Part shown: positions 1 to 64,000 of the stretch, piece after piece
How the letters are laid out: each line of letters opens with the position of its first letter
How positions within the stretch are numbered: the first letter of the stretch is position 1
Notes under the pieces: generated by a model
What the model saw: only the letters and a program-made list of their open reading frames with translations
Told to the model about the DNA's origin: nothing
Databases searched by the model: none
NCBI GenBank assembly: GCA_020725805.1
Contig: DYEF01000065.1
Location: 40,349 to 104,348 of the forward strand
Source of the DNA: Bdellovibrio sp.
GTDB lineage: Bacteria; Myxococcota; SpSt-1050
Direction of reading: 5' to 3'
Length of the DNA stretch: 64,000 nucleotides
Program-made: the position numbers and the translations under genes

Positions 1-1309
1 TATTCGCCTCTTCGCCGTTCTCACCATTGGAACCGTTCTCATCCTTAAGATTAAAGAGTTTCAGAAATCCTTCCGATATCAGTCTGGAACCTGTAGCCCT
101 GAATTCATAGGCACCCGACTCAATAATCACCGTCCTCTGTGCATAGACAGCAGGATTCATCTGGGAGGCCACAAATCTCTTCCATATGAGTTCATAAAGC
201 CTGAAATGGTCCCTTGGCAATACCTCTCTCAAGGAATCAGGAGCATATTCAACGTGGGTTGGTCTGATAGCCTCGTGCGCATCCTGTGAACGTCCCTTGG
301 TGCTGTAATAATTCGGATTTTCAGGCAGATAATCCTTCCCCCACCTCTCGGATATAAATTCCCTGACCGATCTTATCGCCTCTTCGGATACCCTCACGGA
401 GTCAGTCCTCATATAGGTAATGAGACCTTCGAGCCTTCCGTCTCCTATATCCATACCTTCATAAAGGTCCTGTGCAAGAGACATTGTCTTCTTGGCAGAA
501 AAGCCAAAAGCATTGAATGCCGCCTGCTGAAGTTTGCTCGTAATAAACGGGGGCGGAGGATTCTTTTTGCGCTGAGAGTCATTAACCGCAGATACCCTGA
601 AATATGAAAGCTGCCTGATGTGATTTCTGATATTCTGAGCTTCCTTTTCGCTCTCGACCGAGACCTTTTTATCTCCTATAGAGACAAGTTTTGCCCTGAA
701 TTTATCTGGCATCTCTCTGAAGAAGACACCGTCAAATTCATAATACTTCTTCCGCTCGAATTTCCTGATTTCCTCTTCCCGCATCACAACAAGTTTAACG
801 GCCACAGACTGAACCCTTCCGGCCGAAAGTCCGGGCATTACCTTTCTCCATAATATTGGGGAGATTAGATATCCGACAAGTCTGTCGAGGATTCTGCGGG
901 CCTGCTGACTCTGATATTTGTTCATATCCAGCTTCTGGGGATTCTTTATACTGTTTATGACCGCATTTTTTGTAATCTCATTAAAAAGAACTCTGTAGAT
1001 CTTCTCCTGAGGGACGTTTAGTTCTTCTGATATATGTACAGCAATTGCCTCACCTTCCCTGTCAGGGTCAGGACCAAGAAATATTTTATCGGATTTTTTT
1101 GCAAGTTCCTTCATCTTCTGAATAATCTTACCTTTTCCCTTAATGACAAAATAGACCGGTCTGAAATCTTTCTCGATCTCAACACCCAGATCACCCGAAG
1201 GCAGGTCCTTAACATGCCCCTGAGAAGCGATTACATTAAAATCCTTCCCGAGATATTTATTGAGGGTCTTTGCCTTTGACGGTGACTCCACTATCAGAAG
1301 ATTTGCCAT
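1..1309 (-). CDS. topA: DNA topoisomerase I, N-terminal ~436 codons; the C-terminus lies beyond the window start
   Basis: Minus-strand translation from ATG at 1309 reads MANLLIVESPSKAKTLNKYLGKDFNVIASQGHVKDLP...DPDREGEAIA, which are Toprim/topo IA motifs, and continues without a stop to position 1. It is missing from the ORF track because it is truncated by the window edge. Confidence 0.9.
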   Translation of the reverse strand, partial: MANLLIVESPSKAKTLNKYLGKDFNVIASQGHVKDLPSGDLGVEIEKDFRPVYFVIKGKGKIIQKMKELAKKSDKIFLGPDPDREGEAIAVHISEELNVPQEKIYRVLFNEITKNAVINSIKNPQKLDMNKYQSQQARRILDRLVGYLISPILWRKVMPGLSAGRVQSVAVKLVVMREEEIRKFERKKYYEFDGVFFREMPDKFRAKLVSIGDKKVSVESEKEAQNIRNHIRQLSYFRVSAVNDSQRKKNPPPPFITSKLQQAAFNAFGFSAKKTMSLAQDLYEGMDIGDGRLEGLITYMRTDSVRVSEEAIRSVREFISERWGKDYLPENPNYYSTKGRSQDAHEAIRPTHVEYAPDSLREVLPRDHFRLYELIWKRFVASQMNPAVYAQRTVIIESGAYEFRATGSRLISEGFLKLFNLKDENGSNGENGEEAN

Positions 1310-1311
1310 AA

Positions 1312-2421
1312 TCAGTAACTCCTTTTTCTGTATATCTTGCCGGGTAACTGCTCTATTATACCCTTAATCTCCATTTTCAGAAGCAGTTCATTTATCTCAC
1401 CCGGATTTTTATGTGATTTAACGAATATATCATCAATATGCAGTTCCTTACTTTGTGCAATTATATTGAAAATCAAAAGTTCATCATCAGTCATATTCTT
1501 CTCTGTAATGCCCTCGGTCTTTTCATTTCTGTCAATGCCCTCATTAAGTCCAAGAAAATCGAGAATTACCTTTTCGGAATAGATAATCTTTGCCCCTCTG
1601 GATATCAGATAATTCGGGCAGTACGACTTTTCTGAGTTAACCGGACCCGGCAGAGCAAAAACCGGAACAGACTTTCTGAAGGCATACTCCGCCGTCAATC
1701 CTGCTCCGCTCTTTTCTGAGCCCTCGATAACAAGAACAGCCTGAGAAATTTCAGCAATATACTGATTTCTTCTCACAAAGGTATATTCATTTGTCTCTTC
1801 AAGCGGGCCATATGCAGAAATTATCAGACCACCAGAATCAACAATTTTTTCAAAAAGCGGAATATTTACCGCAGGATAAGGTTTATCTATGGGCGTCCCC
1901 AGAAAGGCAATTGTCTTACCATGATTTTTCAGGGCAGAAGAGTGAGCAACCGTATCTATACCTGTAGCACCGCCGCTTACGATATTCGCGCTTTTGGCAA
2001 TTATTTCGACAAATCTTTCGGTCATTTCAATCCCGTAATTAGTAGGACTTCTGGTCCCCACAACCGCAATATTCCTGTTGTCAGCAACAGACAGATCACC
2101 CCTGTAGAAGAAGACCGGCAGAATTCTTAGTCCCGCAAAAACCGAAGGATAATTCCTGTCACAGAGAGTTGAAATCTTTATCCCCAGATCACTGCAAACA
2201 GACAGAATTCTGTCAATGTCGGTATCCTTAGACGATATATATTCAATCTCGTCATCGGAAAACCTGTATTTTTCCCTCTTTCCGGTAAGAAAATAGCTTA
2301 AACTCTCATACCCGCTCTCCCTGAAATCCATAAGCAGGTCGAAAAGTGACTTCTCACCGAAGCCCTTCTTTCTGAGCCTTTTAAGACCGATTATTTCCTT
2401 TATGAGGCCGTTTTCCGACAT
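1312..2421 (-). CDS. dprA: DNA processing protein DprA (Smf)
   Basis: 369 aa with the DprA Rossmann-like core (IAVVGTRSPTNYG...SGGATGIDTVAHSSAL...LVIEGSEKSGAGLTAEYA). It ends 3 nt before the topA start, the conserved dprA-topA arrangement. Confidence 0.85.
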   Translation of the reverse strand: MSENGLIKEIIGLKRLRKKGFGEKSLFDLLMDFRESGYESLSYFLTGKREKYRFSDDEIEYISSKDTDIDRILSVCSDLGIKISTLCDRNYPSVFAGLRILPVFFYRGDLSVADNRNIAVVGTRSPTNYGIEMTERFVEIIAKSANIVSGGATGIDTVAHSSALKNHGKTIAFLGTPIDKPYPAVNIPLFEKIVDSGGLIISAYGPLEETNEYTFVRRNQYIAEISQAVLVIEGSEKSGAGLTAEYAFRKSVPVFALPGPVNSEKSYCPNYLISRGAKIIYSEKVILDFLGLNEGIDRNEKTEGITEKNMTDDELLIFNIIAQSKELHIDDIFVKSHKNPGEINELLLKMEIKGIIEQLPGKIYRKRSY

Positions 2422-3117
2422 TAAAACTCTAACCTCTCAAAATTAAAGGTTTTCCCATTTATATCTTAATATCAAATCTGTCAAATAAAATTAGAAAAAA
2501 GTTTCTAACCTTTTGATATCAGGCTATATTTTTTATATCGTTTACCTTATATAGTAAAGTATCATTAATCAGAACCAGTTAATCCGGGATTTTGTAATAT
2601 TCAATAAAGGTGCCGAAACGGAAAATATTGATCCTGTTATAACCACTTTAGGTGCCAGTTACAAATTACTCAATTATTACAATTAGTTAGCGAATAGCCA
2701 CTCTGATTAATAATAAATATAGCCGTTGAGAAACCAGACAAATATGAATAGGGATATCAAATCAGAATCGGGCTCCTAAAGGTTTGGTATGCTTCTACCA
2801 AAAACATGGCAGTTCCTAATACAATAAAAGCCATTTATTTGATAAGTGCCGGTCACCACTAAAAGAAACTAATACCACATCTTACCAAATAAAGAAAACT
2901 AACCGAATTAAAATCCCTGTTCTGCTTCCTTTGCATCCTTAAAGCTAAGCTAAAGTATTAGATTAAAACTTTATGCTAACATATTAATATAATGAGATAT
3001 TTTACATTTGTATGAATTGACTGTATTCGCGGTAACTATATTCTTACAACAGATTGTTTTAATTTGACTAACTTTCGTTTGGGTAATATAATTACTCTTG
3101 TGATATGTTATGACGTT

Positions 3118-4224
3118 ATGAAGACCGGTAATGTAATTTATCCCTTTTTAATCCTTTCCCTTTTCAGCTGCTCAGTTGACTATTCAGTCCTTGAGGAAAG
3201 ATTCTGCAATTCCCAAAATCAATGTATAGAGGGCTATAAGTGTGATCTGGCAACCGGCAAATGCATAAAATCACCGGATTCATCGGATATATCTTTCAGG
3301 GATATCATATCGGATATTGACAGCGGGCTCACTGACCTGTTAACGGAAGATGTTAAGGACGACACCGATGACAGAAGTTATTCTGATACATATCAGGACA
3401 TAATTTCAGATATCAAAGACACAGGATATCCGGATATATCAAATGACAGCGGCCTGTGCGAAACCGGTATATTTACCTGCAGGGATAATGACCTCTACAG
3501 ATGTGATGAAAACGGCCTAATGGTACTCGAAAAGAGCTGTGAAATGGGATGCAAAAATGACCATTGTATTGAATGTCTGCCCAACGAAAAAGTCTGTACA
3601 GATGAAGAGAATCTCAGAATATGCAATCAGGAAGGTCTCTTCGAATCCCAGAAATGCACTTATAAATGCTATAACAATCAATGTGTAATCTGTCTGCCTA
3701 CCGACAAATACTGTAACGGCAAAAAGGCCCTGAAATGTAATCCGATCGGCACAAAATGGGAAGAGAAAGATTGTGAAATCGGGTGTTCGGCCGGAGAATG
3801 TATGATATGTGAACCGGAAGTTACAAAAAAATGTGTCGATAATGATATTTATACCTGTACTGCCTCCGGAATGGATTATTCAAAGACACAAAACTGTTGT
3901 CATGAAAACAACTGCACAGATGGCAATTGCGTAATTACTGCACCAAGAGTAACAGATTACAACCCGAAAGACTGGAAAGTCGGAGGCACTATTTACTGGG
4001 ATATATACGGATGCTTCTTTGTCAGTAATGCATCGAAGGTGATGATAGATTTTGGCGGTTCGTGGAAAGAAATTACCGAATACGACAATTATGAATATTC
4101 AATGAGAACAGAAGAACGTATTCAGATTAAGGTCAAGGTCCTGACCGGCACAGAATTCAATTTTAAGGTTGTAAATCCCGACGGTCAGAGTACTCAGCAA
4201 TATCCTATAAAAAAACACTATTAA
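3118..4224 (+). CDS. secreted Cys-rich repeat lipoprotein, function unknown
   Basis: Internal ATG at 3118 gives MKTGNVIYPFLILSLFSCS, a lipobox-type signal. An acidic D-I-S-D tract follows, then four tandem ~35-aa modules sharing the spacing C-x4-6-C-x3-G-x6-8-C-x2-G-C-x4-C-x2-C. The C-terminal ~100 aa has no Cys. Confidence 0.6.
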   Translation: MKTGNVIYPFLILSLFSCSVDYSVLEERFCNSQNQCIEGYKCDLATGKCIKSPDSSDISFRDIISDIDSGLTDLLTEDVKDDTDDRSYSDTYQDIISDIKDTGYPDISNDSGLCETGIFTCRDNDLYRCDENGLMVLEKSCEMGCKNDHCIECLPNEKVCTDEENLRICNQEGLFESQKCTYKCYNNQCVICLPTDKYCNGKKALKCNPIGTKWEEKDCEIGCSAGECMICEPEVTKKCVDNDIYTCTASGMDYSKTQNCCHENNCTDGNCVITAPRVTDYNPKDWKVGGTIYWDIYGCFFVSNASKVMIDFGGSWKEITEYDNYEYSMRTEERIQIKVKVLTGTEFNFKVVNPDGQSTQQYPIKKHY

Positions 4225-4248
4225 TAACATTGTAAAAAACTCACAGAT

Positions 4249-4779
4249 TTAACAATCGACGCATAAATATTTTTCTATCCTTAAAAGATTCTTTTTGCCT
4301 ATCCCCCTGATCTTTCCGAGGTCATCTGTCCTCCCGAATCTTCCGTTCTTTATCCGGTATTCTATAATTCTTTCTGCAACTGACTCTCCTATACCGTCAA
4401 TACTGATAAGGTCACTTAAACTTGCACTGTTTACATCAATCCTTAGCCCAAGCATAAGTCTCTCATAACCGCTCATCCAAAACGAACTTATTCTGCAGTC
4501 TTTATCCAAAAAAGCCTTTTTCCCGTATCCGACGTCAATGTCACTGATAACGCAACCGCATCTCTCGAGCAGTTCCAGACTTGGCAGATCCGTATACCTC
4601 CCCTTACAGTATAATGTCTTATAAACCCCGCAGCTCAACGGGACCTTATAGTCACAAAGAATATCTTCGGAATAGTACGAGAGTCCTCTCCCCTCCCTTA
4701 CCATCCCCAGAATACCCGCAGTTAAAGCAATTAAAGCAAAGAACAAAAACGAAAATCTACTCATTCTTATCCAGTTCAA
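4249..4779 (-). CDS. ComEA-like helix-hairpin-helix DNA-binding protein
   Basis: 176 aa with an N-terminal hydrophobic segment and a C-terminal tandem HhH region (DVNSASLSDLISIDGIGESVAERIIEYRIKNGRFGRTDDLGKIRGIGKKNLLRI) typical of ComEA. Confidence 0.65.
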   Translation of the reverse strand: MNWIRMSRFSFLFFALIALTAGILGMVREGRGLSYYSEDILCDYKVPLSCGVYKTLYCKGRYTDLPSLELLERCGCVISDIDVGYGKKAFLDKDCRISSFWMSGYERLMLGLRIDVNSASLSDLISIDGIGESVAERIIEYRIKNGRFGRTDDLGKIRGIGKKNLLRIEKYLCVDC

Positions 4780-5992
4780 ACGTCTCGTGCAGAATCCTCA
4801 GGGCAAGTTCCAGATAGTCCCTGCTTATGGCTACAGAAATCTTTATGTCGTTTGCATTGATATAATTGATATTTATCCTGTTTTTGGCAAGCACAGAGAA
4901 TATCTTGAAGGCAACATCAGGAGCCTTATAGAGTCCCGAACCTATAACAGAGACAACCGCTATGTTATCATCATACTCAACCGAGGAAGCCCCACACTCC
5001 TTTGCAAATTTCTCGGTAATTATATATGCCCTCTTTGCATCATCACGCAGTACCGTAAATGAAAGGTCTGATAGTCCGTCTATTGTCACAATATTACTGA
5101 TATCGAAGATATTTATACCATTCTCGACAAGGGGAGAAAAAATGCGCGCCGCAACTCCCGGCCTGTCCTGCAACTGATGTATGGATACCTTGGCTTTGTT
5201 AGGGTCACCGATTATGGATTTGACAATACTCTTTTTCATCTTTCCTCCCGAAATTAATGTATATTTCTCTGGCTCATAAAAACTTCTGAATTCTATTTCG
5301 ATACCCCATTCTTTTGCAAGCATAAGGTCATCGAGGTCGAAACTCGACGTATTGAGAGAAAGGATATTTGCTGCCTCGTCATAATCAAGTTCCCTTATAA
5401 GCCGGGCCTTCGACACATACTCCCTGTTGGAGGTAAAAAACAGCAAATCTTCCCTGTAATAGAGCACCTTACTCTGCCCCAGCAGTTTGGCAAAAAGAAT
5501 AGGAGTTACCCGGTCTGTTCCTCCGAGTATTCTGTCTATCTGACCCTTTTCATCAATTACTGAAAGACCGCTTACCAGAAGGACCGTACCTCTCTGAATA
5601 TTCTTTTCAATAAATTCACGGTAAAAATCCGGAATCGTCGGCTCTGTAAAGAGCTTGCGCTTCGGAATCTGAATCAGATTCTGGTCGAATTCAATAGTAT
5701 AAATACCTTTTGAGAGAAGGGCAAATTTCAGAATTCTGGAGGAAATATTTTCTGTAGGCCTGTAAAGCTGGTTGAATTCCGATTCCTGACTGATATTGTA
5801 AAAAGAGGAAATACTCTCCTTGAGGCTTTCATAGAATTTCCTGATATAGGGGACAATGATTATCAGGCTTTCCTGTGAATCAAAATGGCGCTTGATGATA
5901 TCTACACTTCTTCTGATATTTTCCACCGAATCGAACATCTTATGAGACAATCTGAGAATAGAAATCTTCTGCATTTTATTCGCCTTCCTCAT
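4757..5992 (-). CDS. aspartokinase-like protein (amino-acid kinase fold plus two C-terminal ACT domains), divergent N-terminus
   Basis: The central region resembles the aspartokinase catalytic C-lobe (GGTDRVTPILFAKLLGQ...LYYREDL...YDEAANI). The C-terminus has two ACT-like segments. The canonical KFGG(T/S)S glycine loop is not recognisable at the N-terminus. Confidence 0.5.
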   Translation of the reverse strand: MRKANKMQKISILRLSHKMFDSVENIRRSVDIIKRHFDSQESLIIIVPYIRKFYESLKESISSFYNISQESEFNQLYRPTENISSRILKFALLSKGIYTIEFDQNLIQIPKRKLFTEPTIPDFYREFIEKNIQRGTVLLVSGLSVIDEKGQIDRILGGTDRVTPILFAKLLGQSKVLYYREDLLFFTSNREYVSKARLIRELDYDEAANILSLNTSSFDLDDLMLAKEWGIEIEFRSFYEPEKYTLISGGKMKKSIVKSIIGDPNKAKVSIHQLQDRPGVAARIFSPLVENGINIFDISNIVTIDGLSDLSFTVLRDDAKRAYIITEKFAKECGASSVEYDDNIAVVSVIGSGLYKAPDVAFKIFSVLAKNRININYINANDIKISVAISRDYLELALRILHETFELDKNE

Positions 5993-6896
5993 TCATTTTG
6001 AATATTATCCCCCACCTCACACCTCGTGTGGAGACCCGGACTGATTCTCTTCTGAGATAATCCATTATATTCCTTACAATCAGAATTCCGGCGGGCAGAA
6101 TATCCGCCCTGTCCGGTTCAATACCTGTAATCTTTGCCCTCTCCTGACGGCTCATCTGCGATATGGTCTCAAACAACCCCTGAATCTCTCTGAAACTTAT
6201 CGTTTTATTCTCAATAATCTCCGGCCTGTACTCTGCCATTCCCTCAAGGATGGCTCCGATATTCGTAATCGTCCCGCCTGAGATATGGACCGCTGTAAAA
6301 TTTCCTGTCACATCGTAAGGGATATTCTTTTCGAGTATCTCATTGATATAACCGGATGCCTGCAAAACGGCGTCTCTCTGATACACCTCTTTTGCGGAAA
6401 AATACTTTTCGTAGATTCCTACTGCCCCGAGTTTGAGGCTTCTGGTGAACTTTATATCCGAGTCTATGCCTGTAGATATCTCGGTTGAACCGCCTCCGAT
6501 ATCCACTACACATATCTCCTTTGAAGGATTCAGATATGATACTGAATAAAAACTGTAAAAACCCTCTTTCTCTCCGTCAATTATTTCAATATCGCCAAGA
6601 CAGGCACCCGAAAGTTTCTTGAGGACATAATCACTGTTCTTTGCACTGCGAAGAACCTCAGTGGCAACATATTTTACCTTATCAACTCCCTTATTGTGAA
6701 TCTTGTCCGAAAATTCCCTTAAGGCATTAAGGGTTATTTCGATATTCTCCTCCCTTATTGTGCCGTCATCTCCAAGGCCCTTGCCAAGCCTTGTAATACG
6801 GGATAGTTCGGTTACATTCCTGATGTCCCTTCCCTCGACATCGGCAATTGTAAGCAAAACTGAATTTGTACCTATATCGACTACAGCAGTCTTCAT
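5976..6896 (-). CDS. Ppx/GppA family phosphatase (exopolyphosphatase / guanosine pentaphosphate phosphohydrolase)
   Basis: N-terminus MKTAVVDIGTNSVLL and a second phosphate-binding motif VVDIGGGSTEI, the ASKHA-fold Ppx/GppA signature. 306 aa matches the short form. Confidence 0.8.
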   Translation of the reverse strand: MKTAVVDIGTNSVLLTIADVEGRDIRNVTELSRITRLGKGLGDDGTIREENIEITLNALREFSDKIHNKGVDKVKYVATEVLRSAKNSDYVLKKLSGACLGDIEIIDGEKEGFYSFYSVSYLNPSKEICVVDIGGGSTEISTGIDSDIKFTRSLKLGAVGIYEKYFSAKEVYQRDAVLQASGYINEILEKNIPYDVTGNFTAVHISGGTITNIGAILEGMAEYRPEIIENKTISFREIQGLFETISQMSRQERAKITGIEPDRADILPAGILIVRNIMDYLRRESVRVSTRGVRWGIIFKMNEEGE

Positions 6897-6911
6897 CTCT
6901 CTCTACCCCTC

Positions 6912-8105
6912 TTACCTCTTATTTTCTATAGCATCCTTCATCCTCTTCAATCCCTCGACAATCTGCTCTCTCGATGTTGCATACGAAAGCCTTATGTATT
7001 CATCTTTCTCGCCGACGTTCTTTGAACCAAAGCAGGTCCTCGAAAGCACAGCAACCCCGGCCTTGTAAAGCAGATAATCCTGCAGTTCCCTTGAATCCTT
7101 GAATCCCAGATTCCTGCAGGCCTCTGTAACATTCGGGAAAACATAGAAGGCACCTTTTGCCTTAAGACATTTTACTCCCTTTATATCGTTGAGAAGGCCG
7201 ACTATAAGGTCTCTTCTTGCCTTAAACTCCTCTGCCATTTTATATGACTCCGACTGGTCACCTCTCAGGGCCTCGATAGCCGCATACTGGGTAAATGCGG
7301 CGGTACAGGAATCCGAATTGATAATCATCCTCGTCACAACCTTGGCAAGTTCCTGAGGCATTATTCCCCAGCCGATTCTCCAGCCCGTCATTGCATATGT
7401 CTTCGAGCATCCGTCTACAATTATGGTCCTTTCCTTCATACCCGGAATAGACGAGATGGTCTCGAATTTTGAATCAAAGCAGAATCTGTGATATACCTCG
7501 TCGGACATTACATAAAAATCATGTTTCATTGCGAGTCCTGCAATGGCTTCAAGGTCAGATCTGGAAAGTGAACCGCCGGTCGGGTTATGAGGTGAATTTA
7601 TTATAAGCAGTTTCGTTCGGGGAGTGATAAGCTTTTTCAGTGTATCTATATCGCAGGAGAACTCCTTCTCCTCAACAAGTGGCAGAGGGACAGGTTTGCC
7701 GTTTAGAAAATTAATAACTGATTCGTATATCGGAAATCCGGGATTGACATAGATTACCTCATCTCCTTCATTTACAAGCGCATGCATAGTATGAAAGAGA
7801 ATCGGTTTTGCACCCGGAGTAACAACTACCTCGGAAGGGTCAATCTTAACTCCCCTAAGTTCGAACGACTTCTGGGCAATGACCTCCCTCAGTTCGGGTA
7901 TTCCGTTTGCCGGTTTATAATGTGTCTCATTGCGGTCAATAGCATCTTTGCCGGCCTTCTTTATATTTTCAGGTGTATTGAAATCGGGTTCACCGATTGA
8001 AAAAGAGATAATACTCTTCCCCTGTGCCTTCAGTTCGTTGACCTTTGCAAGAACATCAAAGGCAGTCTCTGTCCCGAGTCTTGAAATCCTGTCTGCAAAC
8101 TTCAT
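6912..8105 (-). CDS. class I/II pyridoxal-phosphate aminotransferase (aspartate/aromatic family)
   Basis: Motifs GEPDFNTP, NSPHNPTG and SKTYAMTGWRIGW (PLP lysine region). The start is set at the internal ATG at 8105, which is preceded by GGAGGT; the track ORF extends further upstream with no RBS. Confidence 0.85.
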   Translation of the reverse strand: MKFADRISRLGTETAFDVLAKVNELKAQGKSIISFSIGEPDFNTPENIKKAGKDAIDRNETHYKPANGIPELREVIAQKSFELRGVKIDPSEVVVTPGAKPILFHTMHALVNEGDEVIYVNPGFPIYESVINFLNGKPVPLPLVEEKEFSCDIDTLKKLITPRTKLLIINSPHNPTGGSLSRSDLEAIAGLAMKHDFYVMSDEVYHRFCFDSKFETISSIPGMKERTIIVDGCSKTYAMTGWRIGWGIMPQELAKVVTRMIINSDSCTAAFTQYAAIEALRGDQSESYKMAEEFKARRDLIVGLLNDIKGVKCLKAKGAFYVFPNVTEACRNLGFKDSRELQDYLLYKAGVAVLSRTCFGSKNVGEKDEYIRLSYATSREQIVEGLKRMKDAIENKR

Positions 8106-8282
8106 AAATATACCTCCGTTGAAGAAAGTGAAGTAATAAAACCAAATAAATACCAATTGGTCAACCAAAAATGGATAAAATACGCAATACGGATTTTTTA
8201 CGCAGTGTGTCATAAAAATACTTGCAAGCTATGATAAATAATGTTAGTAAATTTATGTTTTAACTTCATTAAAGGAGGCAAA

Positions 8283-10079
8283 ATGTCCGGTATTTATGAA
8301 AAATTGTCACCCCAGACGGGTGCAGGTTTTATATTTGACAGAGCAACAGAGAAAAGGTTTTTCACTCCTGAAGATTTCGACGAAGATACCATTCAGTTCA
8401 GAAATACAGCACTGGATTTTATAGTAAACGAAGTAATGCCGAACATCGAAAAGATAGACGAACACGACTATGACCTGCTCGTGAAACTTCTTAAGAAGGC
8501 CGGTGAACTGGGACTTCTGATGTGTGATATCCCCGAAAAATTCGGAGGGGCCGAACTTCCGAAAGCCACATCAATGGGAATCAGCGAGGTCATAGGGATG
8601 AGCGGCTCCTTTTCAGTCGCACTGATGGCACATACAGGAATCGGGACACTCCCCATTCTCTTCTTTGGCAACGACAAACAGCGCGAAAAGTATCTCCCGA
8701 AACTTGCAACAGGTGAACTCATCGGTGCCTACGCCCTGACGGAGACCGGTTCCGGCTCTGATGCACTCGCAGCAAAGACAAAGGCTGTACTTACACCGGA
8801 CGGCAAGTACTATATTCTCAACGGCGGCAAACAATTCATTACAAATGCCGGATTTGCCGATGTCTTTACCGTATTCGCAAAAATAGACGGAGATAAGTTT
8901 ACAGGTTTTATCATTGAGAAAGGGACACCGGGATTCTCGGTAGGTAAGGAAGAGAACAAGATGGGTATCCGTGGTTCGTCAACCTGTCCGCTCATTCTCG
9001 AAGACTGCAAAGTCCCCGCAGAGAATGTCTTGGGTGAAATCGGCAAAGGACACAAGATCGCATTTAACATCCTCAATGTCGGAAGATTCAAGCTCGGCGT
9101 TATATGCATCGGTGCCGCAAAGGATGTCCTGAAGACTTCAATCAAATATGCAAAAGACCGCAAGCAGTTCGGAAGACCGATAGAATCATTCGGTATGATA
9201 AGGGAAAAGTTTGCCAATATGGCAATTCAGATTTATGCCGGTGAGACCGTATCATACAGGGTAGCAGGTCTTATGGACAAGATACTCCATACAATCGACA
9301 AATCTGCTCCCGACGCACAGCAGAAGACAATCGAGGGAATCGAGGAATTTGCAATCGAAGATTCAATAATGAAGGTATTCGGCTCGGAGATACTCGACTA
9401 TGTCGTCGACGAAGGAGTTCAGATACACGGCGGATACGGATATACAAGGGAATATTCAGTCGAACGGGCATACAGGGATTCGAGAATCAACAGACTCTTC
9501 GAGGGGACCAACGAGATAAACAGACTCGTTATCATCTCGACTATTATGAGAAGGATTGCGGCAGGCAAGATCAATATCGCCGAAATTACAAAGAAAATGA
9601 CAGAAGAACTAAAGGACACATCACTCATTACGAAAGATATCAAAAATTCACCTGTCTCAGATTCGGTCAAACTAACTGAACTTCTCAAAAGGGCTTATCT
9701 GTATCTGTTCAGCAAACTGGTCCAGAAACACGGAGAAGGACTCGCAAAGGAACAGGAATACATTAGAGCTCTTGCAGATGCAACAATAGCAATATGTGCT
9801 ATGGACTCAGTATGCGGCAGGGCACTGAATTCAAAGGAAATGCTTGGAGACGAAAGAGCCAGAATACAGATTGATATGGCGAATGCCTTTGTAGCAGAGA
9901 CATTCGAGAAGACTTTCGCGGAACTGAGACTTCTAGCCTCCTCAGGTGCATCGGGAGAAGAACTCGCCAGAGATATGAAAGTACTCGGTATGCTGTACAG
10001 AACTCCTGAATACAACCTGATAGCCCTGAAGCGTTCAATCGCGCAATATTTCGTAGATAAGGAAGAATACAGATTATAA
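8283..10079 (+). CDS. acyl-CoA dehydrogenase, long (~600 aa) form
   Basis: ACAD motifs (YALTETGSGSDA, catalytic region QIHGGYGYTREY..ERAYRD) plus a ~200-aa C-terminal extension. ATG at 8283 is preceded by AAAGGAGG. Confidence 0.85.
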   Translation: MSGIYEKLSPQTGAGFIFDRATEKRFFTPEDFDEDTIQFRNTALDFIVNEVMPNIEKIDEHDYDLLVKLLKKAGELGLLMCDIPEKFGGAELPKATSMGISEVIGMSGSFSVALMAHTGIGTLPILFFGNDKQREKYLPKLATGELIGAYALTETGSGSDALAAKTKAVLTPDGKYYILNGGKQFITNAGFADVFTVFAKIDGDKFTGFIIEKGTPGFSVGKEENKMGIRGSSTCPLILEDCKVPAENVLGEIGKGHKIAFNILNVGRFKLGVICIGAAKDVLKTSIKYAKDRKQFGRPIESFGMIREKFANMAIQIYAGETVSYRVAGLMDKILHTIDKSAPDAQQKTIEGIEEFAIEDSIMKVFGSEILDYVVDEGVQIHGGYGYTREYSVERAYRDSRINRLFEGTNEINRLVIISTIMRRIAAGKINIAEITKKMTEELKDTSLITKDIKNSPVSDSVKLTELLKRAYLYLFSKLVQKHGEGLAKEQEYIRALADATIAICAMDSVCGRALNSKEMLGDERARIQIDMANAFVAETFEKTFAELRLLASSGASGEELARDMKVLGMLYRTPEYNLIALKRSIAQYFVDKEEYRL

Positions 10080-10212
10080 TTCATATTCCGGAATCACTGA
10101 CCGGTTCTTTTATCTGCCATAAGAGTTTTTAGGCGAAATAGAGAGAATCCGTCTTTTAATAAACAGATTCTGAACTGATAATTCTGCTATTTAGATATTC
10201 GTCAGGATATAG

Positions 10213-12483
10213 CTATTTGCAAAACGGATTGGACCCTATTTCGAGAGGATAGCTTTTGGCCTCCTTTATAAATTCATCTATCTGGGAACAACTATATGGA
10301 TTCAGAACCAATCCTCCGCTCTCTTTTCCCGACAGAGAACTTCTCAGAAAAGCAGCAGCCTGATACTGCGCCGATTCCCTGACCCCTTCGGTGAAACTCT
10401 TGAGGTAAAATATATGCTCCGCGGGGTCAAACTGATAATATGCCGCCGTTTGCATCTCCGAATGATAGGAACCCCGGTGCGGCGTCTGAACCTGAGGCAC
10501 ACCTTCAATAACCCTCAGTGCATCGACCTGCTCGAGTTTCATAAAGTTTCCGAGCATTTCGGTTCCGTTATGGGGGACCACCTTGTCATTCTTGGCCGCC
10601 TGTATTAGGACATTCATATTAACTCCGCCTTCGGTGAAGTATCTCTTCGTAAAATTCAGTACCTCAATCTCGTCTACAAGTGTCTGAATTGAGATAATGA
10701 ACGGGAGATACATATCCTTAAGTTCCCAGATTTCGCCGTTTTCAGAGAGGTCCAGAGAAAGTAGTTTATAGAAGGCCGCTGCGGGCACATTGAATACCGA
10801 TGCTCTGAAATCATTTATGAGACTGACAATCGAAATACCGAGAAAAGAACCGAGTGATTGTGAAGTGAACAAGGAATTACCGGCATCAAAATCCTGAATA
10901 CCGTCTCCTGATTCTTCACTGATTACAACGCCTTTTTCATCTGCAACGGAGGGAATAATATCTGTTTTGAGACCCTTCATCATTCGGTAAAATGCAATCG
11001 TATCAATCGCAGACTGCCTGAGCCAGTTTACCGTAGTAATCATATCGTTTACCTTTATAAAATCCAGTGACTGGGTATCGCAGTATAATCTCCCGTCTTC
11101 ACATCTCGGTTTACCCGAGCGAATACCGTGACCGATAATATCAATACCTCCGATTGCAAAGCCAAAGGACGAGAAAGTCCCGGCAAGTGCCATTGAAGTC
11201 TCCTTACACACCTCGAATGCGTGCTGAAATAGGACAAAAGGTGCCGGAGAGAGAATCCCTTTTTCCGTATCCTTTACCGGCAGTATAAGGATAAACTGAA
11301 TTCTGTTGTATTTGAGCGGCAGATATCTTTTTTTGGAAGAATCATAATTGAGCCTGTTCTTTTCATTGAGATAATAAGGCGAATCATAAAATCCGATGAT
11401 TATTGAATCCACGTTTCTGAAATCATAATCATAAAACTCGTCTATACTCTTGATATCCTCTGCACATGGGAGATATTCCTTCATCTTTTCGGTAAGTTTT
11501 CCTCCCTTGTCTATAGGTTTGAAGATGTCTGTAATCTCGACATTAAAATCAGACAGGCCGTCGATCTGCGATTTGATATCACTCATAATACCTACATTCT
11601 GATGAGTTCTGAATTTCGAAAACATAATAATATCCCTGCGGCTGATACCTGTTTTGTTTTCCAGCGCATCGAAAACAGGCTCAAGCAGTTTTCTGTATGG
11701 TTCGAGTTCGGGATAGCGGGATTCGACAGATTTTTTTAGCTTCAATGCCTCGAAATTTGCCGCAGTAGTAATACATTCCTCGGATTTTATCAGATTTCCC
11801 TCACTGTCTTCTATTCTGGCCCTGAGTCTGTTCGTAATCAGGAAGATATATTCACTCTCCTCTTTCAGGATTTCCCTTACCTGTGCAAAGAGAGTCCCTT
11901 CATTATTTGAATGAATCTCAAGCGGCACAAGGTCTTTCTCTATCTGTTCAATATCATTATTTGTCATCAGTGAATCGAGTGGCAGTAAGAAAACAGCATC
12001 TTCTGAAAACCTCATCTTATTGAATTTTTCCTTTACAAGAGGTGTAATTTTATATTTTCCCTCCTCACTGTTCAGCATAACAAATCTGGCCACAAGAAAA
12101 GGATAAGTCGGGAAACCGGTCAGCTCCTCCATCCCGTTCAGAAAAATATCCTTCGGATAGTTCAGTCTGATACCGGTGGGGCTTGATGAATCAATCTTTG
12201 TATAATAATCGTTCGGGAAGGGAAACATCTCGGCAGGAAGAGAGATTTCGGTTTTATTATAGGGGCCGTAGACTCCGGCTACACCACTTTCACACCTTAC
12301 TATATCTTCAGATACATCAGATGATACATCCGAAACCGCATCCGAAACGACATCTGAACCGGTATCTGAGATAATATCCGCGGACAAATCAGAAATATCG
12401 TCTGTAATATTCCCACCGTTTTCTGACGAGCAACCAGAGAGAATAACAAAAGGGAAAAGCAGAAAAATAAAAAGGGAACGCAT
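10213..12483 (-). CDS. large lipoprotein, function unknown
   Basis: Second ATG (12483) gives MRSLFIFLLFPFVILSGCSS with the RBS GGAGGA. An acidic DISDLSADIISDTGSDVVSDAVSDVSSDVSEDI tract follows the lipobox Cys. About 700 aa show no motif I recognise. Confidence 0.6.
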   Translation of the reverse strand: MRSLFIFLLFPFVILSGCSSENGGNITDDISDLSADIISDTGSDVVSDAVSDVSSDVSEDIVRCESGVAGVYGPYNKTEISLPAEMFPFPNDYYTKIDSSSPTGIRLNYPKDIFLNGMEELTGFPTYPFLVARFVMLNSEEGKYKITPLVKEKFNKMRFSEDAVFLLPLDSLMTNNDIEQIEKDLVPLEIHSNNEGTLFAQVREILKEESEYIFLITNRLRARIEDSEGNLIKSEECITTAANFEALKLKKSVESRYPELEPYRKLLEPVFDALENKTGISRRDIIMFSKFRTHQNVGIMSDIKSQIDGLSDFNVEITDIFKPIDKGGKLTEKMKEYLPCAEDIKSIDEFYDYDFRNVDSIIIGFYDSPYYLNEKNRLNYDSSKKRYLPLKYNRIQFILILPVKDTEKGILSPAPFVLFQHAFEVCKETSMALAGTFSSFGFAIGGIDIIGHGIRSGKPRCEDGRLYCDTQSLDFIKVNDMITTVNWLRQSAIDTIAFYRMMKGLKTDIIPSVADEKGVVISEESGDGIQDFDAGNSLFTSQSLGSFLGISIVSLINDFRASVFNVPAAAFYKLLSLDLSENGEIWELKDMYLPFIISIQTLVDEIEVLNFTKRYFTEGGVNMNVLIQAAKNDKVVPHNGTEMLGNFMKLEQVDALRVIEGVPQVQTPHRGSYHSEMQTAAYYQFDPAEHIFYLKSFTEGVRESAQYQAAAFLRSSLSGKESGGLVLNPYSCSQIDEFIKEAKSYPLEIGSNPFCK

Positions 12484-12547
12484 ATAATCCTCCCGTAAAT
12501 CTGACATATTCTATCATTCTAATTAATTCAAAAAAAGAAAATTTTAC

Positions 12548-13192
12548 CTAAAAATCATCTTTGGCTTTAGGTCTGTTTTCGATATCTTCTACCTTCTCTT
12601 CTACAAGTTTTCTTGTGTTTTCGAAGTGTTTGAGCATTTCCCTGCTGATAAAGACAACCCCTACCTTATCATCACATACTACAGCCATATTATAGTAGTT
12701 CTGATTCGATGATTTCATCTTTATGGTCATTTTGGAACATCTGTTTTCGATGACCTTTGTATCAAACGGAATATTCTTTTCAAGTTTACCCATAAATCCC
12801 TTGAAATACTTCAACATATCATTCTGACAGGACTTATCCATAAAAGCAATAAAACCCACATTTATCACAGACTGCTCTTCCTTATTATAGCACAATGCCT
12901 TATCTTTAGTCAGGGCGATACTCTCAATCTCTACACCTTCGCAGTTTTTATAATCATCCGAATCAGCAGTAGTATTGACTACATCGACTTTGAGTTTGTC
13001 AAATACGAGGTCAACCGTGTGTACATATGTTTTGTTTTCAATTGAACATTTCCGGGAAATATTAAAGGCCTGCGTACCTTTCAGGTCCTCTGTCAGATAT
13101 TTATACACAAGCCCTACACCCTCCTCGAACTGATATGCAGGGTCCTTCACCTCGGAAAAAATAAGAAGATATAATATCAGCAGCTTTGTCAT
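12548..13192 (-). CDS. secreted hypothetical protein
   Basis: 214 aa with an N-terminal signal-like segment MTKLLILYLLIFS and several Cys. It starts 3 nt after the stop of the upstream gene. Confidence 0.5.
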   Translation of the reverse strand: MTKLLILYLLIFSEVKDPAYQFEEGVGLVYKYLTEDLKGTQAFNISRKCSIENKTYVHTVDLVFDKLKVDVVNTTADSDDYKNCEGVEIESIALTKDKALCYNKEEQSVINVGFIAFMDKSCQNDMLKYFKGFMGKLEKNIPFDTKVIENRCSKMTIKMKSSNQNYYNMAVVCDDKVGVVFISREMLKHFENTRKLVEEKVEDIENRPKAKDDF

Positions 13193-13195
13193 ATA

Positions 13196-13468
13196 TTAAC
13201 CAAGAACCTCGTTCAGTTTTTCCTGTATTGAGTCAACAATCTGTTTTTCCATAATTCTTAGTAAAAATCCCAGAGTTAATTCCCCTTCAATAGAATTATC
13301 CATAATCACAAATTGTCCTTTTGCTCCGGAACCCTCAAAATTAACGACATAATCACTTTCCCATCTATAATTCAGATTATACCTGTTTGCAAATTCAGGA
13401 ATAACATTCGCAATCCTTTTTTTAGCCTCTTCTTTCCCCAAGGAATGATTCTTAACAATTCTTGCCAT
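13196..13468 (-). CDS. putative polyhydroxyalkanoic acid system family protein (PHA_gran_rgn-like), ~90 aa
   Basis: From the internal Met: MARIVKNHSLGKEEAKKRIANVIPEFANRYNLNYRWESDYVVNFEGSGAKGQFVIMDNSIEGELTLGFLL. The H..G..A...I...Y.L.Y.W.GD...F.GSG.KG..........L.L.GFLL pattern matches that small family as I recall it. Confidence 0.45.
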   Translation of the reverse strand: MARIVKNHSLGKEEAKKRIANVIPEFANRYNLNYRWESDYVVNFEGSGAKGQFVIMDNSIEGELTLGFLLRIMEKQIVDSIQEKLNEVLG

Positions 13469-13585
13469 AAAAATCCTCCTGACAGATAGACATCTACCAA
13501 AACACACTATAAAAGTAAAGAATTTATATCCATCATTATGAACCCGCAGAGCTTACAAATTCAGATAAACACCTAATAATTCAGT

Positions 13586-15154
13586 CTACGACTGCATCCT
13601 GTTTTGTGAATCCGTCCTATCAGTAACTAACTTCCCGGAAATATCTTTTTCATAGAAGAGATTGGAGATACGGTCTGTAATAATCTGCAGCATAATAGAG
13701 CTCTCCTGTGAAATCCTTGTTCTCTCGGAAAACCAGACGAATCTGACATCCATATCTACCGAATTGAGCAGATTCTCCTGAGCATCAACTGTAAGCTCTT
13801 CATCAGAATACGGTTTGCTGTATTTTATTACCGGGAATCTTGCAATAACGGTAGGACGTTTCTGCGTATCATCGTAATCAGGATTTCTGATAAGCAGAAG
13901 GCTTTCTTCCTTATCGCCTGATTTTCTGGTGACCTCAAAGGAGAATATCTCTGTCTTTACTATAAAATCCCTCATAACACTTATAAAATCATCTGCATTT
14001 TTTACCTCATCAAATCTTTTCAGAAACTCAGGCAGATAAAACCGGAACAACTCCGCGTGATGTGAATGGAGAGGCTGTGAATATGACAATGCATATCTGA
14101 TATATGAAAATCCCCCGATAAACCTGACGATACCGATGGTAATAACCATAAGGGCCAAAAGCGCTATACCTACCTGCAGAGAATCCCCGAAATATGAAAA
14201 AATCGCTGCAAGGGCAAATACAATACTGATTGTATAAAGGATTACTACTGTCTTTCTCTGCGAATACCCCTTCTGAAGAAGTCTGTGGTGGATATGACCG
14301 CGGTCGGGAGAGAAGATAGGCCGTTTCAGAATAAATCTCCTGAACATAGCAACTAAAGTATCCATAATCGGAAGCCCGAGACTGATTATCGGAATCAGGA
14401 GTGCCACAGTCGTCCCCTTCTTCATAGATGTCCATAGCGAAGAGGTCGCAAGGATATAACCTATAAACATTGAACCTGTATCACCCATAAATACCGAGGC
14501 AGGATTGAAATTATAATATAAAAAGCCAAGAAGTGCCCCTCCAAGGGCGGCAGATATAAGACAAATTATTATATTATTCGAAGCAAAACCGAAGACAAAG
14601 TTCGTCACACAGACAAAGAATGCCAGACCGGCTGCAAGACCATCGATACCATCCACCAGATTAATTGCGTTTATTATTCCGACTATCCAGAGGAGTGTAA
14701 CAACCGGTGCAAATATTCCCATCTCCACGACACCGATGAACGGGAGCGATATGCTCTGTATCTTGAAACCCATAGCATAGCTGAATATCGCAACGATGGA
14801 CTGTAGAAAGAACTTCCTCGATGCCTTCAGTCCGTACAGATCATCGATTAATCCTATGGCAGCAACGACAACCCCTCCTGCAATAAGGGAGACCGACATC
14901 TTATAATCGGATATAAATACCCCGCCGACACCGCTCTTTACGAAGAACAGACCAATGAGAGGAGTAATAAACGCAATAAGTATTCCTATACCACCTGTCC
15001 TCGGAATCAGTCTCTGATGAATAGTCCTTGCAGACCTCTGAGGGTCATCCAGCCACTTGTATTTTATCGATATATTCCTAATAAGCGGAACGAGTATCAG
15101 TGAAATCAGAAGGGAGAGAAAGAAGGCAATGGTATATGTAGTCGGGAACGTCAT
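13586..15154 (-). CDS. glycosyltransferase family 4 (MraY/WecA-like polyprenyl-phosphate sugar-1-phosphate transferase) with a C-terminal extension
   Basis: Multi-pass membrane protein with the conserved Asp-rich motif GLIDDLYGLKA and INLVDGIDGLA. The ~330-aa transferase core is followed by a ~190-aa soluble tail. Confidence 0.75.
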   Translation of the reverse strand: MTFPTTYTIAFFLSLLISLILVPLIRNISIKYKWLDDPQRSARTIHQRLIPRTGGIGILIAFITPLIGLFFVKSGVGGVFISDYKMSVSLIAGGVVVAAIGLIDDLYGLKASRKFFLQSIVAIFSYAMGFKIQSISLPFIGVVEMGIFAPVVTLLWIVGIINAINLVDGIDGLAAGLAFFVCVTNFVFGFASNNIIICLISAALGGALLGFLYYNFNPASVFMGDTGSMFIGYILATSSLWTSMKKGTTVALLIPIISLGLPIMDTLVAMFRRFILKRPIFSPDRGHIHHRLLQKGYSQRKTVVILYTISIVFALAAIFSYFGDSLQVGIALLALMVITIGIVRFIGGFSYIRYALSYSQPLHSHHAELFRFYLPEFLKRFDEVKNADDFISVMRDFIVKTEIFSFEVTRKSGDKEESLLLIRNPDYDDTQKRPTVIARFPVIKYSKPYSDEELTVDAQENLLNSVDMDVRFVWFSERTRISQESSIMLQIITDRISNLFYEKDISGKLVTDRTDSQNRMQS

Positions 15155-15220
15155 ATCTGTATATTATCAAATCCTTTAATCATTTTTTCAATAAAAATAA
15201 TTTATAAAAACTTCCTGTGC

Positions 15221-16558
15221 TCAACACGGCACAATACTTCCATACAGGTCATAGCTGTCCGCATCCTCTATCCTGACCTTTACAAATCCGCGGCACCTCT
15301 TCTGACTCTTCCTGATAAAGACCATACCGTCAATCTCAGGGGCCTGTCCGTAATATCTGCCCAGATAAAATTCCTTTTCCTCAGAATCAATAAGCACATC
15401 GTAAACTCTGCCGATATGCTGCTGATTCAGATTGTAGGATATCAGTTCCTGAGTTTCATATAATTTCTGATATCTCTTCTTTATCGTTCTGATATCAACC
15501 TTCTTCGGGAGGTTATACGCCTGAGTCCCCTCCTCATCCGAATATTCGAAAAATCCGACGTTATTCAGTTTATACTCCGACAGAAACCTCATAAGTTCAT
15601 TAAAATCCGATACTGACTCACCCGGAAAGCCGGTTATAAATGCAGACCTCAGCACAACATCCGGTATTGCACTCCTGATATCCGAAATCAGTTTTCTGAT
15701 AAATACCGAACCGTGCCCCCGTCTCATCAGCCTGAGAATTCTGTCACTTATATGCTGAAGAGGCATATCGATATAATGAACTATTCTGTTGCTCCTGCAT
15801 ATCAGTTCGAGCAATTCCTTTCTGATACGGCGCGGATAGAGATAGTAAAGCCTAATCCAGAAGGAACCAGAAAGAGTATCGATCTCCCTCAAAAGGGTCA
15901 TCAGGCCATCTCTGTAACCAAGGTCAAATCCGTATGCCGTCAGGTCCTGCGAAACAAGTCCGATTTCATAATATCCTGCCTTAACGAGATTCTCTGCCTC
16001 CTTCAGTATGTCATCCACCCTTCTGCTCCTGTACCTGCCCTTTATGTGCGGGATGGCGCAGAACGAACATCTGTTAGAACAGCCGTCTGCAATCTTTATA
16101 TATGTGCTGCTGCCGGATAAGAATCTGTAATCCCTTTGTGAATACCTGTATAGCATACTCACCGGCTTCTTCTGACCATGATAACGTTTTGAACGTCTGC
16201 CGCTTACTATATCAACGACTATTCTGTCAATTTTCTGATATTCATCTGAACCGATAAAGCCATCGACCTCGGGCAGAAGGTTCTCTATCTCATGGCTGTA
16301 TCTCTGGGCAAGACAACCGAGTAAAATTATCTTCTGACTATCCTTTCTGCTGCGGTGAAATGAAAATACGGTATCAAGGGTCTCCTCTTTCGAGGCCTTT
16401 ATAAATCCGCAGGAATTTATCAGAATCACATCAGCCTTTTCAGGTTTATCAGTCCTTATAAATCCTTTTGTCAGAAGTAACGATAAAAGTACATCACTGT
16501 CTACCTCATTCTTGGGACAACCGAGAGTATGGATATAAAAGAGAAAGCCCTTCTGCAT
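15221..16558 (-). CDS. rimO: MiaB/RimO family radical SAM methylthiotransferase (RimO-like by size and N-terminus)
   Basis: MTTase N-domain LGCPKNEVDSD, radical SAM CSNRCSFC, and a C-terminal TRAM-like region. 445 aa. Confidence 0.7.
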   Translation of the reverse strand: MQKGFLFYIHTLGCPKNEVDSDVLLSLLLTKGFIRTDKPEKADVILINSCGFIKASKEETLDTVFSFHRSRKDSQKIILLGCLAQRYSHEIENLLPEVDGFIGSDEYQKIDRIVVDIVSGRRSKRYHGQKKPVSMLYRYSQRDYRFLSGSSTYIKIADGCSNRCSFCAIPHIKGRYRSRRVDDILKEAENLVKAGYYEIGLVSQDLTAYGFDLGYRDGLMTLLREIDTLSGSFWIRLYYLYPRRIRKELLELICRSNRIVHYIDMPLQHISDRILRLMRRGHGSVFIRKLISDIRSAIPDVVLRSAFITGFPGESVSDFNELMRFLSEYKLNNVGFFEYSDEEGTQAYNLPKKVDIRTIKKRYQKLYETQELISYNLNQQHIGRVYDVLIDSEEKEFYLGRYYGQAPEIDGMVFIRKSQKRCRGFVKVRIEDADSYDLYGSIVPC

Positions 16559-16566
16559 ATCAGAAT

Positions 16567-17202
16567 CTACTTGAACATATCCTTTGGCAACGGAGAGACC
16601 TCTGCATCATCCGGTATCTTAAAACTGAAAAAGGAGTCCTTCAGTCCCGTATCAAATTCCAGATTCCTGAAATGAAAGACATTCCTGTTACCGATTTTGT
16701 CAGTAATCTCTATCTTCTCAACGTTGTACGTCTTTTTCCTCAGATGAATGACAAGACGGGCAATCTGGGCAGATTCCTCCCGGGGGACAAGAAGTAATCT
16801 GAAAAATTCAGCCTCCTCGTCGGCCTTTTCGACATTGAATTCTCTCTCTATACTGCCTTCACCATAGAGAAAGAGAAGAACAAGTTTTATCTGCGAAGAC
16901 TTAAAATCATCATCCACATAAACTATGCCGTCATCCTTGAGATATACCCAGAGATTATTCCCCTTTATTACGAAATCCTTCTGCTTGGGAGTCTTGTAAT
17001 TCCATCTGAACATACCACTCTTTTTATAGTACAGAACACCGGTCGATTCCATCAGGAGGGTACCATTCGAACCATAATACGACTGAATGAATTCCGCCTT
17101 GAAATCCTTTATTTTATCATAACGGCTCTGAAGCAGACTTACGATATCGGGATTCTTATCGTACAGAAACAACACAGCAAAAGCCAGAAAGATTCTCATC
17201 AT
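16567..17202 (-). CDS. LolA-like outer-membrane lipoprotein carrier protein
   Basis: 211 aa with a signal peptide and a LolA-like pattern (RYDKIKDFKAEFIQSYY...GVLYYKKSGMFRWNY). It is adjacent to a Lol-type ABC transporter. Confidence 0.65.
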   Translation of the reverse strand: MMRIFLAFAVLFLYDKNPDIVSLLQSRYDKIKDFKAEFIQSYYGSNGTLLMESTGVLYYKKSGMFRWNYKTPKQKDFVIKGNNLWVYLKDDGIVYVDDDFKSSQIKLVLLFLYGEGSIEREFNVEKADEEAEFFRLLLVPREESAQIARLVIHLRKKTYNVEKIEITDKIGNRNVFHFRNLEFDTGLKDSFFSFKIPDDAEVSPLPKDMFK

Positions 17203-17915
17203 TTTTTCTCTCCTGCCTTCTCGAATTTATATGATACCCCGTCTTTCAGGATTATCCTGAAATAGCTATAATCCAATACTTTCAGATTGCTCTCCTTTTC
17301 CTTCATATAAGTGACCGAGTCAGGTTTACCGAATATTATTATTACCTCATTCTCGCCAAGACCTGTTGCAAAACTCTTGTTGAAAACGGCCTCACGCGCC
17401 TCAGCACTCAGACCCTTAAGATAACTGTCGGCACTATTCTGTGAAAAAATCTCATAGAAGAGGTTGTAGAATTCATCGGGATTATCCACATCCGGTCTTA
17501 TAACCGCAATACAATTTTTATAACCCGATAGTTTATCAACCTTAAGATAAACCCATGGATAGAACCTTGGCGTCAGAAGAGGCCTGTTTGCAGGGGGAAA
17601 TTCTACCCTTTCAATCATTACTTCCGTATTAAAAGGTATAATACCCTTTTCGGTGCCGGGCAGAATGGGTTTTCCGTCAATACCTTCCAGATACACCGTT
17701 TCACTGAATCTTCGGGTCGAGAGCAGGCAGGTCTCCGAATTGCCGTAAAAATCACCGTAATAGAAGGAATATTTTACAAAAAAACGTTTTTCCCTGAGGC
17801 TTTCATTTATATTCTTCTGATTCTCCTCGCTCATTCTGATATTTTTCTGGCAGGTTGCACCATAAAACATAAAGACCAGAAGCATTGTTGCAGATAAATA
17901 ATATTTCATAAACAA
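17199..17915 (-). CDS. secreted hypothetical protein (possible BamE/SmpA-OmlA-like C-terminus)
   Basis: 238 aa with a signal peptide. It overlaps both the lolA-like gene and the permease gene by 4 nt. The C-terminal IIIFGKPDSVTY...YSYFRIILKDG weakly resembles BamE. Confidence 0.45.
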   Translation of the reverse strand: MFMKYYLSATMLLVFMFYGATCQKNIRMSEENQKNINESLREKRFFVKYSFYYGDFYGNSETCLLSTRRFSETVYLEGIDGKPILPGTEKGIIPFNTEVMIERVEFPPANRPLLTPRFYPWVYLKVDKLSGYKNCIAVIRPDVDNPDEFYNLFYEIFSQNSADSYLKGLSAEAREAVFNKSFATGLGENEVIIIFGKPDSVTYMKEKESNLKVLDYSYFRIILKDGVSYKFEKAGEKK

Positions 17916-17921
17916 CTCCCT

Positions 17922-19196
17922 CTACATCGTTATCGCCTTTGCCGGGTCTATCCTTGATGCCCTTATCGACGGGAGAAGAGCACCGATTGCACAGAAGAGA
18001 ACAGAAAAGGCTATTGCCACAAGAAAGATATAAAGATTCGGCTCAAAAAATGTATCCGGTTTATAGGGAAAATCCGGAATTCTGCTCTTTGCAAAGTAAT
18101 CCGTCAGCCTGATAAAGAGATACCCTGCAAATACCCCCGTAAGGCCGTTTATCAGTCCCGCAACGGATGCCTCGAAGAATATCATATATCTTATGTTCCC
18201 CTTTGTAGCCCCTACAGCCCTCAATATACCTATCTCACGCCTCCTTTCATATACAAGGAGAGCAAATGTATTGGAGATATTGATTGCCGAAAGTGCCACA
18301 ATAAGAATCGAGAGCATCCCGAGGAAGAGTGTTGCTATGCTTATAACACCTCCGATTGTCTTCCTCGTCTTGTCTATCTCGAGACCCATTGCAGTTATCT
18401 CCGAAGTAATTTCAGGCACCATCTGTGAACCCGAGGCAAGTACATACAGTTTCTTGTACTTGTTTATCTCGCCTGTCCCGTCGATATCCTTTTTGAATTT
18501 TCTTACATATTCAATGGGTATCGTAATCCCGAGCAGAATTGCCTTGTCCGAGAATCCTACCAGCTGGCACTCATACTCCTTTACCTTTGATGAATCCTTT
18601 GTACCGGCAAGATAACTCTTACCTACCACAAGTTTGAATCTGAAGCCTATAATGGCATCCGGAGTAAGACGCGGAAGTTTCATTGCCTGAGCGATATTGG
18701 AATTATAGAGTTCGAGCAGATGTTTTGAGACTATAACCGGTATGGGGCCATCCTCATTGTACTCGAACCTGAAATCCTTTCTGATATCATCTTTAACGAT
18801 TTCGGTGTCTATACCGGTGGCGGCAAGGTCGGTCACTATTCTTCTCGAATAGAACTCCCCTCTTGCCTGAATTGGAATATCAAGAACAACCTCCTTATAC
18901 ACGCCCTTTACGCCATTGATCGAGGAGATTGCCTCTGCCGTTGAATCCTCTATATTGGAAGACGATATGCCACCGAACGAAAAGATACCTATAGTTGAAC
19001 TCTTGGGTGTAACCTCGATTATGTTTACAGGCAGCTGGGCCAGTATCTTGCCGAATACAACCGACTTGATTCCGTTTCCAAGTGAGACAAAGAAGACAAA
19101 AGATGTAATTCCGAAGATTATTCCGACAGATGAGAGAAGAACTGCCTTCCTGTTTCTTATGAGATTTTTTACTGCAAGAGCCGAAATTCCATTCAT
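17922..19196 (-). CDS. FtsX-like ABC transporter permease (LolC/E / MacB-type)
   Basis: 424 aa with an N-terminal TM helix, a large periplasmic domain and three C-terminal TM helices, the FtsX/MacB topology. It starts 2 nt after the ATPase gene. Confidence 0.75.
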   Translation of the reverse strand: MNGISALAVKNLIRNRKAVLLSSVGIIFGITSFVFFVSLGNGIKSVVFGKILAQLPVNIIEVTPKSSTIGIFSFGGISSSNIEDSTAEAISSINGVKGVYKEVVLDIPIQARGEFYSRRIVTDLAATGIDTEIVKDDIRKDFRFEYNEDGPIPVIVSKHLLELYNSNIAQAMKLPRLTPDAIIGFRFKLVVGKSYLAGTKDSSKVKEYECQLVGFSDKAILLGITIPIEYVRKFKKDIDGTGEINKYKKLYVLASGSQMVPEITSEITAMGLEIDKTRKTIGGVISIATLFLGMLSILIVALSAINISNTFALLVYERRREIGILRAVGATKGNIRYMIFFEASVAGLINGLTGVFAGYLFIRLTDYFAKSRIPDFPYKPDTFFEPNLYIFLVAIAFSVLFCAIGALLPSIRASRIDPAKAITM

Positions 19197-19197
19197 A

Positions 19198-19878
19198 TCA
19201 TACCCTCACGAGCCTTCGTTCCCTTATGGCATAAATTTCATCTGCAATTTTCGTAATTCTCTCCTCGTGTGTCACCATCAGAAATGTTACATTCATCTCC
19301 TTTTTTATGGACATAAAAAGTTCAAGTATCGCTCCTGCAGTAATATCGTCCAGATCGCCTGTAGGCTCGTCGCAGAGGAGGACATCAGGTTTCATAAGAA
19401 GCGCACGGGCTATCGCCACACGTTGTTTCTCCCCGCCTGAGAGAGTAGGAGGATACTGATTCATCCTGTGTGTGAGCTGAACCCGTTCGAAGAGATAATC
19501 CACCCTCTTCTCAATATCCTTAATCTCCTCATGGTAAAAATATGACGGCAGGGATACATTCTCACGACAGTTAAGGTGGTCGAGCAGATTAAAATGCTGA
19601 AAAATAAAACCTATCTTCTCATTTCTGAATCTGCTGAGTTCCTTATCGGAGAGATTCTTGAGTCTTACACCTCCCACGACAGCCTCGCCTTCATACGAAC
19701 TGTCGAGTCCACCGATTATATTGAGCAATGTCGATTTACCTGAACCTGACGGACCGATTATTGCTACGATACTGCCTCTTTCAATACTGAGACTTACTCC
19801 TTCAATAATTGACTTTCTTACACCGTCAAAGAGAAAGGATTTTCCGACATCTTTAAGTTCTATCAGAGGCATAATCAC
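19198..19878 (-). CDS. ABC transporter ATP-binding protein (LolD/MacB-type)
   Basis: Walker A GPSGSGKST, signature LSGGEKQRVAIARAL, Walker B LLCDEPTGDLD. 226 aa. Confidence 0.85.
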   Translation of the reverse strand: MIMPLIELKDVGKSFLFDGVRKSIIEGVSLSIERGSIVAIIGPSGSGKSTLLNIIGGLDSSYEGEAVVGGVRLKNLSDKELSRFRNEKIGFIFQHFNLLDHLNCRENVSLPSYFYHEEIKDIEKRVDYLFERVQLTHRMNQYPPTLSGGEKQRVAIARALLMKPDVLLCDEPTGDLDDITAGAILELFMSIKKEMNVTFLMVTHEERITKIADEIYAIRERRLVRV

Positions 19879-21575
19879 TTATTCTTGACGTTGATTCCTA
19901 TATCGAGAGAGAGACCGTCGCTCTCCGGAATAACATAAATAAACATATTATCGAGTCTACCCAGAAGTTCCCTTACAAGCATAAAAGAGAATTTATATAT
20001 TCCGGTCGAAGCAACAGAATCCAGACTCTTTTCATCGATACCATCAAGAATCTTCTTTAAGGGAGAAAATGAGACATACAGAATCTGGGAAGACGGGTTA
20101 TTTACAACAGAAAAGATATCCTGCGGAATCTTATACGAAGGCTTTTTGTTCTTATCTGCGGGCTTCCGGATGATATTCTCCGGTTTGTCTCCGGTATAAA
20201 ATGCGTAGAAATTACCTTCATCTGTATACCAGTATGAATTATATGCTGCACCAAAACGGGACGATGTAAGACTGATATCCATCACTTTAAGTCCCTCTAC
20301 CTGCTGTCCCTTCTCTTTCATACTGCCCGAAAACCTCTGGAGCAGTTCCTCCGAAGTCTTTGTATCTGTAAGACTCATAGAATAAAAGACATTGAAAAGC
20401 TTATTGAATGCCTCGCCCTTGAAACCACTTTCAATAGCCCTGTTTATATCAGCCTGACCTCCGGCGGCTACCGCATAAACGAGTGTCCCCTTTATCAGAG
20501 GGAGAATATCCTTTTCGACGTCTACCTCCATATACTTCAGCATAGGACCAAACATCTTTTTGTTTATAATCATCATCTGATACGGGTCTTCTTCCTTCAT
20601 AAGGCTGTACAGGGCTGAGAGATTAAGACTTACCTTTGCAAGCAAAAGCGGGTCTTCAGGTACAATATAGAGCAGTCTTTCAATCTCGTCTCCGGACGAC
20701 TTTACAAAATATCTGTTAACATTCTCCATCGATTTACTCGATAACCCTGTAAAGCTGTACAGACTGATTCCTTTGGCTGATATATCGAATGAAAGAAGCA
20801 TTCCGTTGAAATTCTCCTTTACCGACGCAATCATCTGCTTCATCTCGCGGTTGAGCATAAAGCCCGGAGTCTCGATATTCCTGCCGCTGTTAATGAAGAA
20901 ATAGGCCTGCCCGCTTTTTACCCTCTTTTTCAGACCTGAAAAGAGAGTACTCTTTGAGAGTGAATTTAATTCCTTTGTATCAACAATCTTTCTTATTGCA
21001 GCCTCAGCCTTATCGGGGATTCCGTAAATCACAAATCCCTTATAGAAGGCGTACATCAGAACCGGCTTCTCTCCTTTGGGTCCCTGTCTTATTGCCGTTA
21101 TTATTCTTGCATCCATATATGATTTGGTTTTGAATATCTCTGTCTTCTCCTTCTCCCTCGACAGGCGGTTTAATGTATTCTCTGCCTTTGAACGGTCGGA
21201 ATATGGCATAATGAGCAGATTTACATTCTGCTGTCTGCCCTCCACACTGACTGCTACGGAAATGACGGCAACCGAACCGTCAGGGTCAAAACCCGCCTCT
21301 GTTATACTCTTTTTGTCGAGAAGATTTATGCCGAGTTTCTGCGATGCCAGATCAATCTCCTTCTTCAATGCCTCGAAGGCAATCCCGTTTTCAAAAAGCC
21401 TGAAAAATTGCATAATACCACCCATCATCGAACTGACGGACGGAATCAGAAGTACATTCTGGGTATCCTGAGGTATTACGGCAGTTATCTCGGTCTTCTT
21501 CTTCTCGCAGCCGGAACAGGAGAATAAAAAAACCATTACGAAAATCAAAATCAGTCCCGAATATCTTTTATTCAT
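19875..21575 (-). CDS. lipoprotein, function unknown
   Basis: The internal Met gives MNKRYSGLILIFVMVFLFSCSGC (lipobox); the track ORF starts 12 codons upstream. It overlaps the ATPase gene by 4 nt. Confidence 0.55.
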   Translation of the reverse strand: MNKRYSGLILIFVMVFLFSCSGCEKKKTEITAVIPQDTQNVLLIPSVSSMMGGIMQFFRLFENGIAFEALKKEIDLASQKLGINLLDKKSITEAGFDPDGSVAVISVAVSVEGRQQNVNLLIMPYSDRSKAENTLNRLSREKEKTEIFKTKSYMDARIITAIRQGPKGEKPVLMYAFYKGFVIYGIPDKAEAAIRKIVDTKELNSLSKSTLFSGLKKRVKSGQAYFFINSGRNIETPGFMLNREMKQMIASVKENFNGMLLSFDISAKGISLYSFTGLSSKSMENVNRYFVKSSGDEIERLLYIVPEDPLLLAKVSLNLSALYSLMKEEDPYQMMIINKKMFGPMLKYMEVDVEKDILPLIKGTLVYAVAAGGQADINRAIESGFKGEAFNKLFNVFYSMSLTDTKTSEELLQRFSGSMKEKGQQVEGLKVMDISLTSSRFGAAYNSYWYTDEGNFYAFYTGDKPENIIRKPADKNKKPSYKIPQDIFSVVNNPSSQILYVSFSPLKKILDGIDEKSLDSVASTGIYKFSFMLVRELLGRLDNMFIYVIPESDGLSLDIGINVKNK

Positions 21576-21683
21576 AAACAGCACTCCGGTATAAAAACCT
21601 GATATTGCCATTTATACCAAAATTTTCCATTAATAAAGGAATTTCTGAATAATAATCGTCAAAGTTTATATAACAGAAAAATC

Positions 21684-22667
21684 TTATCCGGCACTGATTT
21701 TTCCTGATGCAATCTTCATTGCCTGCATTATCCTGATATTGTTTTCATAGTAAAAGCCGCCTTTACGATATGCCCAGTAACAGATATAATCAAACCCTCC
21801 GACCTTTTTCCTCCTGATATTTCCGATATCTATCAGATATTTGGTCTTTCTCAAATCTTCTTTGATTATGTTGCCAATCCTGTATCTTTCATCCTCGATG
21901 AATCTCCAGCAGGGATAAATATCACCATTTATGTCAACCGAAAATATTCTCTTACCCAGTTCACAGAACGGTTCTTTGTGAAAACTGACTTTTCCTTTTT
22001 TAATTCCTGATTCTATTATTCTGTCGAACAACGGGACAGAAAGAAGACCACCCGATTTTGTAATTTCAATATATCTGATCAAAGCTTCTGTAAGATAATC
22101 TGCAATGATTCCAGGACGAATCTTTGTCAATCCGGTATCCGAATAATCAAAGGCAATGCTCAGCTTCGAAAAACCATTTTTATAAAAAAAGGTAATCATA
22201 TCCGGAAGGAGAGAGAGATTCGACGAATTTACGGTAGTACGGATATCTGTTCTCTCCCTGCAATCAAATAAACGGTTCGAGTAATTCTTTTCCGAAATAT
22301 TAATATCCGCCGAAAGGATTATTCTGAAATCATTCTTTAACAGAAAATCACAGACCTCTCTGTCCAGAAGTTTCCCGTTGGTGTTAACGGAAAGACTGAA
22401 GCTGTATTTTCTGGTCTTTAAATAACTGACGGCATATTGCATCAGGTCAAAATCCAGAAGCGGCTCCTTGCCGAAAAATCCGAGTTCAGGTATTCTTTTC
22501 TGTCTCCTGCTAATTACAGCTATCCGGTCAATTATGTCTCTGAGGACATCTCTATTTATACGGCTACCGTCGTTAAGGTTTTTAAGATAACAGTAACCAC
22601 AATTCAGATTACATCTGTGATTTATAAATAATGCCCAGATGATTTTATCTTTTTTTCTCTTTTTCAA
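21684..22667 (-). CDS. radical SAM protein with a C-terminal Cys-containing (twitch/SPASM-like) region
   Basis: N-terminal CNLNCGYC (CxxxCxxC) and a C-terminal FCELG...INGDIYPCW resembling a partial auxiliary-cluster domain. 327 aa. It overlaps the upstream FAD oxidoreductase gene by 23 nt. Confidence 0.7.
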   Translation of the reverse strand: MKKRKKDKIIWALFINHRCNLNCGYCYLKNLNDGSRINRDVLRDIIDRIAVISRRQKRIPELGFFGKEPLLDFDLMQYAVSYLKTRKYSFSLSVNTNGKLLDREVCDFLLKNDFRIILSADINISEKNYSNRLFDCRERTDIRTTVNSSNLSLLPDMITFFYKNGFSKLSIAFDYSDTGLTKIRPGIIADYLTEALIRYIEITKSGGLLSVPLFDRIIESGIKKGKVSFHKEPFCELGKRIFSVDINGDIYPCWRFIEDERYRIGNIIKEDLRKTKYLIDIGNIRRKKVGGFDYICYWAYRKGGFYYENNIRIMQAMKIASGKISAG

Positions 22668-23970
22668 CTCTTTTTCTTCTCAGGATATCCGCTGCGGTAT
22701 CCCTGCCATAAATAATCGCATCCTGCATAGCAGAATATTCCCACCTTCCATACCTGCCTATACTGTAAACTTTATTCTTTGCCAGATATTCGAATATCAG
22801 AGATGTCGACTTTCTGTAATTTCTGTCGAATATGACATAGGCACAGTTTATAAAAAACGGCTTGATATTTATTATATCTGCATCCTCCCGTATGAAACCA
22901 AGTCTTTTCAGAAGATGCGGAATTCTCCTCTCCAGATTCCCCGAGTCACATCCCGTACCGCTTCTGTATGAATATTCGAGATAGAAGGTGTTACAGTCAT
23001 CCTTTGTCAGTGACCTGTCGAATGCGGAATATGACCCGATACGGTAAAACGGTATATCCTTCTCGGGGAGATAAACCCAGTGCGGGATATTATCCGAGAC
23101 CCTTCTGGTGATTATGTTGAAATAGCAGACTTCGGTATTGACCAGTTTTTTACCTGCATCAAGGACATTACCGGGTGCATCTTCTATAAGGCTTACAAAT
23201 CTGTTCAGCGGGATTGTGGAGACGAGATATTTATATCTGTAAACAGTATTGTTGGAAAGATATACGAGCTGCTTTTTGATATTTATTCTGACAGGTTCTG
23301 TCTTATAAATGACTTCCGATGGTATCTTTCTCAAGAAACCCCTGATAATCGATTCTATTCCCTCCCTCTGCGGGTAATAAAAGGACGAGTTATATCCCAC
23401 ATCCGTTTTCGGAATACCGAGAGCCCCGTCGATAACATCCTCAATGTTCGGGACCGGGATATATTTTTCACAAAACCCCGCCGACATCTCTTCCGGGGCA
23501 ACCGTCCAGATCTTCGAATTGTACGGAATCAGGAACTCATCCGCAATACCCTCACCGAATTCGCCATAGATAAAATCCCTGAAACTTTTATATTTCTTCC
23601 ATTTTTTATTCATCCTTGCACGGATAAAATCCCTGAGGCAGCGGGCGACTATCTCTCTGGGCAATCCGTAAAGATTTATCTGAAAAGGATATTCGGTAAA
23701 TGTACTATGTGAGAATATCTTTGAATTTCTTCTGATTTTCAGAAGAGGCACATTAAGTTCATTTTCGATTACTTTTCTAAGTTCATCTGTCCTCAGATGC
23801 ATCAGATGACCGGTCTTGTCGAAATACGAATTATCATAGTAATCTGTCTTCATAAGTCCGCCGGCACGTTCATCCTTCTCAACGATAACAACCCCAGGGG
23901 AGCACAGAAAATAGGCCGTTGAAAGTCCCGACGGTCCCGCTCCGAGAATAATTATATCTGTTTCAAGCAT
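22645..23970 (-). CDS. FAD/NAD(P)-binding oxidoreductase (amine-oxidase / UDP-galactopyranose-mutase-like fold)
   Basis: N-terminal dinucleotide-binding motif IIILGAGPSGLSTAY..VEKDERAGG and a C-terminal GRYGRWEY..MQDAI typical of this fold. 441 aa. Confidence 0.65.
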   Translation of the reverse strand: MLETDIIILGAGPSGLSTAYFLCSPGVVIVEKDERAGGLMKTDYYDNSYFDKTGHLMHLRTDELRKVIENELNVPLLKIRRNSKIFSHSTFTEYPFQINLYGLPREIVARCLRDFIRARMNKKWKKYKSFRDFIYGEFGEGIADEFLIPYNSKIWTVAPEEMSAGFCEKYIPVPNIEDVIDGALGIPKTDVGYNSSFYYPQREGIESIIRGFLRKIPSEVIYKTEPVRINIKKQLVYLSNNTVYRYKYLVSTIPLNRFVSLIEDAPGNVLDAGKKLVNTEVCYFNIITRRVSDNIPHWVYLPEKDIPFYRIGSYSAFDRSLTKDDCNTFYLEYSYRSGTGCDSGNLERRIPHLLKRLGFIREDADIINIKPFFINCAYVIFDRNYRKSTSLIFEYLAKNKVYSIGRYGRWEYSAMQDAIIYGRDTAADILRRKRVEKEKKR

Positions 23971-23973
23971 TTT

Positions 23974-25278
23974 CTATCTCTCGTTAAGCATTTTGTTGGT
24001 TCTGGCAAGACGTCTTGACAATTCTGATGCAAACATCCTGAAAATCTTGCCTGCAAACTGCATATCGGAATCAAGCATATCCATAAACTTATTACGGTTG
24101 ATTATATATACCTTTACCTGTGAATGGGCGATACAGCTGGCAGAGGGCGGTTCATTCAGAATCATACTCATTTCACCGATGTAGTCTCCGTCTTTGAGAG
24201 ATGCAACCGTATTCTCTCCTACCACGACATCCACAATCCCTTCCCTTATAACAAAGAGACCTTCGGGTATAACGCCGCTCTTTATAAGGATTTCTCCGGG
24301 CTTAAATACCTTTTCTGTGCACATCGAATAGACCATCTTGAGTTCATTCATATTCAGCATATCAAAGATCGGAATTTTACGGATCTTGTCTGCATCCATC
24401 ATAACAGACGTATAACTCCCCTCCTCCTCGACAAACTGCGAGAGTTCCGGAAGTTTTATTCCGCCCTCAATAAATGCAAGCCTGTCCTGTACGTCCCTGT
24501 AATCAGGAGAAATGCTCTGGATAATCTTGAAAAGTTTGATTGCATGGTCCTTATAATTGAGTTCTGTCGCAAGGACTCCGGCTCTGTAAAACATCTCGAG
24601 GCTTCTGGGACTGATTCCACCCATTTTGCAGCCCTCTATCAGAAATTTTAAGGCCATAGCGGAATTACCCTTCTGGACGAGCAGATTTGCAAGTTTTATT
24701 CTTGCATCGGGAAACTTCTCATCATTTGGCGGCACCTTCCTCAGCATCTCGATAGCATCTGCGCTCATATTGCTGCCAATCGCCTGCTCAGCTGCATCAG
24801 TAAATTTGCCCGTTGCCTTCTCACAGGCTATAACCTTCTCTGTATTTCCTGTCTTCCGGTATAGTTCGATAGCCCTGTCATACTGTTTTGCCCTCTCGTA
24901 ATTCTGTGCGGCATTATCGAGCATATTGAGTTTTTCGTACATCTGTGCCGCCTTGTCAAATTCATAATTTTTTTCATAAAGTCTGGCAACCTCTTCGAAA
25001 TTCTGAGTCAGTGTAAAACACTTGATTGCCATATTATAATCCCGGGCCTGCTTGAACATCTCCCCGACAGTGCGAAGCGTTACCTTGCTCGAACTCTTGA
25101 ACTCATTGAAGACCAGCTCACCTATATCCTCCTTACAGGACTGATATGCACTCACCGCCTCTTCGACATTGCCGGAAATTATATAGTTTTTAATGTAATT
25201 GATAATCTTCGAGGTGGGGACAAAAGAACCCTGAGATTCATCAAACTCAAATTCGATCTCCCTGAACATCTGAGACAT
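23974..25278 (-). CDS. TPR-repeat protein with a C-terminal cyclic-nucleotide-binding (CAP-effector) domain
   Basis: Repeated A/Y/L-rich ~34-aa TPR-like units (YERAKQYDRAIELYRK...). The C-terminal cNMP-binding signature is FKPGEILIKSGVIPEGLFVIREG...GEMSMI. Confidence 0.7.
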   Translation of the reverse strand: MSQMFREIEFEFDESQGSFVPTSKIINYIKNYIISGNVEEAVSAYQSCKEDIGELVFNEFKSSSKVTLRTVGEMFKQARDYNMAIKCFTLTQNFEEVARLYEKNYEFDKAAQMYEKLNMLDNAAQNYERAKQYDRAIELYRKTGNTEKVIACEKATGKFTDAAEQAIGSNMSADAIEMLRKVPPNDEKFPDARIKLANLLVQKGNSAMALKFLIEGCKMGGISPRSLEMFYRAGVLATELNYKDHAIKLFKIIQSISPDYRDVQDRLAFIEGGIKLPELSQFVEEEGSYTSVMMDADKIRKIPIFDMLNMNELKMVYSMCTEKVFKPGEILIKSGVIPEGLFVIREGIVDVVVGENTVASLKDGDYIGEMSMILNEPPSASCIAHSQVKVYIINRNKFMDMLDSDMQFAGKIFRMFASELSRRLARTNKMLNER

Positions 25279-25293
25279 ATTACCTCCGATTTT

Positions 25294-26064
25294 TTACTTG
25301 GGCCTGCCAAAAGGTGCAATATAAGCATAGCCGTCCTGATAACTGATCTTTACCGCTCCCGGCTCATATAAGTTCATAAAACTCGGGCCGTATTCAATCA
25401 CATTCGGGATTATCTGATTGATAATAAGTATAAATCTCTGACCGTTTTTCAGCCTTATAAGATGAAGTTCCTTATACTGATTGCTTCCTTTAATCTCAGC
25501 TACATCCGAAAGGAATTTCTCCTTGTCAAACCATCCTGCATCCTGATTTTTAAGCAGTATCTCAGAATCCCTAAGTATATTCATAACGGCACTGTAATTA
25601 TCGATCTCCTCAGGAAATCTGAATTCTATCCCTCTCTTCTTCAGGTCAGATGATATCTCAGATTTCTGTTCCTTTGACAGCATAAAAAACTGAGCCGAAT
25701 CTATAATTCTGTAAACAAATCTGCGGCTATTCTCCTGTATATAATCCTGAGGGTCAATAGTGTAGACCGCTTCTATGCAGCTGTTTTCCACAAAAGGTAT
25801 ATATCTGACTTCCATCTTCTCTGGAAATATCAGATACCTGTTGCTGCCATCTTCCCTGAGCTTACCTATACCGTAAGAAGTTCTGCACAGACTTGCCTCC
25901 GTAACGGAGACAATTTTGCTCTGCGCTTTTGGTTCATCGTCTTTCCTGTTTATATCCCTTTCAGGAATGATTCTGTCCGGTTTGACAGTGGCAGGCACAG
26001 AGTCTGCGCTTTTTCTTATAAAAAATGACTTAATCTTTTCTAAAATTTTCATAATATCCGGCAC
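25294..26064 (-). CDS. hypothetical protein
   Basis: 256-aa ORF with no motif I recognise. It sits 15 nt upstream of the TPR/cNMP gene on the same strand. Confidence 0.45.
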   Translation of the reverse strand: MPDIMKILEKIKSFFIRKSADSVPATVKPDRIIPERDINRKDDEPKAQSKIVSVTEASLCRTSYGIGKLREDGSNRYLIFPEKMEVRYIPFVENSCIEAVYTIDPQDYIQENSRRFVYRIIDSAQFFMLSKEQKSEISSDLKKRGIEFRFPEEIDNYSAVMNILRDSEILLKNQDAGWFDKEKFLSDVAEIKGSNQYKELHLIRLKNGQRFILIINQIIPNVIEYGPSFMNLYEPGAVKISYQDGYAYIAPFGRPK

Positions 26065-26183
26065 ATCAAAGTATTGCTGATATTATACCAAAAGAAGATT
26101 TTTTCAAGCACGATTTTATTAAATCATGGATATTTCAGATATTACAATACCGGGGTCAATACAAACGCAGTTCAAATTATTGT

Positions 26184-26218
26184 TTGACATATCCTAATTA
26201 TGGATTTATCAATATACC
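26184..26218 (+). promoter_or_regulatory. candidate sigma70-type promoter for the inositol-phosphate synthase gene
   Basis: TTGACA, then a 17-nt spacer, then TATCAA, about 25 nt upstream of the ATG at 26244, which has an AAAGGAGAG RBS. Confidence 0.25.
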
Positions 26219-26243
26219 GCTTTAAGCTGAAAGGAGAGCTGAG

Positions 26244-27587
26244 ATGAATAAAAAAGAAAAGAACAGGATAGAGATTGCGAAACCCGAAGGGAAGCTCGGA
26301 GTACTGATTCCCGGACTCGGTGCAGTTGCAACCACATTCGTGGCAGGTGTCTATCTCGTCAGAAAAGGACTCGGCAAGCCCATTGGTTCACTCACCCAGA
26401 TGGGGACAATAAGGCTTGGCAGAAGAGACAAAAAGCAGTTTCCGCTGATAAAGGATGTCGTCCCGCTCGCAGATCTTGACGACATAGTATTCGGAGGGTG
26501 GGATATATTTGAAGAGAATGCGTATGAGGTCGCAAAGAAGGCCGGCGTTCTCTCCTATCAGGATATAGAACCGGTAGAGAAAGAGCTCAAGGAACTAAAG
26601 CCGATGAAGGCGGTCTTCGACCGTAATTATGTCAAGAAGCTCGACGGACCCAACAAGAAGAGTGCAAAGACCAAATATGACCTCGCACTCATGCTGATAA
26701 AGGACATAGAGGATTTCAAAAAAAAGAATAAGCTTTCAAGAGCCGTTACAATATGGTGTGCATCGACGGAGGTATACAGGAAACCATCGAAGGTACACTC
26801 AAGTCTTAAAAATTTCGAAGAAGGACTTAAAAAGAATTCCGAGGAGATTGCACCATCCCAGATTTACGCATATGCATCACTTATGGCCGGTGTCCCTTTC
26901 ATAAACGGCTCACCGAATATGGCCTGTGATATCAATGCAATCACAGAACTCGCAATACAAAAGCATCTTCCCATAGCAGGAAAGGATTTCAAGACAGGGC
27001 AGACACTTATGAAGACCATTCTTGCGCCGGGACTCAAAGCCAGACTTCTGGGACTCGACGGCTGGTTCTCTACCAATATCCTTGGGAACAGGGACGGCGA
27101 GGTTCTGGATGACCCCGGGTCGTTTAAGAGCAAGGAGGTCTCGAAATTATCAGTTCTGGATACAATCCTCCAGCCCGACCTCTATCCGGAACTATACGGC
27201 GATTTTACACACAAAGTAAGAATCGAATATTACCCTCCCAGAGGGGACAATAAAGAAGGCTGGGACAACATAGATATATTCGGATGGCTCGGCTATCCAA
27301 TGCAGATAAAGGTAAACTTTTTGTGCAGGGATTCGATACTCGCTGCTCCGGTTGTTCTCGACCTCGTGCTCTTCACCGACCTTGCACAGAGAGCAAATAT
27401 GGCAGGGATTCAGGAGTGGTTGTCGTTCTACTTCAAGTCCCCACAGGTAAAAGAGGGCTTATATCCGGAACATGACCTCTTCATTCAGCAGATGAAACTC
27501 AAAAACACCCTCAGATATATGATAGGAGAGGACCTTATAACCCATCTGGGCTGGGATTATTACAAGGCGGAATACGAGAGAGACTGA
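26244..27587 (+). CDS. myo-inositol-1-phosphate synthase (inositol-3-phosphate synthase), archaeal/bacterial type
   Basis: Collinear with the Archaeoglobus-type MIPS as I recall it: GLGAVATT (NAD site) and YAYASLMAGVPFINGSPN...AGKDFKTGQTLMKTILAP...LGLDGWFSTNILGNRDG...FKSPQ. Confidence 0.85.
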   Translation: MNKKEKNRIEIAKPEGKLGVLIPGLGAVATTFVAGVYLVRKGLGKPIGSLTQMGTIRLGRRDKKQFPLIKDVVPLADLDDIVFGGWDIFEENAYEVAKKAGVLSYQDIEPVEKELKELKPMKAVFDRNYVKKLDGPNKKSAKTKYDLALMLIKDIEDFKKKNKLSRAVTIWCASTEVYRKPSKVHSSLKNFEEGLKKNSEEIAPSQIYAYASLMAGVPFINGSPNMACDINAITELAIQKHLPIAGKDFKTGQTLMKTILAPGLKARLLGLDGWFSTNILGNRDGEVLDDPGSFKSKEVSKLSVLDTILQPDLYPELYGDFTHKVRIEYYPPRGDNKEGWDNIDIFGWLGYPMQIKVNFLCRDSILAAPVVLDLVLFTDLAQRANMAGIQEWLSFYFKSPQVKEGLYPEHDLFIQQMKLKNTLRYMIGEDLITHLGWDYYKAEYERD

Positions 27588-27663
27588 ATCCTTAGGCTAT
27601 AAAATCAGGTGTTTTATGCAAATTTCTTGATTTTGCCCTCAATATCTGTTAGATATAAAACCT

Positions 27664-28059
27664 ATGGGAGATACGAAGACACCATCAACCACGACCAACA
27701 GGAGAAGGTACCCGAGAGTACCCCTCTCACTTCTGGTTCAGTACAAATTCAATTCACTTGAGGAATTCATATCCGAGTATGCCCTCAACATCTCACTGGG
27801 CGGTATGTTTATCAAGACTACCGAACCAAGGGAGAAAGGTATACTCGTCTATTTCCAGTTTACGCTCGCCGACGGGAGCAAGCTGATCGAAGGGCTCGGT
27901 CGGGTAGTCTGGGTCAATCAGGTGGACATAAACAATGCCGACAAGGTTCCCGGAATGGGTATTGAATTCATCAATATGGATGACGAGTCAATGCAGCTCA
28001 TCGAAGAAATCGTAAACAATAATCTCAAAAGAGGAAATGTCATTCCGGAAACACCCTGA
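27664..28059 (+). CDS. stand-alone PilZ domain protein (putative c-di-GMP receptor)
   Basis: RRYPR (RxxxR) followed by NISLGGMF (D/N-x-S-x-x-G), the two PilZ c-di-GMP-binding motifs. 131 aa. Confidence 0.7.
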   Translation: MGDTKTPSTTTNRRRYPRVPLSLLVQYKFNSLEEFISEYALNISLGGMFIKTTEPREKGILVYFQFTLADGSKLIEGLGRVVWVNQVDINNADKVPGMGIEFINMDDESMQLIEEIVNNNLKRGNVIPETP

Positions 28060-28062
28060 TAG

Positions 28063-28779
28063 ATGTACAATTACAGAGAGAATCTTCAGATAATAGGAGG
28101 CAGATTCACCGGGGGTGTAAAATACCTCATTATCATCACTGCGGCTATCTATGTTGTCCAGTTAATTTCTAAATATTTTGACCTCTCGAGCCTGATTATT
28201 CTCATATTTGGTCTGACGCCTGCTCTTCTCATTCAGAATCTGTATATTCATCAGATTTTTACGTATTTGTTCCTCCACTCACCCGCCGACCCGACGCATC
28301 TTCTCTTTAATATGCTCGGACTCTGGATGTTCGGCTCACCGCTCGAAGAGAGATGGGGGACAAGGATATTTCTCAGGTTCTATTTTATATGCGGAATCGT
28401 CGGAGGTTTATTCGTCCTTCTGAGCGGGCTTATCTTTTCTTCGGCCTATAATATCCCGACAATCGGACAATCAGGTGCCGTCTTCGGACTGATAGGTGCA
28501 TTCTGTATTATTTACTCCGAGAGCAGGATTCTCTTCTATTTTATAATCCCAATCAAGGCAAAACAGATGCTCTGGATAATAATATTCATTTCGGTACTCT
28601 ATGCCCTCGCAGGTTCTCCCTACTCTTTTCCGGCCCACATTGGCGGTCTTCTTTGCGGAATATTAATAATAAAAAAACTTTACATACCGTCTGTTATGAT
28701 ATCTACTCTCAAGGAGTTCATCAAAGGCCTGAGACGTAAAAGGCTCAGAGTGATAGAGAAAGACAGGTTTGTTAATTGA
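28063..28779 (+). CDS. rhomboid family intramembrane serine protease
   Basis: Multi-TM protein with the catalytic GQSGAVFGLIGA (GxSG) and the downstream AHIGGLLCG His-containing helix. It starts 3 nt after the PilZ gene stop. Confidence 0.8.
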   Translation: MYNYRENLQIIGGRFTGGVKYLIIITAAIYVVQLISKYFDLSSLIILIFGLTPALLIQNLYIHQIFTYLFLHSPADPTHLLFNMLGLWMFGSPLEERWGTRIFLRFYFICGIVGGLFVLLSGLIFSSAYNIPTIGQSGAVFGLIGAFCIIYSESRILFYFIIPIKAKQMLWIIIFISVLYALAGSPYSFPAHIGGLLCGILIIKKLYIPSVMISTLKEFIKGLRRKRLRVIEKDRFVN

Positions 28780-29276
28780 TAAGATTCAAGCAGTTCGACA
28801 TAGTTGCAATAGTATTAATAAGCTGTACACCTCTTTTACTTCTGGAGACATTCGGAGTAACAAAGGGTATGTATAAAATCTGGCCAATCTTCCCCTTTGT
28901 CTTCGGACTTGGCTCCGTACTGGTTGCATTAAGACCGGAAAACCGTTTCCCGCTTATGACAGGGATAGGCTCTTTTCTGATACTGTGCTCCCTCTTCTTC
29001 TTCTATCTCAATCTGACCTCGTGGTCTGAACTTGCCACTCTCTGGCCGGTCTTCGTAATTCTTCTGGGATTATCACTGATCATCAGTTCATATATAAACA
29101 AATCCAACATTGTCAGGGTTTCAGGCATAGGGACATCACTTCTCGGGATATCATTCACATTTATCTTTACAATCTCCTACTCTTTCTGGCCTCTGTCTAT
29201 TGCCCTTGCCGGAATACTCATCCTGATAATAAACCATTACCCCATAAAGAGGGGTAGAAAGGAAGAGAACCAATGA
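28776..29276 (+). CDS. small polytopic membrane protein, function unknown
   Basis: 166 aa with four or five hydrophobic helices. The TTG start overlaps the rhomboid stop (an alternative ATG is at 28869), and its own stop overlaps the next start (ATGA). Confidence 0.5.
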   Translation: MIRFKQFDIVAIVLISCTPLLLLETFGVTKGMYKIWPIFPFVFGLGSVLVALRPENRFPLMTGIGSFLILCSLFFFYLNLTSWSELATLWPVFVILLGLSLIISSYINKSNIVRVSGIGTSLLGISFTFIFTISYSFWPLSIALAGILILIINHYPIKRGRKEENQ

Positions 29277-30625
29277 AAAAAATAATTTTTGTAGAGCCAA
29301 GAGGGGCTGAATCGAATGTATTTGCGAAATATATGATGCTTCCCCTTCTGGGACCTATCTATCTCGCAACAATCCTCAGACAGAAAGGCTATGATACCGA
29401 AGTGCTAAATGAAAATATCCTTGGAAGGGATATTACCGCAGAAGACCTAGGCTGTGATGTTCTGTGTATATCCATAATAACAAACACAGCCCCGCGCGGA
29501 TATGAAATTGCTGAGATCTTCAGAAATACTCATCCGGAGAAGACAATTGTAATAGGCGGAATACACGCCACTTTTCTGCCGGAGGAGAGTCTCAGATATG
29601 CCGACTTCGTAACGACCTTTGAGGGAGAGGAGACTATTCTGTCAATTATCGAGGGAAGAGCCGAAAAGGGGATAGTATCCGGACACAGGATCGAAAATAT
29701 GGATTCCATCCCTTACCCCGATTTTTCGCTAGTAAAAGGTTTTGACAGGAAATTTATTCAGCCTGTAATGTTCTCGAGAGGTTGCCCTTTTAACTGTTCA
29801 TTCTGCACTGTGGCAAGGATGTTCGGGAGGAAATACAGGACACACTCAGATGAATATGTCCTCGGATTACTAAGTAATACAAGACATAATGACATCTTTA
29901 TCTACGACGACAATTTCGCCGCAGATATCAGAAGAACAGAACGGATTCTCGACGGAATCATAGGTCTTAAGAGAAAATTCGAATTCAGTGCACAGGTCAG
30001 AACCGATATCACAAAGAATCAGAATATCATCAAAAAGATGTCAGAGGCGGGATTCTACAGGGTATATATAGGTATCGAATCCATAAACGAAAAGTCCCTA
30101 AAGAGTATTGAGAAGAGACAGAGCGTCGATGATATCGTCAGGGCTGTAGATGTATTTCACAAATATGGTATCAAGGTTCACGGTATGTTTATTTTCGGAA
30201 CAGATGAAGATACACCTGAGATATTCAATTCTACTGTACAATTCTGCAAAAGGGAAGGGATTGATACCGTCCAGTATCTGGCCCTGACACCTTTCCCCGG
30301 GACACCGGTATTCGAGGGACTCAGAGCCAGCAGAAGGCTCCTTCACGAAGAATGGCAGTATTATGACGGACAGCACGTGGTATTCAGGCCCAAAAATATG
30401 AAACCGGAGGAACTTCAGGAAGGAATCATTAATTCATACAAGGCATTCTATTCATATCTTACGCTTGCAGATGATATATTAAAGACAGGGCTCGATTTTC
30501 TGTTCAATCTGCCAAACAGCCTTCTCCCTCAGTTCGACAGGATAAAACACAGACTGATGGGCAGATATATTGTAAACCGGTGGCTTGAATTCAACAGGGA
30601 TTATATAGCAAAAATCAGGTCCTGA
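29273..30625 (+). CDS. B12-binding-domain radical SAM protein (class B)
   Basis: N-terminal cobalamin-binding Rossmann-like region (DVLCISIITNTAP...VIGGIHATF) followed by the radical SAM CPFNCSFC and a TIM-barrel region. 450 aa, with an AGGAAGAG RBS. Confidence 0.8.
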   Translation: MKKIIFVEPRGAESNVFAKYMMLPLLGPIYLATILRQKGYDTEVLNENILGRDITAEDLGCDVLCISIITNTAPRGYEIAEIFRNTHPEKTIVIGGIHATFLPEESLRYADFVTTFEGEETILSIIEGRAEKGIVSGHRIENMDSIPYPDFSLVKGFDRKFIQPVMFSRGCPFNCSFCTVARMFGRKYRTHSDEYVLGLLSNTRHNDIFIYDDNFAADIRRTERILDGIIGLKRKFEFSAQVRTDITKNQNIIKKMSEAGFYRVYIGIESINEKSLKSIEKRQSVDDIVRAVDVFHKYGIKVHGMFIFGTDEDTPEIFNSTVQFCKREGIDTVQYLALTPFPGTPVFEGLRASRRLLHEEWQYYDGQHVVFRPKNMKPEELQEGIINSYKAFYSYLTLADDILKTGLDFLFNLPNSLLPQFDRIKHRLMGRYIVNRWLEFNRDYIAKIRS

Positions 30626-30630
30626 ATATT

Positions 30631-31191
30631 TTATTTAAGACCCATCTTTTTAAGAATGGACATTGCACTCGTTGTAGGTGATACGTCTTCGGGGAGATAA
30701 ATCATTACTCCGCCCTTGGCGGGTCTGACAGTGACTTTCCCCTCTTCTGTAAGCTGCTTGGTAACTTTTATCGGGTCCTCGCCGAAATACTCCTTGAAGG
30801 CCTGATTGAAGCCGGAATAGACGGAATGAATACCTTTGTATTTGGGAGGTCTGAGCTTTTCTATTGCAAGTCTGGTAAATTCCTCGTAACTCATCTTTTT
30901 GCTGTCATTCCTATCTATTCCCATCTTTTCGAATATCTGGGAGGTATTTACGGAAGGAGATACGTCCTCGGGAAGGTAAATCATTACTCCGCCCTTGGCA
31001 GGCCTGATAGCGATTTTACCCTCATCCGCAAGCTGTTTTGTGACCTTTATCGGGTCCTCACCGAAGTATTCCTTGAAAGCCTGATTGAAACCGGAAAATA
31101 CAGAGTGAATCCCTTTATACTTGGGCGACCTGAGAGTTTCAATGGACTTCTTAACAAATTCTTCATAGCTAAGTTTCTTTTCTTCTGACAT
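30631..31191 (-). CDS. protein made of two tandem ~93-aa repeats, function unknown
   Basis: The start is set at the internal ATG 31191 (RBS GGAGGA); the track ORF extends 40 codons upstream. The halves SYEEFVKKSIETLRSPKYKGIHSVFSGFNQAFKEYFGEDPIKVTKQL..GKIAIRPAKGGVMIYLPEDVSP and SYEEFTRLAIEKLRPPKYKGIHSVYSGFNQAFKEYFGEDPIKVTKQL..GKVTVRPAKGGVMIYLPEDVSP are nearly identical. Confidence 0.55.
   Translation of the reverse strand: MSEEKKLSYEEFVKKSIETLRSPKYKGIHSVFSGFNQAFKEYFGEDPIKVTKQLADEGKIAIRPAKGGVMIYLPEDVSPSVNTSQIFEKMGIDRNDSKKMSYEEFTRLAIEKLRPPKYKGIHSVYSGFNQAFKEYFGEDPIKVTKQLTEEGKVTVRPAKGGVMIYLPEDVSPTTSAMSILKKMGLK
30640..31191. repeat. intragenic tandem duplication, period 279 nt, ~80-85% nucleotide identity
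   Basis: The stretch beginning ggtgatacgtcttcggggagataaatcattactccgcccttggc near 30678 recurs as ggagatacgtcctcgggaaggtaaatcattactccgcccttggc near 30957. Confidence 0.8.
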
Positions 31192-31379
31192 CAGTAATCC
31201 TCCAGAAAAATTTACAATAATAATATCACAATAAAGTACAATGTCAAATATATAGTCCTTTTCTGTCAAGGCCACCCTGAAATTTATAAATAAATTCCTG
31301 AGCAAATCCACATTTTGGGCAAATTTTATAAACCGCTTCCTGTCTTATTGATATCTGTCTCAACATAAAGCCAAAAGAT

Positions 31380-31700
31380 ATCCCTTTATTGGCTATGGTC
31401 TGCGGACCGTCGACTGTCGACCGTGGACCATTATTGAACTTCAGCTCTTCCGCCTTCAGTTCTTCAGCACTTTTTCTCTGTAGATTATTAACTGTCGCTT
31501 CAATACACTCTATTACTCAGCGACCTTAATATTAGAATGATATTAAGTAGGCGAAACCATATCGAATTTTCCGATTTAAGTGGTGGCTTCGGTACACTTC
31601 GTTACTCAGCCACCTTAATAGCACTAACGCTTTCAGCTCTAAAAACTGTGACTATGGACTTCTTCCGTGGTCTGCGGACTGATATTACGTGCCTGAGAGC
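31380..31700. repeat. non-coding region with short dispersed direct and inverted repeats
   Basis: tggtctgcggac occurs at about 31396 and 31666. attactcagcgaccttaata and gttactcagccaccttaata sit about 80 nt apart. There is an imperfect palindrome around two gtcgac sites (31400-31435) and an 8-bp hairpin cttaatat/atattaag. Confidence 0.4.
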
Positions 31701-31702
31701 AA

Positions 31703-32641
31703 CTAACCTAATCTCTCTCCCGGCAGGACAGGATTCCCGGTGAGAAACTCCTTTACATTGAGAGGATTCTTCCCCTCTTTCTGGAGTCTTTTAATAATAA
31801 AAACTCCCTCTTTTGTGCTGACAAATATACCTCTTTCAGAGGATTCGATTACTGTACCCGGCACCGACGGATTGTGTTCCTGATAGTAATCAGCAGCCAG
31901 AACCTTTATAAGCGCACCTTTGTAATATGTAAAAGTCGAGGGCCAGGGATTGAGACCCCTGACAAGATTAAATAACTCCTTGGCCGGCTTTGAAAAATCA
32001 AGCCTTCCGTCCTCCTTTTTGAGCAACGGCGCATAAGTGGCAAGGGATTCATCCTGTTTTTCGTATTTTAAGGTGCCTTGAGTAAATCCTTCGATGAATT
32101 CCGGCAGCATACTACAGGCAAGCTCAACGAGCCTGTCGTGCAGAGATTCTGCATTATCCTCTTTTAGTATTGGTATTTCGCGTCTGAGCACAATATCGCC
32201 GGCATCCAGCCTGTAAACCACCTTCTGAAATGTTATACCTGTCAGCTCATCTCCGTTTATGATAGCCCAGTTTATAGGTGCCGGGCCCCTGTATCTCGGC
32301 AGAAGGGATGCGTGGATATTGAAAACGGAATCCTTCTTCATATCGAGAAATCTCTGAGAGAGAATCTTCCCGTATGCAGCAACGAGGATGAGGTCGAACT
32401 CCTTTTTTGATATATATTCGAGTGATTCGTCCGAATTGATATTGTCCGGAGAAAATACCTCTATATTATTCTGAAGGGCAAGCGATTTTGCCTCGGATAC
32501 CTTTATCTTCTTCCCCCTTCCGGCCGGTTTATCCGGCTGGGTTATTACCAGAACCGGTTTTGAAATATCAATGAGGGTTTTCAGTACCCCTGCGGCAAAA
32601 TCAGGCGTCCCCATAAAGATTATCTTACATTTTGAGTTCAT
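31703..32641 (-). CDS. fmt: methionyl-tRNA formyltransferase
   Basis: N-terminus IIFMGTPDFAAGVLKTL with the formyltransferase core (HASLLPRYRGPAPINWAI), 312 aa. It overlaps def by 17 nt. Confidence 0.9.
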   Translation of the reverse strand: MNSKCKIIFMGTPDFAAGVLKTLIDISKPVLVITQPDKPAGRGKKIKVSEAKSLALQNNIEVFSPDNINSDESLEYISKKEFDLILVAAYGKILSQRFLDMKKDSVFNIHASLLPRYRGPAPINWAIINGDELTGITFQKVVYRLDAGDIVLRREIPILKEDNAESLHDRLVELACSMLPEFIEGFTQGTLKYEKQDESLATYAPLLKKEDGRLDFSKPAKELFNLVRGLNPWPSTFTYYKGALIKVLAADYYQEHNPSVPGTVIESSERGIFVSTKEGVFIIKRLQKEGKNPLNVKEFLTGNPVLPGERLG

Positions 32642-33149
32642 TCTTTCTCTTCTTTGCCTCCTTTTTCAGTCTTCTGTAATAGAGTGCCTTTTTTAATGGT
32701 GACAGACGGTCCAGAAAGACAATCCCGTCGAGATGGTCGATCTCGTGCTGAATTACCCGCGCAATCAGTCCGTCATCCTCGGCAATATGTTCTTTACCTT
32801 CAGGGTCGAGATACCTGAATTTCACCTTTTTATATCTCTTCACCTCGTCCCGAATTTCCGGAACGGAAAGACACCCCTCCTCCATAACAAGTTCGCCTTC
32901 CCCGCCTATTACTTCAGGATTAATCATCTTCAGCAACTCCGATTTTTTCTCCTCTGTGGAGACATCGATTGTAACGAGCCGCATATCTATCCCCACCTGA
33001 CTTGCTGCAAGGCCTATACCGTTCGAGTAATACATTGTCTCTGCCATATCATCCAGAATTTTCAGAACCTCAGGTGTAATATCCTGAACTTTCTTGACCT
33101 TTTTCCTGAGGAAGGGATCCGGGACTTTCAATACTGTCAGAACTGCCAT
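32625..33149 (-). CDS. def: peptide deformylase
   Basis: The three PDF motifs are present: GIGLAASQVG, EGCLSVP and HEIDHLDG. 174 aa. Confidence 0.9.
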   Translation of the reverse strand: MAVLTVLKVPDPFLRKKVKKVQDITPEVLKILDDMAETMYYSNGIGLAASQVGIDMRLVTIDVSTEEKKSELLKMINPEVIGGEGELVMEEGCLSVPEIRDEVKRYKKVKFRYLDPEGKEHIAEDDGLIARVIQHEIDHLDGIVFLDRLSPLKKALYYRRLKKEAKKRKNELKM

Positions 33150-33158
33150 CTGAACTCC

Positions 33159-35534
33159 TTATAACATGTTTACAGGGTCAACATCAATACTGACCCTTAC
33201 ATTATGATGCTTTTTATATACAACAGGAATCAGATTTTTTAAAATTTTTCTTGCATTTACCATCTCTGTCGTCTTTATCATAAGCTGATATCTGTACTCG
33301 TTTTTTACCTTTTTCACAGGAGAGGGGACGGGACCTAAGACTTCGGACCTTTTGAGATTCAGAAGAGAATTTCTGAAAAAATCAAGTACCTCCTTACATC
33401 CGGACTCGTTATGTGAACGTGCCCTTATCAGAATAATCTTCGAGAAGGGCGGATAGAAGAGATTCTTTCTCCTCATAAGTTCGATTTCCAGATACTGATC
33501 CGGATTGCCGTCTTTTACCGCAATTATAGCCGGCTCGAACGGATTGAAGGTCTGAATAATGACTTCGCCCTTCTCTTCTCCGCGGCCGGACCTCCCCGAG
33601 ACCTGCATCAGAAGCTGCATAAGCCTTTCCTGAACCCTGAAATCAGGTATTGTAAATGCCGTATCGGCAAGAATGACACCTACAAGTGTTACATCGGGGA
33701 AGTGATGTCCCTTTGCAACCATCTGGGTTCCTATAAGGATATTGGCATCGCCTCTTACGAATCTCGATATGGTACTTTCGAGATCATAGAGATTGGCAAC
33801 CGAGTCCCTGTCGAGCCTGACAGTAACTGCACCGGGGATAATCTTTTTAACAATCTCTTCAATCTGCTCGGTTCCGAACCCAAGATTTTTTACTGATACA
33901 GAACCACAGCCCGGGCAGATATTTCTGACCTTTTCCGAATATCCGCAATAGTGACAGAGCAGAACCTCCTGTCTTTTATGATATACCAGATTGACATCAC
34001 AATCCGGACACCTGAAGATATAACCGCACCTTGAACAGATAAGGACTGTATTGAAACCTCTCCTGTTCAGCATCAGAATTGCCTTACGGTTACTACGGAC
34101 GGTATTCAGTAATGCCTCATATAGTCTCTCGCTGATAAAGAACGGAAGTCCCTCGACATCCTCCTCTTTCTTCTCACGGCTGGCAAGACTCACAATCTCG
34201 ACATCCGGCATAGGTTTTTTATTTGCCCTGACCGTAAGTCTGGAGTGCCCGAATCTTCCGGTCTTTATGTTATAGATACTCTGCACAGACGGTGTTGCAC
34301 TTCCGAGTATTACAATGCATCCTTCTGTCTGACCCCGTTTTATGGCTAAATCCCTGCCGTTGTAACGCGGGGATTCCTCCTGTTTGTATGCACTGTCGTG
34401 CTCCTCATCAACCACTATCAATCCTATATCTGACAAAGGCGCAAAGACCGCTGACCTCGCACCCACAACCACCTTTACCTCATTATTCCTGATTCTCAGA
34501 TACTCCCTTATTCTCTCCTTCTCCTGAAGGCCAGAATGCAAAACAGCCACATCACAACCAAGCGTTGCACGGATTCTGAAAATAGATTGTGGTGTAAGGC
34601 CTATCTCAGGCACGAGGAAGAGAACGGTTTTCCTCTCTTTCAGCACCTTTTCTGCAATTCTCAGATATACCTCGGTCTTCCCGCTTCCGGTTACACCGTA
34701 AATATAATGAACACCGAATCCTTCGTCTCTCATTTTATCTATATTTTCGATCGTTCTCTTCTGTTCGTCCGTCAGTTCTGTTACAGAAGAATCCCTTATT
34801 GTATATGCTTCCGGTGACGACTCAGAGCTCTGAATTCTTACAAGCCCCGTTTTGTAGAGATACCTGAGAATCCTTCTGTCCCTCAGAATGGTCAGAACAT
34901 CATAAAGCGGCATTCTTCCTCTTATGCTCAGTTCGTGAAGGACTGTCCCGACAGACGGGTATTTCTCTTCAATCCTCTTCAGTTCGTCCTTAGGCAATGA
35001 ATCTCCGGTCTCTGAGAGAACGACAAGATTCTTACCGGATTCACCGGCTCCCGGGACATCGAGAAACGCCTCTTTTGAGTTCAGATAACCGAAGATATCC
35101 GAAAGACTGATATTATGTTTTTTTCTGAGTGATTCGTAAGATGACAACCTTATGCTTTGGCTCCCTGAAATATTTTTTTCTGAATTGAAGACAAGTCTGT
35201 AATTCGACAGGTTAAGTAACCCCGATGGGATTGCAGAGAAGAGCATATTTCCCGGTGGCTCGATATAATAATCTGAAGCCCAGAGGAGAAGTTCGAACAT
35301 ATTCCTGCTAAAAACAGGATTGATGGGAAAAATGTCAATAATGGATTTCAGTTTTTCGTTCGGCAGACCTGATGTGTTGTTATTGCCGAGTCTCTTTATT
35401 ATACCGGTCTGAACGCTGTTCTTGAGAGGGACGATTACGGCAAAACCCTCTTTCACAACAGAGGATAAACTCTCAGGTACCCTGTATGTAAATGTCTCGA
35501 ACAACGAATTCTTTAATATTATCTCGGCAAACAT
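33159..35534 (-). CDS. priA: primosomal protein N-prime (PriA helicase)
   Basis: Superfamily-2 helicase motifs (GVTGSGKTEVY, DEEHD) and the PriA zinc-binding insertion with paired CxxC motifs (CSRCGYIFRCPDC...CHYCGYSE...CPGCG). 791 aa, upstream of def-fmt. Confidence 0.9.
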   Translation of the reverse strand: MFAEIILKNSLFETFTYRVPESLSSVVKEGFAVIVPLKNSVQTGIIKRLGNNNTSGLPNEKLKSIIDIFPINPVFSRNMFELLLWASDYYIEPPGNMLFSAIPSGLLNLSNYRLVFNSEKNISGSQSIRLSSYESLRKKHNISLSDIFGYLNSKEAFLDVPGAGESGKNLVVLSETGDSLPKDELKRIEEKYPSVGTVLHELSIRGRMPLYDVLTILRDRRILRYLYKTGLVRIQSSESSPEAYTIRDSSVTELTDEQKRTIENIDKMRDEGFGVHYIYGVTGSGKTEVYLRIAEKVLKERKTVLFLVPEIGLTPQSIFRIRATLGCDVAVLHSGLQEKERIREYLRIRNNEVKVVVGARSAVFAPLSDIGLIVVDEEHDSAYKQEESPRYNGRDLAIKRGQTEGCIVILGSATPSVQSIYNIKTGRFGHSRLTVRANKKPMPDVEIVSLASREKKEEDVEGLPFFISERLYEALLNTVRSNRKAILMLNRRGFNTVLICSRCGYIFRCPDCDVNLVYHKRQEVLLCHYCGYSEKVRNICPGCGSVSVKNLGFGTEQIEEIVKKIIPGAVTVRLDRDSVANLYDLESTISRFVRGDANILIGTQMVAKGHHFPDVTLVGVILADTAFTIPDFRVQERLMQLLMQVSGRSGRGEEKGEVIIQTFNPFEPAIIAVKDGNPDQYLEIELMRRKNLFYPPFSKIILIRARSHNESGCKEVLDFFRNSLLNLKRSEVLGPVPSPVKKVKNEYRYQLMIKTTEMVNARKILKNLIPVVYKKHHNVRVSIDVDPVNML

Positions 35535-35583
35535 CTCTCAAAATAAAATAAAACGGTCATTTAGGACAGGACTAAAAGAGTAG

Positions 35584-37956
35584 CTATTCTCCGGTGTATC
35601 TGTACAGGACAAAGTCGTAAATTTTGCGTTCCTTCAGGATAAAATTCAGAACCCTTTCAGAAAAGGATTCACCACCCATAACCATACTGCTCAGGTCATT
35701 CTTCCTGCCGTATTCCACGTATTCTATCCCTGTATCGGAAGGAATATTTGCAAGCATCCTGATTCTGTTTACGGCAGCAGCATAACCGCCTATCTCGTCC
35801 ACAAGCCCCAGAGCCTTTGCCTCATATCCGGTAAAGACCTTTCCCTCCGCCAGTTCGGATACCTTGCTGATATCAATCTTCCGTGAGAGCGATACCTTCT
35901 CCTTGAAATGACGGTAAAACCCGTCGATATACTCCCTGATACTCTTCAACTCTGCTTCACTCAGACCCCTGAATATACTGTCAGAATCCCCCGATGATTT
36001 TGCAGTCTGTGCCTCATAGGTAATGCCTGCCTTTTTCAGCAGTCCCGAGATATCGGGTTTGAGAAAGAATACACCGATAGAACCCACAACCGATATCTCA
36101 TCGGCAATGATATAGTCGGAGGCTATAGCCGAAAAATAACCACCTGATGCGGCCATTGAACCCACTGAGACGACAAGAGGTTTGACCTCCGAAATTTTTC
36201 TCAGCTCTTCAAATATCAGCTGGCTTGCCATAGTCGAACCGCCGGGAGAGTTTATTCTCAGAATTACACCGGCAATCGATTCGTCCCTCAGAATTTCACC
36301 GACAATCTCTGTTATATCGGTGTTGCCGATTGATTCAAAACCAACCGAATCACCAAACCCCTTTCCGTAGACAATATCACCGTTGAGGTAAATCACAGCA
36401 ATCTTCCTCTTTATTTGCCAGTTGCCCTTATAGGACGAGGTACTCAGATAATTCTGGTTGATACCATATTCACCTCCGAAATAAAATCTAATGTCTTTTT
36501 TCAGCTGTTCGAATGTCGAAACGGCGTCAATCAGCCTCTCTTCCTTTGCCTTGAGAGGCGAAAAGAGTGCCGTAGAATATATCTTTTCCAGCTGCTTTGC
36601 CTCGATACCCCTTGAGGAGATAATCGCCTTATCCAGAATACTTTGTACCGAACCGAGAATCTGCTTTATCTGTTCCTTACGTTTCTCACTCCCCTTATCC
36701 GAGACAAGTGGTTCGAATGCCGTCTTATATTCACCCGCGGCAACCACATCGAATCTCAGACCAATCTTTTCGAAGAAATTCCTGAAATACAGGCCGCCCG
36801 AGGCACTTCCCTTCAGAATGAGTGAACCGCCCTCATTGATAACGATTTTATCCGCCTCCGATGCAAGATAATACGTAATATCATCACCCGATTCCATAAA
36901 TGCAACAACCCTCTTCCCTTTTCCCCTGAATGAAGAGACCGCCCTTTTTATCTCTCCCGCAACGCCTGCCGGAATATCTATATCAGCAATGTACAGAATC
37001 ATACCCGCAACCGAATTATCATTTGCAGCAGAATTTATATCATTTAATACATCAACAAGAGAGCGTCCCTTCTTCCTCAACCCAAGAAAATCTTCCTTCA
37101 ATCCGTCAGAAACCGTGCTGTCAAGTCTGACAACTATGACCTGTTTCGAGACTGTAAAAAGTTCCTCGTAGTTGTTCTTCGAATATCTGAAGGAAAAACC
37201 CTTGCCGTCGAAACCGCCCTCCGAATCGGAGTAACTGCCCGAAAAGGCAAATCCGAATTTCGTAAGGTCGAGATTCATCCCCCCGTACATATCCTTCTCC
37301 TCATTTATTCCGAAAAAGAGCCTTAGCCCCCTAACAGGGTTCAGTGCCACAAAATACCTGTTCGGGATATCCCTGTTATGCTCGATGAATGAAAAATCTC
37401 CGTAGAGTTCGAGGGCCTCCGAAAACGGCTTGATTCCTATACCCAGATTCACCCTCCTCGGAACAGGGATATTACCGACCGAAGGCTGACCGAGATTCTG
37501 ACCCACAACAGAGATATTCAGAAATCTTGCAGGCATAAAATATGCACCTGCATACCAGTCCCAAGCCAGACCGAAACGCGGCTCAACGGGGTCGTATAGT
37601 GCAAGTCCCACACCCATAAGCATATAATCCCCGGCCCTGAAACCTACCGGGAGTGAATATCTCAGATAATCAACCAGATTATTGTCGTTGTAATTAATCC
37701 CCAGCCCGGCATTCTCAACTTCAATTACTGAGCCATAGAATCTCGAATCGAGCGAAAAAGATTCCTGATAGAAAAGGGTGAACTGATTATCTCTCAGAAA
37801 ACCGAAAATTGCGGGGTTGTCAAGGGCACTCAGTGAATTATAGACTGATGCATAGGGATTGAATTTATTGTAATACGAAAATTCATCCTTCTCTGCATAT
37901 AGATTTTTAAGCAGGAAGAGAGATAACAAAATCATAAAAAATATCTTTTTCATCAC
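35584..37956 (-). CDS. sppA: signal peptide peptidase SppA (S49 family, two-domain form) with an N-terminal extension
   Basis: Signal peptide MMKKIFFMILLSLFLL and two S49 ClpP-fold units. The second carries the active-site region SMAASGGYFSAIASDYIIADEISVVGSIGVF. Confidence 0.8.
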   Translation of the reverse strand: MMKKIFFMILLSLFLLKNLYAEKDEFSYYNKFNPYASVYNSLSALDNPAIFGFLRDNQFTLFYQESFSLDSRFYGSVIEVENAGLGINYNDNNLVDYLRYSLPVGFRAGDYMLMGVGLALYDPVEPRFGLAWDWYAGAYFMPARFLNISVVGQNLGQPSVGNIPVPRRVNLGIGIKPFSEALELYGDFSFIEHNRDIPNRYFVALNPVRGLRLFFGINEEKDMYGGMNLDLTKFGFAFSGSYSDSEGGFDGKGFSFRYSKNNYEELFTVSKQVIVVRLDSTVSDGLKEDFLGLRKKGRSLVDVLNDINSAANDNSVAGMILYIADIDIPAGVAGEIKRAVSSFRGKGKRVVAFMESGDDITYYLASEADKIVINEGGSLILKGSASGGLYFRNFFEKIGLRFDVVAAGEYKTAFEPLVSDKGSEKRKEQIKQILGSVQSILDKAIISSRGIEAKQLEKIYSTALFSPLKAKEERLIDAVSTFEQLKKDIRFYFGGEYGINQNYLSTSSYKGNWQIKRKIAVIYLNGDIVYGKGFGDSVGFESIGNTDITEIVGEILRDESIAGVILRINSPGGSTMASQLIFEELRKISEVKPLVVSVGSMAASGGYFSAIASDYIIADEISVVGSIGVFFLKPDISGLLKKAGITYEAQTAKSSGDSDSIFRGLSEAELKSIREYIDGFYRHFKEKVSLSRKIDISKVSELAEGKVFTGYEAKALGLVDEIGGYAAAVNRIRMLANIPSDTGIEYVEYGRKNDLSSMVMGGESFSERVLNFILKERKIYDFVLYRYTGE

Positions 37957-38054
37957 TGCTATTCCTCCGTAAGAACGATAAATTAGCCTACCATTTGGAT
38001 AAAATCAAAAGAAAACTATCTGATTTATCATTGCAAAGGAATCAGGATATTCTT

Positions 38055-39440
38055 CTAAACCGTTTTGAATATCTTTCCCGGATTCAGGAGATTGTAGGGG
38101 TCCATAATATTCTTTATCTCTTTCATAATTCTAACCGCATCCCTGTCGAGTTCTGACTCTGAAAAGTCTTTTTTAAGAAAACCGATTCCGTGCTCTCCCG
38201 AAATCGAACCGCCGTATCTGAGAACAATCTCTGTTACCTGCCTCATCACCTTATCAAAATTCTTCTCCATATCTTCCCTTGTACCGAACATAAAATTCAC
38301 ATGCAGATTCGAGTCACCAGCGTGACCGAATATTGCAATTCTGAATGAATTTTCTTCTGCAAATCTTCGCAGTTCAGAGACGGCATTTCTGAGGCTCCCG
38401 AGAGGTACTGATACATCATCGGCAATCCTGTATTCACCAAGCGCATTTAAAGACGGAGAGACATCCCTTCTTATATCCCATATATTCTCTATCTCATCGC
38501 TCTTGTTGGAGAATATCACATCCGTAATATTATGTTCTGCAAGTATATCCTTTACTTTTTCAGACTCTGCAAGGACTGATTCGGCCGTGCCGTCGAGTTC
38601 AACAAAGAGCAACGAATGGATGCTACTCTCTTTCAGAACATAGAATCCGGTAATCCGTTTATTGACCAGAATGCATTCCCTGTCCATAAATTCCAGTGAG
38701 CAGGGAAGAACTCCGCTTTTATATATTTCGAGTAAAAGATTCAGCCAGCCATATTCATCCCGAAACGGGATTACGAACAGGGCCCTCGAAAGCGGTCTGG
38801 GAATAAGTCTTACGGTTGCCTCTGTTATAATTGCCAAAGTCCCCTCGGAACCTGCAATGAGTCTCATCAGGTCATATCCTACAACGGATTTTACCACCTT
38901 GCCTCCGAGCCTCAGGACCCTGCCGTCAATGGTAACAACCCTCATTCCGAGCAGGTAATTCTTTGTAACCCCGTACTTTACAGCGTGAATTCCTCCGGCA
39001 TTATGGGAGATATTACCGCCAATCGTCGAGACCTTCACAGACGAAGGGTCAGGCGGATAATATAGTCCGTATTTTGCCGCTTCACTGTTAAGCTCCTGAG
39101 TAATAACCCCGGGCTCGGCCACTGCAATCATATTAATGCGGTCAATCTCTTTTATTCTGTTCATCTTCGTAAAACTGACCACAAATCCGCCCTTTACAGG
39201 GACCGGCCCACCCGAACGGGAGGTCCCGGAGCCCCGGGCTACAACAGGAATCCTGAATTCAGTAGCTATCTTTGCAATCTCAGTTACATCATTCTCGCTA
39301 TATGGGAATATTACTGCATCCGGCCTGAAAAAGATATTTGTGGAGTCATAGGAATAAAGGGAGAGATAATGCTCTTCCGTAAAAACCTTCTCCCTGCCAA
39401 TCCGTGATATGAGCTTTTCTATAGCCTTATTTATCTCCAT
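38055..39440 (-). CDS. FAD-linked oxidase (GlcD / D-lactate dehydrogenase family)
   Basis: FAD-binding PCMH-type N-domain (VVARGSGTSRSGG) and C-terminal EHGIGFLKKDF. 461 aa. It overlaps the M23 peptidase gene by 14 nt. Confidence 0.8.
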   Translation of the reverse strand: MEINKAIEKLISRIGREKVFTEEHYLSLYSYDSTNIFFRPDAVIFPYSENDVTEIAKIATEFRIPVVARGSGTSRSGGPVPVKGGFVVSFTKMNRIKEIDRINMIAVAEPGVITQELNSEAAKYGLYYPPDPSSVKVSTIGGNISHNAGGIHAVKYGVTKNYLLGMRVVTIDGRVLRLGGKVVKSVVGYDLMRLIAGSEGTLAIITEATVRLIPRPLSRALFVIPFRDEYGWLNLLLEIYKSGVLPCSLEFMDRECILVNKRITGFYVLKESSIHSLLFVELDGTAESVLAESEKVKDILAEHNITDVIFSNKSDEIENIWDIRRDVSPSLNALGEYRIADDVSVPLGSLRNAVSELRRFAEENSFRIAIFGHAGDSNLHVNFMFGTREDMEKNFDKVMRQVTEIVLRYGGSISGEHGIGFLKKDFSESELDRDAVRIMKEIKNIMDPYNLLNPGKIFKTV

Positions 39441-40722
39441 CCTTCTCTTCCTGTACCCCGGCAGATATTACCTTATTTTCAGTAAGAGTAAAATACTTTC
39501 TGTATTCCTCCACATACTTCTGAAACTCTGCCATATATTTGCGGTCGAGAGGTTCAGAAGGCGGTGCGACCTTCTTCAGCGGATTTACGATATTACCGTT
39601 TTGCCTCATCTCAAAATGAAGATGGGGTCCGGTCGAGACACCTGTCGAACCCACGTATCCGATGAGTCTCCCCTGCTCAACCGATATTCCCTGTCTGATA
39701 CCGGCACCGAATCTTGAAAGATGCCCGTATCTCGTCTCGAGACCGCCTTTATGCTTCAATATTATGAGATTGCCGTATCCACCCATAACTCCTGCAAAAG
39801 AGACAACCCCGTCTGCCACTGCCCACACCTGTGTGCCTGACGGAGCCGCATAATCGACACCGTGATGCATCTTAATTTTTTTATATACAGGGTGAAATCT
39901 CTTGCCAAAACCTGACGAGATTTTTCCATATTTCAGAGGGGATTTCAGAAATGCCCTTCTGTTTGCAAGGCCTTTAGAATTGTAATACCCGCCCTTTTTG
40001 TCTGCATAAAAATAGAATGCCTCTTTATTACCCGTGGTCTTCCCATTATACATTGCAGCCAGAATTTTCCCGTATTGCACAAAATAATTCCCGCTGTAAT
40101 ACTTCTCGACCACTATCTTGAATTCATCATCTGGCATAACCTCAGTATAAAAATCGATATCCCAGGCAAATACCTCATTGGCAAGAATGACGGATAGCTG
40201 CGGGTCCTCCCCTATCCTCTCCATTGTCTCATAGAGTGAACCCTGAACTTTACCCGTTACAAACTCGACTCTCTTTTCGACCTCATACTCTTCTTTGTAG
40301 GAGACGAATTTCCCGCTCTCGTCCCGTTCCACAATATAACTCTCGATTGGTGAAGATGAGTATGAAAAAGATTCCAGTTCACCGGAGTCCTTGCTCAGCG
40401 AGATGACAAATGTATCCTGAGGTTTGCATTTTCTGAAGTCCAGTACTCCCTTCAGATTCATAATTATCTGTTCGGCCACCTTATACTCTATGCCTGTCTT
40501 CAGAAGGGCAACAGATAACGTCTCTCCCTCCTCCAGTGTGCCGTAATATTTCAGGGTATTGCTCTCCGGGCCTATGGGTTCTGTATAAACTTCCTTCCTT
40601 ATTGTATCACATTCTGCAAGTGTCCGCGGTCTGTTATATTCCGCCTTAATCGGACCGGGTTTGTTACCACACCCCGTATAAAAGACCAAAATTATTATCA
40701 GGATTGCATAGAAATACCGCAT
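39427..40722 (-). CDS. M23 family metallopeptidase lipoprotein
   Basis: Lipobox LVFYTGCG and the M23 motifs HHGVDYAAP...GHLHFE. It starts 5 nt after the atpC stop. Confidence 0.8.
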   Translation of the reverse strand: MRYFYAILIIILVFYTGCGNKPGPIKAEYNRPRTLAECDTIRKEVYTEPIGPESNTLKYYGTLEEGETLSVALLKTGIEYKVAEQIIMNLKGVLDFRKCKPQDTFVISLSKDSGELESFSYSSSPIESYIVERDESGKFVSYKEEYEVEKRVEFVTGKVQGSLYETMERIGEDPQLSVILANEVFAWDIDFYTEVMPDDEFKIVVEKYYSGNYFVQYGKILAAMYNGKTTGNKEAFYFYADKKGGYYNSKGLANRRAFLKSPLKYGKISSGFGKRFHPVYKKIKMHHGVDYAAPSGTQVWAVADGVVSFAGVMGGYGNLIILKHKGGLETRYGHLSRFGAGIRQGISVEQGRLIGYVGSTGVSTGPHLHFEMRQNGNIVNPLKKVAPPSEPLDRKYMAEFQKYVEEYRKYFTLTENKVISAGVQEEKDGDK

Positions 40723-40727
40723 CAGGG

Positions 40728-41158
40728 TCAGGATGCACTGCCTTTTTTTCTGGACAGAAGCTCGAGCCTTGCTTCAGCCTTTCTGAGTCTGTTCTCCCAC
40801 TTTCTATATTCTGTATCGAACTGTCCGAGTTCCGATAGTTTTTTGAGAGATTCGTCCCTTAGCCTCTGAGCCCTTTCAGAATCTATTTCATCAGCCCATT
40901 CTGTCGAATCCACTATGACATCGACCTTATTATCGTGAATACTTGCATATCCGTCGGAGACACAGAGTTCCTTCTCACCGTCTTCATATTTGATGACGGC
41001 AATCCCGGGGACAATCTGGGTCAGAAACGGCGTATGCCCGCTCAGGACCTCGAAATACCCGTTCCTGCCGGGCAGAATGACACTCACAACCTCGCTGTGG
41101 ACAACGGATTCCTCGGGTGTAACAAGAGTCAGACTGATAAGATTCTTACTCTCTCCCA

Positions 41159-41159
<1 letters not shown>
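40728..41159 (-). CDS. atpC: F1 ATP synthase epsilon subunit
   Basis: 143 aa with the beta-sandwich plus helical hairpin pattern. Its ATG overlaps the atpD stop (TAATG). Confidence 0.85.
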
Positions 41160-43466
<2,307 letters not shown>

Positions 43467-43479
43467 AACTTATACCTGC

Positions 43480-45006
43480 CTATGGTCTGAAGATATCCCT
43501 GAATTCCTTTAGTGCCTTAACAATCTCTTTTCTAAGTTCATCGTCGAGCGCCTTCTTCTCGGCAATCTTTTTTAAGACCTCCGGATGCTTTGTATCCATA
43601 AAACTGACCAGTTCCTGCACATATCTTCTTATTGACTCAACGGGATAATCCCTTATGTAACTCTTGCCGTTCTCGTCCTTTTCGGTTGCGGCATAGATTA
43701 TTACCACCTGTTTTTCCATCGAATACGGCTTGTAGATATCCTGTTTTAAGAGTTCGACGATTCTCTTTCCGTTTTCGAGCTGCTCCTGTGTGATCTTATC
43801 GAGGTCAGAACCAAACTGTGCAAATGCCGCAAGTGCCCTGTACTGCATAAGGTCGAGCCTGAGTTTACCTGCCACCTGTTTCATAGCCTTCGTCTGGGCA
43901 TTGCCACCGACACGGGATACGGAGATACCGGGGTTGATTGCCGGTCTCACACCAGCATAGAAAAGGTCTGTTTCGAGATAGATCTGACCGTCAGTAATTG
44001 AGATGACATTTGTCGGAATATATGCCGAAACGTCGCCTGCCTGTGTCTCAATAATCGGCAGCGCAGTCAGAGAACCACCTCCGTACTTGTCAGACATCTT
44101 GGCCGCTCTTTCAAGGAGTCTCGAATGGAGGTAGAAGACATCACCGGGATATGCCTCTCTGCCGGGCGGTCTTCTCAAAAGAAGTGAAAGCTGTCTGTAT
44201 GCAACAGCGTGTTTTGACAAATCATCGTATATCAGGAGGGCGTGCTTACCGTTGTCTCTGAAATACTCACCCATAGTACAGCCCGAATACGGGGCAATGA
44301 ACTGAAGCGGTGCAGGGTCTGATGCATTGGCACAAATAACCGTTGTGTATTCCATTGCACCGAACTGCGAAAGCTTATCGACCACCTGCGCAACGGTTGA
44401 CTGCTTCTGACCTATCGCTACATAAAAGCAGTAAACATTCTGCCCTTTCTGGTTTATGATTGTGTCAATGGCTATTGCCGTCTTGCCCGTCTGTCTGTCT
44501 CCGATTATCAGCTCTCTCTGTCCCCTTCCGATGGGAATCATTGAATCGACAGCGAGTATTCCGGTCTGAAGCGGTTCCTTGACCGGCTGTCTGTAAACAA
44601 TACCGGGGGCCTTTATCTCGATGTTTCTTCTCTCCTTTGCAGCAACAGGTCCCTTCCCGTCGAGCGGTCTCCCGAGGGCATCCAGAACTCTGCCGATAAC
44701 GCCTTCCCCGACAGGGACATCGGCAATTCTGCCCGTCCTCTTGACCTTGTGGCCTTCCCTGATCTCCTTGTCATCGCCCATAATGGAGATACCAACTGTA
44801 TCCTCTTCAAGGTTGAGGACCATTCCCATTACATTTCCCTCAAATTCAACAAGTTCGCCTGCCATAGCATTCTCAAGGCCATATACTCTCGCAATACCGT
44901 CACCTGCCGAGATAACAGTACCTGTCTCCTTGAGGTCAATGTTCTTGTCTGCCTCAGAGATATAACTTTTTATTATCTCACTAATCTCCTGGGAAGAAAT
45001 CTTCAT
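43480..45006 (-). CDS. atpA: F1 ATP synthase alpha subunit
   Basis: Walker A GDRQTGKT and the typical C-terminal domain. 508 aa. Confidence 0.95.
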
Positions 45007-45021
45007 AACACCTACCTCTTC

Positions 45022-45561
45022 TTAAATAATATTGATATTTTCTATTGTATTTATCCTTCGCAATACCGAACCATCTATCTCAAGTGAACCGATTCTTATT
45101 ATGGCACCGCCTATTATTTCCTTCCTGATTTTCGGACTCAGGACTACCTTCTTGCCCAGAACTCCTGAAAGTTCGCTCTCGGCCTTTTTGACAAGTGATG
45201 CATCAACCGGGCTTGCGGTAATGAACTCCCCTCTTAAAACCCCCTCCTTGCGGTCTATATCCTCATCGATAATATCTATAACCTGTCTGAGGTGATTCAG
45301 TCTGTAATTCGAAAGCATCGCGGCAAGCAGATTACTGACGATACTGTGACAATTCATTTTGGAAATTATGCTCTCAAGCAGCTTTTTTCTCTTTTCTACC
45401 GGCAGAACAGGTTTTGAAAGCAATTCCTCGAGTTCTGCAGAAGATGAAATTGCTTCTGATACCATATTGAGCTGATTCCTGAACTCCTTCAGCTGACTGT
45501 CATTTGAGGCACTCTTGATTAAAGCCCTTGCATATGTCCTTGCAATACTCTTTTTAATCAT
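45022..45561 (-). CDS. atpH: ATP synthase delta (OSCP) subunit
   Basis: 179 aa with the OSCP-like N-terminus ARTYARAL and C-terminal GGAIIRIGSLEIDGSV. It overlaps atpF by 4 nt. Confidence 0.8.
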   Translation of the reverse strand: MIKKSIARTYARALIKSASNDSQLKEFRNQLNMVSEAISSSAELEELLSKPVLPVEKRKKLLESIISKMNCHSIVSNLLAAMLSNYRLNHLRQVIDIIDEDIDRKEGVLRGEFITASPVDASLVKKAESELSGVLGKKVVLSPKIRKEIIGGAIIRIGSLEIDGSVLRRINTIENINII

Positions 45562-46172
45562 ACCAGATACCCGAAATTCTTCCTGTCTACTGTTTTCAGT
45601 GAGTTTACAAATTCCTCAATTATCTGTCTGTCACGCTCCGGGGAATACTGCGCCAGAATGGTTTTAAGGGATTTTTCGGTAGCACTCCTGATTATCTGTT
45701 TTACTATTTCCTTTCTCAGTTCGAGCGTTTCGAAAAGTATCGTCTGCTCTGCTGAACTTCTGAGTGACTGGGCAGTCCTCTTTGCGTGACTGATAATCTC
45801 CTCTTTTTCTTTTTTTGCCATATCGATATATTCTTCCCTGATCGCAGATTTGTAATAATCGATTCTGGCAAGTTTCTCCTCGATATCTTTAAGCTTCGCC
45901 AGAGCCTCGTCTCTGATTCTGACAGATTCGTCCATCTGCTTCTTCATATTTTCGTAGCGGCTGCTGAAAAACTGACCGACCTTTTTCCTTAAAAGATAAC
46001 CGAGCAGACCGAAGAGCACAACAAAATTCAGGATAAACCAGGCAACCGGAGGACTCTCCGTATCCCATGCAAACCAGTTAATATGTGCATCCTGATGACC
46101 GCCTCCGCCGTGACCGGCCATTATATCCGGTGCAACCAGAACGAGAAAAAGAATCAAAAATATTCTTAACAT
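45558..46172 (-). CDS. atpF: Fo ATP synthase b subunit
   Basis: An N-terminal hydrophobic anchor followed by a long charged coiled-coil (KKQMDESVRIRDEALAKLKDIEEKL), the b-subunit architecture. Confidence 0.75.
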   Translation of the reverse strand: MLRIFLILFLVLVAPDIMAGHGGGGHQDAHINWFAWDTESPPVAWFILNFVVLFGLLGYLLRKKVGQFFSSRYENMKKQMDESVRIRDEALAKLKDIEEKLARIDYYKSAIREEYIDMAKKEKEEIISHAKRTAQSLRSSAEQTILFETLELRKEIVKQIIRSATEKSLKTILAQYSPERDRQIIEEFVNSLKTVDRKNFGYLV

Positions 46173-46177
46173 AATAA

Positions 46178-46609
46178 TCAGTTGCTCCCTGAACCTTTTA
46201 ATATCTTTTCGGTAATCTGATTACTTATAGAATCTATATGCTTTGCCGCATCGGCCATAATACTGTCCTTATCCTTCCTGAGATTTTCCCGTCCCTTTTC
46301 AATTATCTCGGCTACTTCCTGTCTTGCCGTCTGAAGAATCTTATCTCTTTCTGTATTTGCCTCTTCCTTAATCTTTTCATATTCCTGTCTGGCATCCTCC
46401 CTTGCAATCCTGACGGATTCATCGAATTTTTTGGAGAGCTCCTCTACCTTCTGTTTCAGTTCCTCCGCCTCTTTTCTGTACCCCACAAGTATCTCATCCC
46501 TCTTTCTGAGATTTTTGAGATACGGGTCAAAGAAAATGAATTTGAGTGAAATTGCCAGAACAATGAAGAGTGCAAGCTGGATAAAAAAGGTATAATCTAA
46601 ATCTATCAT
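46178..46609 (-). CDS. Fo ATP synthase b-prime (second b-type) subunit
   Basis: 143 aa with a single N-terminal TM helix and a charged helix (KKFDESVRIAREDARQEYEKIKEE) paralogous to the adjacent b subunit. Confidence 0.7.
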   Translation of the reverse strand: MIDLDYTFFIQLALFIVLAISLKFIFFDPYLKNLRKRDEILVGYRKEAEELKQKVEELSKKFDESVRIAREDARQEYEKIKEEANTERDKILQTARQEVAEIIEKGRENLRKDKDSIMADAAKHIDSISNQITEKILKGSGSN

Positions 46610-46786
46610 AAACCTTATAACCTTACAAAATCCTATGAGTAATTTTCATAAATCCCACAACAACTGATTTCAGTTAACACATTATGACGCAGTATGTCAA
46701 TAAAAAATCAAAGAAATTTTAATTTGATTTCTTCTGATAATTGATTAATATTTAAAGGGTAAAAACTTTTTTAGAGGAAGAGAGAT

Positions 46787-49171
46787 ATGATTAAACTTTT
46801 GGAAGAGATTCGTTCATCGGAAAACATTAAAGAGTTATTTGACTATATTACAGAAGGAATACAGATTCTGGATAGTGATCTGAGATATTTGTATTTGAAC
46901 AGAGCCTGTATTCTTCAGGCGAGAGAGAGCCCTGAGAATCTGATAGGGAAGAAAATCACTGATATATATAAAGGCATCGAAAATACAGAACTCTACAGGA
47001 GAATTAATGAGAGTATTAAGTATCAAAAGAAGGGAGAGATGATAAATGAATTTACATATCCCGACGGAAAAACGGGATGGTTCTTATTAAGATTTGAACC
47101 ATTTAGAAATGGTTTAATCATTCTTTCAATGGATATATCCGAGCTTTACAAAAAGGATAGAGAAATAATCTTATTAAATAAATTACTTAGAAGTATAAGA
47201 GACATCAATCAGCTTATTGTGAGAGAAAAAGACCGAAGAAGACTCATTGATTCTGCCTGCCGGATACTGACACAATCAGGGTTATTCAAAGCTACTCTGA
47301 TTTTATTATTTAAAAATGAAAATATAGAACATTATTCAATTAGCTCTGATGACAAGACGATATTAGAATATACTGACCTTATAAGGGATAATAAATTACC
47401 AGAATGTATAAAAAAATCGAGGTCCGCCAATATTACTATGGTTATAAAAGAGCATACAGACCTGTGTGCCAGATGCCCACTATTTGAAAAACACCGAAAA
47501 GGTATCAGAACAATTGTGCTGACTATATCCTATGGACTAAGGCATTTTGGCACACTATATTGTGTCTCCGAAAATGATAATGTAACCGGAGATGAAGAGG
47601 TCTCCCTTCTAAAAGAAATAAGTGGAGATATTGGTTATTCATTCTATAACTTAGATGTAGAATATAACCTTGGCAAGTCTCTCAAGTTATTTGAAAATTT
47701 TATGGAAAATATAAATGATATTATGGTAGTACTGAATCAGGATTATGTAATAACTTATATTAATCCATACATAAATAATTTCGGTTTTGATTCTGCAGAA
47801 CTTACCGGCAAACCACTTACTGATTTAGCAATAAAAGAAGAGAGAGAATTAATTATCAATTCACTAAATAAGTTGAGAAAAGGCGGGCATATAGAATTTG
47901 AAATTCACCTAATAAATCAATCAAAGAAGGCACATACTTTCAGAACCAAAGGGGTACTTATAGATAATTCAGAAGACAATTCTCCGATTGTTTTGATTAT
48001 GGAAGATATAACAGAACAACAGATAATGAAACAGCAGATGCTCAGTTCTCAGAAACTTGAATCAATCGGCAGACTTGCAGGTGGAATTGCCCACGACTTT
48101 AATAATATACTCTCTGTGATTTTAAATCATGCTGACTTTGCAATTTCCAATATTAAAAATAATAGAGATGCAACTGAAAACCTGCAAAACATTAAAAGTG
48201 CAGGGCTACGAGCAGCGGACCTTACACGACAGTTACTCTCTTTTAGTCGAAGAAATATTGCAGAATCAAAAATAATAAATATCAACAAATCAATTCAGGA
48301 CATAGTCAAACTTATAAGAAAAGTTATTGGGGAGAATATATCTATTGACACATATCTGGATGAAAAATTAAAACCCATATTGATTGACCCTGGACATCTG
48401 GACCAGATTCTGATGAATTTAATTGTTAATGCAAGAGATGCTATGCCCCGAGGAGGAAAGATAACTATATCAACTGAAAACATATTCTTACCAGAAGACT
48501 ACAAAAACAGGAAATTTAATTTAAAATCAGGTGAATACTCTATAATTATTATTTCTGACACAGGGATAGGGATAGATGAATCAATACTCTCAAAAATATT
48601 TGAACCGTTTTTTACGACAAAAGAACAGGGGAAAGGGACAGGACTTGGACTGGCGACAGTTTATGGACTTGTCAGACAATATGGAGGAGACATTTTTGTT
48701 TATAGTGAGGTTGAACACGGCTCTACATTTAAGGTCTATCTGCCAGTTGCTACCAGTGTGAGCAGCGAAGAAATAAAAGAAAAAATTATATCAAGTCCGA
48801 CAGGTAATGAGACCATTCTCCTTGTAGAAGATGACTCTATGGTGCGGGATATTACCCTTAGAATACTCAAAGATGCAGGATATAAAGTCTTATCTGCCTC
48901 CTCGCCAGATGAGGCAATTAAAATTGCCGAAACGGAGAAAGAGAATATAAAATTATTATTAAGCGATGTAATAATGCCTCAGATGAATGGAATCGAATTG
49001 GCCCAAATAATTAGAAACAAGATAAAAGACCTCAAAATCCTATTTATGTCCGGATATACTGAGGAGGTGCTTTCAAGTACAAATATCGCGAAGAGTTCAA
49101 TAAACATTATTCAAAAGCCATTCGATGCATACAATCTCAGAAAGAAAATCAGAGAGATTCTGGACAAATAA
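46787..49171 (+). CDS. hybrid sensor histidine kinase/response regulator (PAS, GAF-like, PAS, HisKA, HATPase_c, REC)
   Basis: H-box [12 protein letters not shown]-box [13 protein letters not shown]-boxes DTGIGI and GTGLGLATV, and a C-terminal receiver domain (LLVEDD...[13 protein letters not shown]...KILFMSGY). The RBS is GAGGAAGAGAG. Confidence 0.85.
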
Positions 49172-49182
49172 AATTTTGTCTT

Positions 49183-49200
49183 GCAAAAACTTATTTTTGC
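49183..49200 (+). terminator. weak AT-rich hairpin after the histidine kinase gene
   Basis: gcaaaaa-ctta-tttttgc followed by tttaatc. The stem is AT-rich, so it is a low-confidence intrinsic terminator. Confidence 0.2.
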
Positions 49201-49230
49201 TTTAATCTTAAAGCATTGTTTACGGAGGTA

Positions 49231-51168
49231 ATGATGTATAAGTATTCTATCCTGTTTGTTTCATTATGTCTTTTTCTTTACTTTGCTGCCTGTTCTGACG
49301 AAAGTTCTGAGGATTACATACCAGACACAATTCACAAGGATGTTTCATCAGACATTTCAAAACCCGAAGACATAACGGATATTGCCGATATTACAGAGAC
49401 CAGAGATATTGCTGACACAGGTTCCGATATAAAAGAAATACAGGATATTTCCGAGACGGATATTTCTGATTCGGGAGCTGATGCAGAAACAGATTCGTCG
49501 GTTATAACCGATATATCAGAGAAAGATGCCGGAGAAGATACAGAGACCGCAGACACAACAGATATTCAGATTGCGGACATATCAACAGATAACATTATTT
49601 ATGATGCAGGCGCTGACACATTCGCCGATGCAGCAAATGACGCTACAGGTGAAGATACCGGAGATACAGGGAGTACGGATATAACTCTTTTGCAGCCTGT
49701 AATAAACGAGCTGATGATTACTCCCAATTTCTCGGATACCGAACTCGGACAATATATCGAAATATACAACCCGAACAGTTTCGGAATCGACATCAACGGA
49801 TACAGACTGAAGACAGATTCAAAGGAGTTTACGATTTCAAATACAGAATGTGAGACCGTTATCAACGCATATTCCTATCTCGTTGCCGGTGCAACAAAGG
49901 ACCCCACTAAAAATTCATATGCCAAGGTAAAATGTGAATGGAAAGACATGTTCACTCTAACAAATGCAAATTACCTCGAACTTCTCAGAACCGACAATGT
50001 ATCGGTCGAGAAGATAGACCTTACATCGCTTGCCAGAAAGAAAGGCTCTTCGATAGAGAGAAAAGGTGATAAGTTTGAAGTATCTCCCTCACTTATTACT
50101 TTTCTTGAAGAGACAGGCTATTACAGCGGAGACAGAGGTTCACCCGGTAAGACCAATTACGACCTGAAACAAAAAGGGAAGCTCTCCGAATCATCGACCC
50201 AGAAAGACAGGATAGAGAAGGAGAACTCCGTTCACAGATACCCTGCTGACCTTGCAGAAGGTGATATTATAGCCTTTTATGCAGATGTGGACAGAATCAA
50301 CGGAGACCTGAAACTATTTGCGGCTCTTCTCGACTCAGACTTAAACTTTCTGACCCCTGACAAATATATTTCGGATATAACATACGACTACTTCATCTAT
50401 CATCTTATAAGGGAGACAAAAAGATATTACTTCCAGATTCAGCCAGATTACTTTTTCAAATTCAACCCCGCAAATATTGAAGCCACTTATTTCAGGGCAG
50501 ACGGGATAAAGGTCAGTAAAGACCTTATTGAATTAAAAGTAGGAGAACAATATCAGATTACAACATACGCAACATTCAGCCAGAATAAGGACCTCAAGGA
50601 TTTTCTGATAGAAAAGACACTCCCTGACTATTCATCGAATGACCCGAATATCGCCGATGTCTCCAAAGACGGAATAATTACAGCAAAGAATATCGGGGCC
50701 GTTACCATTTACATTGGCTACCATTATATAGATAATACAAGTCTTGACACCTCGATGGTAGTAAATGTCTATAATCAGCCTTCAAACGAGACCTGCAATA
50801 CTGCAATCGATGCAACAAACGGTCTCTCTACATACGCATCTACAATAGGAGCAACCGATGATTACAATCCTGAAAAATGTGTGTTTTCGATGTTCTCGGG
50901 CGGAGATATCGTATATTACGTAGATGCAGACCCCAGTGCCACATACGAAGTCCTTGTTGAACCTTACGGTAGCTTCGACCCGATGATATATGTCTATGAT
51001 GACTGCAGTAAGACTGAATGTCTTTACGGAACGGTTTTGAACGGTGCAGGTGACCCGGAAAAACTGACATTTAAGAATGAGACTTTCTCAAAGAAGAGAT
51101 TCTACATCATAATTGACGGTGAGGCCGGCGATGACGGTTCATTCCAGCTCACTATAACCAGAAAGTAG
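49231..51168 (+). CDS. secreted lipoprotein with an acidic repeat linker, a lamin-tail domain, a Big_2 domain and a C-terminal beta-sandwich
   Basis: Signal/lipobox MMYKYSILFVSLCLFLYFAAC. A ~150-aa tract rich in D-I-x-D/E-T follows (DITDIADITETRDIADTGSDIKEIQDISETDISDSGAD). LTD motif: PVINELMITPNF...YIEIYNP...DINGYRL. Big_2: NIADVSKDGIITAKNIGAVTIYIGY. Confidence 0.65.
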   Translation: MMYKYSILFVSLCLFLYFAACSDESSEDYIPDTIHKDVSSDISKPEDITDIADITETRDIADTGSDIKEIQDISETDISDSGADAETDSSVITDISEKDAGEDTETADTTDIQIADISTDNIIYDAGADTFADAANDATGEDTGDTGSTDITLLQPVINELMITPNFSDTELGQYIEIYNPNSFGIDINGYRLKTDSKEFTISNTECETVINAYSYLVAGATKDPTKNSYAKVKCEWKDMFTLTNANYLELLRTDNVSVEKIDLTSLARKKGSSIERKGDKFEVSPSLITFLEETGYYSGDRGSPGKTNYDLKQKGKLSESSTQKDRIEKENSVHRYPADLAEGDIIAFYADVDRINGDLKLFAALLDSDLNFLTPDKYISDITYDYFIYHLIRETKRYYFQIQPDYFFKFNPANIEATYFRADGIKVSKDLIELKVGEQYQITTYATFSQNKDLKDFLIEKTLPDYSSNDPNIADVSKDGIITAKNIGAVTIYIGYHYIDNTSLDTSMVVNVYNQPSNETCNTAIDATNGLSTYASTIGATDDYNPEKCVFSMFSGGDIVYYVDADPSATYEVLVEPYGSFDPMIYVYDDCSKTECLYGTVLNGAGDPEKLTFKNETFSKKRFYIIIDGEAGDDGSFQLTITRK

Positions 51169-51171
51169 TTA

Positions 51172-51591
51172 TTATACTCCGTAAATATGAACTACCACAG
51201 TCCTTTCCCTCGGTCTGTGGTCAAACTCTGCAAGGACTATCTGCTGCCATGTACCCAGCACAGCCCTGCCATCTTCTATAGGGAATGTAAATGACTGCCC
51301 CAGAAGAGTAGCTCTCAGGTGTGAATGTCCGTTATCATCATTCCAGGTTGCATTATGGGCATACTCTCTATCCTGCGGGGCAATCTCTTCTAAAAGTTCC
51401 CTCAAATCCTTTGCAAGTCCGGGCTCATACTCCATGGTCAGAACCGATGCGGTCGAACCGATAACAAAAACTATTGCAAAACCCTCTTTTACTCCGCTCT
51501 TCTTGACCAGAGTCAGAACTTCTTCAGTAATGTCAAGGAGGTCGTTCTCTCCGGCTGTCTTCCTGAATATTCTGTACTTAAATAGCTTCAT
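51172..51591 (-). CDS. yjbQ: YjbQ/UPF0047 family protein (secondary thiamine-phosphate synthase enzyme family)
   Basis: 139 aa: IVFVIGSTASVLTMEYEPGL..DL...HNATWNDDNGHSHLRATLLGQS...PIEDGRAVLGTWQQIVLAEFD matches the YjbQ family pattern. Confidence 0.8.
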   Translation of the reverse strand: MKLFKYRIFRKTAGENDLLDITEEVLTLVKKSGVKEGFAIVFVIGSTASVLTMEYEPGLAKDLRELLEEIAPQDREYAHNATWNDDNGHSHLRATLLGQSFTFPIEDGRAVLGTWQQIVLAEFDHRPRERTVVVHIYGV

Positions 51592-51597
51592 ATTTGT

Positions 51598-54120
51598 TTA
51601 TTTTTCACCGAACAATTCGGGATATTCAATCTTCAGATAATCCGTCAGAACCTCATACATCTCGGAATTTTTTGGTGAATCCGGCTCCGAGAAATCCATA
51701 AGAAGCGACTTTTCTGCAAGACGTTTCATTCTTATATCCAGATTGTGTATGGGTGGAATGACCTTATCCTCTATCTGTCTCGGCTCTGCCTTGTATGGAG
51801 TAAAATCGGGAGTGTTCGTAAAGACATCCAGCATAGGAGCAGCTCTCAGATCCGTCTGATACAACGAATTGAGTCCCAGAATCAGTTCGAATGTCTTGTA
51901 AAAGGACGGAAAGCTATACTGAACCGAAGATACAAACCCTCTTTTAATGTAAGGGCCTATTGCAAGGCATACATTCCTGTGCGAATCGATATGGTCAGCC
52001 CCGCTCTGCGGGTCGTCCTCAACAACAAAGACAACCGAATCCTTCCAGAAGACAGAATTACTCAGATACTCAATCACAAGACCAAGACCATAATCATTAT
52101 CGGAGACCATTGAATCAGGAGCCGGTTTACCCGGACTCACTCCGTAGGTATGGTCATTGGGGAGAAGCATAAAGATGAATGCCGGCATCTTTGCGGGGTC
52201 TCTCTCCCACTCCGAAAGCCTCTCCCTGAAGTAATTTGCCCTTTCCTCATCTTTGGGCGACATATTCCAGATTACTCCGCCCGGCCACTTCCGGTCCACA
52301 TATTTGTCAAATCTCGGTTTTCTCCCGTAAAGCCCCTCGAGGTCTGCCATAACGCCAACCGCTTCCCCATACACCATAAAGTTGATTTTATTCCTCAACA
52401 GGTGATGAAAGAAGAAATCTGAGGCAGGATAACTTGCAGGTTCAACGCCCGGCAGAAAGAGCCGCGTTTCATCTCCCACAAGCCAGTTTCTCTCTATATA
52501 ATCATTTGTAACAGACGAGGTCAGCCACATATGACCCTGAACAGAGACCTCCGATTCGGCAAAGCAATTGTCAAATACGGCAAATTCACGGGCTAGTTTA
52601 TGGGTATTCGGCGTAAATTTCTCCCCGAATCTTACCAGTGAGGGTTCAGCCTCTACCCCTTCCAGATCACCGAGAATCTGATCGAAAGTCTTATTCTCCT
52701 TAACGATAAAAATAATATGTTTTATGGGGGAGAGATACTCTTTATCTATCGGGACAGGGGAATTGATATTTTCACAGGGGAATTCATAATATCTCGATGG
52801 TCTTGAGTTATTATTGTAAACCATTTCTGAATATGTTTTCAGATTAATAATGGCATCAGAGATATCAATCACGGAGAGACTTCCAAACAGAATCTCATCC
52901 GCATCCTCTCCATTAATATTCGGAGAAGAGCCATTACCTTTTGCGTTTAACACATAAATATTTTTATTGTCCTCCGAGACAATCACCCTCACAGGATAGA
53001 AACCAACGGGTATTCTGCCAAGGACCTTATTTGCAGAGGTATCAATTACTGAGACCGAATTCAACAGTGCCTCTGCGACAAAAATATATTTGCCGTCCTT
53101 CGAGATATCCATTGTGGTCGGTGAAGTGCCATAGGGGATATTATCCTCATTGAGTTTAATCTCAGCGGTAACCTGATTGGTTGCAACATCTATAACCGAA
53201 ATATTATCTGTATCACTATTGGCAACATAAATGCGTTTGCCGTCATTTGAAATGACTATACCTTCGGGATTCTTCCCCACATTTATGTCTCCAATCACAC
53301 TCTCCGAACCGATATCTATGACAGATACAGTATTGTCTCCCCAGTTTGAGACATACAGTCTCTTCTCATCACTGCTAAGCTGCAGCCAGAACGGATATGC
53401 ATAAGGATGCTCATCTGTATGAACCCCCACTTTGACAGAATTCTTCCATTTCGGCGTCTCGCCGTTCTCGATAATTGCAATTTTATCTGCAATATGCTGT
53501 GCTGCATATATTCTCTTTTCATCTCCGCTCAAAACCAGATGTCCGATAAAACCGGAGAGAGATACTGAACCAATTTTCCCGATTGATGCATCTTCATTGA
53601 GTTTCAATATGAGAATATTATTGTTGGCACCACCCGATGCATAAATAGTCCTCTTGTCTTTTGCAAGAAAAAGTCCCAGAAAATTTCCGTAATTACCTTC
53701 GAGCGGAAACTTATATACAACTTCTCCCTTTTCAACATCAACCACCTGAAGATACTGTTTCCCGTCAAGAGTTCTGCCACCGTTTGAGACAACAAGCCAT
53801 TTTTTATCCGGAATTTCAACGGCATTCATAGGAAAAGTATTGATAGTAATATTCTTACCTGCCGGTGTTATCATCCTTCCATCGATGAGGAGTATCCCGT
53901 CCGAGGTCTTGCCGGGTCTCTGATATGCAATCTGATTGATCTGAAAATCGCACTTCTTTACATCGGTATCATTACTGCCGGTATCTTCCGTAATAGTAAT
54001 ATCTTCTGTGCTGATGTCAGTCCCGGTATCACTAACTGTTGTCCCCTCATTGTCAGAACAGCCGTAAACCAGCACAAAGAAGAAAACAGACATTACAATT
54101 AACATTAAAATATACTTCAT
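51598..54120 (-). CDS. lipoprotein fusing a YVTN-type beta-propeller to a phosphoesterase (phospholipase C / AcpA family) domain
   Basis: Internal ATG 54120 (RBS AGGAGG) gives MKYILMLIVMSVFFFVLVYGC, followed by an acidic tract. The propeller repeats include KRIYVANSDTDNISVIDVATNQV and KYIFVAEALLNSVSVIDTSANKV. The C-terminal domain starts IIFIVKENKTFDQILGDL, a phosphoesterase-family motif. Confidence 0.7.
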   Translation of the reverse strand: MKYILMLIVMSVFFFVLVYGCSDNEGTTVSDTGTDISTEDITITEDTGSNDTDVKKCDFQINQIAYQRPGKTSDGILLIDGRMITPAGKNITINTFPMNAVEIPDKKWLVVSNGGRTLDGKQYLQVVDVEKGEVVYKFPLEGNYGNFLGLFLAKDKRTIYASGGANNNILILKLNEDASIGKIGSVSLSGFIGHLVLSGDEKRIYAAQHIADKIAIIENGETPKWKNSVKVGVHTDEHPYAYPFWLQLSSDEKRLYVSNWGDNTVSVIDIGSESVIGDINVGKNPEGIVISNDGKRIYVANSDTDNISVIDVATNQVTAEIKLNEDNIPYGTSPTTMDISKDGKYIFVAEALLNSVSVIDTSANKVLGRIPVGFYPVRVIVSEDNKNIYVLNAKGNGSSPNINGEDADEILFGSLSVIDISDAIINLKTYSEMVYNNNSRPSRYYEFPCENINSPVPIDKEYLSPIKHIIFIVKENKTFDQILGDLEGVEAEPSLVRFGEKFTPNTHKLAREFAVFDNCFAESEVSVQGHMWLTSSVTNDYIERNWLVGDETRLFLPGVEPASYPASDFFFHHLLRNKINFMVYGEAVGVMADLEGLYGRKPRFDKYVDRKWPGGVIWNMSPKDEERANYFRERLSEWERDPAKMPAFIFMLLPNDHTYGVSPGKPAPDSMVSDNDYGLGLVIEYLSNSVFWKDSVVFVVEDDPQSGADHIDSHRNVCLAIGPYIKRGFVSSVQYSFPSFYKTFELILGLNSLYQTDLRAAPMLDVFTNTPDFTPYKAEPRQIEDKVIPPIHNLDIRMKRLAEKSLLMDFSEPDSPKNSEMYEVLTDYLKIEYPELFGEK

Positions 54121-54225
54121 AATCTTCCTCCTGTACAGGTGTATATAATACACCGCTAATCTTACTAATACAATACTGTTTGTTTCAGGTTAATTTTATA
54201 AAAAGAAATTATTAAGCGTTCTGCA

Positions 54226-54636
54226 TCAGAAGACTCTGAAATGCCTTAGAAGATTTACCGCCCATGAGAGAAGAATAAGCGGAATCACAATCAGTAGAAC
54301 AAATTTCTGATACCTCTCGAAAACTATCTGAATAATCAATCTGTCAAGAATTATCTCGGCAATCAGCAAAACAATTCCGGTAAGAAGTGCCAGATATAAA
54401 AGCGGACCCAGTATATTGAAATAAAATCCATCTAATATTTTCAGGTGTCCTATCGAGACAAAAGAGTGAGTCATCCCGCAGGAAGGACAGGGAAATCCGG
54501 TAAAAGTCCTAAAAAGACATATTCCGTAAGGGAAATCGGGGTTGTCTATTATTACCGAACCTGCAAAAACCGAGAGAAGAATCAGAAGTGCAATAAATGA
54601 CCTTTTACGGTTGGGGGTAATAAAATTTCTAAACAT
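54226..54636 (-). CDS. DUF2752-like small membrane protein
   Basis: 136 aa with hydrophobic helices and a CPSCGMTHSF motif resembling the CP-x-CG-x-TR signature of that family. Confidence 0.45.
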   Translation of the reverse strand: MFRNFITPNRKRSFIALLILLSVFAGSVIIDNPDFPYGICLFRTFTGFPCPSCGMTHSFVSIGHLKILDGFYFNILGPLLYLALLTGIVLLIAEIILDRLIIQIVFERYQKFVLLIVIPLILLSWAVNLLRHFRVF

Positions 54637-54771
54637 ACAGTTAAGGTATTAAAGCAAATAATTCAACAAGTCAATTTTAAGAAAAAATGGATTATCCGGA
54701 CCGGCACAGCAATTATTGGACAATATTCAATTACCTGTATCTGTTTCAGTATACCAGATACTAAAAGCTTT

Positions 54772-55197
54772 TTATATTAAAAGTGAATTGCCTTCACTGT
54801 CCTTCATCAGACCCATTCCGATGAGCAGATAATCTATCAAGGCCCAGATACCTGCCCCGCCGCAGGTGATGAGCTTTACTATACCAAGCCCGGTATACCC
54901 CAGATAAAACCTGTCCAGACCAAAATACCCAAGAAACATAGAGAGCAAAAATGCTGTTCCCTGTGATTTTTTGGGAGTGCCTACAGGGGTCTCTCTGAGA
55001 AGTGCGTTGCCGTTTGCATCTTCCATTGTACCCATTCCGAGAATAATAACATCTATAAGAGCCCAGATACCTGCCCCGCCGCAGGTGATGAGCTTTACTA
55101 TACCAAGCCCGGTATACCCCAGATAAAATCTGTCAACTCCGAGAAATCCAAGAAAGACTGATAGTATAAATGCAGTTTGCTGACTCTTTTGATTCAT
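54772..55197 (-). CDS. TM2 domain protein with two tandem TM2 units
   Basis: Two copies of FLGxxGVDRFYLGYTGLGIVKLITCGGAGIWALID...GMG..D..GN.LL, the TM2-domain pattern. 141 aa. Confidence 0.7.
   Translation of the reverse strand: MNQKSQQTAFILSVFLGFLGVDRFYLGYTGLGIVKLITCGGAGIWALIDVIILGMGTMEDANGNALLRETPVGTPKKSQGTAFLLSMFLGYFGLDRFYLGYTGLGIVKLITCGGAGIWALIDYLLIGMGLMKDSEGNSLLI
54842..55128. repeat. intragenic direct repeat: an identical 68-nt block duplicated at a spacing of 219 nt
   Basis: gcccagatacctgccccgccgcaggtgatgagctttactataccaagcccggtataccccagataaaa occurs at 54842 and again at 55061 inside the TM2 gene. Confidence 0.85.
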
Positions 55198-55221
55198 TAA
55201 AACCCTCCTTGAGATTTTCGC

Positions 55222-56235
55222 TTACTTATTCAGGGTAAGCAGTTTAATCGAACTTTTTATAATCGGAAAAATTCTTTCGTTCTTCTTGTCTTTGAGCATC
55301 TTCTCGAGCTGAGGAATTGCTCTCTTATCCCCTACTGTTGCAAGTGCCTGTGCAGATCTACCCCTTATAAAGACATCCTCATCTTTTAACAAATCCATAA
55401 GCAGACCGATACATCTTTCATCTGCAATCACAGAGAGTACCTGTATTGCAATATCGCGCTCGTCCTTTGAGTTACCGAATCTTGCTGTCCTGAGATATTC
55501 ATCGACATTAATCTTATCCTTCATCTTTTTCAGGGTATTTTTCGCTGTCTTTATCTCTTCCTGCGAGGATGAATCCTTAAGTATCACCAAAATAGGCTGA
55601 ACGAGTCTGGGGTCTCTTATGGTGCCGGCAAGCTCCATTGCATTGATTCTTGTATTCTCGTCCTTGGAGGTGAGTGCCGCAGACAAAACCTTGAATTTGT
55701 TTTCACTGGACATACCCATTATAATCTGGGAGGTGGTATCGCTTACTTTACCTTTATCCGAGAGACCTTCGGCAAGTGCCTTCAGTGCATTGTCGTCCTT
55801 GAGTTCGCCGAATATTGCTATAATACCCATCTTGAGCATCGAATCATCTGTATTTTTGAATGTGTTTACAAGGTCATCCATTGTCTGCTTGTTGGAAGAG
55901 AGCTTTACAAGTGCCTTAACTGCCTCTTTTCTGACAAGGGCCTCTGAATCCCTGAGCAATTCAATCAGAGGTCTCGTTGCCTTCGGGTCACCGATATTCC
56001 CGAGCGCAATGGCACAGGCACCCTTAATCGCATAATCCTCGTCCTTCAGATTGGCAATAAGGACATCGACAGCCCTTTTATCCTGCATCTTGCCAAGGAA
56101 TATGGCTGCCTGAAGCCTTGACTTGAACGAAGACGAAGAATTGAGTTCGCTTATCATATTGTCAACCATATCAGCGTAGAGGTTTACCGGTAAAACCATC
56201 ACTATAAAAAACATACAAACGTATTTTTTCAGCAT
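55222..56235 (-). CDS. HEAT/PBS-lyase-like repeat protein with a signal peptide
   Basis: Repeated ~30-aa units containing VR..A..ALG.IGD..A...L..LL.D (for example AIKGACAIALGNIGDPKATRPLIELLRDSEALVRKEAVKAL). Confidence 0.65.
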   Translation of the reverse strand: MLKKYVCMFFIVMVLPVNLYADMVDNMISELNSSSSFKSRLQAAIFLGKMQDKRAVDVLIANLKDEDYAIKGACAIALGNIGDPKATRPLIELLRDSEALVRKEAVKALVKLSSNKQTMDDLVNTFKNTDDSMLKMGIIAIFGELKDDNALKALAEGLSDKGKVSDTTSQIIMGMSSENKFKVLSAALTSKDENTRINAMELAGTIRDPRLVQPILVILKDSSSQEEIKTAKNTLKKMKDKINVDEYLRTARFGNSKDERDIAIQVLSVIADERCIGLLMDLLKDEDVFIRGRSAQALATVGDKRAIPQLEKMLKDKKNERIFPIIKSSIKLLTLNK

Positions 56236-56322
56236 AACTACCCTCTCATCATTGGTAGACCAATATCACAACAGAATAAGAACTGCAAATTATTTTTTTC
56301 CGAAATTGTGCAATCTGCAATA

Positions 56323-58803
56323 CTATTCTATGAATGAACAGGAGCAGCCTGACTCGTCCTTGCTTTCATCAGTCTTGCTTCCGTCAATAACAACCACATC
56401 AGGTTTGGCACCAGCATCTGCGCCCGAAACATCACCGGAATTCCCTGTGTCATCCGGGACAGATACATCTGTAATAACATCCGGCTGAACACCTGTGTCG
56501 TTCTCTGCATCACTGACTATAACAACATCCGAAACCACATCCTCTGACACATCAGTTCCGGCATCAGGTTCGACCTGTTTGGTTTCATATGAAGGAGTAA
56601 TAAGCTGAAGGATACCCTGTGCCCCTCCGTAATTTACGAAGGCTATATAATATCTGTGACCACCTTCAATTTTTGAAGAATCAACTTCAAAATGGCTGTT
56701 GTCGGCTGTCTCGAGCTCGAAATCGGCATTCGAGGAAACATCTCCGTTTAAGGAAATATCAAATTCAACCGGATTATCCTTCTTCATAAGCACTCTTATC
56801 TCCGCATCAGAACCGCCAAACATCGAATTGCTGTAGATATCCATATCGAGCATAAACTTTGAGGTATTTGCCGGAATATCAAAATAGAACTGCAGATACC
56901 CGGGGACATACGGAGATAATCCGACCGTGTCCAGCCCTTCAACCAGCATTATATATTTCCCGTTTTCGAGATTAACGAGTCTCTCGCAGTCAAGGATATT
57001 ATTCTCCTTGAAAATATTCTCTGCCTTCTCGGCAAAGGCCTGACCGATAGCTGTATCCTTCTTCAGCATACTCACAAGCCCGTTTGAGAACTCACCGAAT
57101 GTGGCAATCTGACTGAGAGAGACAAGCACATCATACACCTTCTGGTCAAAGAGGTCTTCCTTGCCGAAATCCTTTACAAACTCGGTTCTTATCTTCCAGA
57201 GGGCGTTTGAGAGCAACAGCCCGTCGTTATGACTCTCACCCCAGAGGTCATCGGGGCATCTTGTATTTACACTCAGGTCCCTCAGTGCCCCCTGGTCCTC
57301 CGTTGCATTGCTGACATATTCACCCAGCTTCGGGTCACCGGAGACGGTCGACGAGAAATAATCTGCAAATCCTTCATTCATGGCACCCGGGTCGATATAC
57401 ATCCCGTACTGGTCGAAATAGGCATACGCAAGATTGCTTGTCGAACCTATCATTGCGTGTGTAAATTCGTGATATGTAACCTCCGCATCATAGGCAAAAT
57501 CGACCTTCTCTCCCTGCCCGAAGACAATCGCATCATCGTGGATACCGAAATCATCGAAACTGCCGTCATAGGGCATAAAGGCTGCATTATCAAAAGGCAT
57601 AAACTTATCTGTTGTACAGATATTCCATCCGGGATTATTCGGGTCTTCCTCACAGTTGAATCTCAGTTCATAGAAGTTGGGGAGTTTGAAATTCACCAAT
57701 GTCATCAGTGACGGAAGCCCTGAATTTGTATTTACTTTCTCAAATCCCTTCCCCTTGAAATAGGTATACATCTTGTCTGCGTGATAATACATCATCACTT
57801 CTGCAAAATCGTCTTCCATAATTGATTCAAAGCAGGCCTGCGAATCCTCTGCCTCGAAACATTTTGTCGGGTCATCCGGAGTAAAATAGAAATCTCCGTT
57901 CTCGTCCGAAACCGCTTTGGGACCGATATTGCAGAGGGTAAACCGCATAGTGGACTGATACTGCGGAATAGTCCATTCCTTCTGCTCACCTTTACCGTAA
58001 CAGTTTGTACTTCTGATCAGCGTGCCGGTAAGGGTCTTATCCGTTACATTGGGGTCGAGATTTACAATATCAACCTCAACGGTAGGGCTTTTGCCGTCTG
58101 CGCCGGGATTCGGATTATAGACATTTGCCTTGTTCAGATTTACAACATTATTCTTCCTGAAGATGAGTTTGCCTGTCTTCGCGTCGATAAAATAGCTCAC
58201 ATTCGTAAGTGAAGCAAATGAGGCAACTCTGACTTCGTACACAAAGAAGGCTTTATTACCTATAAGCAGTACCAGTTCCCTTACAGAATTATTGCTGTAT
58301 TTTGAGCCTATAAGACTGTTGAACGGAACATATTTGTTGGTGACAATGTAATAGGCATCCTCCCTGTTGAAAGAGACCCTTGTATCAATATTTTTTAGTG
58401 AGAGATTGAAGAACGATGCTTTCAGAATCTTACCTGAATTATCTGCGGTTACGGCAATACCGGCAGGATATACAGGATACCCTCTGTATGTATAACTGAA
58501 ACGGACTGTTTGACTGCCCTTCCCGCCAACTATCTTCTCAAAAGTCAGGCTGACGTCACCGCCAACAGAAAAGAGATTCTGATACTTGCCGATAAAGGCC
58601 TTTGCTGCATCGAAGGCCGAACTTACGGGGAATCTTTCACCAAGGTCCGTAATCAGAACAGGGGAATTGTTCATAAATCTACCCTTGATTTTCATATCAG
58701 GGTTACTCTGTTTCATAATTCCGATCAATTCATCGAACTGTGATGCAGTCAGATTTGACGCTGCAAACAACAGAACCGATACAAGAAAAAGGATTTTTTT
58801 CAT
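56323..58803 (-). CDS. secreted zinc metalloprotease, thermolysin/fungalysin-like (M4/M36 gluzincin) with propeptide and a C-terminal acidic tail
   Basis: Signal peptide, then an FTP/PepSY-like propeptide region. The zinc site is TYHEFTHAM (HExxH) with a downstream AMNEGFADYF (the third zinc-ligand Glu motif of thermolysin-like enzymes). The C-terminus is DVSEDVVSDVVIVSDAENDTG... Confidence 0.7.
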   Translation of the reverse strand: MKKILFLVSVLLFAASNLTASQFDELIGIMKQSNPDMKIKGRFMNNSPVLITDLGERFPVSSAFDAAKAFIGKYQNLFSVGGDVSLTFEKIVGGKGSQTVRFSYTYRGYPVYPAGIAVTADNSGKILKASFFNLSLKNIDTRVSFNREDAYYIVTNKYVPFNSLIGSKYSNNSVRELVLLIGNKAFFVYEVRVASFASLTNVSYFIDAKTGKLIFRKNNVVNLNKANVYNPNPGADGKSPTVEVDIVNLDPNVTDKTLTGTLIRSTNCYGKGEQKEWTIPQYQSTMRFTLCNIGPKAVSDENGDFYFTPDDPTKCFEAEDSQACFESIMEDDFAEVMMYYHADKMYTYFKGKGFEKVNTNSGLPSLMTLVNFKLPNFYELRFNCEEDPNNPGWNICTTDKFMPFDNAAFMPYDGSFDDFGIHDDAIVFGQGEKVDFAYDAEVTYHEFTHAMIGSTSNLAYAYFDQYGMYIDPGAMNEGFADYFSSTVSGDPKLGEYVSNATEDQGALRDLSVNTRCPDDLWGESHNDGLLLSNALWKIRTEFVKDFGKEDLFDQKVYDVLVSLSQIATFGEFSNGLVSMLKKDTAIGQAFAEKAENIFKENNILDCERLVNLENGKYIMLVEGLDTVGLSPYVPGYLQFYFDIPANTSKFMLDMDIYSNSMFGGSDAEIRVLMKKDNPVEFDISLNGDVSSNADFELETADNSHFEVDSSKIEGGHRYYIAFVNYGGAQGILQLITPSYETKQVEPDAGTDVSEDVVSDVVIVSDAENDTGVQPDVITDVSVPDDTGNSGDVSGADAGAKPDVVVIDGSKTDESKDESGCSCSFIE

Positions 58804-58935
58804 AAAAACCTCCGGTAAAATGAAGTTATAAACGGATAATCAATCCGAATGTCAATCTTTACTAAAATAAAAAAGCATTGTCCATGTAAATAGTAACCGG
58901 GTTAACGTTATGAAAAATCTGTCATAGTAAATCAC

Positions 58936-59601
58936 CTATGCCCTGCTTTTCTGCTCGGAAAACCATCTGAATAATCTCTCCTGATATGCCTCCACGTAAA
59001 AGGCGTAGTAACAGAATGTTGCCAGCATCAGTCCGGATACGACATCGAGGAAATAGTGCTGTTTTGTGAAGAGAGTCGACAGAGATATCAGAATTCCCAG
59101 AGTTATAGCCCAGATACCGTTTAGTTTTGTCTTGTGATAGATGGCAAATGCCGAGACCATCGATACCGCAACGTGCAGCGAAGGAAAACAGTTCGTCGGA
59201 AGGTCGATATAATAAATAAAATTGAGAAGGATTTCGCTTGCTGTATTCATCGGGACTTCCTGTCTTACCGACATCACCGGGAAGAGCAGAAAAACCGGAT
59301 AGGCAACGAGGTCGCACATAACAATGGAAAAACCGACCCTCTTGACCTCTTCAACCGTATCGAGTATCAGAACAAGAAATATAGGGAATATAAACAGCAT
59401 TTCATATATCCACGACCATTCAGGTATCAGGGGTATTACTCTGTCAATCGGTAGAGAGACATCGTAGAGTTTGGCAGTGTTTACCTTTGAATTTACATAC
59501 ATATAGCCAAACCCGTGAAATGCATAGACAAAAGCAAAAATCAGGTATTTTTTGAGATAATATTCCCTTGGATATGAGTTTACAGGTTTGATGAAACTCA
59601 T
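58936..59601 (-). CDS. PAP2-superfamily membrane phosphatase/phosphotransferase-like protein
   Basis: Six hydrophobic segments, with FPSLHVAVS and KQHYFLDVVSG resembling PAP2 motifs C2 (PSGH) and C3 (SR-x5-H-x3-D). Confidence 0.55.
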   Translation of the reverse strand: MSFIKPVNSYPREYYLKKYLIFAFVYAFHGFGYMYVNSKVNTAKLYDVSLPIDRVIPLIPEWSWIYEMLFIFPIFLVLILDTVEEVKRVGFSIVMCDLVAYPVFLLFPVMSVRQEVPMNTASEILLNFIYYIDLPTNCFPSLHVAVSMVSAFAIYHKTKLNGIWAITLGILISLSTLFTKQHYFLDVVSGLMLATFCYYAFYVEAYQERLFRWFSEQKSRA

Positions 59602-60896
59602 TTGCGTTCACCAAGCTTTCTCTTCCATCCGTCTTCAATTACTGCCTCGAAGAGGTCATCGAGCGTAATTACACCTTTCAGCTTCCTGTCCCTGTCGACC
59701 ACGGGAATTGCCAGCAGATTGTATTTTGATACGATATGTGCAATCTTCTCCATCTCATCATTCACAAAAACATAGACAGGATTTCGTGTCATTATCTCCG
59801 ATATAAGTGTGGTCTTTTCTGATATTATCAGTTTTTTCAGAGAGACTGTCCCTTTCAGTCTGTTGTTCTTGTCAATTACATAGATATAATATATCGTCTC
59901 GGCCTCTTTCGCATTTTTTCTGAGGTAATCAATGGCCTGCTCCGCCGTCAGGTCCTCCGGAATTGTCAGAAACTCCGTCGTCATAAGTCCGCCTGCGGTA
60001 TCCTCTTCGTGCTTTATAAGTTCCTGTACAATCTGGGCGTCGTCATTCTCCATTTTATTGATAATATCCTTTGCATCTTCCTCGTCTATCTCCTGAAGGA
60101 TATCAGCCGCTTCATCGGGAGGCATCTCCTCCAGCAGGTCTGCTGCCTTGTCACTCCCTACAGATTCAAGGAGATTCTTCTGGACATCAGCATCCTCCAG
60201 TTCAGAGAGGGTCTCTGCCGCCTTATTATGGTCAAGTGACTTAAAGAGTGCCTCCTGTTCATATCTGTCCAGTTCCTCGATGATATCTGCAATCTCTGCC
60301 GGATGCATCTCCATAATATCATTGCTTCTGAATGCAAAATTCAGATGGGAATTCCCGTTCTTTACGGGAATTGCGTTCAGATACCTCCATGAGACTAGTT
60401 CCTCCCTCAGAAGAGCCGGGATTAATCCGCCAAGGGATATAAATTTCAGAAACCTGCTGCCAAAATACATCCTGAGATTTGCCGCAAGACTGATATCGAT
60501 ATGCGCAACTTTCAGTACATTACCGGCATTCAAAAGATGCAGGTCATATATTCTGACGACCTTCTTGTTGCGGGTATCAATTATCTTCTGGCCGATCAGG
60601 TCAATATTTGCCTTAATCTTCTGATTCATATCGTAATTTCTGAGTGGCAGAGGTTCGCAACCCTTACATATAATATCGAAATTTTCACCAACCTCCACAG
60701 AAGAAGATTCAAGGACATATAAAATCCTGTCCTTTCTTCTTTTGATTACAAATCCCACCACCTCAGGATAATTATCGGGAACCTTGATTATTACATCATA
60801 TAAAACCGCTACCTTTTCACCACTGGTATTTTTTACCGGTCTTCTGAGCAATTCAGAGAGAAAAATAAAGACATTTGGCGGAGTTATTCCTGACAT
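59598..60896 (-). CDS. soluble MgtE-N-terminal-domain plus CBS-pair protein with an N-terminal PRC-barrel-like region; no transmembrane domain
   Basis: MgtE_N acidic helical bundle (LSELEDADVQKNLLESVGSDKAADLLEEMPPDEAADILQEIDEEDAKDIINKM), followed by two CBS motifs, ending ...DGWKRKLGERK with no hydrophobic channel domain. It overlaps the PAP2 gene by 4 nt. Confidence 0.7.
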   Translation of the reverse strand: MSGITPPNVFIFLSELLRRPVKNTSGEKVAVLYDVIIKVPDNYPEVVGFVIKRRKDRILYVLESSSVEVGENFDIICKGCEPLPLRNYDMNQKIKANIDLIGQKIIDTRNKKVVRIYDLHLLNAGNVLKVAHIDISLAANLRMYFGSRFLKFISLGGLIPALLREELVSWRYLNAIPVKNGNSHLNFAFRSNDIMEMHPAEIADIIEELDRYEQEALFKSLDHNKAAETLSELEDADVQKNLLESVGSDKAADLLEEMPPDEAADILQEIDEEDAKDIINKMENDDAQIVQELIKHEEDTAGGLMTTEFLTIPEDLTAEQAIDYLRKNAKEAETIYYIYVIDKNNRLKGTVSLKKLIISEKTTLISEIMTRNPVYVFVNDEMEKIAHIVSKYNLLAIPVVDRDRKLKGVITLDDLFEAVIEDGWKRKLGERK

Positions 60897-60968
60897 ACTG
60901 AAATCTGATTAAAATCCGAATATTTGCCGAAATCAAGCAGAAAAAGAAGAATCATCCGTTACCCGGTT

Positions 60969-63900
60969 CTATTTTCTTTCAAGCACAATGACCGAGTTCG
61001 AATAACCCTTCTCCCCGTCTCCGTCGAAATCAAAAGGAATTGCCTCGCAGTTGTAGATATCTCCCTTCTTCACGAGTCTGCCCGGAACAGATGCAGAGGT
61101 AGTGGCAAAATTCATCATCTGCCCGTTTTTATACCACAGGAACTTATATTTTATTTCGTCCTTTTCTATATCCTCGGACGGTTTGACAATCCTGCACACG
61201 AGTTCATCTCCCTCGAACGGATACTGCGGTTCGAGTTTTACGGACGGGGCAAGAGGCCGCTTATTCTTGACATTGACATAAACCTCGGAAAATTCGCTCT
61301 TCAGTTCGCCGTCACTCGCAAACACATTGCAGGTATACTTATTCCCTCTCAGTACTTCATCGCCCGCAATCTTGCTGACATTCTCCTTAAACGGCTTTTC
61401 ATTCTTCTTCCAGCTGAAGGTGTAAGTAATCTTATCCTTATCGACATCAGTACTGTCGGTTGCAATGATACAGGTGAGTTCATCCTTTGTATGCGGTTCT
61501 TCCGGCAGAATCTTTACCTGAGGTTTCTCCGGCCGGGAGTTCAGAATGACTACTTCGGGGCTCTTTGCACTTACAACATACTCACCGTCAGTCCCCGTAA
61601 TCTCACAGTAGACCTTGTCACCCTTCTTGAAATATCCTTTTTGCAATACATTCTCTTCGGTAGTGACAAACTGAACGGAATTTCTGTACCATACATACTT
61701 TGTCTTTATGTTATCACCGTCAGCATCTGTAACCTGTTTTACAATCTTACAGGTAATATCACTGAGAAATGTCGGATTCTTCGGCTCAATCTCAACCGCA
61801 GGCGAAGTCGGCGGGGCATTCTTGATATAGGTAGAGACCTCAGCAGAATCTCCTTCTGACTCACCGTCAAACGGTATAACCCGGACAAGTACATTCTGGT
61901 ATTTTGCAAAACTGACAGGCAACAGCTCGGTCTTCTCTCTGTTTGCCTCAATCTCTTTCCCGTCCACAAACCATCTTATTCTGTATTCAACCTTATCTCC
62001 GTCGATATCAGCCGAAGGCTTTACAATTTTGACCCTGAGGCTGCTGTTTTTATCGACCGGGGCTGTTTCAAATGCTATCTCGGGCTTCGAGGGAACTGAA
62101 TTTCTGACCTCGAAGGCAATCCCGTTTGCCGGAGATTTATCAGTGCCGTCAAAGGCATAAACCCTGATATTCCACTTTTCATGCTTCTTCAGGGGGTATC
62201 CCTTTGAGTCGAGTTTATCATCGAGATTCTGTACCCTCTTTGTCCCCTGATACCACTCCGTCTTATAGACCAGAGTATCGCCGTCCGGGTCCTTTGATTC
62301 CTTTTCGATGATTATTTTTGCCTCATCCTGAGTCGTGAGCACGCTCTTTAATATATGGACCACAGGGGCCGAAGGTACGGCATTGAGTATACGGGTCTCG
62401 GTTGATGCCGCCTTCCCTTCCGAAATTCCATCACCGGGGAAGACCTCAACCTTTATACTATCTCCTTTTTTGAAGAACTTCGGTAAAAGGATACTACCGG
62501 ATGCATCACTGATAAGACTCCCGTTCTTATACCATACATACCTGTAAGTTACTGCGTCTCCGTCATAATCCAGAGAAGGCTTACTCACAAATGCCTTAAG
62601 TTCCGACTCGACTGTCGGATTCTTTGGCAGTAACGAAACCTCCGGCGCAAGAGGCGTTGAATTTACAATCTTTACTGTCTTATACATCTCCTGTGAATAC
62701 AGTTCTCCGTCATACGCCCTGACACCTATCTTTACCTCCTGATTTTTCTTGAAGAAGCCCTTCGGATATTTGCCGCTCAGGAAATCATAGGGTATAAATA
62801 TTCCGTCGAGCCATAAATTATAAACATATTTGAGATTATCCTTATCTATATCGGATGAAGGCTTTGTTATTTTGACTTCGATATCGCTAATTACAGAGGG
62901 ATTTTGCGGGAGAATGTCGAATTCACAGGGTGTCGGGGCAGTATTTCTGACCACAAACTCGATATTGGCCGATTTCCCGGTCTCCTCTCCGTCGAAAGGT
63001 GTCACTATTACCGATATCCTGTCATTCTTGAATACATCAGCGGGATCTATATAATTCTGGCTTTCGGGATACTCGAGTTTACGGTTATTTCTGAAGAAAG
63101 AATACCTGTAGCTTACCTTATCATTGTCATAATCGGTCGAATCCTTCGTAATCTTCACCTCTACCTTATTGGCCGTGAAGACCTCTTTAGGAAGAATCTC
63201 GACCTGCGGCGAGTCAGGAATGACATTCTGTATTTCGATCTCTCTGGTTTTAACTATTTTGGCGCCGGCCCCGCTTCCGTACTCTTTGAAGTTCTCTTCA
63301 TCCTGAATCTCTGCATACAACTTGTCGTGTTTTTTGAAATATTTCGGTTCAATAACCCTCTTGCCGTCCAGTTCCTCCATACGTTTGCCGTTCTTATACC
63401 AGAATATTTTGGTATTCTGCTCTGCCCTGCCGTCCAGATGAAAGTAACTGTATTTCAACCTGAGGCTCTCATTGGAAAAAACCTTTTCGGACTCGAATCC
63501 CGCATCGTATATTCTCGCCGCATTGGGGAAAAATCTTCCGGTCTTCTGCGAATCCCTGCCCGCCATCTGCCATATCAATTTTGATTTCTTCTCACACTTG
63601 TTTACTGCTACCAGAGAGTGCAGTTCGGACTTCGGGGATAAAAAGAGCATCTCTATCCTGCTGTCATTGTCGATATCATCGATAATAGGTGAAGATTTGA
63701 GTTCACCACCAAGGATATAAGGGAAATCCTCGATTGTCTTACCTTTGCCGTTTAAGGCATAGATTCTGCCGTCAGTCGCCGGAAAGACTATCTCCATAAG
63801 ACCATCGCAGTTGATATCACCCACTACCGGTGATGCAAATATCTTGCTCCCGGTATCATAAGGGAAGCCGTTTTTGACTTTCCCTTTATAGTCAGTCACA

Positions 63901-64000
63901 TATAATTTCCCGTCTGTCGAGCCAACCACAATGTCCAGAAAACCGTCGAGGTCTATATCCGCTATTGCCGGTGAACCGTGAATCCTGTAACCAGTTTCAA
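60969..64000 (-). CDS. very large cell-surface protein with FG-GAP/VCBS-like repeats followed by at least 9 tandem ~90-aa Ig-like repeats; the 5' end lies beyond the window
   Basis: The reading frame stays open from 63929 to 64000, reading ...TGYRIHGSPAIADIDLDGFLDIVVGSTDGKLYV (FG-GAP). Repeated modules then contain a Y-x-[WF]-x-K/R-N-G core (KYKFLWYKNGQMM, TYRYVWYKNGSLI, KTKYVWYRNSVQF, EYRIRWFVDGKEI and others). Confidence 0.7.
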   Translation of the reverse strand, partial: ETGYRIHGSPAIADIDLDGFLDIVVGSTDGKLYVTDYKGKVKNGFPYDTGSKIFASPVVGDINCDGLMEIVFPATDGRIYALNGKGKTIEDFPYILGGELKSSPIIDDIDNDSRIEMLFLSPKSELHSLVAVNKCEKKSKLIWQMAGRDSQKTGRFFPNAARIYDAGFESEKVFSNESLRLKYSYFHLDGRAEQNTKIFWYKNGKRMEELDGKRVIEPKYFKKHDKLYAEIQDEENFKEYGSGAGAKIVKTREIEIQNVIPDSPQVEILPKEVFTANKVEVKITKDSTDYDNDKVSYRYSFFRNNRKLEYPESQNYIDPADVFKNDRISVIVTPFDGEETGKSANIEFVVRNTAPTPCEFDILPQNPSVISDIEVKITKPSSDIDKDNLKYVYNLWLDGIFIPYDFLSGKYPKGFFKKNQEVKIGVRAYDGELYSQEMYKTVKIVNSTPLAPEVSLLPKNPTVESELKAFVSKPSLDYDGDAVTYRYVWYKNGSLISDASGSILLPKFFKKGDSIKVEVFPGDGISEGKAASTETRILNAVPSAPVVHILKSVLTTQDEAKIIIEKESKDPDGDTLVYKTEWYQGTKRVQNLDDKLDSKGYPLKKHEKWNIRVYAFDGTDKSPANGIAFEVRNSVPSKPEIAFETAPVDKNSSLRVKIVKPSADIDGDKVEYRIRWFVDGKEIEANREKTELLPVSFAKYQNVLVRVIPFDGESEGDSAEVSTYIKNAPPTSPAVEIEPKNPTFLSDITCKIVKQVTDADGDNIKTKYVWYRNSVQFVTTEENVLQKGYFKKGDKVYCEITGTDGEYVVSAKSPEVVILNSRPEKPQVKILPEEPHTKDELTCIIATDSTDVDKDKITYTFSWKKNEKPFKENVSKIAGDEVLRGNKYTCNVFASDGELKSEFSEVYVNVKNKRPLAPSVKLEPQYPFEGDELVCRIVKPSEDIEKDEIKYKFLWYKNGQMMNFATTSASVPGRLVKKGDIYNCEAIPFDFDGDGEKGYSNSVIVLERK

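Follow-up and report, generated by a model that had tools for sequence, protein, structure and literature searches.

Acidic tracts on exported proteins of an uncultured lineage of low-GC Myxococcota as probable anchor-proximal disordered spacers

Results

Five exported proteins carry acidic tracts

The window, by which we mean the whole 64-kb stretch of DNA that was analysed, carries at 10213-12483 on the minus strand a gene for a 756-aa predicted lipoprotein with an acidic tract. This product is on record exactly (P0001), as is its start at 12483; a longer start at 12507 is not on record and was rejected. Four other genes in the window encode exported proteins with tracts of the same type, and we refer to all proteins by the first coordinate of their genes. 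The relevant features are as follows, with the source of each annotation in parentheses.

10213-12483, minus strand: gene for a 756-aa lipoprotein, a relative of VolA/Pla-1-type phospholipases (ORF, translation)
12430-12483, minus strand: signal peptide and lipobox MRSLFIFLLFPFVILSGC of the 10213 protein, with the Cys at residue 18 (PS51257-like rule)
12295-12429, minus strand: 45-aa acidic tract from the lipobox Cys to an invariant Cys (KCES) (sequence)
3118-4224, plus strand: Cys-rich lipoprotein with an LFSC lipobox (ORF)
3172-3270, plus strand: conserved 33-aa Cys-rich module of the 3118 protein (sequence, L003 ortholog)
3271-3456, plus strand: 62-aa acidic tract of the 3118 protein, a linker between two Cys-rich modules (sequence)
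49231-49293, plus strand: signal peptide and relaxed lipobox FAAC (lipobox scan, sequence)
49294-49680, plus strand: 129-aa acidic tract, starting with SDESSED after the Cys (sequence, AlphaFold2)
49681-51168, plus strand: globular part with a lamin-tail domain, Big_2 and C-terminal beta domains (PF00932, PF02368, AlphaFold2)
51598-54120, minus strand: gene for a lipoprotein with a beta-propeller and a phosphoesterase of the PLC/acid-phosphatase family (PF10282, PF21783, PF04185, NCBIfam beta-propeller repeats)
53953-54057, minus strand: 35-aa acidic tract after the lipobox Cys, up to a conserved Cys (KKCDF) (sequence)
56323-58803, minus strand: gene for an M36/M4-like metalloprotease (ORF, domain search)
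56353-56574, minus strand: 74-aa acidic tract, aa 744-817, directly before a C-terminal Cys tag (sequence)
56326-56352, minus strand: C-terminal tag SGCSCSFIE-COOH, a MYXO-CTERM-like Cys signature (sequence)
16567-21575, minus strand: LolA, FtsX-type permease and ABC ATPase (Lol-like lipoprotein transport), and a tract-less DUF3352 lipoprotein (PF03548, PF02687/PF12704, PF00005, PF11832)
39427-40722, minus strand: tract-less lipoprotein of the M23 peptidase type, with YTGC followed by GNKPGP (lipobox scan)

An earlier note on this DNA had drawn attention to at least five exported proteins with acidic low-complexity tracts, and this was borne out. The five open reading frames lie at the coordinates listed here, all five products have N-terminal signal peptides, and long tracts occur in 5 of approximately 12 exported proteins compared with 0 of approximately 40 non-exported proteins in the 64-kb window (Fisher p = 0.0003). 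The tracts are rich in Asp, Ser, Thr, Ile and Val, are 35-129 aa long and contain less than 5% Lys+Arg. Their pooled composition is 22% D, 25% S+T, 18% I+V and 4.6% K+R, and that of the 10213 tract is 27% D+E, 29% S+T and 2% K+R. The same note had placed four of the tracts straight after the lipobox Cys. This is the case in three (10213, 49231 and 51598) but not in 3118, where the 33-aa Cys-rich module intervenes and the tract lies between domains; the tract of the 56323 metalloprotease is C-terminal, as had been described.

Lipoboxes were called using a PS51257-type rule (basic n-region, uncharged h-region, [LIVMFWSTAG]2-[LIVMFYSTAGCQ]-[AGS]-C, Cys at residue 15-35). This rule matches 10213 (VILSGC), 51598 (LVYGC), 3118 (SLFSC) and the tract-less protein at 19875. 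The lipobox of 49231 (YFAAC) misses it solely by a Tyr at -4, and its Cys is kept in all orthologs, some of which have an atypical Tyr at -1 (LFYC). The tract carriers are mostly lipobox proteins with a predicted lipid-modified Cys. A tract is absent from further predicted lipoproteins of the window, namely 19875 (CSGCEKKK), 39427 (CGNKPGP; its orthologs start with CKGSPES and CRGQESK) and possibly 17199. The window encodes LolA and a LolCDE-like ABC system, and no T2SS genes (GspD/E/F, GspN) were found among its annotated ORFs.

The carriers have exoenzyme-like domains. TIGR03502 matches residues 415-557 of the 10213 protein (profile positions 447-572; 67 bits, E = 1e-18), under the curated whole-protein cutoff of 383.9 bits, and PF12262 (Lipase_bact_N) matches weakly at residues 190-294, in collinear order. 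Judged from these profile matches, the protein is only distantly related to the VolA/Pla-1 family and does not belong to it. VolA itself is a proven outer-surface lipoprotein (PMC3656444). A profile search of the 10213 protein against PDB sequences gave no match. Ten orthologs are 67-77% identical to it, with an invariant TSQSLGS motif and eight Cys that are invariant or nearly so. The remaining carriers with assigned domains combine a beta-propeller and a phosphoesterase (51598), LTD and Big_2 domains (49231), and an M36/M4-like protease (56323). Their domain content makes it probable that the carriers are surface or secreted hydrolases.

In all, our sample is small: it covers approximately 230 kb of one clade, in which six families of lipoproteins bear tracts and three or four do not. 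The sixth family with a tract is an unrelated lipoprotein at locus L004 (LSAC followed by SENTEKEDITDASSTYDVIIDSG; starting CSEN). Scans for further loci yielded two in genome contigs and three in metagenome contigs, and given these few hits we consider the clade to be rare.

The tracts are quasi-periodic in pattern and divergent in sequence

The motif originally proposed for the tracts, D-[IV]-[ST]-D, did not hold up, as it occurs in strict form just three times across all five. A scan for it recovered only one ORF with at least two matches; the motif as written was dropped, and composition and spacing statistics were used instead. The actual regularity is [ST]-D-[IV], built into loose [ST]-D-[IV]-x quasi-repeats. 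The residue following D is I in 23 cases, T in 16 and V in 13, and that preceding it is S in 18 and T in 15. The D-[IV] dipeptide exceeds within-tract shuffles in each of the five tracts (p = 0.001-0.056), and in 63 of 99 gaps, where approximately 32 would be expected, successive acidic residues lie 3-5 positions apart. The Bacteroidetes O-glycosylation sequon, D-[ST]-[AILVMT], was rejected by eye as a candidate, since Ser/Thr precedes Asp in the tracts ([ST]-D-[IV]) and follows it in the sequon, ahead of the hydrophobic residue. Pfam gave no match to DxDxDG Ca-binding repeats of the thrombospondin type, which were likewise rejected.

Tract composition and approximate length are kept among orthologs, and sequence is not. 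Ortholog tracts remain steady at approximately 30% D+E, 20-27% S+T and 2-5% K+R, while linkers show 34-37% identity and 7-29% gaps versus 68-73% and 0% gaps in the rest of the protein. The 10213 family has linkers of 39-45 aa with 34% identity in the tract versus 73% in the rest of the protein; the 49231 family has linkers of 106-136 aa, 29% gapped positions and 37% identity versus 68%. The L003 ortholog of 3118 has kept the Cys-rich module, with a divergent tract. In two of the lipoproteins the tract runs from the lipobox Cys to a conserved Cys, the 10213 protein being laid out as LSGC, SSENGGNITDDISDLSADIISDTGSDVVSDAVSDVSSDVSEDIVR and C, and the 51598 protein as VYGC, SDNEGTTVSDTGTDISTEDITITEDTGSNDTDVKK and C.

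By charge and hydropathy, each of the five tracts lies on the disordered side of the order/disorder boundary. AlphaFold2 assigned pLDDT of 25-32 to residues 18-150 of the 49231 protein, without secondary structure (no DSSP elements in 22-150), and from the same alignment modelled residues 151-645 as confident beta structure, mostly with pLDDT 80-93. The model of the 10213 protein is poor (mean pLDDT 43; residues 19-62 at pLDDT 24-26, with no elements) and therefore unfit for a fold search, so that the disorder call for its tract rests mainly on composition.

The regular pattern raises a different possibility, that the tracts are functional polyanionic modules, either low-affinity binders of Ca2+/Mg2+ or of mineral, or contacts to LPS or exopolysaccharide bridged by cations. 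On binding, the alternation of Asp with Ile/Val would yield an extended amphipathic strand. The 3-5 spacing of acidic residues and the strong preference for S/T before Asp and I/V after it would fit such a role, as would a hydrophobic content that is unusually high for disorder: I/V/L/A make up approximately 30% of tract residues, which is atypical for a pure entropic spacer, and mean hydropathy lies near the order/disorder boundary. Spacing and hydrophobic content together could reflect a specific binding function. However, no known Ca-binding repeat family was matched in Pfam or NCBIfam, orthologs keep neither sequence nor register, and AlphaFold2 gives no structure to the 49231 tract. Furthermore, P/A/G take the place of I/V/S/T in high-GC homologs of the 56323 protease (see below), an argument against any specific function of the filler residues. 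We regard a binding role as quite unlikely.

Tract DNA shows in-frame length variation and weak repeats

The earlier note also held that the tracts are encoded by imperfect gat-att/gat-gtt micro-repeats that could mediate length variation. The micro-repeats proved very weak. TRF identified one array, of 12 bp x 2.8 copies with 80% match, at 12326-12358 inside the 10213 tract; the remaining direct repeats in tract DNA are scattered, 12-24 nt long and 67-87% identical, and neither TRF nor a seed-based repeat search found a perfect, long or true tandem-repeat array in the tracts. Length variation itself does occur, as the linker ranges of the two families show, and the proposal that the repeats mediate it is weakly supported.

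This variation could be taken to mean that the tracts act as contingency loci, hypermutable simple sequences whose changes switch the length or phase of the protein within a population. Between L008 and L010/L006 a clean in-frame indel of 24 nt, in DNA that is otherwise approximately 90% identical, is flanked by an imperfect ATTAC[TA]GA[CT] repeat, and the 10213 family has a 4-aa indel at the site of the 12-bp repeat. But the best array has 2.8 copies, and all of the indels are in-frame and separate species-level relatives, as in ordinary low-complexity slippage. We find contingency loci a very improbable explanation.

A conserved post-Cys start is restricted to one family

Acidic residues after the lipobox Cys had been likened to the lipoprotein export signal (LES) of Bacteroidetes. 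The LES of Bacteroidota is a short, position-critical motif of 4-5 residues, with known forms CS(D/E)2 (acids at +3/+4), C-X-K-(D/E)2, SDDDD and SDDFE (PMC5080379, PMC6222051). The likeness stands for 49231, whose C-S-D-E start fits both CS(D/E)2 (PMC6222051) and the "polar + two acidic" minimal LES (PMC5080379). All 11 of its orthologs seen have C-S-[DNE]-E, with S(+2) and E(+4) invariant and D, N or E at +3, and beyond this start the linker is unalignable among them. This conservation points to a short position-specific signal atop the spacer in this family.

Extended to the other carriers, the same observation would make C-S-D/E-D/E an LES-like, position-specific surface-flipping signal to which the long tract is secondary. 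The 51598 protein and its closest ortholog (CSDNE and CSDKE) and the sixth family (CSEN) lend this some credit, and the tract-less lipoproteins begin with neutral or basic residues (CGNKP, CKGSP, CRGQE, CSGCEKKK). Nevertheless, 49231 has the sole tract with a Bacteroidota-like CS(D/E)2 start, and 10213, 51598 and 3118 (CSVDY), like most of their orthologs, are without two adjoining acids at +3/+4 (or +4/+5) behind a polar or basic residue. No such pair is conserved in the 10213 family, which starts with CSSEN in the window and with CSSGN, CVSRD, CSSNE, CESSD, CKSSE, CISTS and CSLRD in orthologs. The 51598 orthologs start with CSDKEG... (85% identical overall) and, in the more distant case, CGERVAS... 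(76%). The tract type is also found far from any lipobox, between domains in 3118 and at the C-terminus in 56323, and so is not in itself a post-Cys signal. We know of no LES machinery, and the host lies outside Bacteroidota (see below). Overall, we judge an LES-like signal with a secondary tract to be unlikely.

The metalloprotease tract precedes a short C-terminal Cys tag

The 56323 protease ends in ...ESGCSCSFIE*, an invariant-Cys signature near the C-terminus, and its homologs show GC[SG]C signatures. Of its 146 homologs, 123 have MYXO-CTERM-like tails of Cys, helix and Arg with an acidic low-complexity spacer ahead. The filler of these homolog spacers shifts from I/V/S/T to P/A/G, with the P/A/G fraction rising from 0.15 to 0.46 with a GC proxy (Spearman 0.49). 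In 56323 itself the Arg-rich tail is absent, there is no NCBIfam match, no hydrophobic segment follows the Cys in any frame, and the stop comes six residues after the first Cys. A frameshift or truncation of a full MYXO-CTERM was rejected because there is no hydrophobic continuation in any frame and the orthologs P0142 and P0166 stop at the same place. These two orthologs share the ending of 56323, and L002 encodes a multi-Ig protein, unrelated to the protease, that ends in a similar way (...SGCGCSIVE*). A CPBP/myxosortase-like gene was sought beside the protease gene, where the neighbours belong to other families: a PAP2 phosphatase upstream (58936-59601) and HEAT-repeat, TM2-domain and DUF2752 proteins downstream.

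Taken together with the 49231 start, these endings may hint at a surface-display code of this clade, in which two mirror-image lipid anchors, a lipobox Cys with LES-like C-S-(D/E)2 and a helix-less C-terminal tag KDES-x-SGC[SG]CS[FIV][ILV]E-COOH, would share one acidic spacer. We consider this a long shot. If true, acidic anchor-proximal surface sorting of lipoproteins would have arisen outside Bacteroidota, and there would exist a CaaX-like short variant of MYXO-CTERM, the C-terminal tag being previously undescribed. The C-S-D-E start (in one family) and the GC[SG]CS..E tag are concrete motifs that can be mutated.

The host belongs to Myxococcota/"Deltaproteobacteria"

The tracts had also been taken as a hint of FCB-group affinity, which a check with the AtpD marker does not support. 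The nearest named relatives of AtpD (93-97% identity) are MAGs labelled "Myxococcota bacterium" and "Deltaproteobacteria bacterium", the next tier (78-83%) comprises Myxococcota, Bdellovibrionota and Thermodesulfobacteriota, and none of the named matches among the best 120 is labelled Bacteroidota. The two GTDB representatives with a 10213 ortholog are labelled Myxococcota/Deltaproteobacteria, and the tails of the protease homologs described above agree. Based on these sequence comparisons, the host is placed in Myxococcota/"Deltaproteobacteria" and not in the FCB group. Acidic residues after the lipobox are thus unsafe as a taxonomic marker for Bacteroidota.

Discussion

We propose that the tracts are probably anchor-proximal, intrinsically disordered polyanionic spacers on exported proteins, of hydrolase or adhesin type, from an uncultured Myxococcota lineage of low GC. 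Each tract lies between the globular part of the protein and a lipid-modified, or predicted lipid-modified, Cys, and as a spacer it would act as a flexible, charge-repelled tether that keeps the enzyme domain off the membrane. By analogy with the E. coli linkers, the A. baumannii T2SS lipoproteins and TraA, it may aid extraction and sorting and permit display at the cell surface or release. The I/V/S/T filler would correspond, at low GC, to the P/A/G filler of the acidic linkers that high-GC Myxococcota carry. That the tracts mark surface-exposed lipoproteins was part of the original suggestion; the carriers are exported and have extracellular or surface-type domains, which makes a connection with surface display plausible, exposure being read from domain content. 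How surface lipoproteins are selected in Gram-negatives beyond model Proteobacteria is largely open, and the spacer offers a simple sequence marker. Found beside N- and C-terminal anchor Cys, it could point to candidate exoenzymes, surface-bound or released, in MAGs of uncultured Myxococcota.

Each part of this proposal has a counterpart among known systems. Approximately half of E. coli outer-membrane lipoproteins have, and require for sorting, disordered N-terminal linkers of more than 22 aa; the length and disorder of these linkers matter, not their sequence, and a role for them has been proposed in Lol processing and possibly in reaching the surface (10.1101/2021.01.05.425367). Like the linkers of RcsF, Pal and NlpD (El Rayes et al.), the tracts would separate the lipidated Cys from the globular domain by an unstructured stretch of more than 22 aa: more than 22 aa without predicted secondary structure follow the Cys in 49231, and in 10213 in a poor model, and length is kept where sequence is not. 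Unlike the E. coli linkers, the tracts are approximately 30% D+E, quasi-periodic, rich in Ile/Val and up to 129 aa long, and they are found also at a C-terminal anchor and between domains.

As in the Bacteroidota LES, acidic residues come straight after the lipidated, or here predicted lipidated, Cys of hydrolytic lipoproteins, with C-S-D/E-E in the 49231 family. Here, in contrast, the host is a myxococcote, three of the four lipoproteins are without the +3/+4 acidic pair, and a tract of 35-129 aa is the conspicuous feature.

In TraA and other myxosortase substrates, a disordered region adjoins the MYXO-CTERM sorting tag (PMC11980579). Similarly, in 56323 a low-complexity, predicted disordered spacer abuts a C-terminal Cys whose predicted lipidation would, as in MYXO-CTERM substrates, anchor the protein at the surface. 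Unlike MYXO-CTERM (TIGR03901), 56323 keeps the Cys signature (GCSCSFIE-COOH) without the helix and Arg cluster, and its spacer is D/I/V/S/T-rich where that beside MYXO-CTERM is P/A/G-rich.

T2SS-dependent surface lipoproteins include Klebsiella pullulanase, as cited in PMC11980579, and the A. baumannii InvL class, which has GGG or ND(N/D) at P2'-P4' and more than four G/S or N/D in P2'-P8' (PMC12802150). The tracts resemble these in having a Gly/Ser/Asn/Asp-rich stretch after the Cys of exoenzyme or adhesin lipoproteins. The residues following the Cys are SSENGGN in 10213 (4 G/S, 2 N), SDESSED in 49231 and SDNEGTT in 51598, which are of the same residue classes, with the exact motifs absent. 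In Myxococcota the T2SS likewise carries MYXO-CTERM proteins to the surface. The T2SS motif spans approximately eight residues, however, and the tracts are far longer.

Finally, the Ser-Asp repeat stalks of staphylococcal Sdr/Clf proteins and the tethers of Borrelia surface lipoproteins are acidic or unstructured, lie next to the anchor and project a functional domain. They differ from the tracts in belonging to other phyla, in their anchors (sortase/LPXTG in staphylococci) and, in staphylococci, in a strict SD dipeptide. Set against these systems, the tracts are a local version of a familiar type of lipoprotein tether, and not evidence of Bacteroidetes ancestry.

Acidic tracts are confined to exported proteins

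Five exported proteins in the window, named here by ORF start, carry an acidic segment rich in Asp, Ser, Thr, Ile and Val.

Exported proteins with acidic tracts
3118-4224 (+), Cys-rich lipoprotein: lipobox; tract between a conserved 33-aa Cys-rich module and further Cys-rich repeats
10213-12483 (-), flagged lipoprotein: single ORF, exact 756-aa product recorded (P0001); N-terminus MRSLFIFLLFPFVILSGC, satisfying the PS51257-type lipobox rule; after the lipobox Cys, SSENGGNITDDISDLSADIISDTGSDVVSDAVSDVSSDVSEDIVR and then a Cys invariant among orthologs
49231-51168 (+), LTD/Big_2 lipoprotein: FAAC followed by SDESSED..., ~129 tract residues, then a lamin-tail domain (LTD) and Big_2
51598-54120 (-), beta-propeller/phosphoesterase lipoprotein: VYGC followed by SDNEGTT..., 35 tract residues, then a beta-propeller and a phosphoesterase domain
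56323-58803 (-), M36/M4-like protease: ordinary signal peptide; tract at aa 744-817, running into the C-terminal SGCSCSFIE

The earlier note had placed a tract directly after the lipobox Cys in four of these proteins. This holds for 10213, 49231 and 51598, but in 3118 the tract comes after the 33-aa module; the C-terminal tract claimed for the 56323 protease was found. A composition scan of the 52 non-overlapping ORFs of the window confined long tracts to the exported proteins (5 of ~12, versus 0 of ~40 other proteins; Fisher p = 0.0003). Apart from these, the scan picked up only a marginal 20-aa segment, in the non-exported ORF 33159-35534; counting it as a tract gives p = 0.0016. A sixth tract protein, a lipoprotein unrelated to the other five, has the same arrangement in the related locus L004 (LSAC followed by SENTEKEDITDASSTYDVIIDSG). 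Window lipoproteins without a tract include 19875 (DUF3352; CSGCEKKK) and 39427 (M23 peptidase; CGNKPGP), orthologs of the latter beginning CKGSPES and CRGQESK.

The strict D-[IV]-[ST]-D motif, given in the earlier note as the tract pattern, occurs only three times across the five. Their regularity is looser: Ser/Thr is favoured ahead of Asp and Ile/Val behind it, the D-[IV] dipeptide is over-represented relative to shuffles in each tract, and 63 of the 99 gaps between acidic residues measure 3-5 positions (~32 expected). Taken together, the tracts consist of 22% D, 13% S, 11% T, 11% I, 7% V and 4.6% K+R. Charge-hydropathy analysis classes all of them as disordered, though close to the boundary.

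Linkers diverge in sequence and length but not in composition

Linkers (the tract between anchor Cys and globular part) were compared in ten members of the 10213 family (67-77% identity) and in the 49231 family (nine full-length orthologs and two more from metagenome loci). Identity was 34% with 7% gapped in the 10213 linker, versus 73% and 0% in the rest of the protein; the corresponding values for 49231 were 37% and 29% versus 68% and 0%. Linker composition is near-constant (~30% D+E, 20-27% S+T, 2-5% K+R). AlphaFold2, run on the shallow 49231 alignment, gave residues 18-150 a pLDDT of 25-32 with no secondary structure and residues 151-645 mostly 80-93; the model of the 10213 family was poor throughout and weakly informative. 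The 10213 and 51598 tracts terminate exactly at a Cys kept in all orthologs, Cys64 (12292-12294(-); KCES) and Cys57 (53950-53952(-); KKCDF/VECDF), respectively.

The suggestion that micro-repeats could mediate length variation is weakly supported. Linkers range from 39 to 45 aa in the 10213 family and from 106 to 136 aa in the 49231 family, and in-frame indels occur: the window 10213 linker has a 4-aa insertion relative to orthologs, close to a 12-bp repeat, and a 24-nt indel (KDSNEITD) distinguishes the LTD linker of locus L008 (2371-2394) from those of L010 and L006 in DNA otherwise ~90% identical, bounded by the imperfect direct repeat ATTAC[TA]GA[CT]. TRF reported a single weak array (12 bp x 2.8 copies, 80% match, 12326-12358), and the remaining direct repeats are short and degenerate. 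The DNA here consists of low-complexity runs of codons (GAT, ATT, ATA, ACA, TCA) and not of microsatellites.

A short export signal does not account for the tracts

The Bacteroidota lipoprotein export signal (LES) spans few residues, whose positions are critical; it takes the form CS(D/E)2 with Asp at +3/+4, C-X-K-(D/E)2-X, SDDDD or SDDFE (PMC6222051, PMC5080379). Among the window tract proteins only 49231 satisfies it (C-S-D-E), and all 11 sequences of its family have S at +2, E at +4 and one of D, N or E at +3. The 10213 family has no comparable conservation after the Cys, and distant 51598 orthologs begin CGERV, so the LES-like start claimed earlier survives in the 49231 family only. A short LES-like signal may be present in that one family; it does not account for the tracts as a class. 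Clade lipoboxes are aromatic-rich (YFAAC, LVYGC, FYTGC, LFSC; window sites include 49282-49293, 54058-54069 and 40669-40680). Some LTD orthologs (L006/L008/L010 set) have Tyr at -1 (LFYC), against the usual [GAS] rule, and still keep the Cys and S-[DE]-E after it.

Lipoprotein sorting determinants are described from other bacteria. T2SS-dependent lipoproteins of A. baumannii have P2'-P8' segments rich in G/S or N/D (PMC12802150), and about half of E. coli outer-membrane lipoproteins require a disordered linker of >22 aa for correct sorting (10.1101/2021.01.05.425367). In M. xanthus, Lys at +2 leads to inner-membrane retention and Ala at +7 to matrix export. The window encodes a Lol-like cluster (16567-21575(-)) of LolA, an unassigned 238-aa ORF, an FtsX/MacB-type permease, an ABC ATPase and the DUF3352 lipoprotein; its neighbouring genes overlap at start/stop codons, and the 238-aa ORF carries a lipobox-like GATC.

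Affinity with the FCB group, also proposed earlier, is not supported by AtpD. Its nearest named relatives, at 93-97% identity, come from MAGs labelled 'Myxococcota bacterium' or 'Deltaproteobacteria bacterium', followed after a gap by Myxococcota, Bdellovibrionota and Thermodesulfobacteriota (78-83%), with no Bacteroidota label among the named matches of the top 120. Orthologs of the flagged gene were found in only two GTDB representatives, both labelled Myxococcota/Deltaproteobacteria.

The flagged lipoprotein and gene neighbourhoods

TIGR03502 matches the 10213 protein at E = 1e-18, far under the family cutoff, and PF12262 matches weakly in collinear order; on these profiles the body is a distant relative of VolA/Pla-1 phospholipases. 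VolA is a proven outer-surface lipoprotein (PMC3656444). A TSQSLGS motif is conserved among the 10213 orthologs, as are eight cysteines, each invariant or nearly so; this fits expectation for an exported enzyme, and the cysteines suggest that disulfides may form.

A 214-aa ORF without a Pfam match (12548-13192(-)) lies directly upstream of the 10213 gene in the same orientation. Because this pairing is retained in L001 and L005, its product is possibly a dedicated partner, for example a foldase or immunity protein. A hybrid kinase gene (PAS-PAS-HisKA-HATPase-REC; 46787-49171(+); GC 0.34-0.37 versus ~0.43 across the window) separates the atp operon from the LTD gene. It looks like a lineage-specific insertion, since the LTD gene directly follows the atp operon in L004-L007. 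Elsewhere in the window, a gene for a rhomboid-family intramembrane protease (28063-28779(+); PF01694, E = 2e-27) precedes genes for LiaF-like membrane proteins. In L005, a restriction-modification module (RE_MjaI and N6/N4 methyltransferase) and an HSDR_N/RAMA gene lie between the LTD gene and yjbQ (12345-15928), and the phospholipase gene pair lies just past this insertion, so gene order is unlike that of the window.

The protease tract adjoins a short C-terminal Cys tag

A full-library search with the 56323 protease returned 1890 relatives (E <= 0.001), and tails were scored in 146 scorable sequences from the best 150. The MYXO-CTERM architecture of Cys, hydrophobic helix and Arg cluster (PMC11980579) ends 123 of the 146. 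In 10, including the window protease and its close orthologs, the chain ends 5-9 residues past the Cys. Most scored relatives have a low-complexity acidic spacer ahead of the Cys; the tract therefore adjoins an anchoring Cys, whether N-terminal (lipobox) or C-terminal. With an increasing proteome GC proxy, P/A/G take the place of I/V/S/T as spacer filler (P+A+G from 0.15 to 0.46; Spearman 0.49). Judged by composition, the 'D-I-S-D' flavour would be the low-GC version of acidic linkers common in Myxococcota.

The short tag is more unusual than the tracts. The window protease ends ...SKTDESKDESGCSCSFIE (56326-56352(-)) without a transmembrane helix, and an NCBIfam search with it gave no matches. 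Orthologs finish CSCSVLE or CSCSVIE, and distant homologs CSCSTLGL, CSCSSIGL, CGCSIVS and similar. An unrelated 1212-aa multi-Ig protein from another species of the clade (L002, 12303-15941(+)) finishes ...TKSKDESTSGCGCSIVE. The tag appears to be a short, CaaX-like form of MYXO-CTERM.

The placement and make-up of the tracts, their predicted disorder and the way they evolve are shown, and they are best read as anchor-proximal, disordered, polyanionic tethers of probable surface-displayed or released exoenzymes in an uncultured Myxococcota clade. By analogy, they would tether these exoenzymes and may serve sorting, and their carriers would be surface-exposed. The tracts add a new compositional variant, of modest interest, to an already known kind of element. 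In the myxosortase paper, the MYXO-CTERM of TraA is drawn adjoined by an intrinsically disordered region (PMC11980579), much as the acidic tract lies beside the C-terminal Cys of the 56323 protease.

Follow-up and report, generated by a model that had tools for sequence, protein, structure and literature searches.

The stretch of DNA that we analysed (64,000 nt; hereafter the window) carries four tightly packed genes on the minus strand at 21684-26064. Along the operon these are: a gene for an orphan protein of 252 aa (25294..26052, minus strand; the ORF itself covers 25294-26064 and has 256 aa), a gene for a TPR protein with a C-terminal cyclic-nucleotide-binding (CNB, CAP-family) domain (23974..25278, minus strand; 434 aa), a gene for an FAD enzyme that is kin to eukaryote-type UDP-galactopyranose mutase (UGM) (22645..23970, minus strand; 441 aa), and a gene for an orphan radical SAM (rSAM) enzyme with no RRE and a degenerate, twitch-like SPASM C-terminus (21684..22667, minus strand; 327 aa). 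In the ORF listing, the successive genes are separated by a 15-nt gap and a 3-nt gap, and the FAD enzyme gene then overlaps the rSAM gene by 23 nt. This listing agrees with the span and the tight spacing given in an earlier note on this DNA, and the domains named there (an rSAM enzyme with an extra C-terminal part, an FAD enzyme of the amine-oxidase/UGM fold, and a TPR protein with a CNB domain) are confirmed by Pfam and NCBIfam. At 252 aa, the product on record for the first gene (P0132) is four residues shorter than the ORF at its N-terminus, consistent with an ATG start at 26052.

The identical gene set, order and tight spacing are found in every related contig that is long enough (L001, L002, L004, L005 and L006); L003 ends inside the TPR/CNB gene and so shows three of the four genes. 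Because the arrangement recurs in all these contigs, it is real and inherited rather than a chance pattern of ORFs. The GC content is uniform throughout the region (0.40-0.43), and nothing therefore suggests that an island was acquired here recently. The operon is restricted to one clade (a small group of uncultured bacteria), is chromosomally inherited, and its four genes encode cytoplasmic proteins.

Both edges of the operon are marked by promoter-like elements. Upstream, a consensus scan and reading of the sequence gave a match, TTGAAA ... TGGTATAAT (26080..26107, minus strand), and this motif also precedes the first operon gene in the same five contigs, including L002, which keeps it despite having a different upstream neighbour; we infer from the sequence that the element acts as a promoter. 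At the other edge, the intergenic spacer between the operon and the genes below it (21612..21683, minus strand) contains the promoter-like motif CTTTATTA-N13-GGTATAA, which is kept in all seven orthologous spacers. The −10-like box of this motif directly touches the ATG at 21611 with which the next ORF, encoding a DUF3352 protein, opens, so this gene probably starts at 21575 instead: a start there (M13) gives a lipoprotein signal peptide ending in ...LFSC and a protein of the same length as its relatives (564-567 aa).

How far the four genes belong together functionally is a separate question. The conservation of their products within the clade is very unequal: 76-86% identity for the TPR/CNB protein, 65-75% for the FAD enzyme, 62-69% for the orphan protein and 41-51% for the rSAM enzyme. 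In this neighbourhood, the TPR/CNB protein is surpassed in conservation only by Ino1 (89-90%) and PilZ (94-98%), whose genes are transcribed divergently. Such unequal conservation would suit genes that are co-transcribed by descent and share no pathway, with the flavoenzyme serving general glycan synthesis, the rSAM enzyme being a fast-evolving accessory whose substrate is unrelated, and a separate cellular module formed by the TPR/CNB protein and the orphan protein. This reading also draws on the synteny within the clade, which extends over the whole 11-gene neighbourhood (the linkage is thus not specific to the four genes), and on the broad flavoenzyme family (see below), which never occurs with the rSAM type of this clade. 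Against it, the overlap between the FAD enzyme and rSAM genes is kept at 4-23 nt across the clade and the remaining gaps at 3-21 nt, although synonymous sites are saturated between clade members (for which reason dN ratios are usable here and dN/dS is not); moreover, a rearrangement breakpoint in L002 lies exactly at the upstream edge of the operon and not inside it. We consider the absence of a common pathway improbable.

The genes past the spacer (16567..21575, minus strand) lie outside the operon and were assigned with Pfam and NCBIfam: they encode the DUF3352 lipoprotein, a LolD-like ATPase, a LolC/E-like permease, a 238-aa lipoprotein and LolA. The LolA protein scores 122.4 bits against the equivalog TIGR00547 (cut-off 112), whereas the ATPase has 225.6 bits (under the cut-off of 307.75) and the permease has FtsX and MacB_PCD domains, with LolC/E scores far under cut-off. 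Given these scores, the identity of LolA is firm and that of the ABC components is probable. The earlier note had linked the operon to this ABC transporter as its exporter. We find no support for that link: the ABC genes go with an equivalog-level LolA and lie past a gap of ∼108 nt that holds the conserved promoter-like motif. Since LolA passes its cut-off and the block has a promoter-like motif of its own, we read the ABC block as housekeeping lipoprotein sorting and not as a dedicated peptide exporter; nothing functional beyond adjacency ties it to the operon.

In the 434-aa protein, TPR matches are found at residues 72-213 and a cNMP_binding domain (PF00027) at residues 323-405, with 63.7 bits against a cut-off of 27.5. 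The fold and profile are those of a CNB domain, with matches to PKG and PKA-R at E-values from 1e-30 to 1e-14. In CNB domains, the phosphate-binding cassette GE...R(S/T)A contains an arginine that touches the cyclic phosphate. Here the cassette reads GEMSMILNEPPSAS (the PKG equivalent is GERALLYDEPRSAT, ...EPRSAT), that is, it departs from this pattern: the arginine is replaced by proline in all six aligned sequences (the window and five orthologues). With this replacement, control by a second messenger, as suggested earlier from the domain, is not supported, and the ligand of the protein is probably neither cAMP nor cGMP. The 256-aa ORF product has no family match in Pfam or NCBIfam. Its 252-aa form opens with about 50 variable, disordered residues, and a conserved beta-rich domain comes after them; it contains no invariant cysteine (two partly conserved Cys positions vary), and a sulfatase-type motif is missing from it.

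The CNB domain, together with the rSAM enzyme, also brings to mind anti-phage defence, in the form of a viperin-like rSAM enzyme with a Pycsar-like CNB effector. PADLOC returns weak partial matches of this kind, between the N-terminus of the rSAM enzyme and pVip (42.8 bits) and between the CNB domain and Pycsar TIR effectors (40-47 bits), but the matched parts are just the rSAM core and the CNB domain, both of them generic. Cyclase, TIR and transmembrane effector domains are absent, the locus lies among housekeeping genes in stable synteny and its GC content is uniform, and few products of the block are as conserved as the protein with the CNB domain, the opposite of what is typical for defence genes. 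A role in defence, already unlikely on these grounds, is barely credible.

The 327-aa protein belongs to the radical SAM superfamily by its Pfam score (PF04055, 45 bits, cut-off 29.5), its fold matches and its motifs: all full-length members share the cluster motif CxxxCxxC (C19-N-L-N-C23-G-Y-C26), and the GGE-like SAM-binding motif, FGKEP (66-69), is invariant. It also has a partial SPASM match (23.9 bits, cut-off 21.5, profile positions 1-40 of 67). The SPASM motif has the form CX9-15GX4C - gap - CX2CX5CX3C - gap - C, with seven cysteines for two auxiliary clusters. The only C-terminal cysteines conserved in the rSAM alignment are those of C235-X12-G-X4-C253 and C296; the CX2CX5CX3C half is missing, leaving the protein short of the seven-Cys set, while the full motif is present in its nearest outgroup proteins. 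By sequence count, three conserved C-terminal cysteines would fit one auxiliary cluster with three Cys ligands, for which SkfB and CteB are precedents (PMC8326336). The protein starts only 18 residues ahead of CxxxCxxC, so it has no RRE domain; its best database matches align from their own residue ∼90-100 on, past their RRE, and no PqqD-like ORF was found in the locus by domain search and ORF listing. We thus describe the enzyme, on its sequence, as an isolated offshoot of the SPASM clade that has lost CX2CX5CX3C and has no RRE.

Its isolation is borne out by the searches. A profile scan of contigs with the rSAM alignment recovered only three members of the clade plus an archaeal enzyme, which is unrelated and has a full SPASM domain, and an exhaustive HMMER search gave no intermediate relatives. 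The nearest outgroup enzyme (P0149) has an Rrf2 regulator upstream, and its context is uninformative because the contig has only 1.9 kb. Assignment by HMM places the enzyme among the kin of SPASM peptide maturases, but it reaches no curated maturase or housekeeping family. In NCBIfam the scores in bits, each given against its cut-off, are: PapB 120/340 (the best), Nif11 107/519, CbpB 84/375, SCIFF 82/425 and QhpD 58/453; PqqE is not among the best 25 families listed. An identity as anaerobic sulfatase maturase (anSME) was considered and rejected: TIGR03942 gives 60 bits (cut-off 349) and PRK13758 38 bits (cut-off 441), and only three C-terminal cysteines are conserved. No sulfatase gene occurs in the neighbourhood of the rSAM gene.

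That kinship, and the ABC transporter downstream, are what speak for a RiPP or peptide-derived cofactor locus, exported by the ABC transporter and controlled by a cyclic nucleotide. The earlier note, which had proposed peptide or cofactor maturation, had itself seen no precursor ORF, and in this it was right: we listed all ORFs of at least 20 aa in 21550-26300 and compared the intergenic regions on both sides of the operon among 6-7 orthologous loci. Neither flanking gap has a small ORF that is conserved; the promoter-like motifs alone are. Maturation of a peptide or cofactor is thereby set aside, as the rSAM enzyme lacks an RRE, no conserved small ORF accompanies it and no curated maturase cut-off is reached; the locus does not look like one for a RiPP or cofactor. 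As an explanation of the whole operon, this is already largely refuted and very unlikely: in seven loci, neither the operon nor its surroundings contain a small ORF that is conserved, a protease and other RiPP tailoring genes are absent, the transporter block has an equivalog-level LolA and its own conserved promoter-like element, and the CNB domain is without the phosphate-binding arginine.

The enzyme could instead be a leader-independent protein maturase (compare anSME and QhpD) that modifies a residue of a protein, folded or unfolded, be it the 252-aa protein or one encoded elsewhere, with the TPR/CNB-like protein as chaperone or scaffold and the flavoenzyme either separate or working on the same product. 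The 252-aa protein, however, has no invariant cysteine or sulfatase-type motif, the rSAM enzyme evolves much faster than it does (an enzyme and its substrate usually co-vary), a UGM-like partner is unprecedented in protein maturation, and no candidate substrate emerged. We regard protein maturation as unlikely, while keeping it in view as an alternative.

The 441-aa flavoenzyme matches Amino_oxidase and NAD_binding_8 in Pfam, and in a PDB sequence search it matches the UGMs of Trypanosoma cruzi (4dsg; E 1.6e-33, residues 3-414) and Aspergillus fumigatus (E 3.5e-31). All curated NCBIfam cut-offs are missed by far (e.g. PRK07208.1-4, 150 bits vs a cut-off of 389). We compared its residues with the published list of UDP, FAD and galactose contacts of the A. 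fumigatus enzyme, AfUGM (PMC3624792). The FAD fold, the flavin His loop and most of the residues aligned with the UDP and FAD contacts are those of eukaryote-type UGMs: the protein carries the GxGxxG FAD motif and a G-H flavin loop, and it keeps the equivalents of the uracil contacts Y104, F106, Q107, F158, N163 and W167 and of the diphosphate contacts Y317, R327, Y419 and Y453 (the conserved residues are H55, Y94, F96, Q97, F146, N151, W155, Y300, R310, Y378, R406 and Y412). The diphosphate contact R182 is not preserved, and among the galactose contacts (R182, N207 and N457 of AfUGM) only N207 is kept, as N194. Y170 stands where AfUGM has R182, and M415 where it has N457; the 12 clade members share both replacements without exception, as do nearly all of 109 distant homologues. 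Relative to AfUGM, the bacterial family as a whole has Tyr/Phe for R182, Met for N457 and His for F66. As two of the three galactose contacts are replaced, the protein has 441 aa and the scores stay below the cut-offs, the substrate is probably a UDP-sugar other than UDP-galactose. On this homology, the flavoenzyme is a member of a widespread, uncharacterised bacterial family (hundreds of homologues) that is related to eukaryote-type UGM.

Genomic contexts of this family in other phyla are glycan or glycolipid assembly clusters, with a small GT2 glycosyltransferase usually as the immediate neighbour (a GT2 gene lies beside the family gene in 31 out of 54 loci elsewhere). The clade's rSAM type was not found among 80 metagenome loci of the family. 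Two rSAM genes adjoin a homologous flavoenzyme in one locus (L007); these were rejected as counterparts of the enzyme in the window, being HxsC4/MoaA-like and unrelated. The co-occurrence of FAD enzyme and rSAM enzyme thus holds inside one clade, and outside the clade it was not found. The earlier note had set two outcomes against its own reading, an rSAM enzyme of a housekeeping family and an ordinary UGM that is not linked to it; half of this came true, in that the FAD enzyme is UGM-like with GT2 as its usual partner, whereas the rSAM enzyme falls into no housekeeping family.

Our best explanation, which we put forward tentatively and at somewhat below an even chance as a whole, is an operon, specific to this clade, whose products modify a nucleotide sugar destined for the cell envelope. 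The flavoenzyme would bind a UDP-sugar other than UDP-galactose and isomerise it, most likely by a pyranose-to-furanose ring contraction on the reduced flavin. The rSAM enzyme, translationally coupled to it, would fill the position that is held by the GT2 gene in other lineages; its 5'-deoxyadenosyl radical would take a hydrogen from the sugar nucleotide or from a downstream glycoconjugate, and the single auxiliary Fe-S cluster (three Cys ligands, possibly an open coordination site) would accept electrons or anchor the substrate. The product would go into an envelope glycoconjugate. A gene for a WecA/MraY-type transferase lies 7.5 kb downstream and is homologous to neighbours of the flavoenzyme family elsewhere. 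Neither the TPR/CNB-like protein nor the 252-aa orphan would be catalytic; they would be partners of the enzymes, as scaffold or regulator. A bolder version, which we offer as speculative and doubtful, is that the degenerate-SPASM enzyme acts by radical chemistry on the UDP-(furano)sugar itself, as supplied by the mutase-like flavoenzyme, and has taken the genomic place that a GT2 gene occupies in all other lineages; this would be a new sugar-nucleotide tailoring step, e.g. furanose epimerisation, dehydrogenation or C-C rearrangement, for an envelope glycoconjugate.

A literature search returned nothing relevant on a pairing of rSAM enzymes with UGM or on bacterial eukaryote-type UGMs. If the pairing is functional, it would define a new rSAM subfamily, an RRE-less SPASM lineage cut down to one three-Cys auxiliary site, that is partnered with a flavin-dependent sugar-nucleotide isomerase, a combination without published description. 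The flavoenzyme family, with its conserved UDP site, remodelled sugar pocket and small GT2 as usual neighbour, suggests that bacterial glycolipids or glycans contain a furanose, or another isomerised sugar, that has gone unrecognised, and direct rSAM chemistry on a UDP-(furano)sugar, if true, would be the first functional handle on this family. In practical terms, three tempting annotations are corrected: "RiPP locus", "peptide exporter" and "cNMP-regulated".

Among known systems, the Lol system (LolCDE with LolA) resembles the downstream block in its equivalog-level LolA, LolD-like ATPase and MacB/FtsX-type permease, but the block in the window has only one permease gene and contains additional DUF3352 and 238-aa lipoproteins. 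The eukaryote-type UGMs of A. fumigatus and T. cruzi (PDB 3uka and 4dsg) are homologous to the flavoenzyme over their full length (E 1e-33 to 1e-31) and are longer, with ∼480-510 aa compared with 441 aa. The anSMEs have two fully Cys-ligated auxiliary clusters (PMC8326336), whereas the rSAM enzyme here keeps three cysteines only. Maturases of the CteB/PapB type, which act on ranthipeptides (SCIFF), differ in several respects: they have an N-terminal RRE and at least seven C-terminal cysteines, while the enzyme here has no RRE, three such cysteines and no CX2CX5CX3C; there is also no Cys-rich precursor at this locus, and the PapB score is far under 340 bits. There is also a likeness to BtrN, BlsE and SpeY, twitch-domain rSAM enzymes whose substrates are sugars or nucleosides. 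Like the enzyme described here they have no RRE, and their truncated SPASM domain with a single auxiliary cluster would have its counterpart in the predicted three-Cys site; they act on small-molecule carbohydrates, and the enzyme here is paired with one of sugar-nucleotide type.

The four packed minus-strand genes described in the earlier note are seen again in the ORF map, and the domain calls made there were reproduced by Pfam and NCBIfam. In order they are an orphan gene without family assignment (25294–26064; a 256-aa ORF, whose 252-aa database product, P0132, would fit a start at the ATG at 26052), a gene for a 434-aa protein with TPR and cNMP_binding domains (TPR/CNB; 23974–25278), a gene for a 441-aa flavoenzyme with Amino_oxidase and NAD_binding_8 domains (22645–23970) and a gene for a 327-aa radical SAM enzyme (rSAM; 21684–22667) with Radical_SAM and a partial SPASM match (23.9 bits against a cut-off of 21.5, covering profile positions 1–40 of 67). 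They are spaced by a 15-nt gap, a 3-nt gap and a 23-nt overlap, and GC content is flat throughout the region. Downstream of the rSAM gene lie genes for a DUF3352 lipoprotein, an ABC ATPase, an FtsX/MacB_PCD permease, a 238-aa lipoprotein and LolA.

A TTGAAA...TGGTATAAT element upstream of the first gene is kept in all orthologous loci, including L002, a related contig with a different upstream neighbor, and the spacer between the rSAM and lipoprotein genes carries a second motif, CTTTATTA-N13-GNTATAA, in seven out of seven loci. Neither flanking spacer has a small ORF that is shared among the orthologous loci compared. Given these promoter-like elements at both spacers and no conserved small ORF, the four genes are predicted to be a separate unit, the Lol block (the downstream LolA-containing genes) having its own promoter-like element. 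In the ORF listing the DUF3352 lipoprotein begins at 21611, and the promoter-like motif of the 21575–21683 stretch ends at that ATG. Its true start is probably M13 (21575), because in the window the -10-like box directly adjoins the ATG at 21611, and with M13 as first residue the protein has a lipoprotein signal peptide (...LFSC) and matches its relatives in length (564–567 aa).

Gene order is identical in every sufficiently long related contig: orphan, TPR/CNB, flavoenzyme, rSAM, DUF3352, LolD-like, LolC/E-like, lipoprotein, LolA, a RimO/MiaB-like rSAM and a WecA/MraY-type transferase; in L002, synteny ends immediately upstream of the orphan gene. Identities between the window and its relatives are 76–86% for TPR/CNB, 65–75% for the flavoenzyme, 62–69% for the orphan protein (restricted to 12 proteins of the clade), 72–80% for LolD and about 90% for Ino1. 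The rSAM has the lowest identity (41–51%) of the 15 syntenic genes compared (others 57–98%), and its dN is ∼2–2.6 times that of the flavoenzyme gene, synonymous sites being saturated. This fastest-evolving gene of the 15 is yet intact, with six conserved cysteines in every member. The linkage of the operon is old, but is restricted to a single clade, and there the entire neighborhood is syntenic, which limits the evidential value of gene co-occurrence. Simple co-inheritance of the four genes is a possible, though unlikely, alternative.

A divergent plus-strand set (26244–30625) encodes myo-inositol-1-phosphate synthase (Ino1), a PilZ protein, a rhomboid protease, a LiaF-TM-like membrane protein and a B12-binding rSAM; it is complete in contig L001 (Ino1 90%, PilZ 94%), seen as Ino1, PilZ and rhomboid in L006, where the contig then stops, and absent beside the operon in L002. 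A 226-aa protein (30631–31311, minus strand), with a weak LiaF-like_C match only, has an internal tandem duplication of ∼85 residues (twice ...SYEEF...KYKGIHSV.SGFNQAFKEYFGEDPIKVTKQL.EEGK...RPAKGGVMIYLPEDVSP...). The stretch 46001–50000 has low GC (0.34–0.37 versus about 0.43 elsewhere) and plus-strand genes amid minus-strand ones, which encode a hybrid PAS/HisKA/HATPase/REC sensor kinase (46787–49171) and a 650-aa lamin-tail-domain protein (49216–51168). The stretch was possibly inserted later. Two large minus-strand ORFs, 10213–12507 (764 aa) and 56323–58803 (826 aa), have no Pfam match with E ≤ 1e-5.

The CNB domain (23974–24310) matches its profile clearly, at 63.7 bits. In the phosphate-binding cassette it has ...EPPSAS in place of the ...EPRSAT of PKG. 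As this Arg-to-Pro change is kept in all six sequences aligned (the window and five orthologues), canonical cAMP or cGMP binding is doubtful. TPR/CNB contains neither a DNA-binding nor a catalytic domain, and despite the substitution it is among the most conserved proteins of the block.

Only 11 relatives of the rSAM were found among 5.8 billion clustered proteins, and every one comes from a MAG labelled Deltaproteobacteria or Myxococcota bacterium. When 1.84 billion representatives were searched exhaustively with a profile, three clusters scored 475–506 bits and the next hit only 167 bits, so the family is an isolated clade. Three of its conserved cysteines (C19, C23 and C26) serve the SAM cluster; the other three are C235, C253 and C296. 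The segment C235-X12-G-X4-C253 corresponds to the opening half of the SPASM motif, whose CX2CX5CX3C half is absent here and present in the nearest outgroup proteins. Auxiliary sites with three cysteines and a coordination position left open are known from SkfB and CteB (PMC8326336). The protein begins only 18 residues ahead of the cluster motif and thus has no RRE (leader-peptide recognition domain). It represents a subfamily not described before and of very narrow distribution, with a degenerate SPASM domain and no RRE.

A peptide-maturation (RiPP) locus with an exporter, as the earlier note had suggested, fails its defining tests: there is neither RRE nor precursor, the transporter is Lol, and the rSAM reaches no curated-family cut-off (PapB 120 versus 340, SCIFF 82 versus 425, anSME 60 versus 349 and QhpD 58 versus 453). 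A defence module was rejected as well, with only generic domain matches, at odds with the stable housekeeping context.

The flavoenzyme is homologous to eukaryote-type UDP-galactopyranose mutases (UGM; Trypanosoma cruzi 4dsg, E 1.6e-33; Aspergillus fumigatus, E 3.5e-31). Contacts of the A. fumigatus enzyme (AfUGM; PMC3624792, Table 3) were placed by hand on a sequence alignment, and residues were tallied over 12 homologues from the clade and 109 more distant ones. The His loop (H55), the equivalents of uracil contacts (Y94, Q97, N151, W155; also F96 and F146, in a 45-sequence alignment) and diphosphate contacts (Y300, R310, Y378, Y412), and the FAD pyrophosphate Arg (R406) are kept, whereas AfUGM R182 is replaced by Tyr/Phe, N457 by Met and F66 by His throughout the family. 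The flavoenzyme therefore belongs to a large and apparently uncharacterised bacterial family (>430 proteins at E 1e-10 or better, many phyla) that combines a UGM-like UDP and flavin site with an altered sugar pocket.

We collected 80 metagenome loci of this family, 54 with enough flank; none of the 80 has a window-type rSAM. In 31 of these 54 the flavoenzyme gene has a small GT2 gene no more than 300 nt away, and a polysaccharide deacetylase often comes next (e.g. the triads in L008, L009 and L017); 47 of the 54 have a glycan gene within 3 kb (GT2, polysaccharide deacetylase, GT4-family or WecA/MraY-type transferase, epimerase or LPG_synthase_TM protein). The slot directly downstream of the flavoenzyme gene is occupied by the rSAM in the window's clade and by GT2 elsewhere; neither GT2 nor deacetylase was found within the window. 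A WecA/MraY-type neighbor, present in 10 of the 54, is homologous to the window transferase at 13586–15154 (E 1e-37). In another metagenome contig (L007, 5950–9296), a 41%-identical flavoenzyme homologue divergently adjoins GcpE (IspG) and two HxsC4/MoaA-like rSAM genes, unrelated to the window rSAM.

We infer that flavoenzyme and rSAM would act as a sugar-nucleotide or envelope-glycan tailoring pair, a possible role that we favor tentatively because of the identity of the flavoenzyme, its family's overwhelmingly glycan-related context, translational coupling and the existence of sugar-acting twitch-type rSAM enzymes. The other serious reading, though a less likely one, is a leader-independent protein maturase, to which the nearest relatives of the rSAM point. 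Orphan rSAM families are common, and the flavoenzyme family with its GT2 partnership is arguably the more general lead. Literature searches found no precedent for pairing this rSAM with a UGM-like flavoenzyme.

Follow-up and report, generated by a model that had tools for sequence, protein, structure and literature searches.

BOX elements of Streptococcus pneumoniae are composite repeats with the order boxA–boxB(n)–boxC, in which the number of boxB modules varies (PMC3049150), and BrickBuilt from Porphyromonas gingivalis has been described as a minisatellite-containing MITE (PMC4596501). When stem-loops of the REP/BIME, ERIC, Correia, or BOX type are co-transcribed, they can alter the stability or termination of the mRNA (PMC3049150). 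Small dispersed repeats also shape bacterial genomes through rearrangements, breaks in assemblies, and changes in the stability of neighboring transcripts. REP elements in 3′ UTRs, for instance, stabilize the upstream mRNA. To our knowledge, very few small dispersed repeats have been described outside cultivated model organisms.

The locus analyzed here lies in a 64-kb stretch of DNA (the window; positions 1–64000, with all coordinates counted on its + strand), where a puzzling gap of 0.5 kb occurs in a housekeeping operon. We conclude that this gap is probably occupied by one copy of a modular intergenic repeat that is non-coding, restricted to one lineage, not described before, and similar in kind to BOX and BrickBuilt, and this element accounts for the gap. 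Members of the family occur at four or more unrelated intergenic sites, with neither a gene of their own nor a fixed partner gene. It provides a defined example from an uncultivated lineage, with an unusual nested tandem architecture and no classical transposon hallmarks, and might find use as a strain-typing marker or as a test case for the spread of repeats that lack terminal inverted repeats.

The gap downstream of fmt

The gap is 511 nt long (31192–31702), rather than the approximately 390 nt given in an earlier note on this DNA, because the gene for a 186-aa protein on its far side (the duplicated-domain gene) starts with the ATG at 31191. This start lies behind a GGAGGA ribosome-binding site, and the homologues of the protein are 186 aa in length and align over 100% of it. 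The homologues support this start, and the GTG at 31311 that appears in the ORF list is not the start of this gene. The same note had stated that the other gaps between genes are shorter than 100 nt, which is roughly correct, but the ORF list also leaves long gaps at 2422–3063 and 13193–13585. Neither of these two regions (642 and 393 nt) contains an ORF that reaches 110 aa, and either could harbor small genes or features of another, non-coding kind.

We compared the flanks with seven related assemblies that carry the duplicated-domain gene (84–92% protein identity) and with two that carry fmt. Among the seven, conservation in front of the duplicated-domain gene is limited to about 60 nt, which correspond to the promoter and the ribosome-binding site. 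The upstream neighbor of the gene is a different one in every one of these assemblies, and these neighbors include an NHL-repeat protein, an FHA protein, PrkA, SMC, and a stretch with 23S motifs that is probably an rRNA operon. Because this neighbor differs in all seven, we place the duplicated-domain gene at a recurrent rearrangement breakpoint. On the other side, the downstream flank of fmt in the two relatives consists of a convergent gene 13 nt away in one and an unrelated AT-rich spacer in the other. Because the relatives keep only the promoter region, about 430 nt of the gap is specific to the lineage of the window. The GC content of this lineage-specific part (0.35–0.52) is coding-like and unlike that of the AT-rich spacers of the clade.

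The view of the earlier note that the region is not a simple promoter agrees with these data, since the downstream gene has its own conserved promoter, which is distinct from the element and lies outside it (Table 1). This strong promoter (TTGACAT...TGaTATTAT) and the ribosome-binding site are nearly invariant across the relatives (loci L001–L010). A riboswitch or leader reading of the gap was rejected. No Rfam family reached its gathering score anywhere in the 64-kb window, which therefore is without tRNA, rRNA, riboswitch, or known sRNA.

In one related assembly, the 5 kb upstream of the duplicated-domain gene (L007, positions 1–5000) contains no ORF longer than 126 aa. This stretch was considered as a repeat array and rejected after conserved 23S rRNA motifs, such as GGAGTGAAATAGTACCTGAA, were recognized by eye. 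Given these motifs, the duplicated-domain gene in this assembly probably follows an rRNA operon.

Table 1. Positions of genes, signals, and element parts in the window.
Feature	Position	Strand	Remarks
Gene for 186-aa protein with two tandem copies of one domain	30631–31191	−	Weak LiaF-like_C Pfam match (sole Pfam hit); downstream of gap
Sigma-70-type promoter of the 186-aa gene, TTGACA-16-TGaTATTAT	31220–31247	−	Conserved in relatives; outside element
Weak terminator-like hairpin GCCAAUAAAGGGAUAUCUUUUGGC, then U-rich tract UUUAUGUU	31355–31393	−	Beyond element in fmt direction; uncertain
5′ array of GTGGAC/GTCGAC-type 7–8-nt motifs (TATGGTCTGCGGACCGTCGACTGTCGACCGTGGACC)	31394–31429	+	Holds first 12-mer and double-SalI palindrome
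Element 5′ start motif CATTATTGAAC, then CTTCAGC(N) octamer array	31430–31470	+	
Stem-loop module A	31494–31531	+	Stem GTCGCT/AGCGAC; conserved 19-nt interior (TCAATAC...TTACTC); CCTTAATA tail
51-nt linker	31532–31582	+	Conserved between loci; imperfect inverted copy of stem-loop interior (ATTAAGTAG...ATATCGAA)
Stem-loop module B	31583–31620	+	Stem GTGGCT/AGCCAC; interior and tail same as A
3′ part: degenerate CTTCAGC motif CTTTCAGCTCT, then GTGGAC-type array CTATGGACTTCTTCCGTGGTCTGCGGACTGAT	31631–31683	+	Holds second 12-mer
fmt (methionyl-tRNA formyltransferase)	31703–32641	−	Last gene of priA-def-fmt; element in its 3′ flank
def	32625–33149	−	
priA	33159–35534	−	

Architecture of the element

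Most of the repeats that had drawn attention to the gap were recovered on re-examination. Across the 64-kb window there are exactly two occurrences of the 12-mer TGGTCTGCGGAC (31396–31407 and 31668–31679), one at each end of the region as reported. When the gap was shuffled 60 times at the mononucleotide level, 1 of the 60 shuffles yielded an equally long exact repeat, and the 12-mer by itself is therefore only marginal. The two 20-mers are also real and correspond to the 3′ part of a 38-nt direct repeat, whose copies (modules A and B in Table 1) are identical at 31 of 38 positions and lie 89 nt apart from start to start. This repeat is well beyond chance, because the best 38-mer match in the 60 shuffles reached only 24/38. 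The double-SalI palindrome GTCGACTGTCGAC was found at 31409–31421, and the AT hairpin CTTAATAT/ATATTAAG at 31525–31547, where it is formed by the 5′ part of the linker and the tail of module A. What did not hold was the proposed UUCG-like tetraloop (GGCTTCGGTAC), which is replaced by TTCGAT, TTCAAT, or TTCTAT in other copies and does not form a tetraloop in the predicted folds.

These repeats are parts of one composite element that extends from approximately 31394 to 31683. Read along the + strand, its roughly 290 bases comprise a GTGGAC/GTCGAC array, a CTTCAGC octamer array (CTTCAGCT CTTCCGC CTTCAGTT CTTCAGCAC), stem-loop A, a 51-nt linker, stem-loop B, one degenerate CTTCAGC motif, and a second GTGGAC-type array that ends 19 nt from the fmt stop codon. 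The two stems differ by a compensatory change from C–G in module A to G–C in module B. The stem-loop interior recurs in inverted orientation within the linker, which could therefore pair with the module on either side.

Three periods are nested within this arrangement: the arrays of 7–8 nt (CTTCAGCN, NGTGGAC/GTCGAC), a module of 89–91 nt that consists of one stem-loop and one linker and is present 1.5 to 2.5 times, and the whole unit of about 272 nt. Both 12-mers represent the same register of two consecutive GTGGAC arrays, separated by this whole-element period of 272 nt. They are internal array motifs, with similar arrays in the other copies, and do not represent a target-site duplication made by insertion.

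The 5′ array of the window copy aligns with the 3′ end of the other copies and therefore probably represents the tail of an incomplete unit lying upstream. It runs into CCATTATTGAACTTCAGC just as the 3′ end of the copy at locus L031 runs into CATAATGATTTCAG, which indicates that the window holds a head-to-tail junction and about 1.15 units. The start motif CATTATTGAAC is the counterpart of CATCAAAAC in other copies, and the 5′ ends of the copies at loci L021 and L031 begin with CATCAAAACTTCAGC.

Other copies and their surroundings

Metagenome contigs were scanned with the exact 19-mer TTACTCAGCNACCTTAATA, which yielded 17 loci. Thirteen match the 19-mer only, and the remaining four (L021, L022, L031, and L037) align to window positions 31491–31640 with 76–81% identity over a core of 123–150 nt. 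Because its sequence is identical, L037 represents the L022 locus from another sample. All copies were thus retrieved through a single exact 19-mer, so that conservation around it is biased by retrieval, and with four loci the copy number and boundaries of the family are poorly defined.

Read along the + strand of the window, the architecture common to all copies consists of a CTTCAGC(N) array, stem-loop A (GTCGC, about 22 nt, GCGAC), the 51-nt linker, stem-loop B (GTGGC, about 22 nt, GCCAC), a second CTTCAGC(N) array, and a GTGGAC/GTCGAC-type array that finishes with ...GGACTAT. Two stem-loops and one linker are present in the window, L021, and L022, whereas L031 carries three stem-loops and two linkers, and the 89–91-nt module therefore varies in number. 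On the 5′ side, the GTGGAC-type array is strong in the window and degenerate in L022. The linker is about 75–80% conserved between unrelated loci and is also conserved between the two linkers of L031. Within the approximately 130 kb examined, the elements are the sole places where GTGGAC/GTCGAC and CTTCAGC motifs form dense clusters.

The neighbors, locus by locus, are fmt and the duplicated-domain gene; MscS and a Cys-rich protein; a 217-aa gene (beside dnaA) and a 1016-aa gene; and an EamA transporter. Tetranucleotide composition at L021, L022, and L031 correlates with that of the window at 0.95–0.965, compared with 0.75–0.865 for related species, and the nearest relatives of the DnaA encoded at L021 belong to the same "Deltaproteobacteria/Myxococcota bacterium" MAG clade as the relatives of the window. 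From composition, the DnaA clade, and the unrelated neighbors, the four loci are most likely paralogous copies in one genome or species, and very likely they belong to one genome or to nearly identical genomes. The stored sequence of L031 (positions 1–40) starts inside the element; if the contig truly ends here, its assembly stopped at the repeat, a break that would fit the presence of multiple copies.

At L038, from a related species whose DnaA is 83% identical, the orthologue of the 217-aa gene ends at the same ...DYDSP stop and is followed by an unrelated AT-rich spacer; the element is absent at this orthologous site. The relatives likewise lack it in the 3′ flank of fmt (two assemblies) and in front of the duplicated-domain gene (seven assemblies). 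No further copies were detected with nhmmer profiles, built from the core or from a single stem-loop, in 380 kb of collected sequence. A scan of 185,579 species-representative genomes with the 19-mer gave eight hits, none of them element-like beyond the 19-mer itself, where about 17 chance matches are estimated (18 specified bases, 596 Gb, both strands). The viral contigs and the plasmid and phage collections gave no match to the element.

The earlier note had held that repeats unique to this locus would speak against its proposal. They prove instead to belong to a dispersed, multi-copy family, which favors a miniature repeat element.

In three of the four loci, the right end of the element lies 2–19 nt from the stop codon of a gene on the minus strand, namely fmt in the window, the 217-aa gene in L021, and a 543-aa gene in L022. 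Nothing resembling a terminator was found between stop codon and element, and for this reason co-transcription as a 3′ UTR appears most likely: the reverse complement of the element would be transcribed passively as part of the 3′ UTR of priA-def-fmt. By analogy with other co-transcribed repeats, its stem-loops could affect the stability or termination of the fmt mRNA 3′ end rather than act as a dedicated regulator. The hairpin beyond the element in the direction of fmt transcription has a predicted energy of −8.8 kcal/mol (z = −0.8), and a consensus terminator scan did not call it.

Promoter-like or terminator-like sites show no positional conservation among the copies, and there is consequently no sign of an independent sRNA gene. 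Weak promoter-like hits on the minus strand in the window and L022 were discarded as a conserved sRNA promoter, their positions being non-homologous. None of the small ORFs in the gap matches a Pfam family or is conserved in the other copies, and a tblastx comparison of the window with the L022 copy gave about equal identities for the top three reading frames (59–69%). Between the element and the promoter, a 40-codon ATG ORF (MLRQISIRQEAVYKICPKCGF...; 31244–31366, minus strand) encodes a single CPKC half zinc-ribbon motif and sits within a stop-free frame of 91 codons that spans part of the gap on the minus strand. This ORF is probably spurious, because it has no Pfam match, is not conserved in relatives, and overlaps the promoter.

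Comparison with described repeats and rival explanations

The closest kinds of described elements are the composite intergenic repeats, BOX and BrickBuilt, and more loosely REP/REPIN. Like BOX, the element is small, non-coding, strictly intergenic, dispersed, multi-copy, and built from modules, with terminal modules that flank a variable number of tandem internal modules, here the 89–91-nt stem-loop and linker. Both are predicted to form stem-loops if transcribed, and BOX is often co-transcribed with neighboring genes, as the element probably is here. However, the boxA and boxC ends pair and resemble the terminal inverted repeats of insertion sequences, whereas the flanks of the element are direct copies of the same short-motif arrays. 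The element probably shares no sequence similarity with BOX; it lacks any match in Rfam, plasmids, or phages, and its host belongs to an unrelated phylum. Four loci are known here, compared with the more than 100 copies that BOX reportedly has per pneumococcal genome. BrickBuilt shares a restriction to one species, invariably intergenic positions, and leader and tail subunits with a short tandem repeat in between, but its ends are small inverted repeats and its array is made of one 23-nt tandem unit with no spacers, whereas the element has two kinds of 7–8-nt arrays, stem-loop modules of about 90 nt, and no inverted ends.

REP/BIME, REPIN (mobilized by RAYT), and hairpins derived from IS200/IS605 resemble the element in being based on stem-loops and in lacking terminal inverted repeats and target-site duplications. 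REP-type repeats also typically lie just past stop codons in 3′ UTRs and contain inverted unit copies that are able to form a longer hairpin. They differ in being 20–40 nt long, GC-rich, and present in hundreds of copies, whereas the inverted unit of the element (interior versus linker) is AT-rich and about 22 nt long. GTAGG occurs in four of five linkers, and the palindrome expected after a GTAG-type head is not conserved. The sequence examined showed neither a RAYT nor a TnpA gene.

Regarding mobility, repeat searches over the four copies and their flanks revealed no terminal inverted repeats joining the ends. No target-site duplication was found: flanking direct repeats are absent from L021 and L022 and, outside the element's own arrays, from the window. 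Without these two hallmarks, the element is not a MITE in the strict sense, although dispersed intergenic copies in one genome, as expected of a MITE, are present (four loci, with the shared genome inferred). The genes of the 64-kb window include no transposase, integrase, or cas domains. Because no candidate transposase accompanies the missing terminal inverted repeats and target-site duplication, mobility is deduced solely from dispersal and from presence or absence. Dispersal, variable module number, lineage restriction, and absence at an orthologous site nevertheless point to a non-autonomous repeat, which would have spread in the manner of BOX, REP, or BrickBuilt-type elements, and tandem slippage may then have changed the number of modules. 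The sequence identity of about 80%, the order in which A is kept first and B last, and the compensatory change could equally reflect selection on function. With respect to the original proposal of structured RNA or a decayed MITE, a dispersed miniature repeat family is indeed present; an Rfam hit, a conserved fold, terminal inverted repeats, and a target-site duplication were not found.

An unlikely alternative is that the family represents a multi-copy structured non-coding RNA, either an sRNA or a product of 3′ UTRs, whose modules and arrays would titrate an RNA-binding protein or act as a switch, the latter idea arising from the capacity of the linker to pair with either neighboring module. 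Each stem-loop has a stem of 5–7 bp, its loop sequences are its most conserved parts, and one stem position is C–G in all four A-type copies and G–C in all five B-type copies, so that pairing is kept through the exchange in 9/9 copies with zero mismatched combinations. Folding energies lie somewhat below those of shuffled controls (z = −1.2 to −2.2), the GC content is coding-like rather than that of an AT-rich spacer, and several helices have G–U pairs that exist on the + strand only (the inner helix in seven of nine copies, plus P2 and X2:Y2). On the other hand, the compensatory change arose only once, before the family dispersed. The imperfect inverted copy within the linker (TTCGATAC...TTACTCAG versus TTGAGTA...GTATCGAA) permits several mutually exclusive helices, in that the RNA could form either the local stem-loops together with a CUUAAU/AUUGAG hairpin or a long hairpin between interior and linker that involves the upstream or the downstream module. 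All of these helices are 80–95% paired in five aligned units, and no covariation separates them. The patterns of G–U versus A–C slightly favor the + strand for some helices, whereas X1:Y1 favors the minus strand, and minimum-free-energy folds differ between copies. Since the folds differ, the z values are modest, and the competing helices are paired equally well, a specific conserved RNA fold is not demonstrated. The Infernal/Rfam check suggested in the earlier note gave no meaningful covariance-model hit at gathering or permissive thresholds: the gap region produced chance-level hits only (at most 22 bits versus thresholds of 33–80), and nothing was found in L021, L022, or L031 at E ≤ 1. Also unfavorable to an RNA are the lack of a promoter or terminator conserved among the copies, an orientation relative to flanking genes that is not constant, and the lack of a true match in the species-representative genomes, which include the clade if it is represented there.

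Quite improbable in our judgment is a role at the level of DNA, in which the arrays and inverted repeats would be bound by a DNA-binding protein, such as a recombinase, a regulator, or a nucleoid or partition protein, or would adopt a cruciform structure. The confinement of dense short-motif clusters to the elements, the inverted copies in interior and linker that could extrude as a cruciform, and the location of one copy about 800 nt from dnaA are consistent with such a role, but the 7–8-nt period does not fit the helical repeat of DNA, no known binding consensus was recognized, the contexts are unrelated, and no associated protein gene is conserved beside the copies. Scarcely any weight can be given to an orphan or degenerate CRISPR mini-array, a type III antitoxin (ToxI-like) repeat array, or the remnant of a decayed gene. 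Such arrays resemble the element in their regularly spaced, partly palindromic repeats of about 36–38 nt (here 38 nt), and the 91-codon stop-free frame could suggest a former gene. However, the intervening 51 nt, which would be the spacer, is conserved both between unrelated loci and within L031, which excludes a CRISPR array; only two or three repeats are present, and neither cas nor toxN-like genes nor any other consistent neighbor accompanies them. The CRISPR and type III antitoxin readings were rejected on these grounds, and for a decayed gene the frame is not conserved, lacks a Pfam match, and shows similarity that is independent of reading frame. The gap should accordingly not be annotated as an sRNA or a CRISPR array.

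The composite intergenic repeat remains our preferred reading. There is a small chance that the family instead points to something new in this uncultivated Myxococcota/'Deltaproteobacteria' lineage, such as a class of modular RNA with alternating stem-loops and anti-stem-loops and oligomer arrays that might act as a switch or as a sponge for RNA-binding proteins, or a mobile element that lacks terminal inverted repeats and might move via single-stranded DNA hairpins.

Four independent assemblies of a related species (L039–L042, positions 1–215) all have contigs that end 160–215 nt upstream of dnaA, which suggests that a repeat or other hard-to-assemble sequence is present there.
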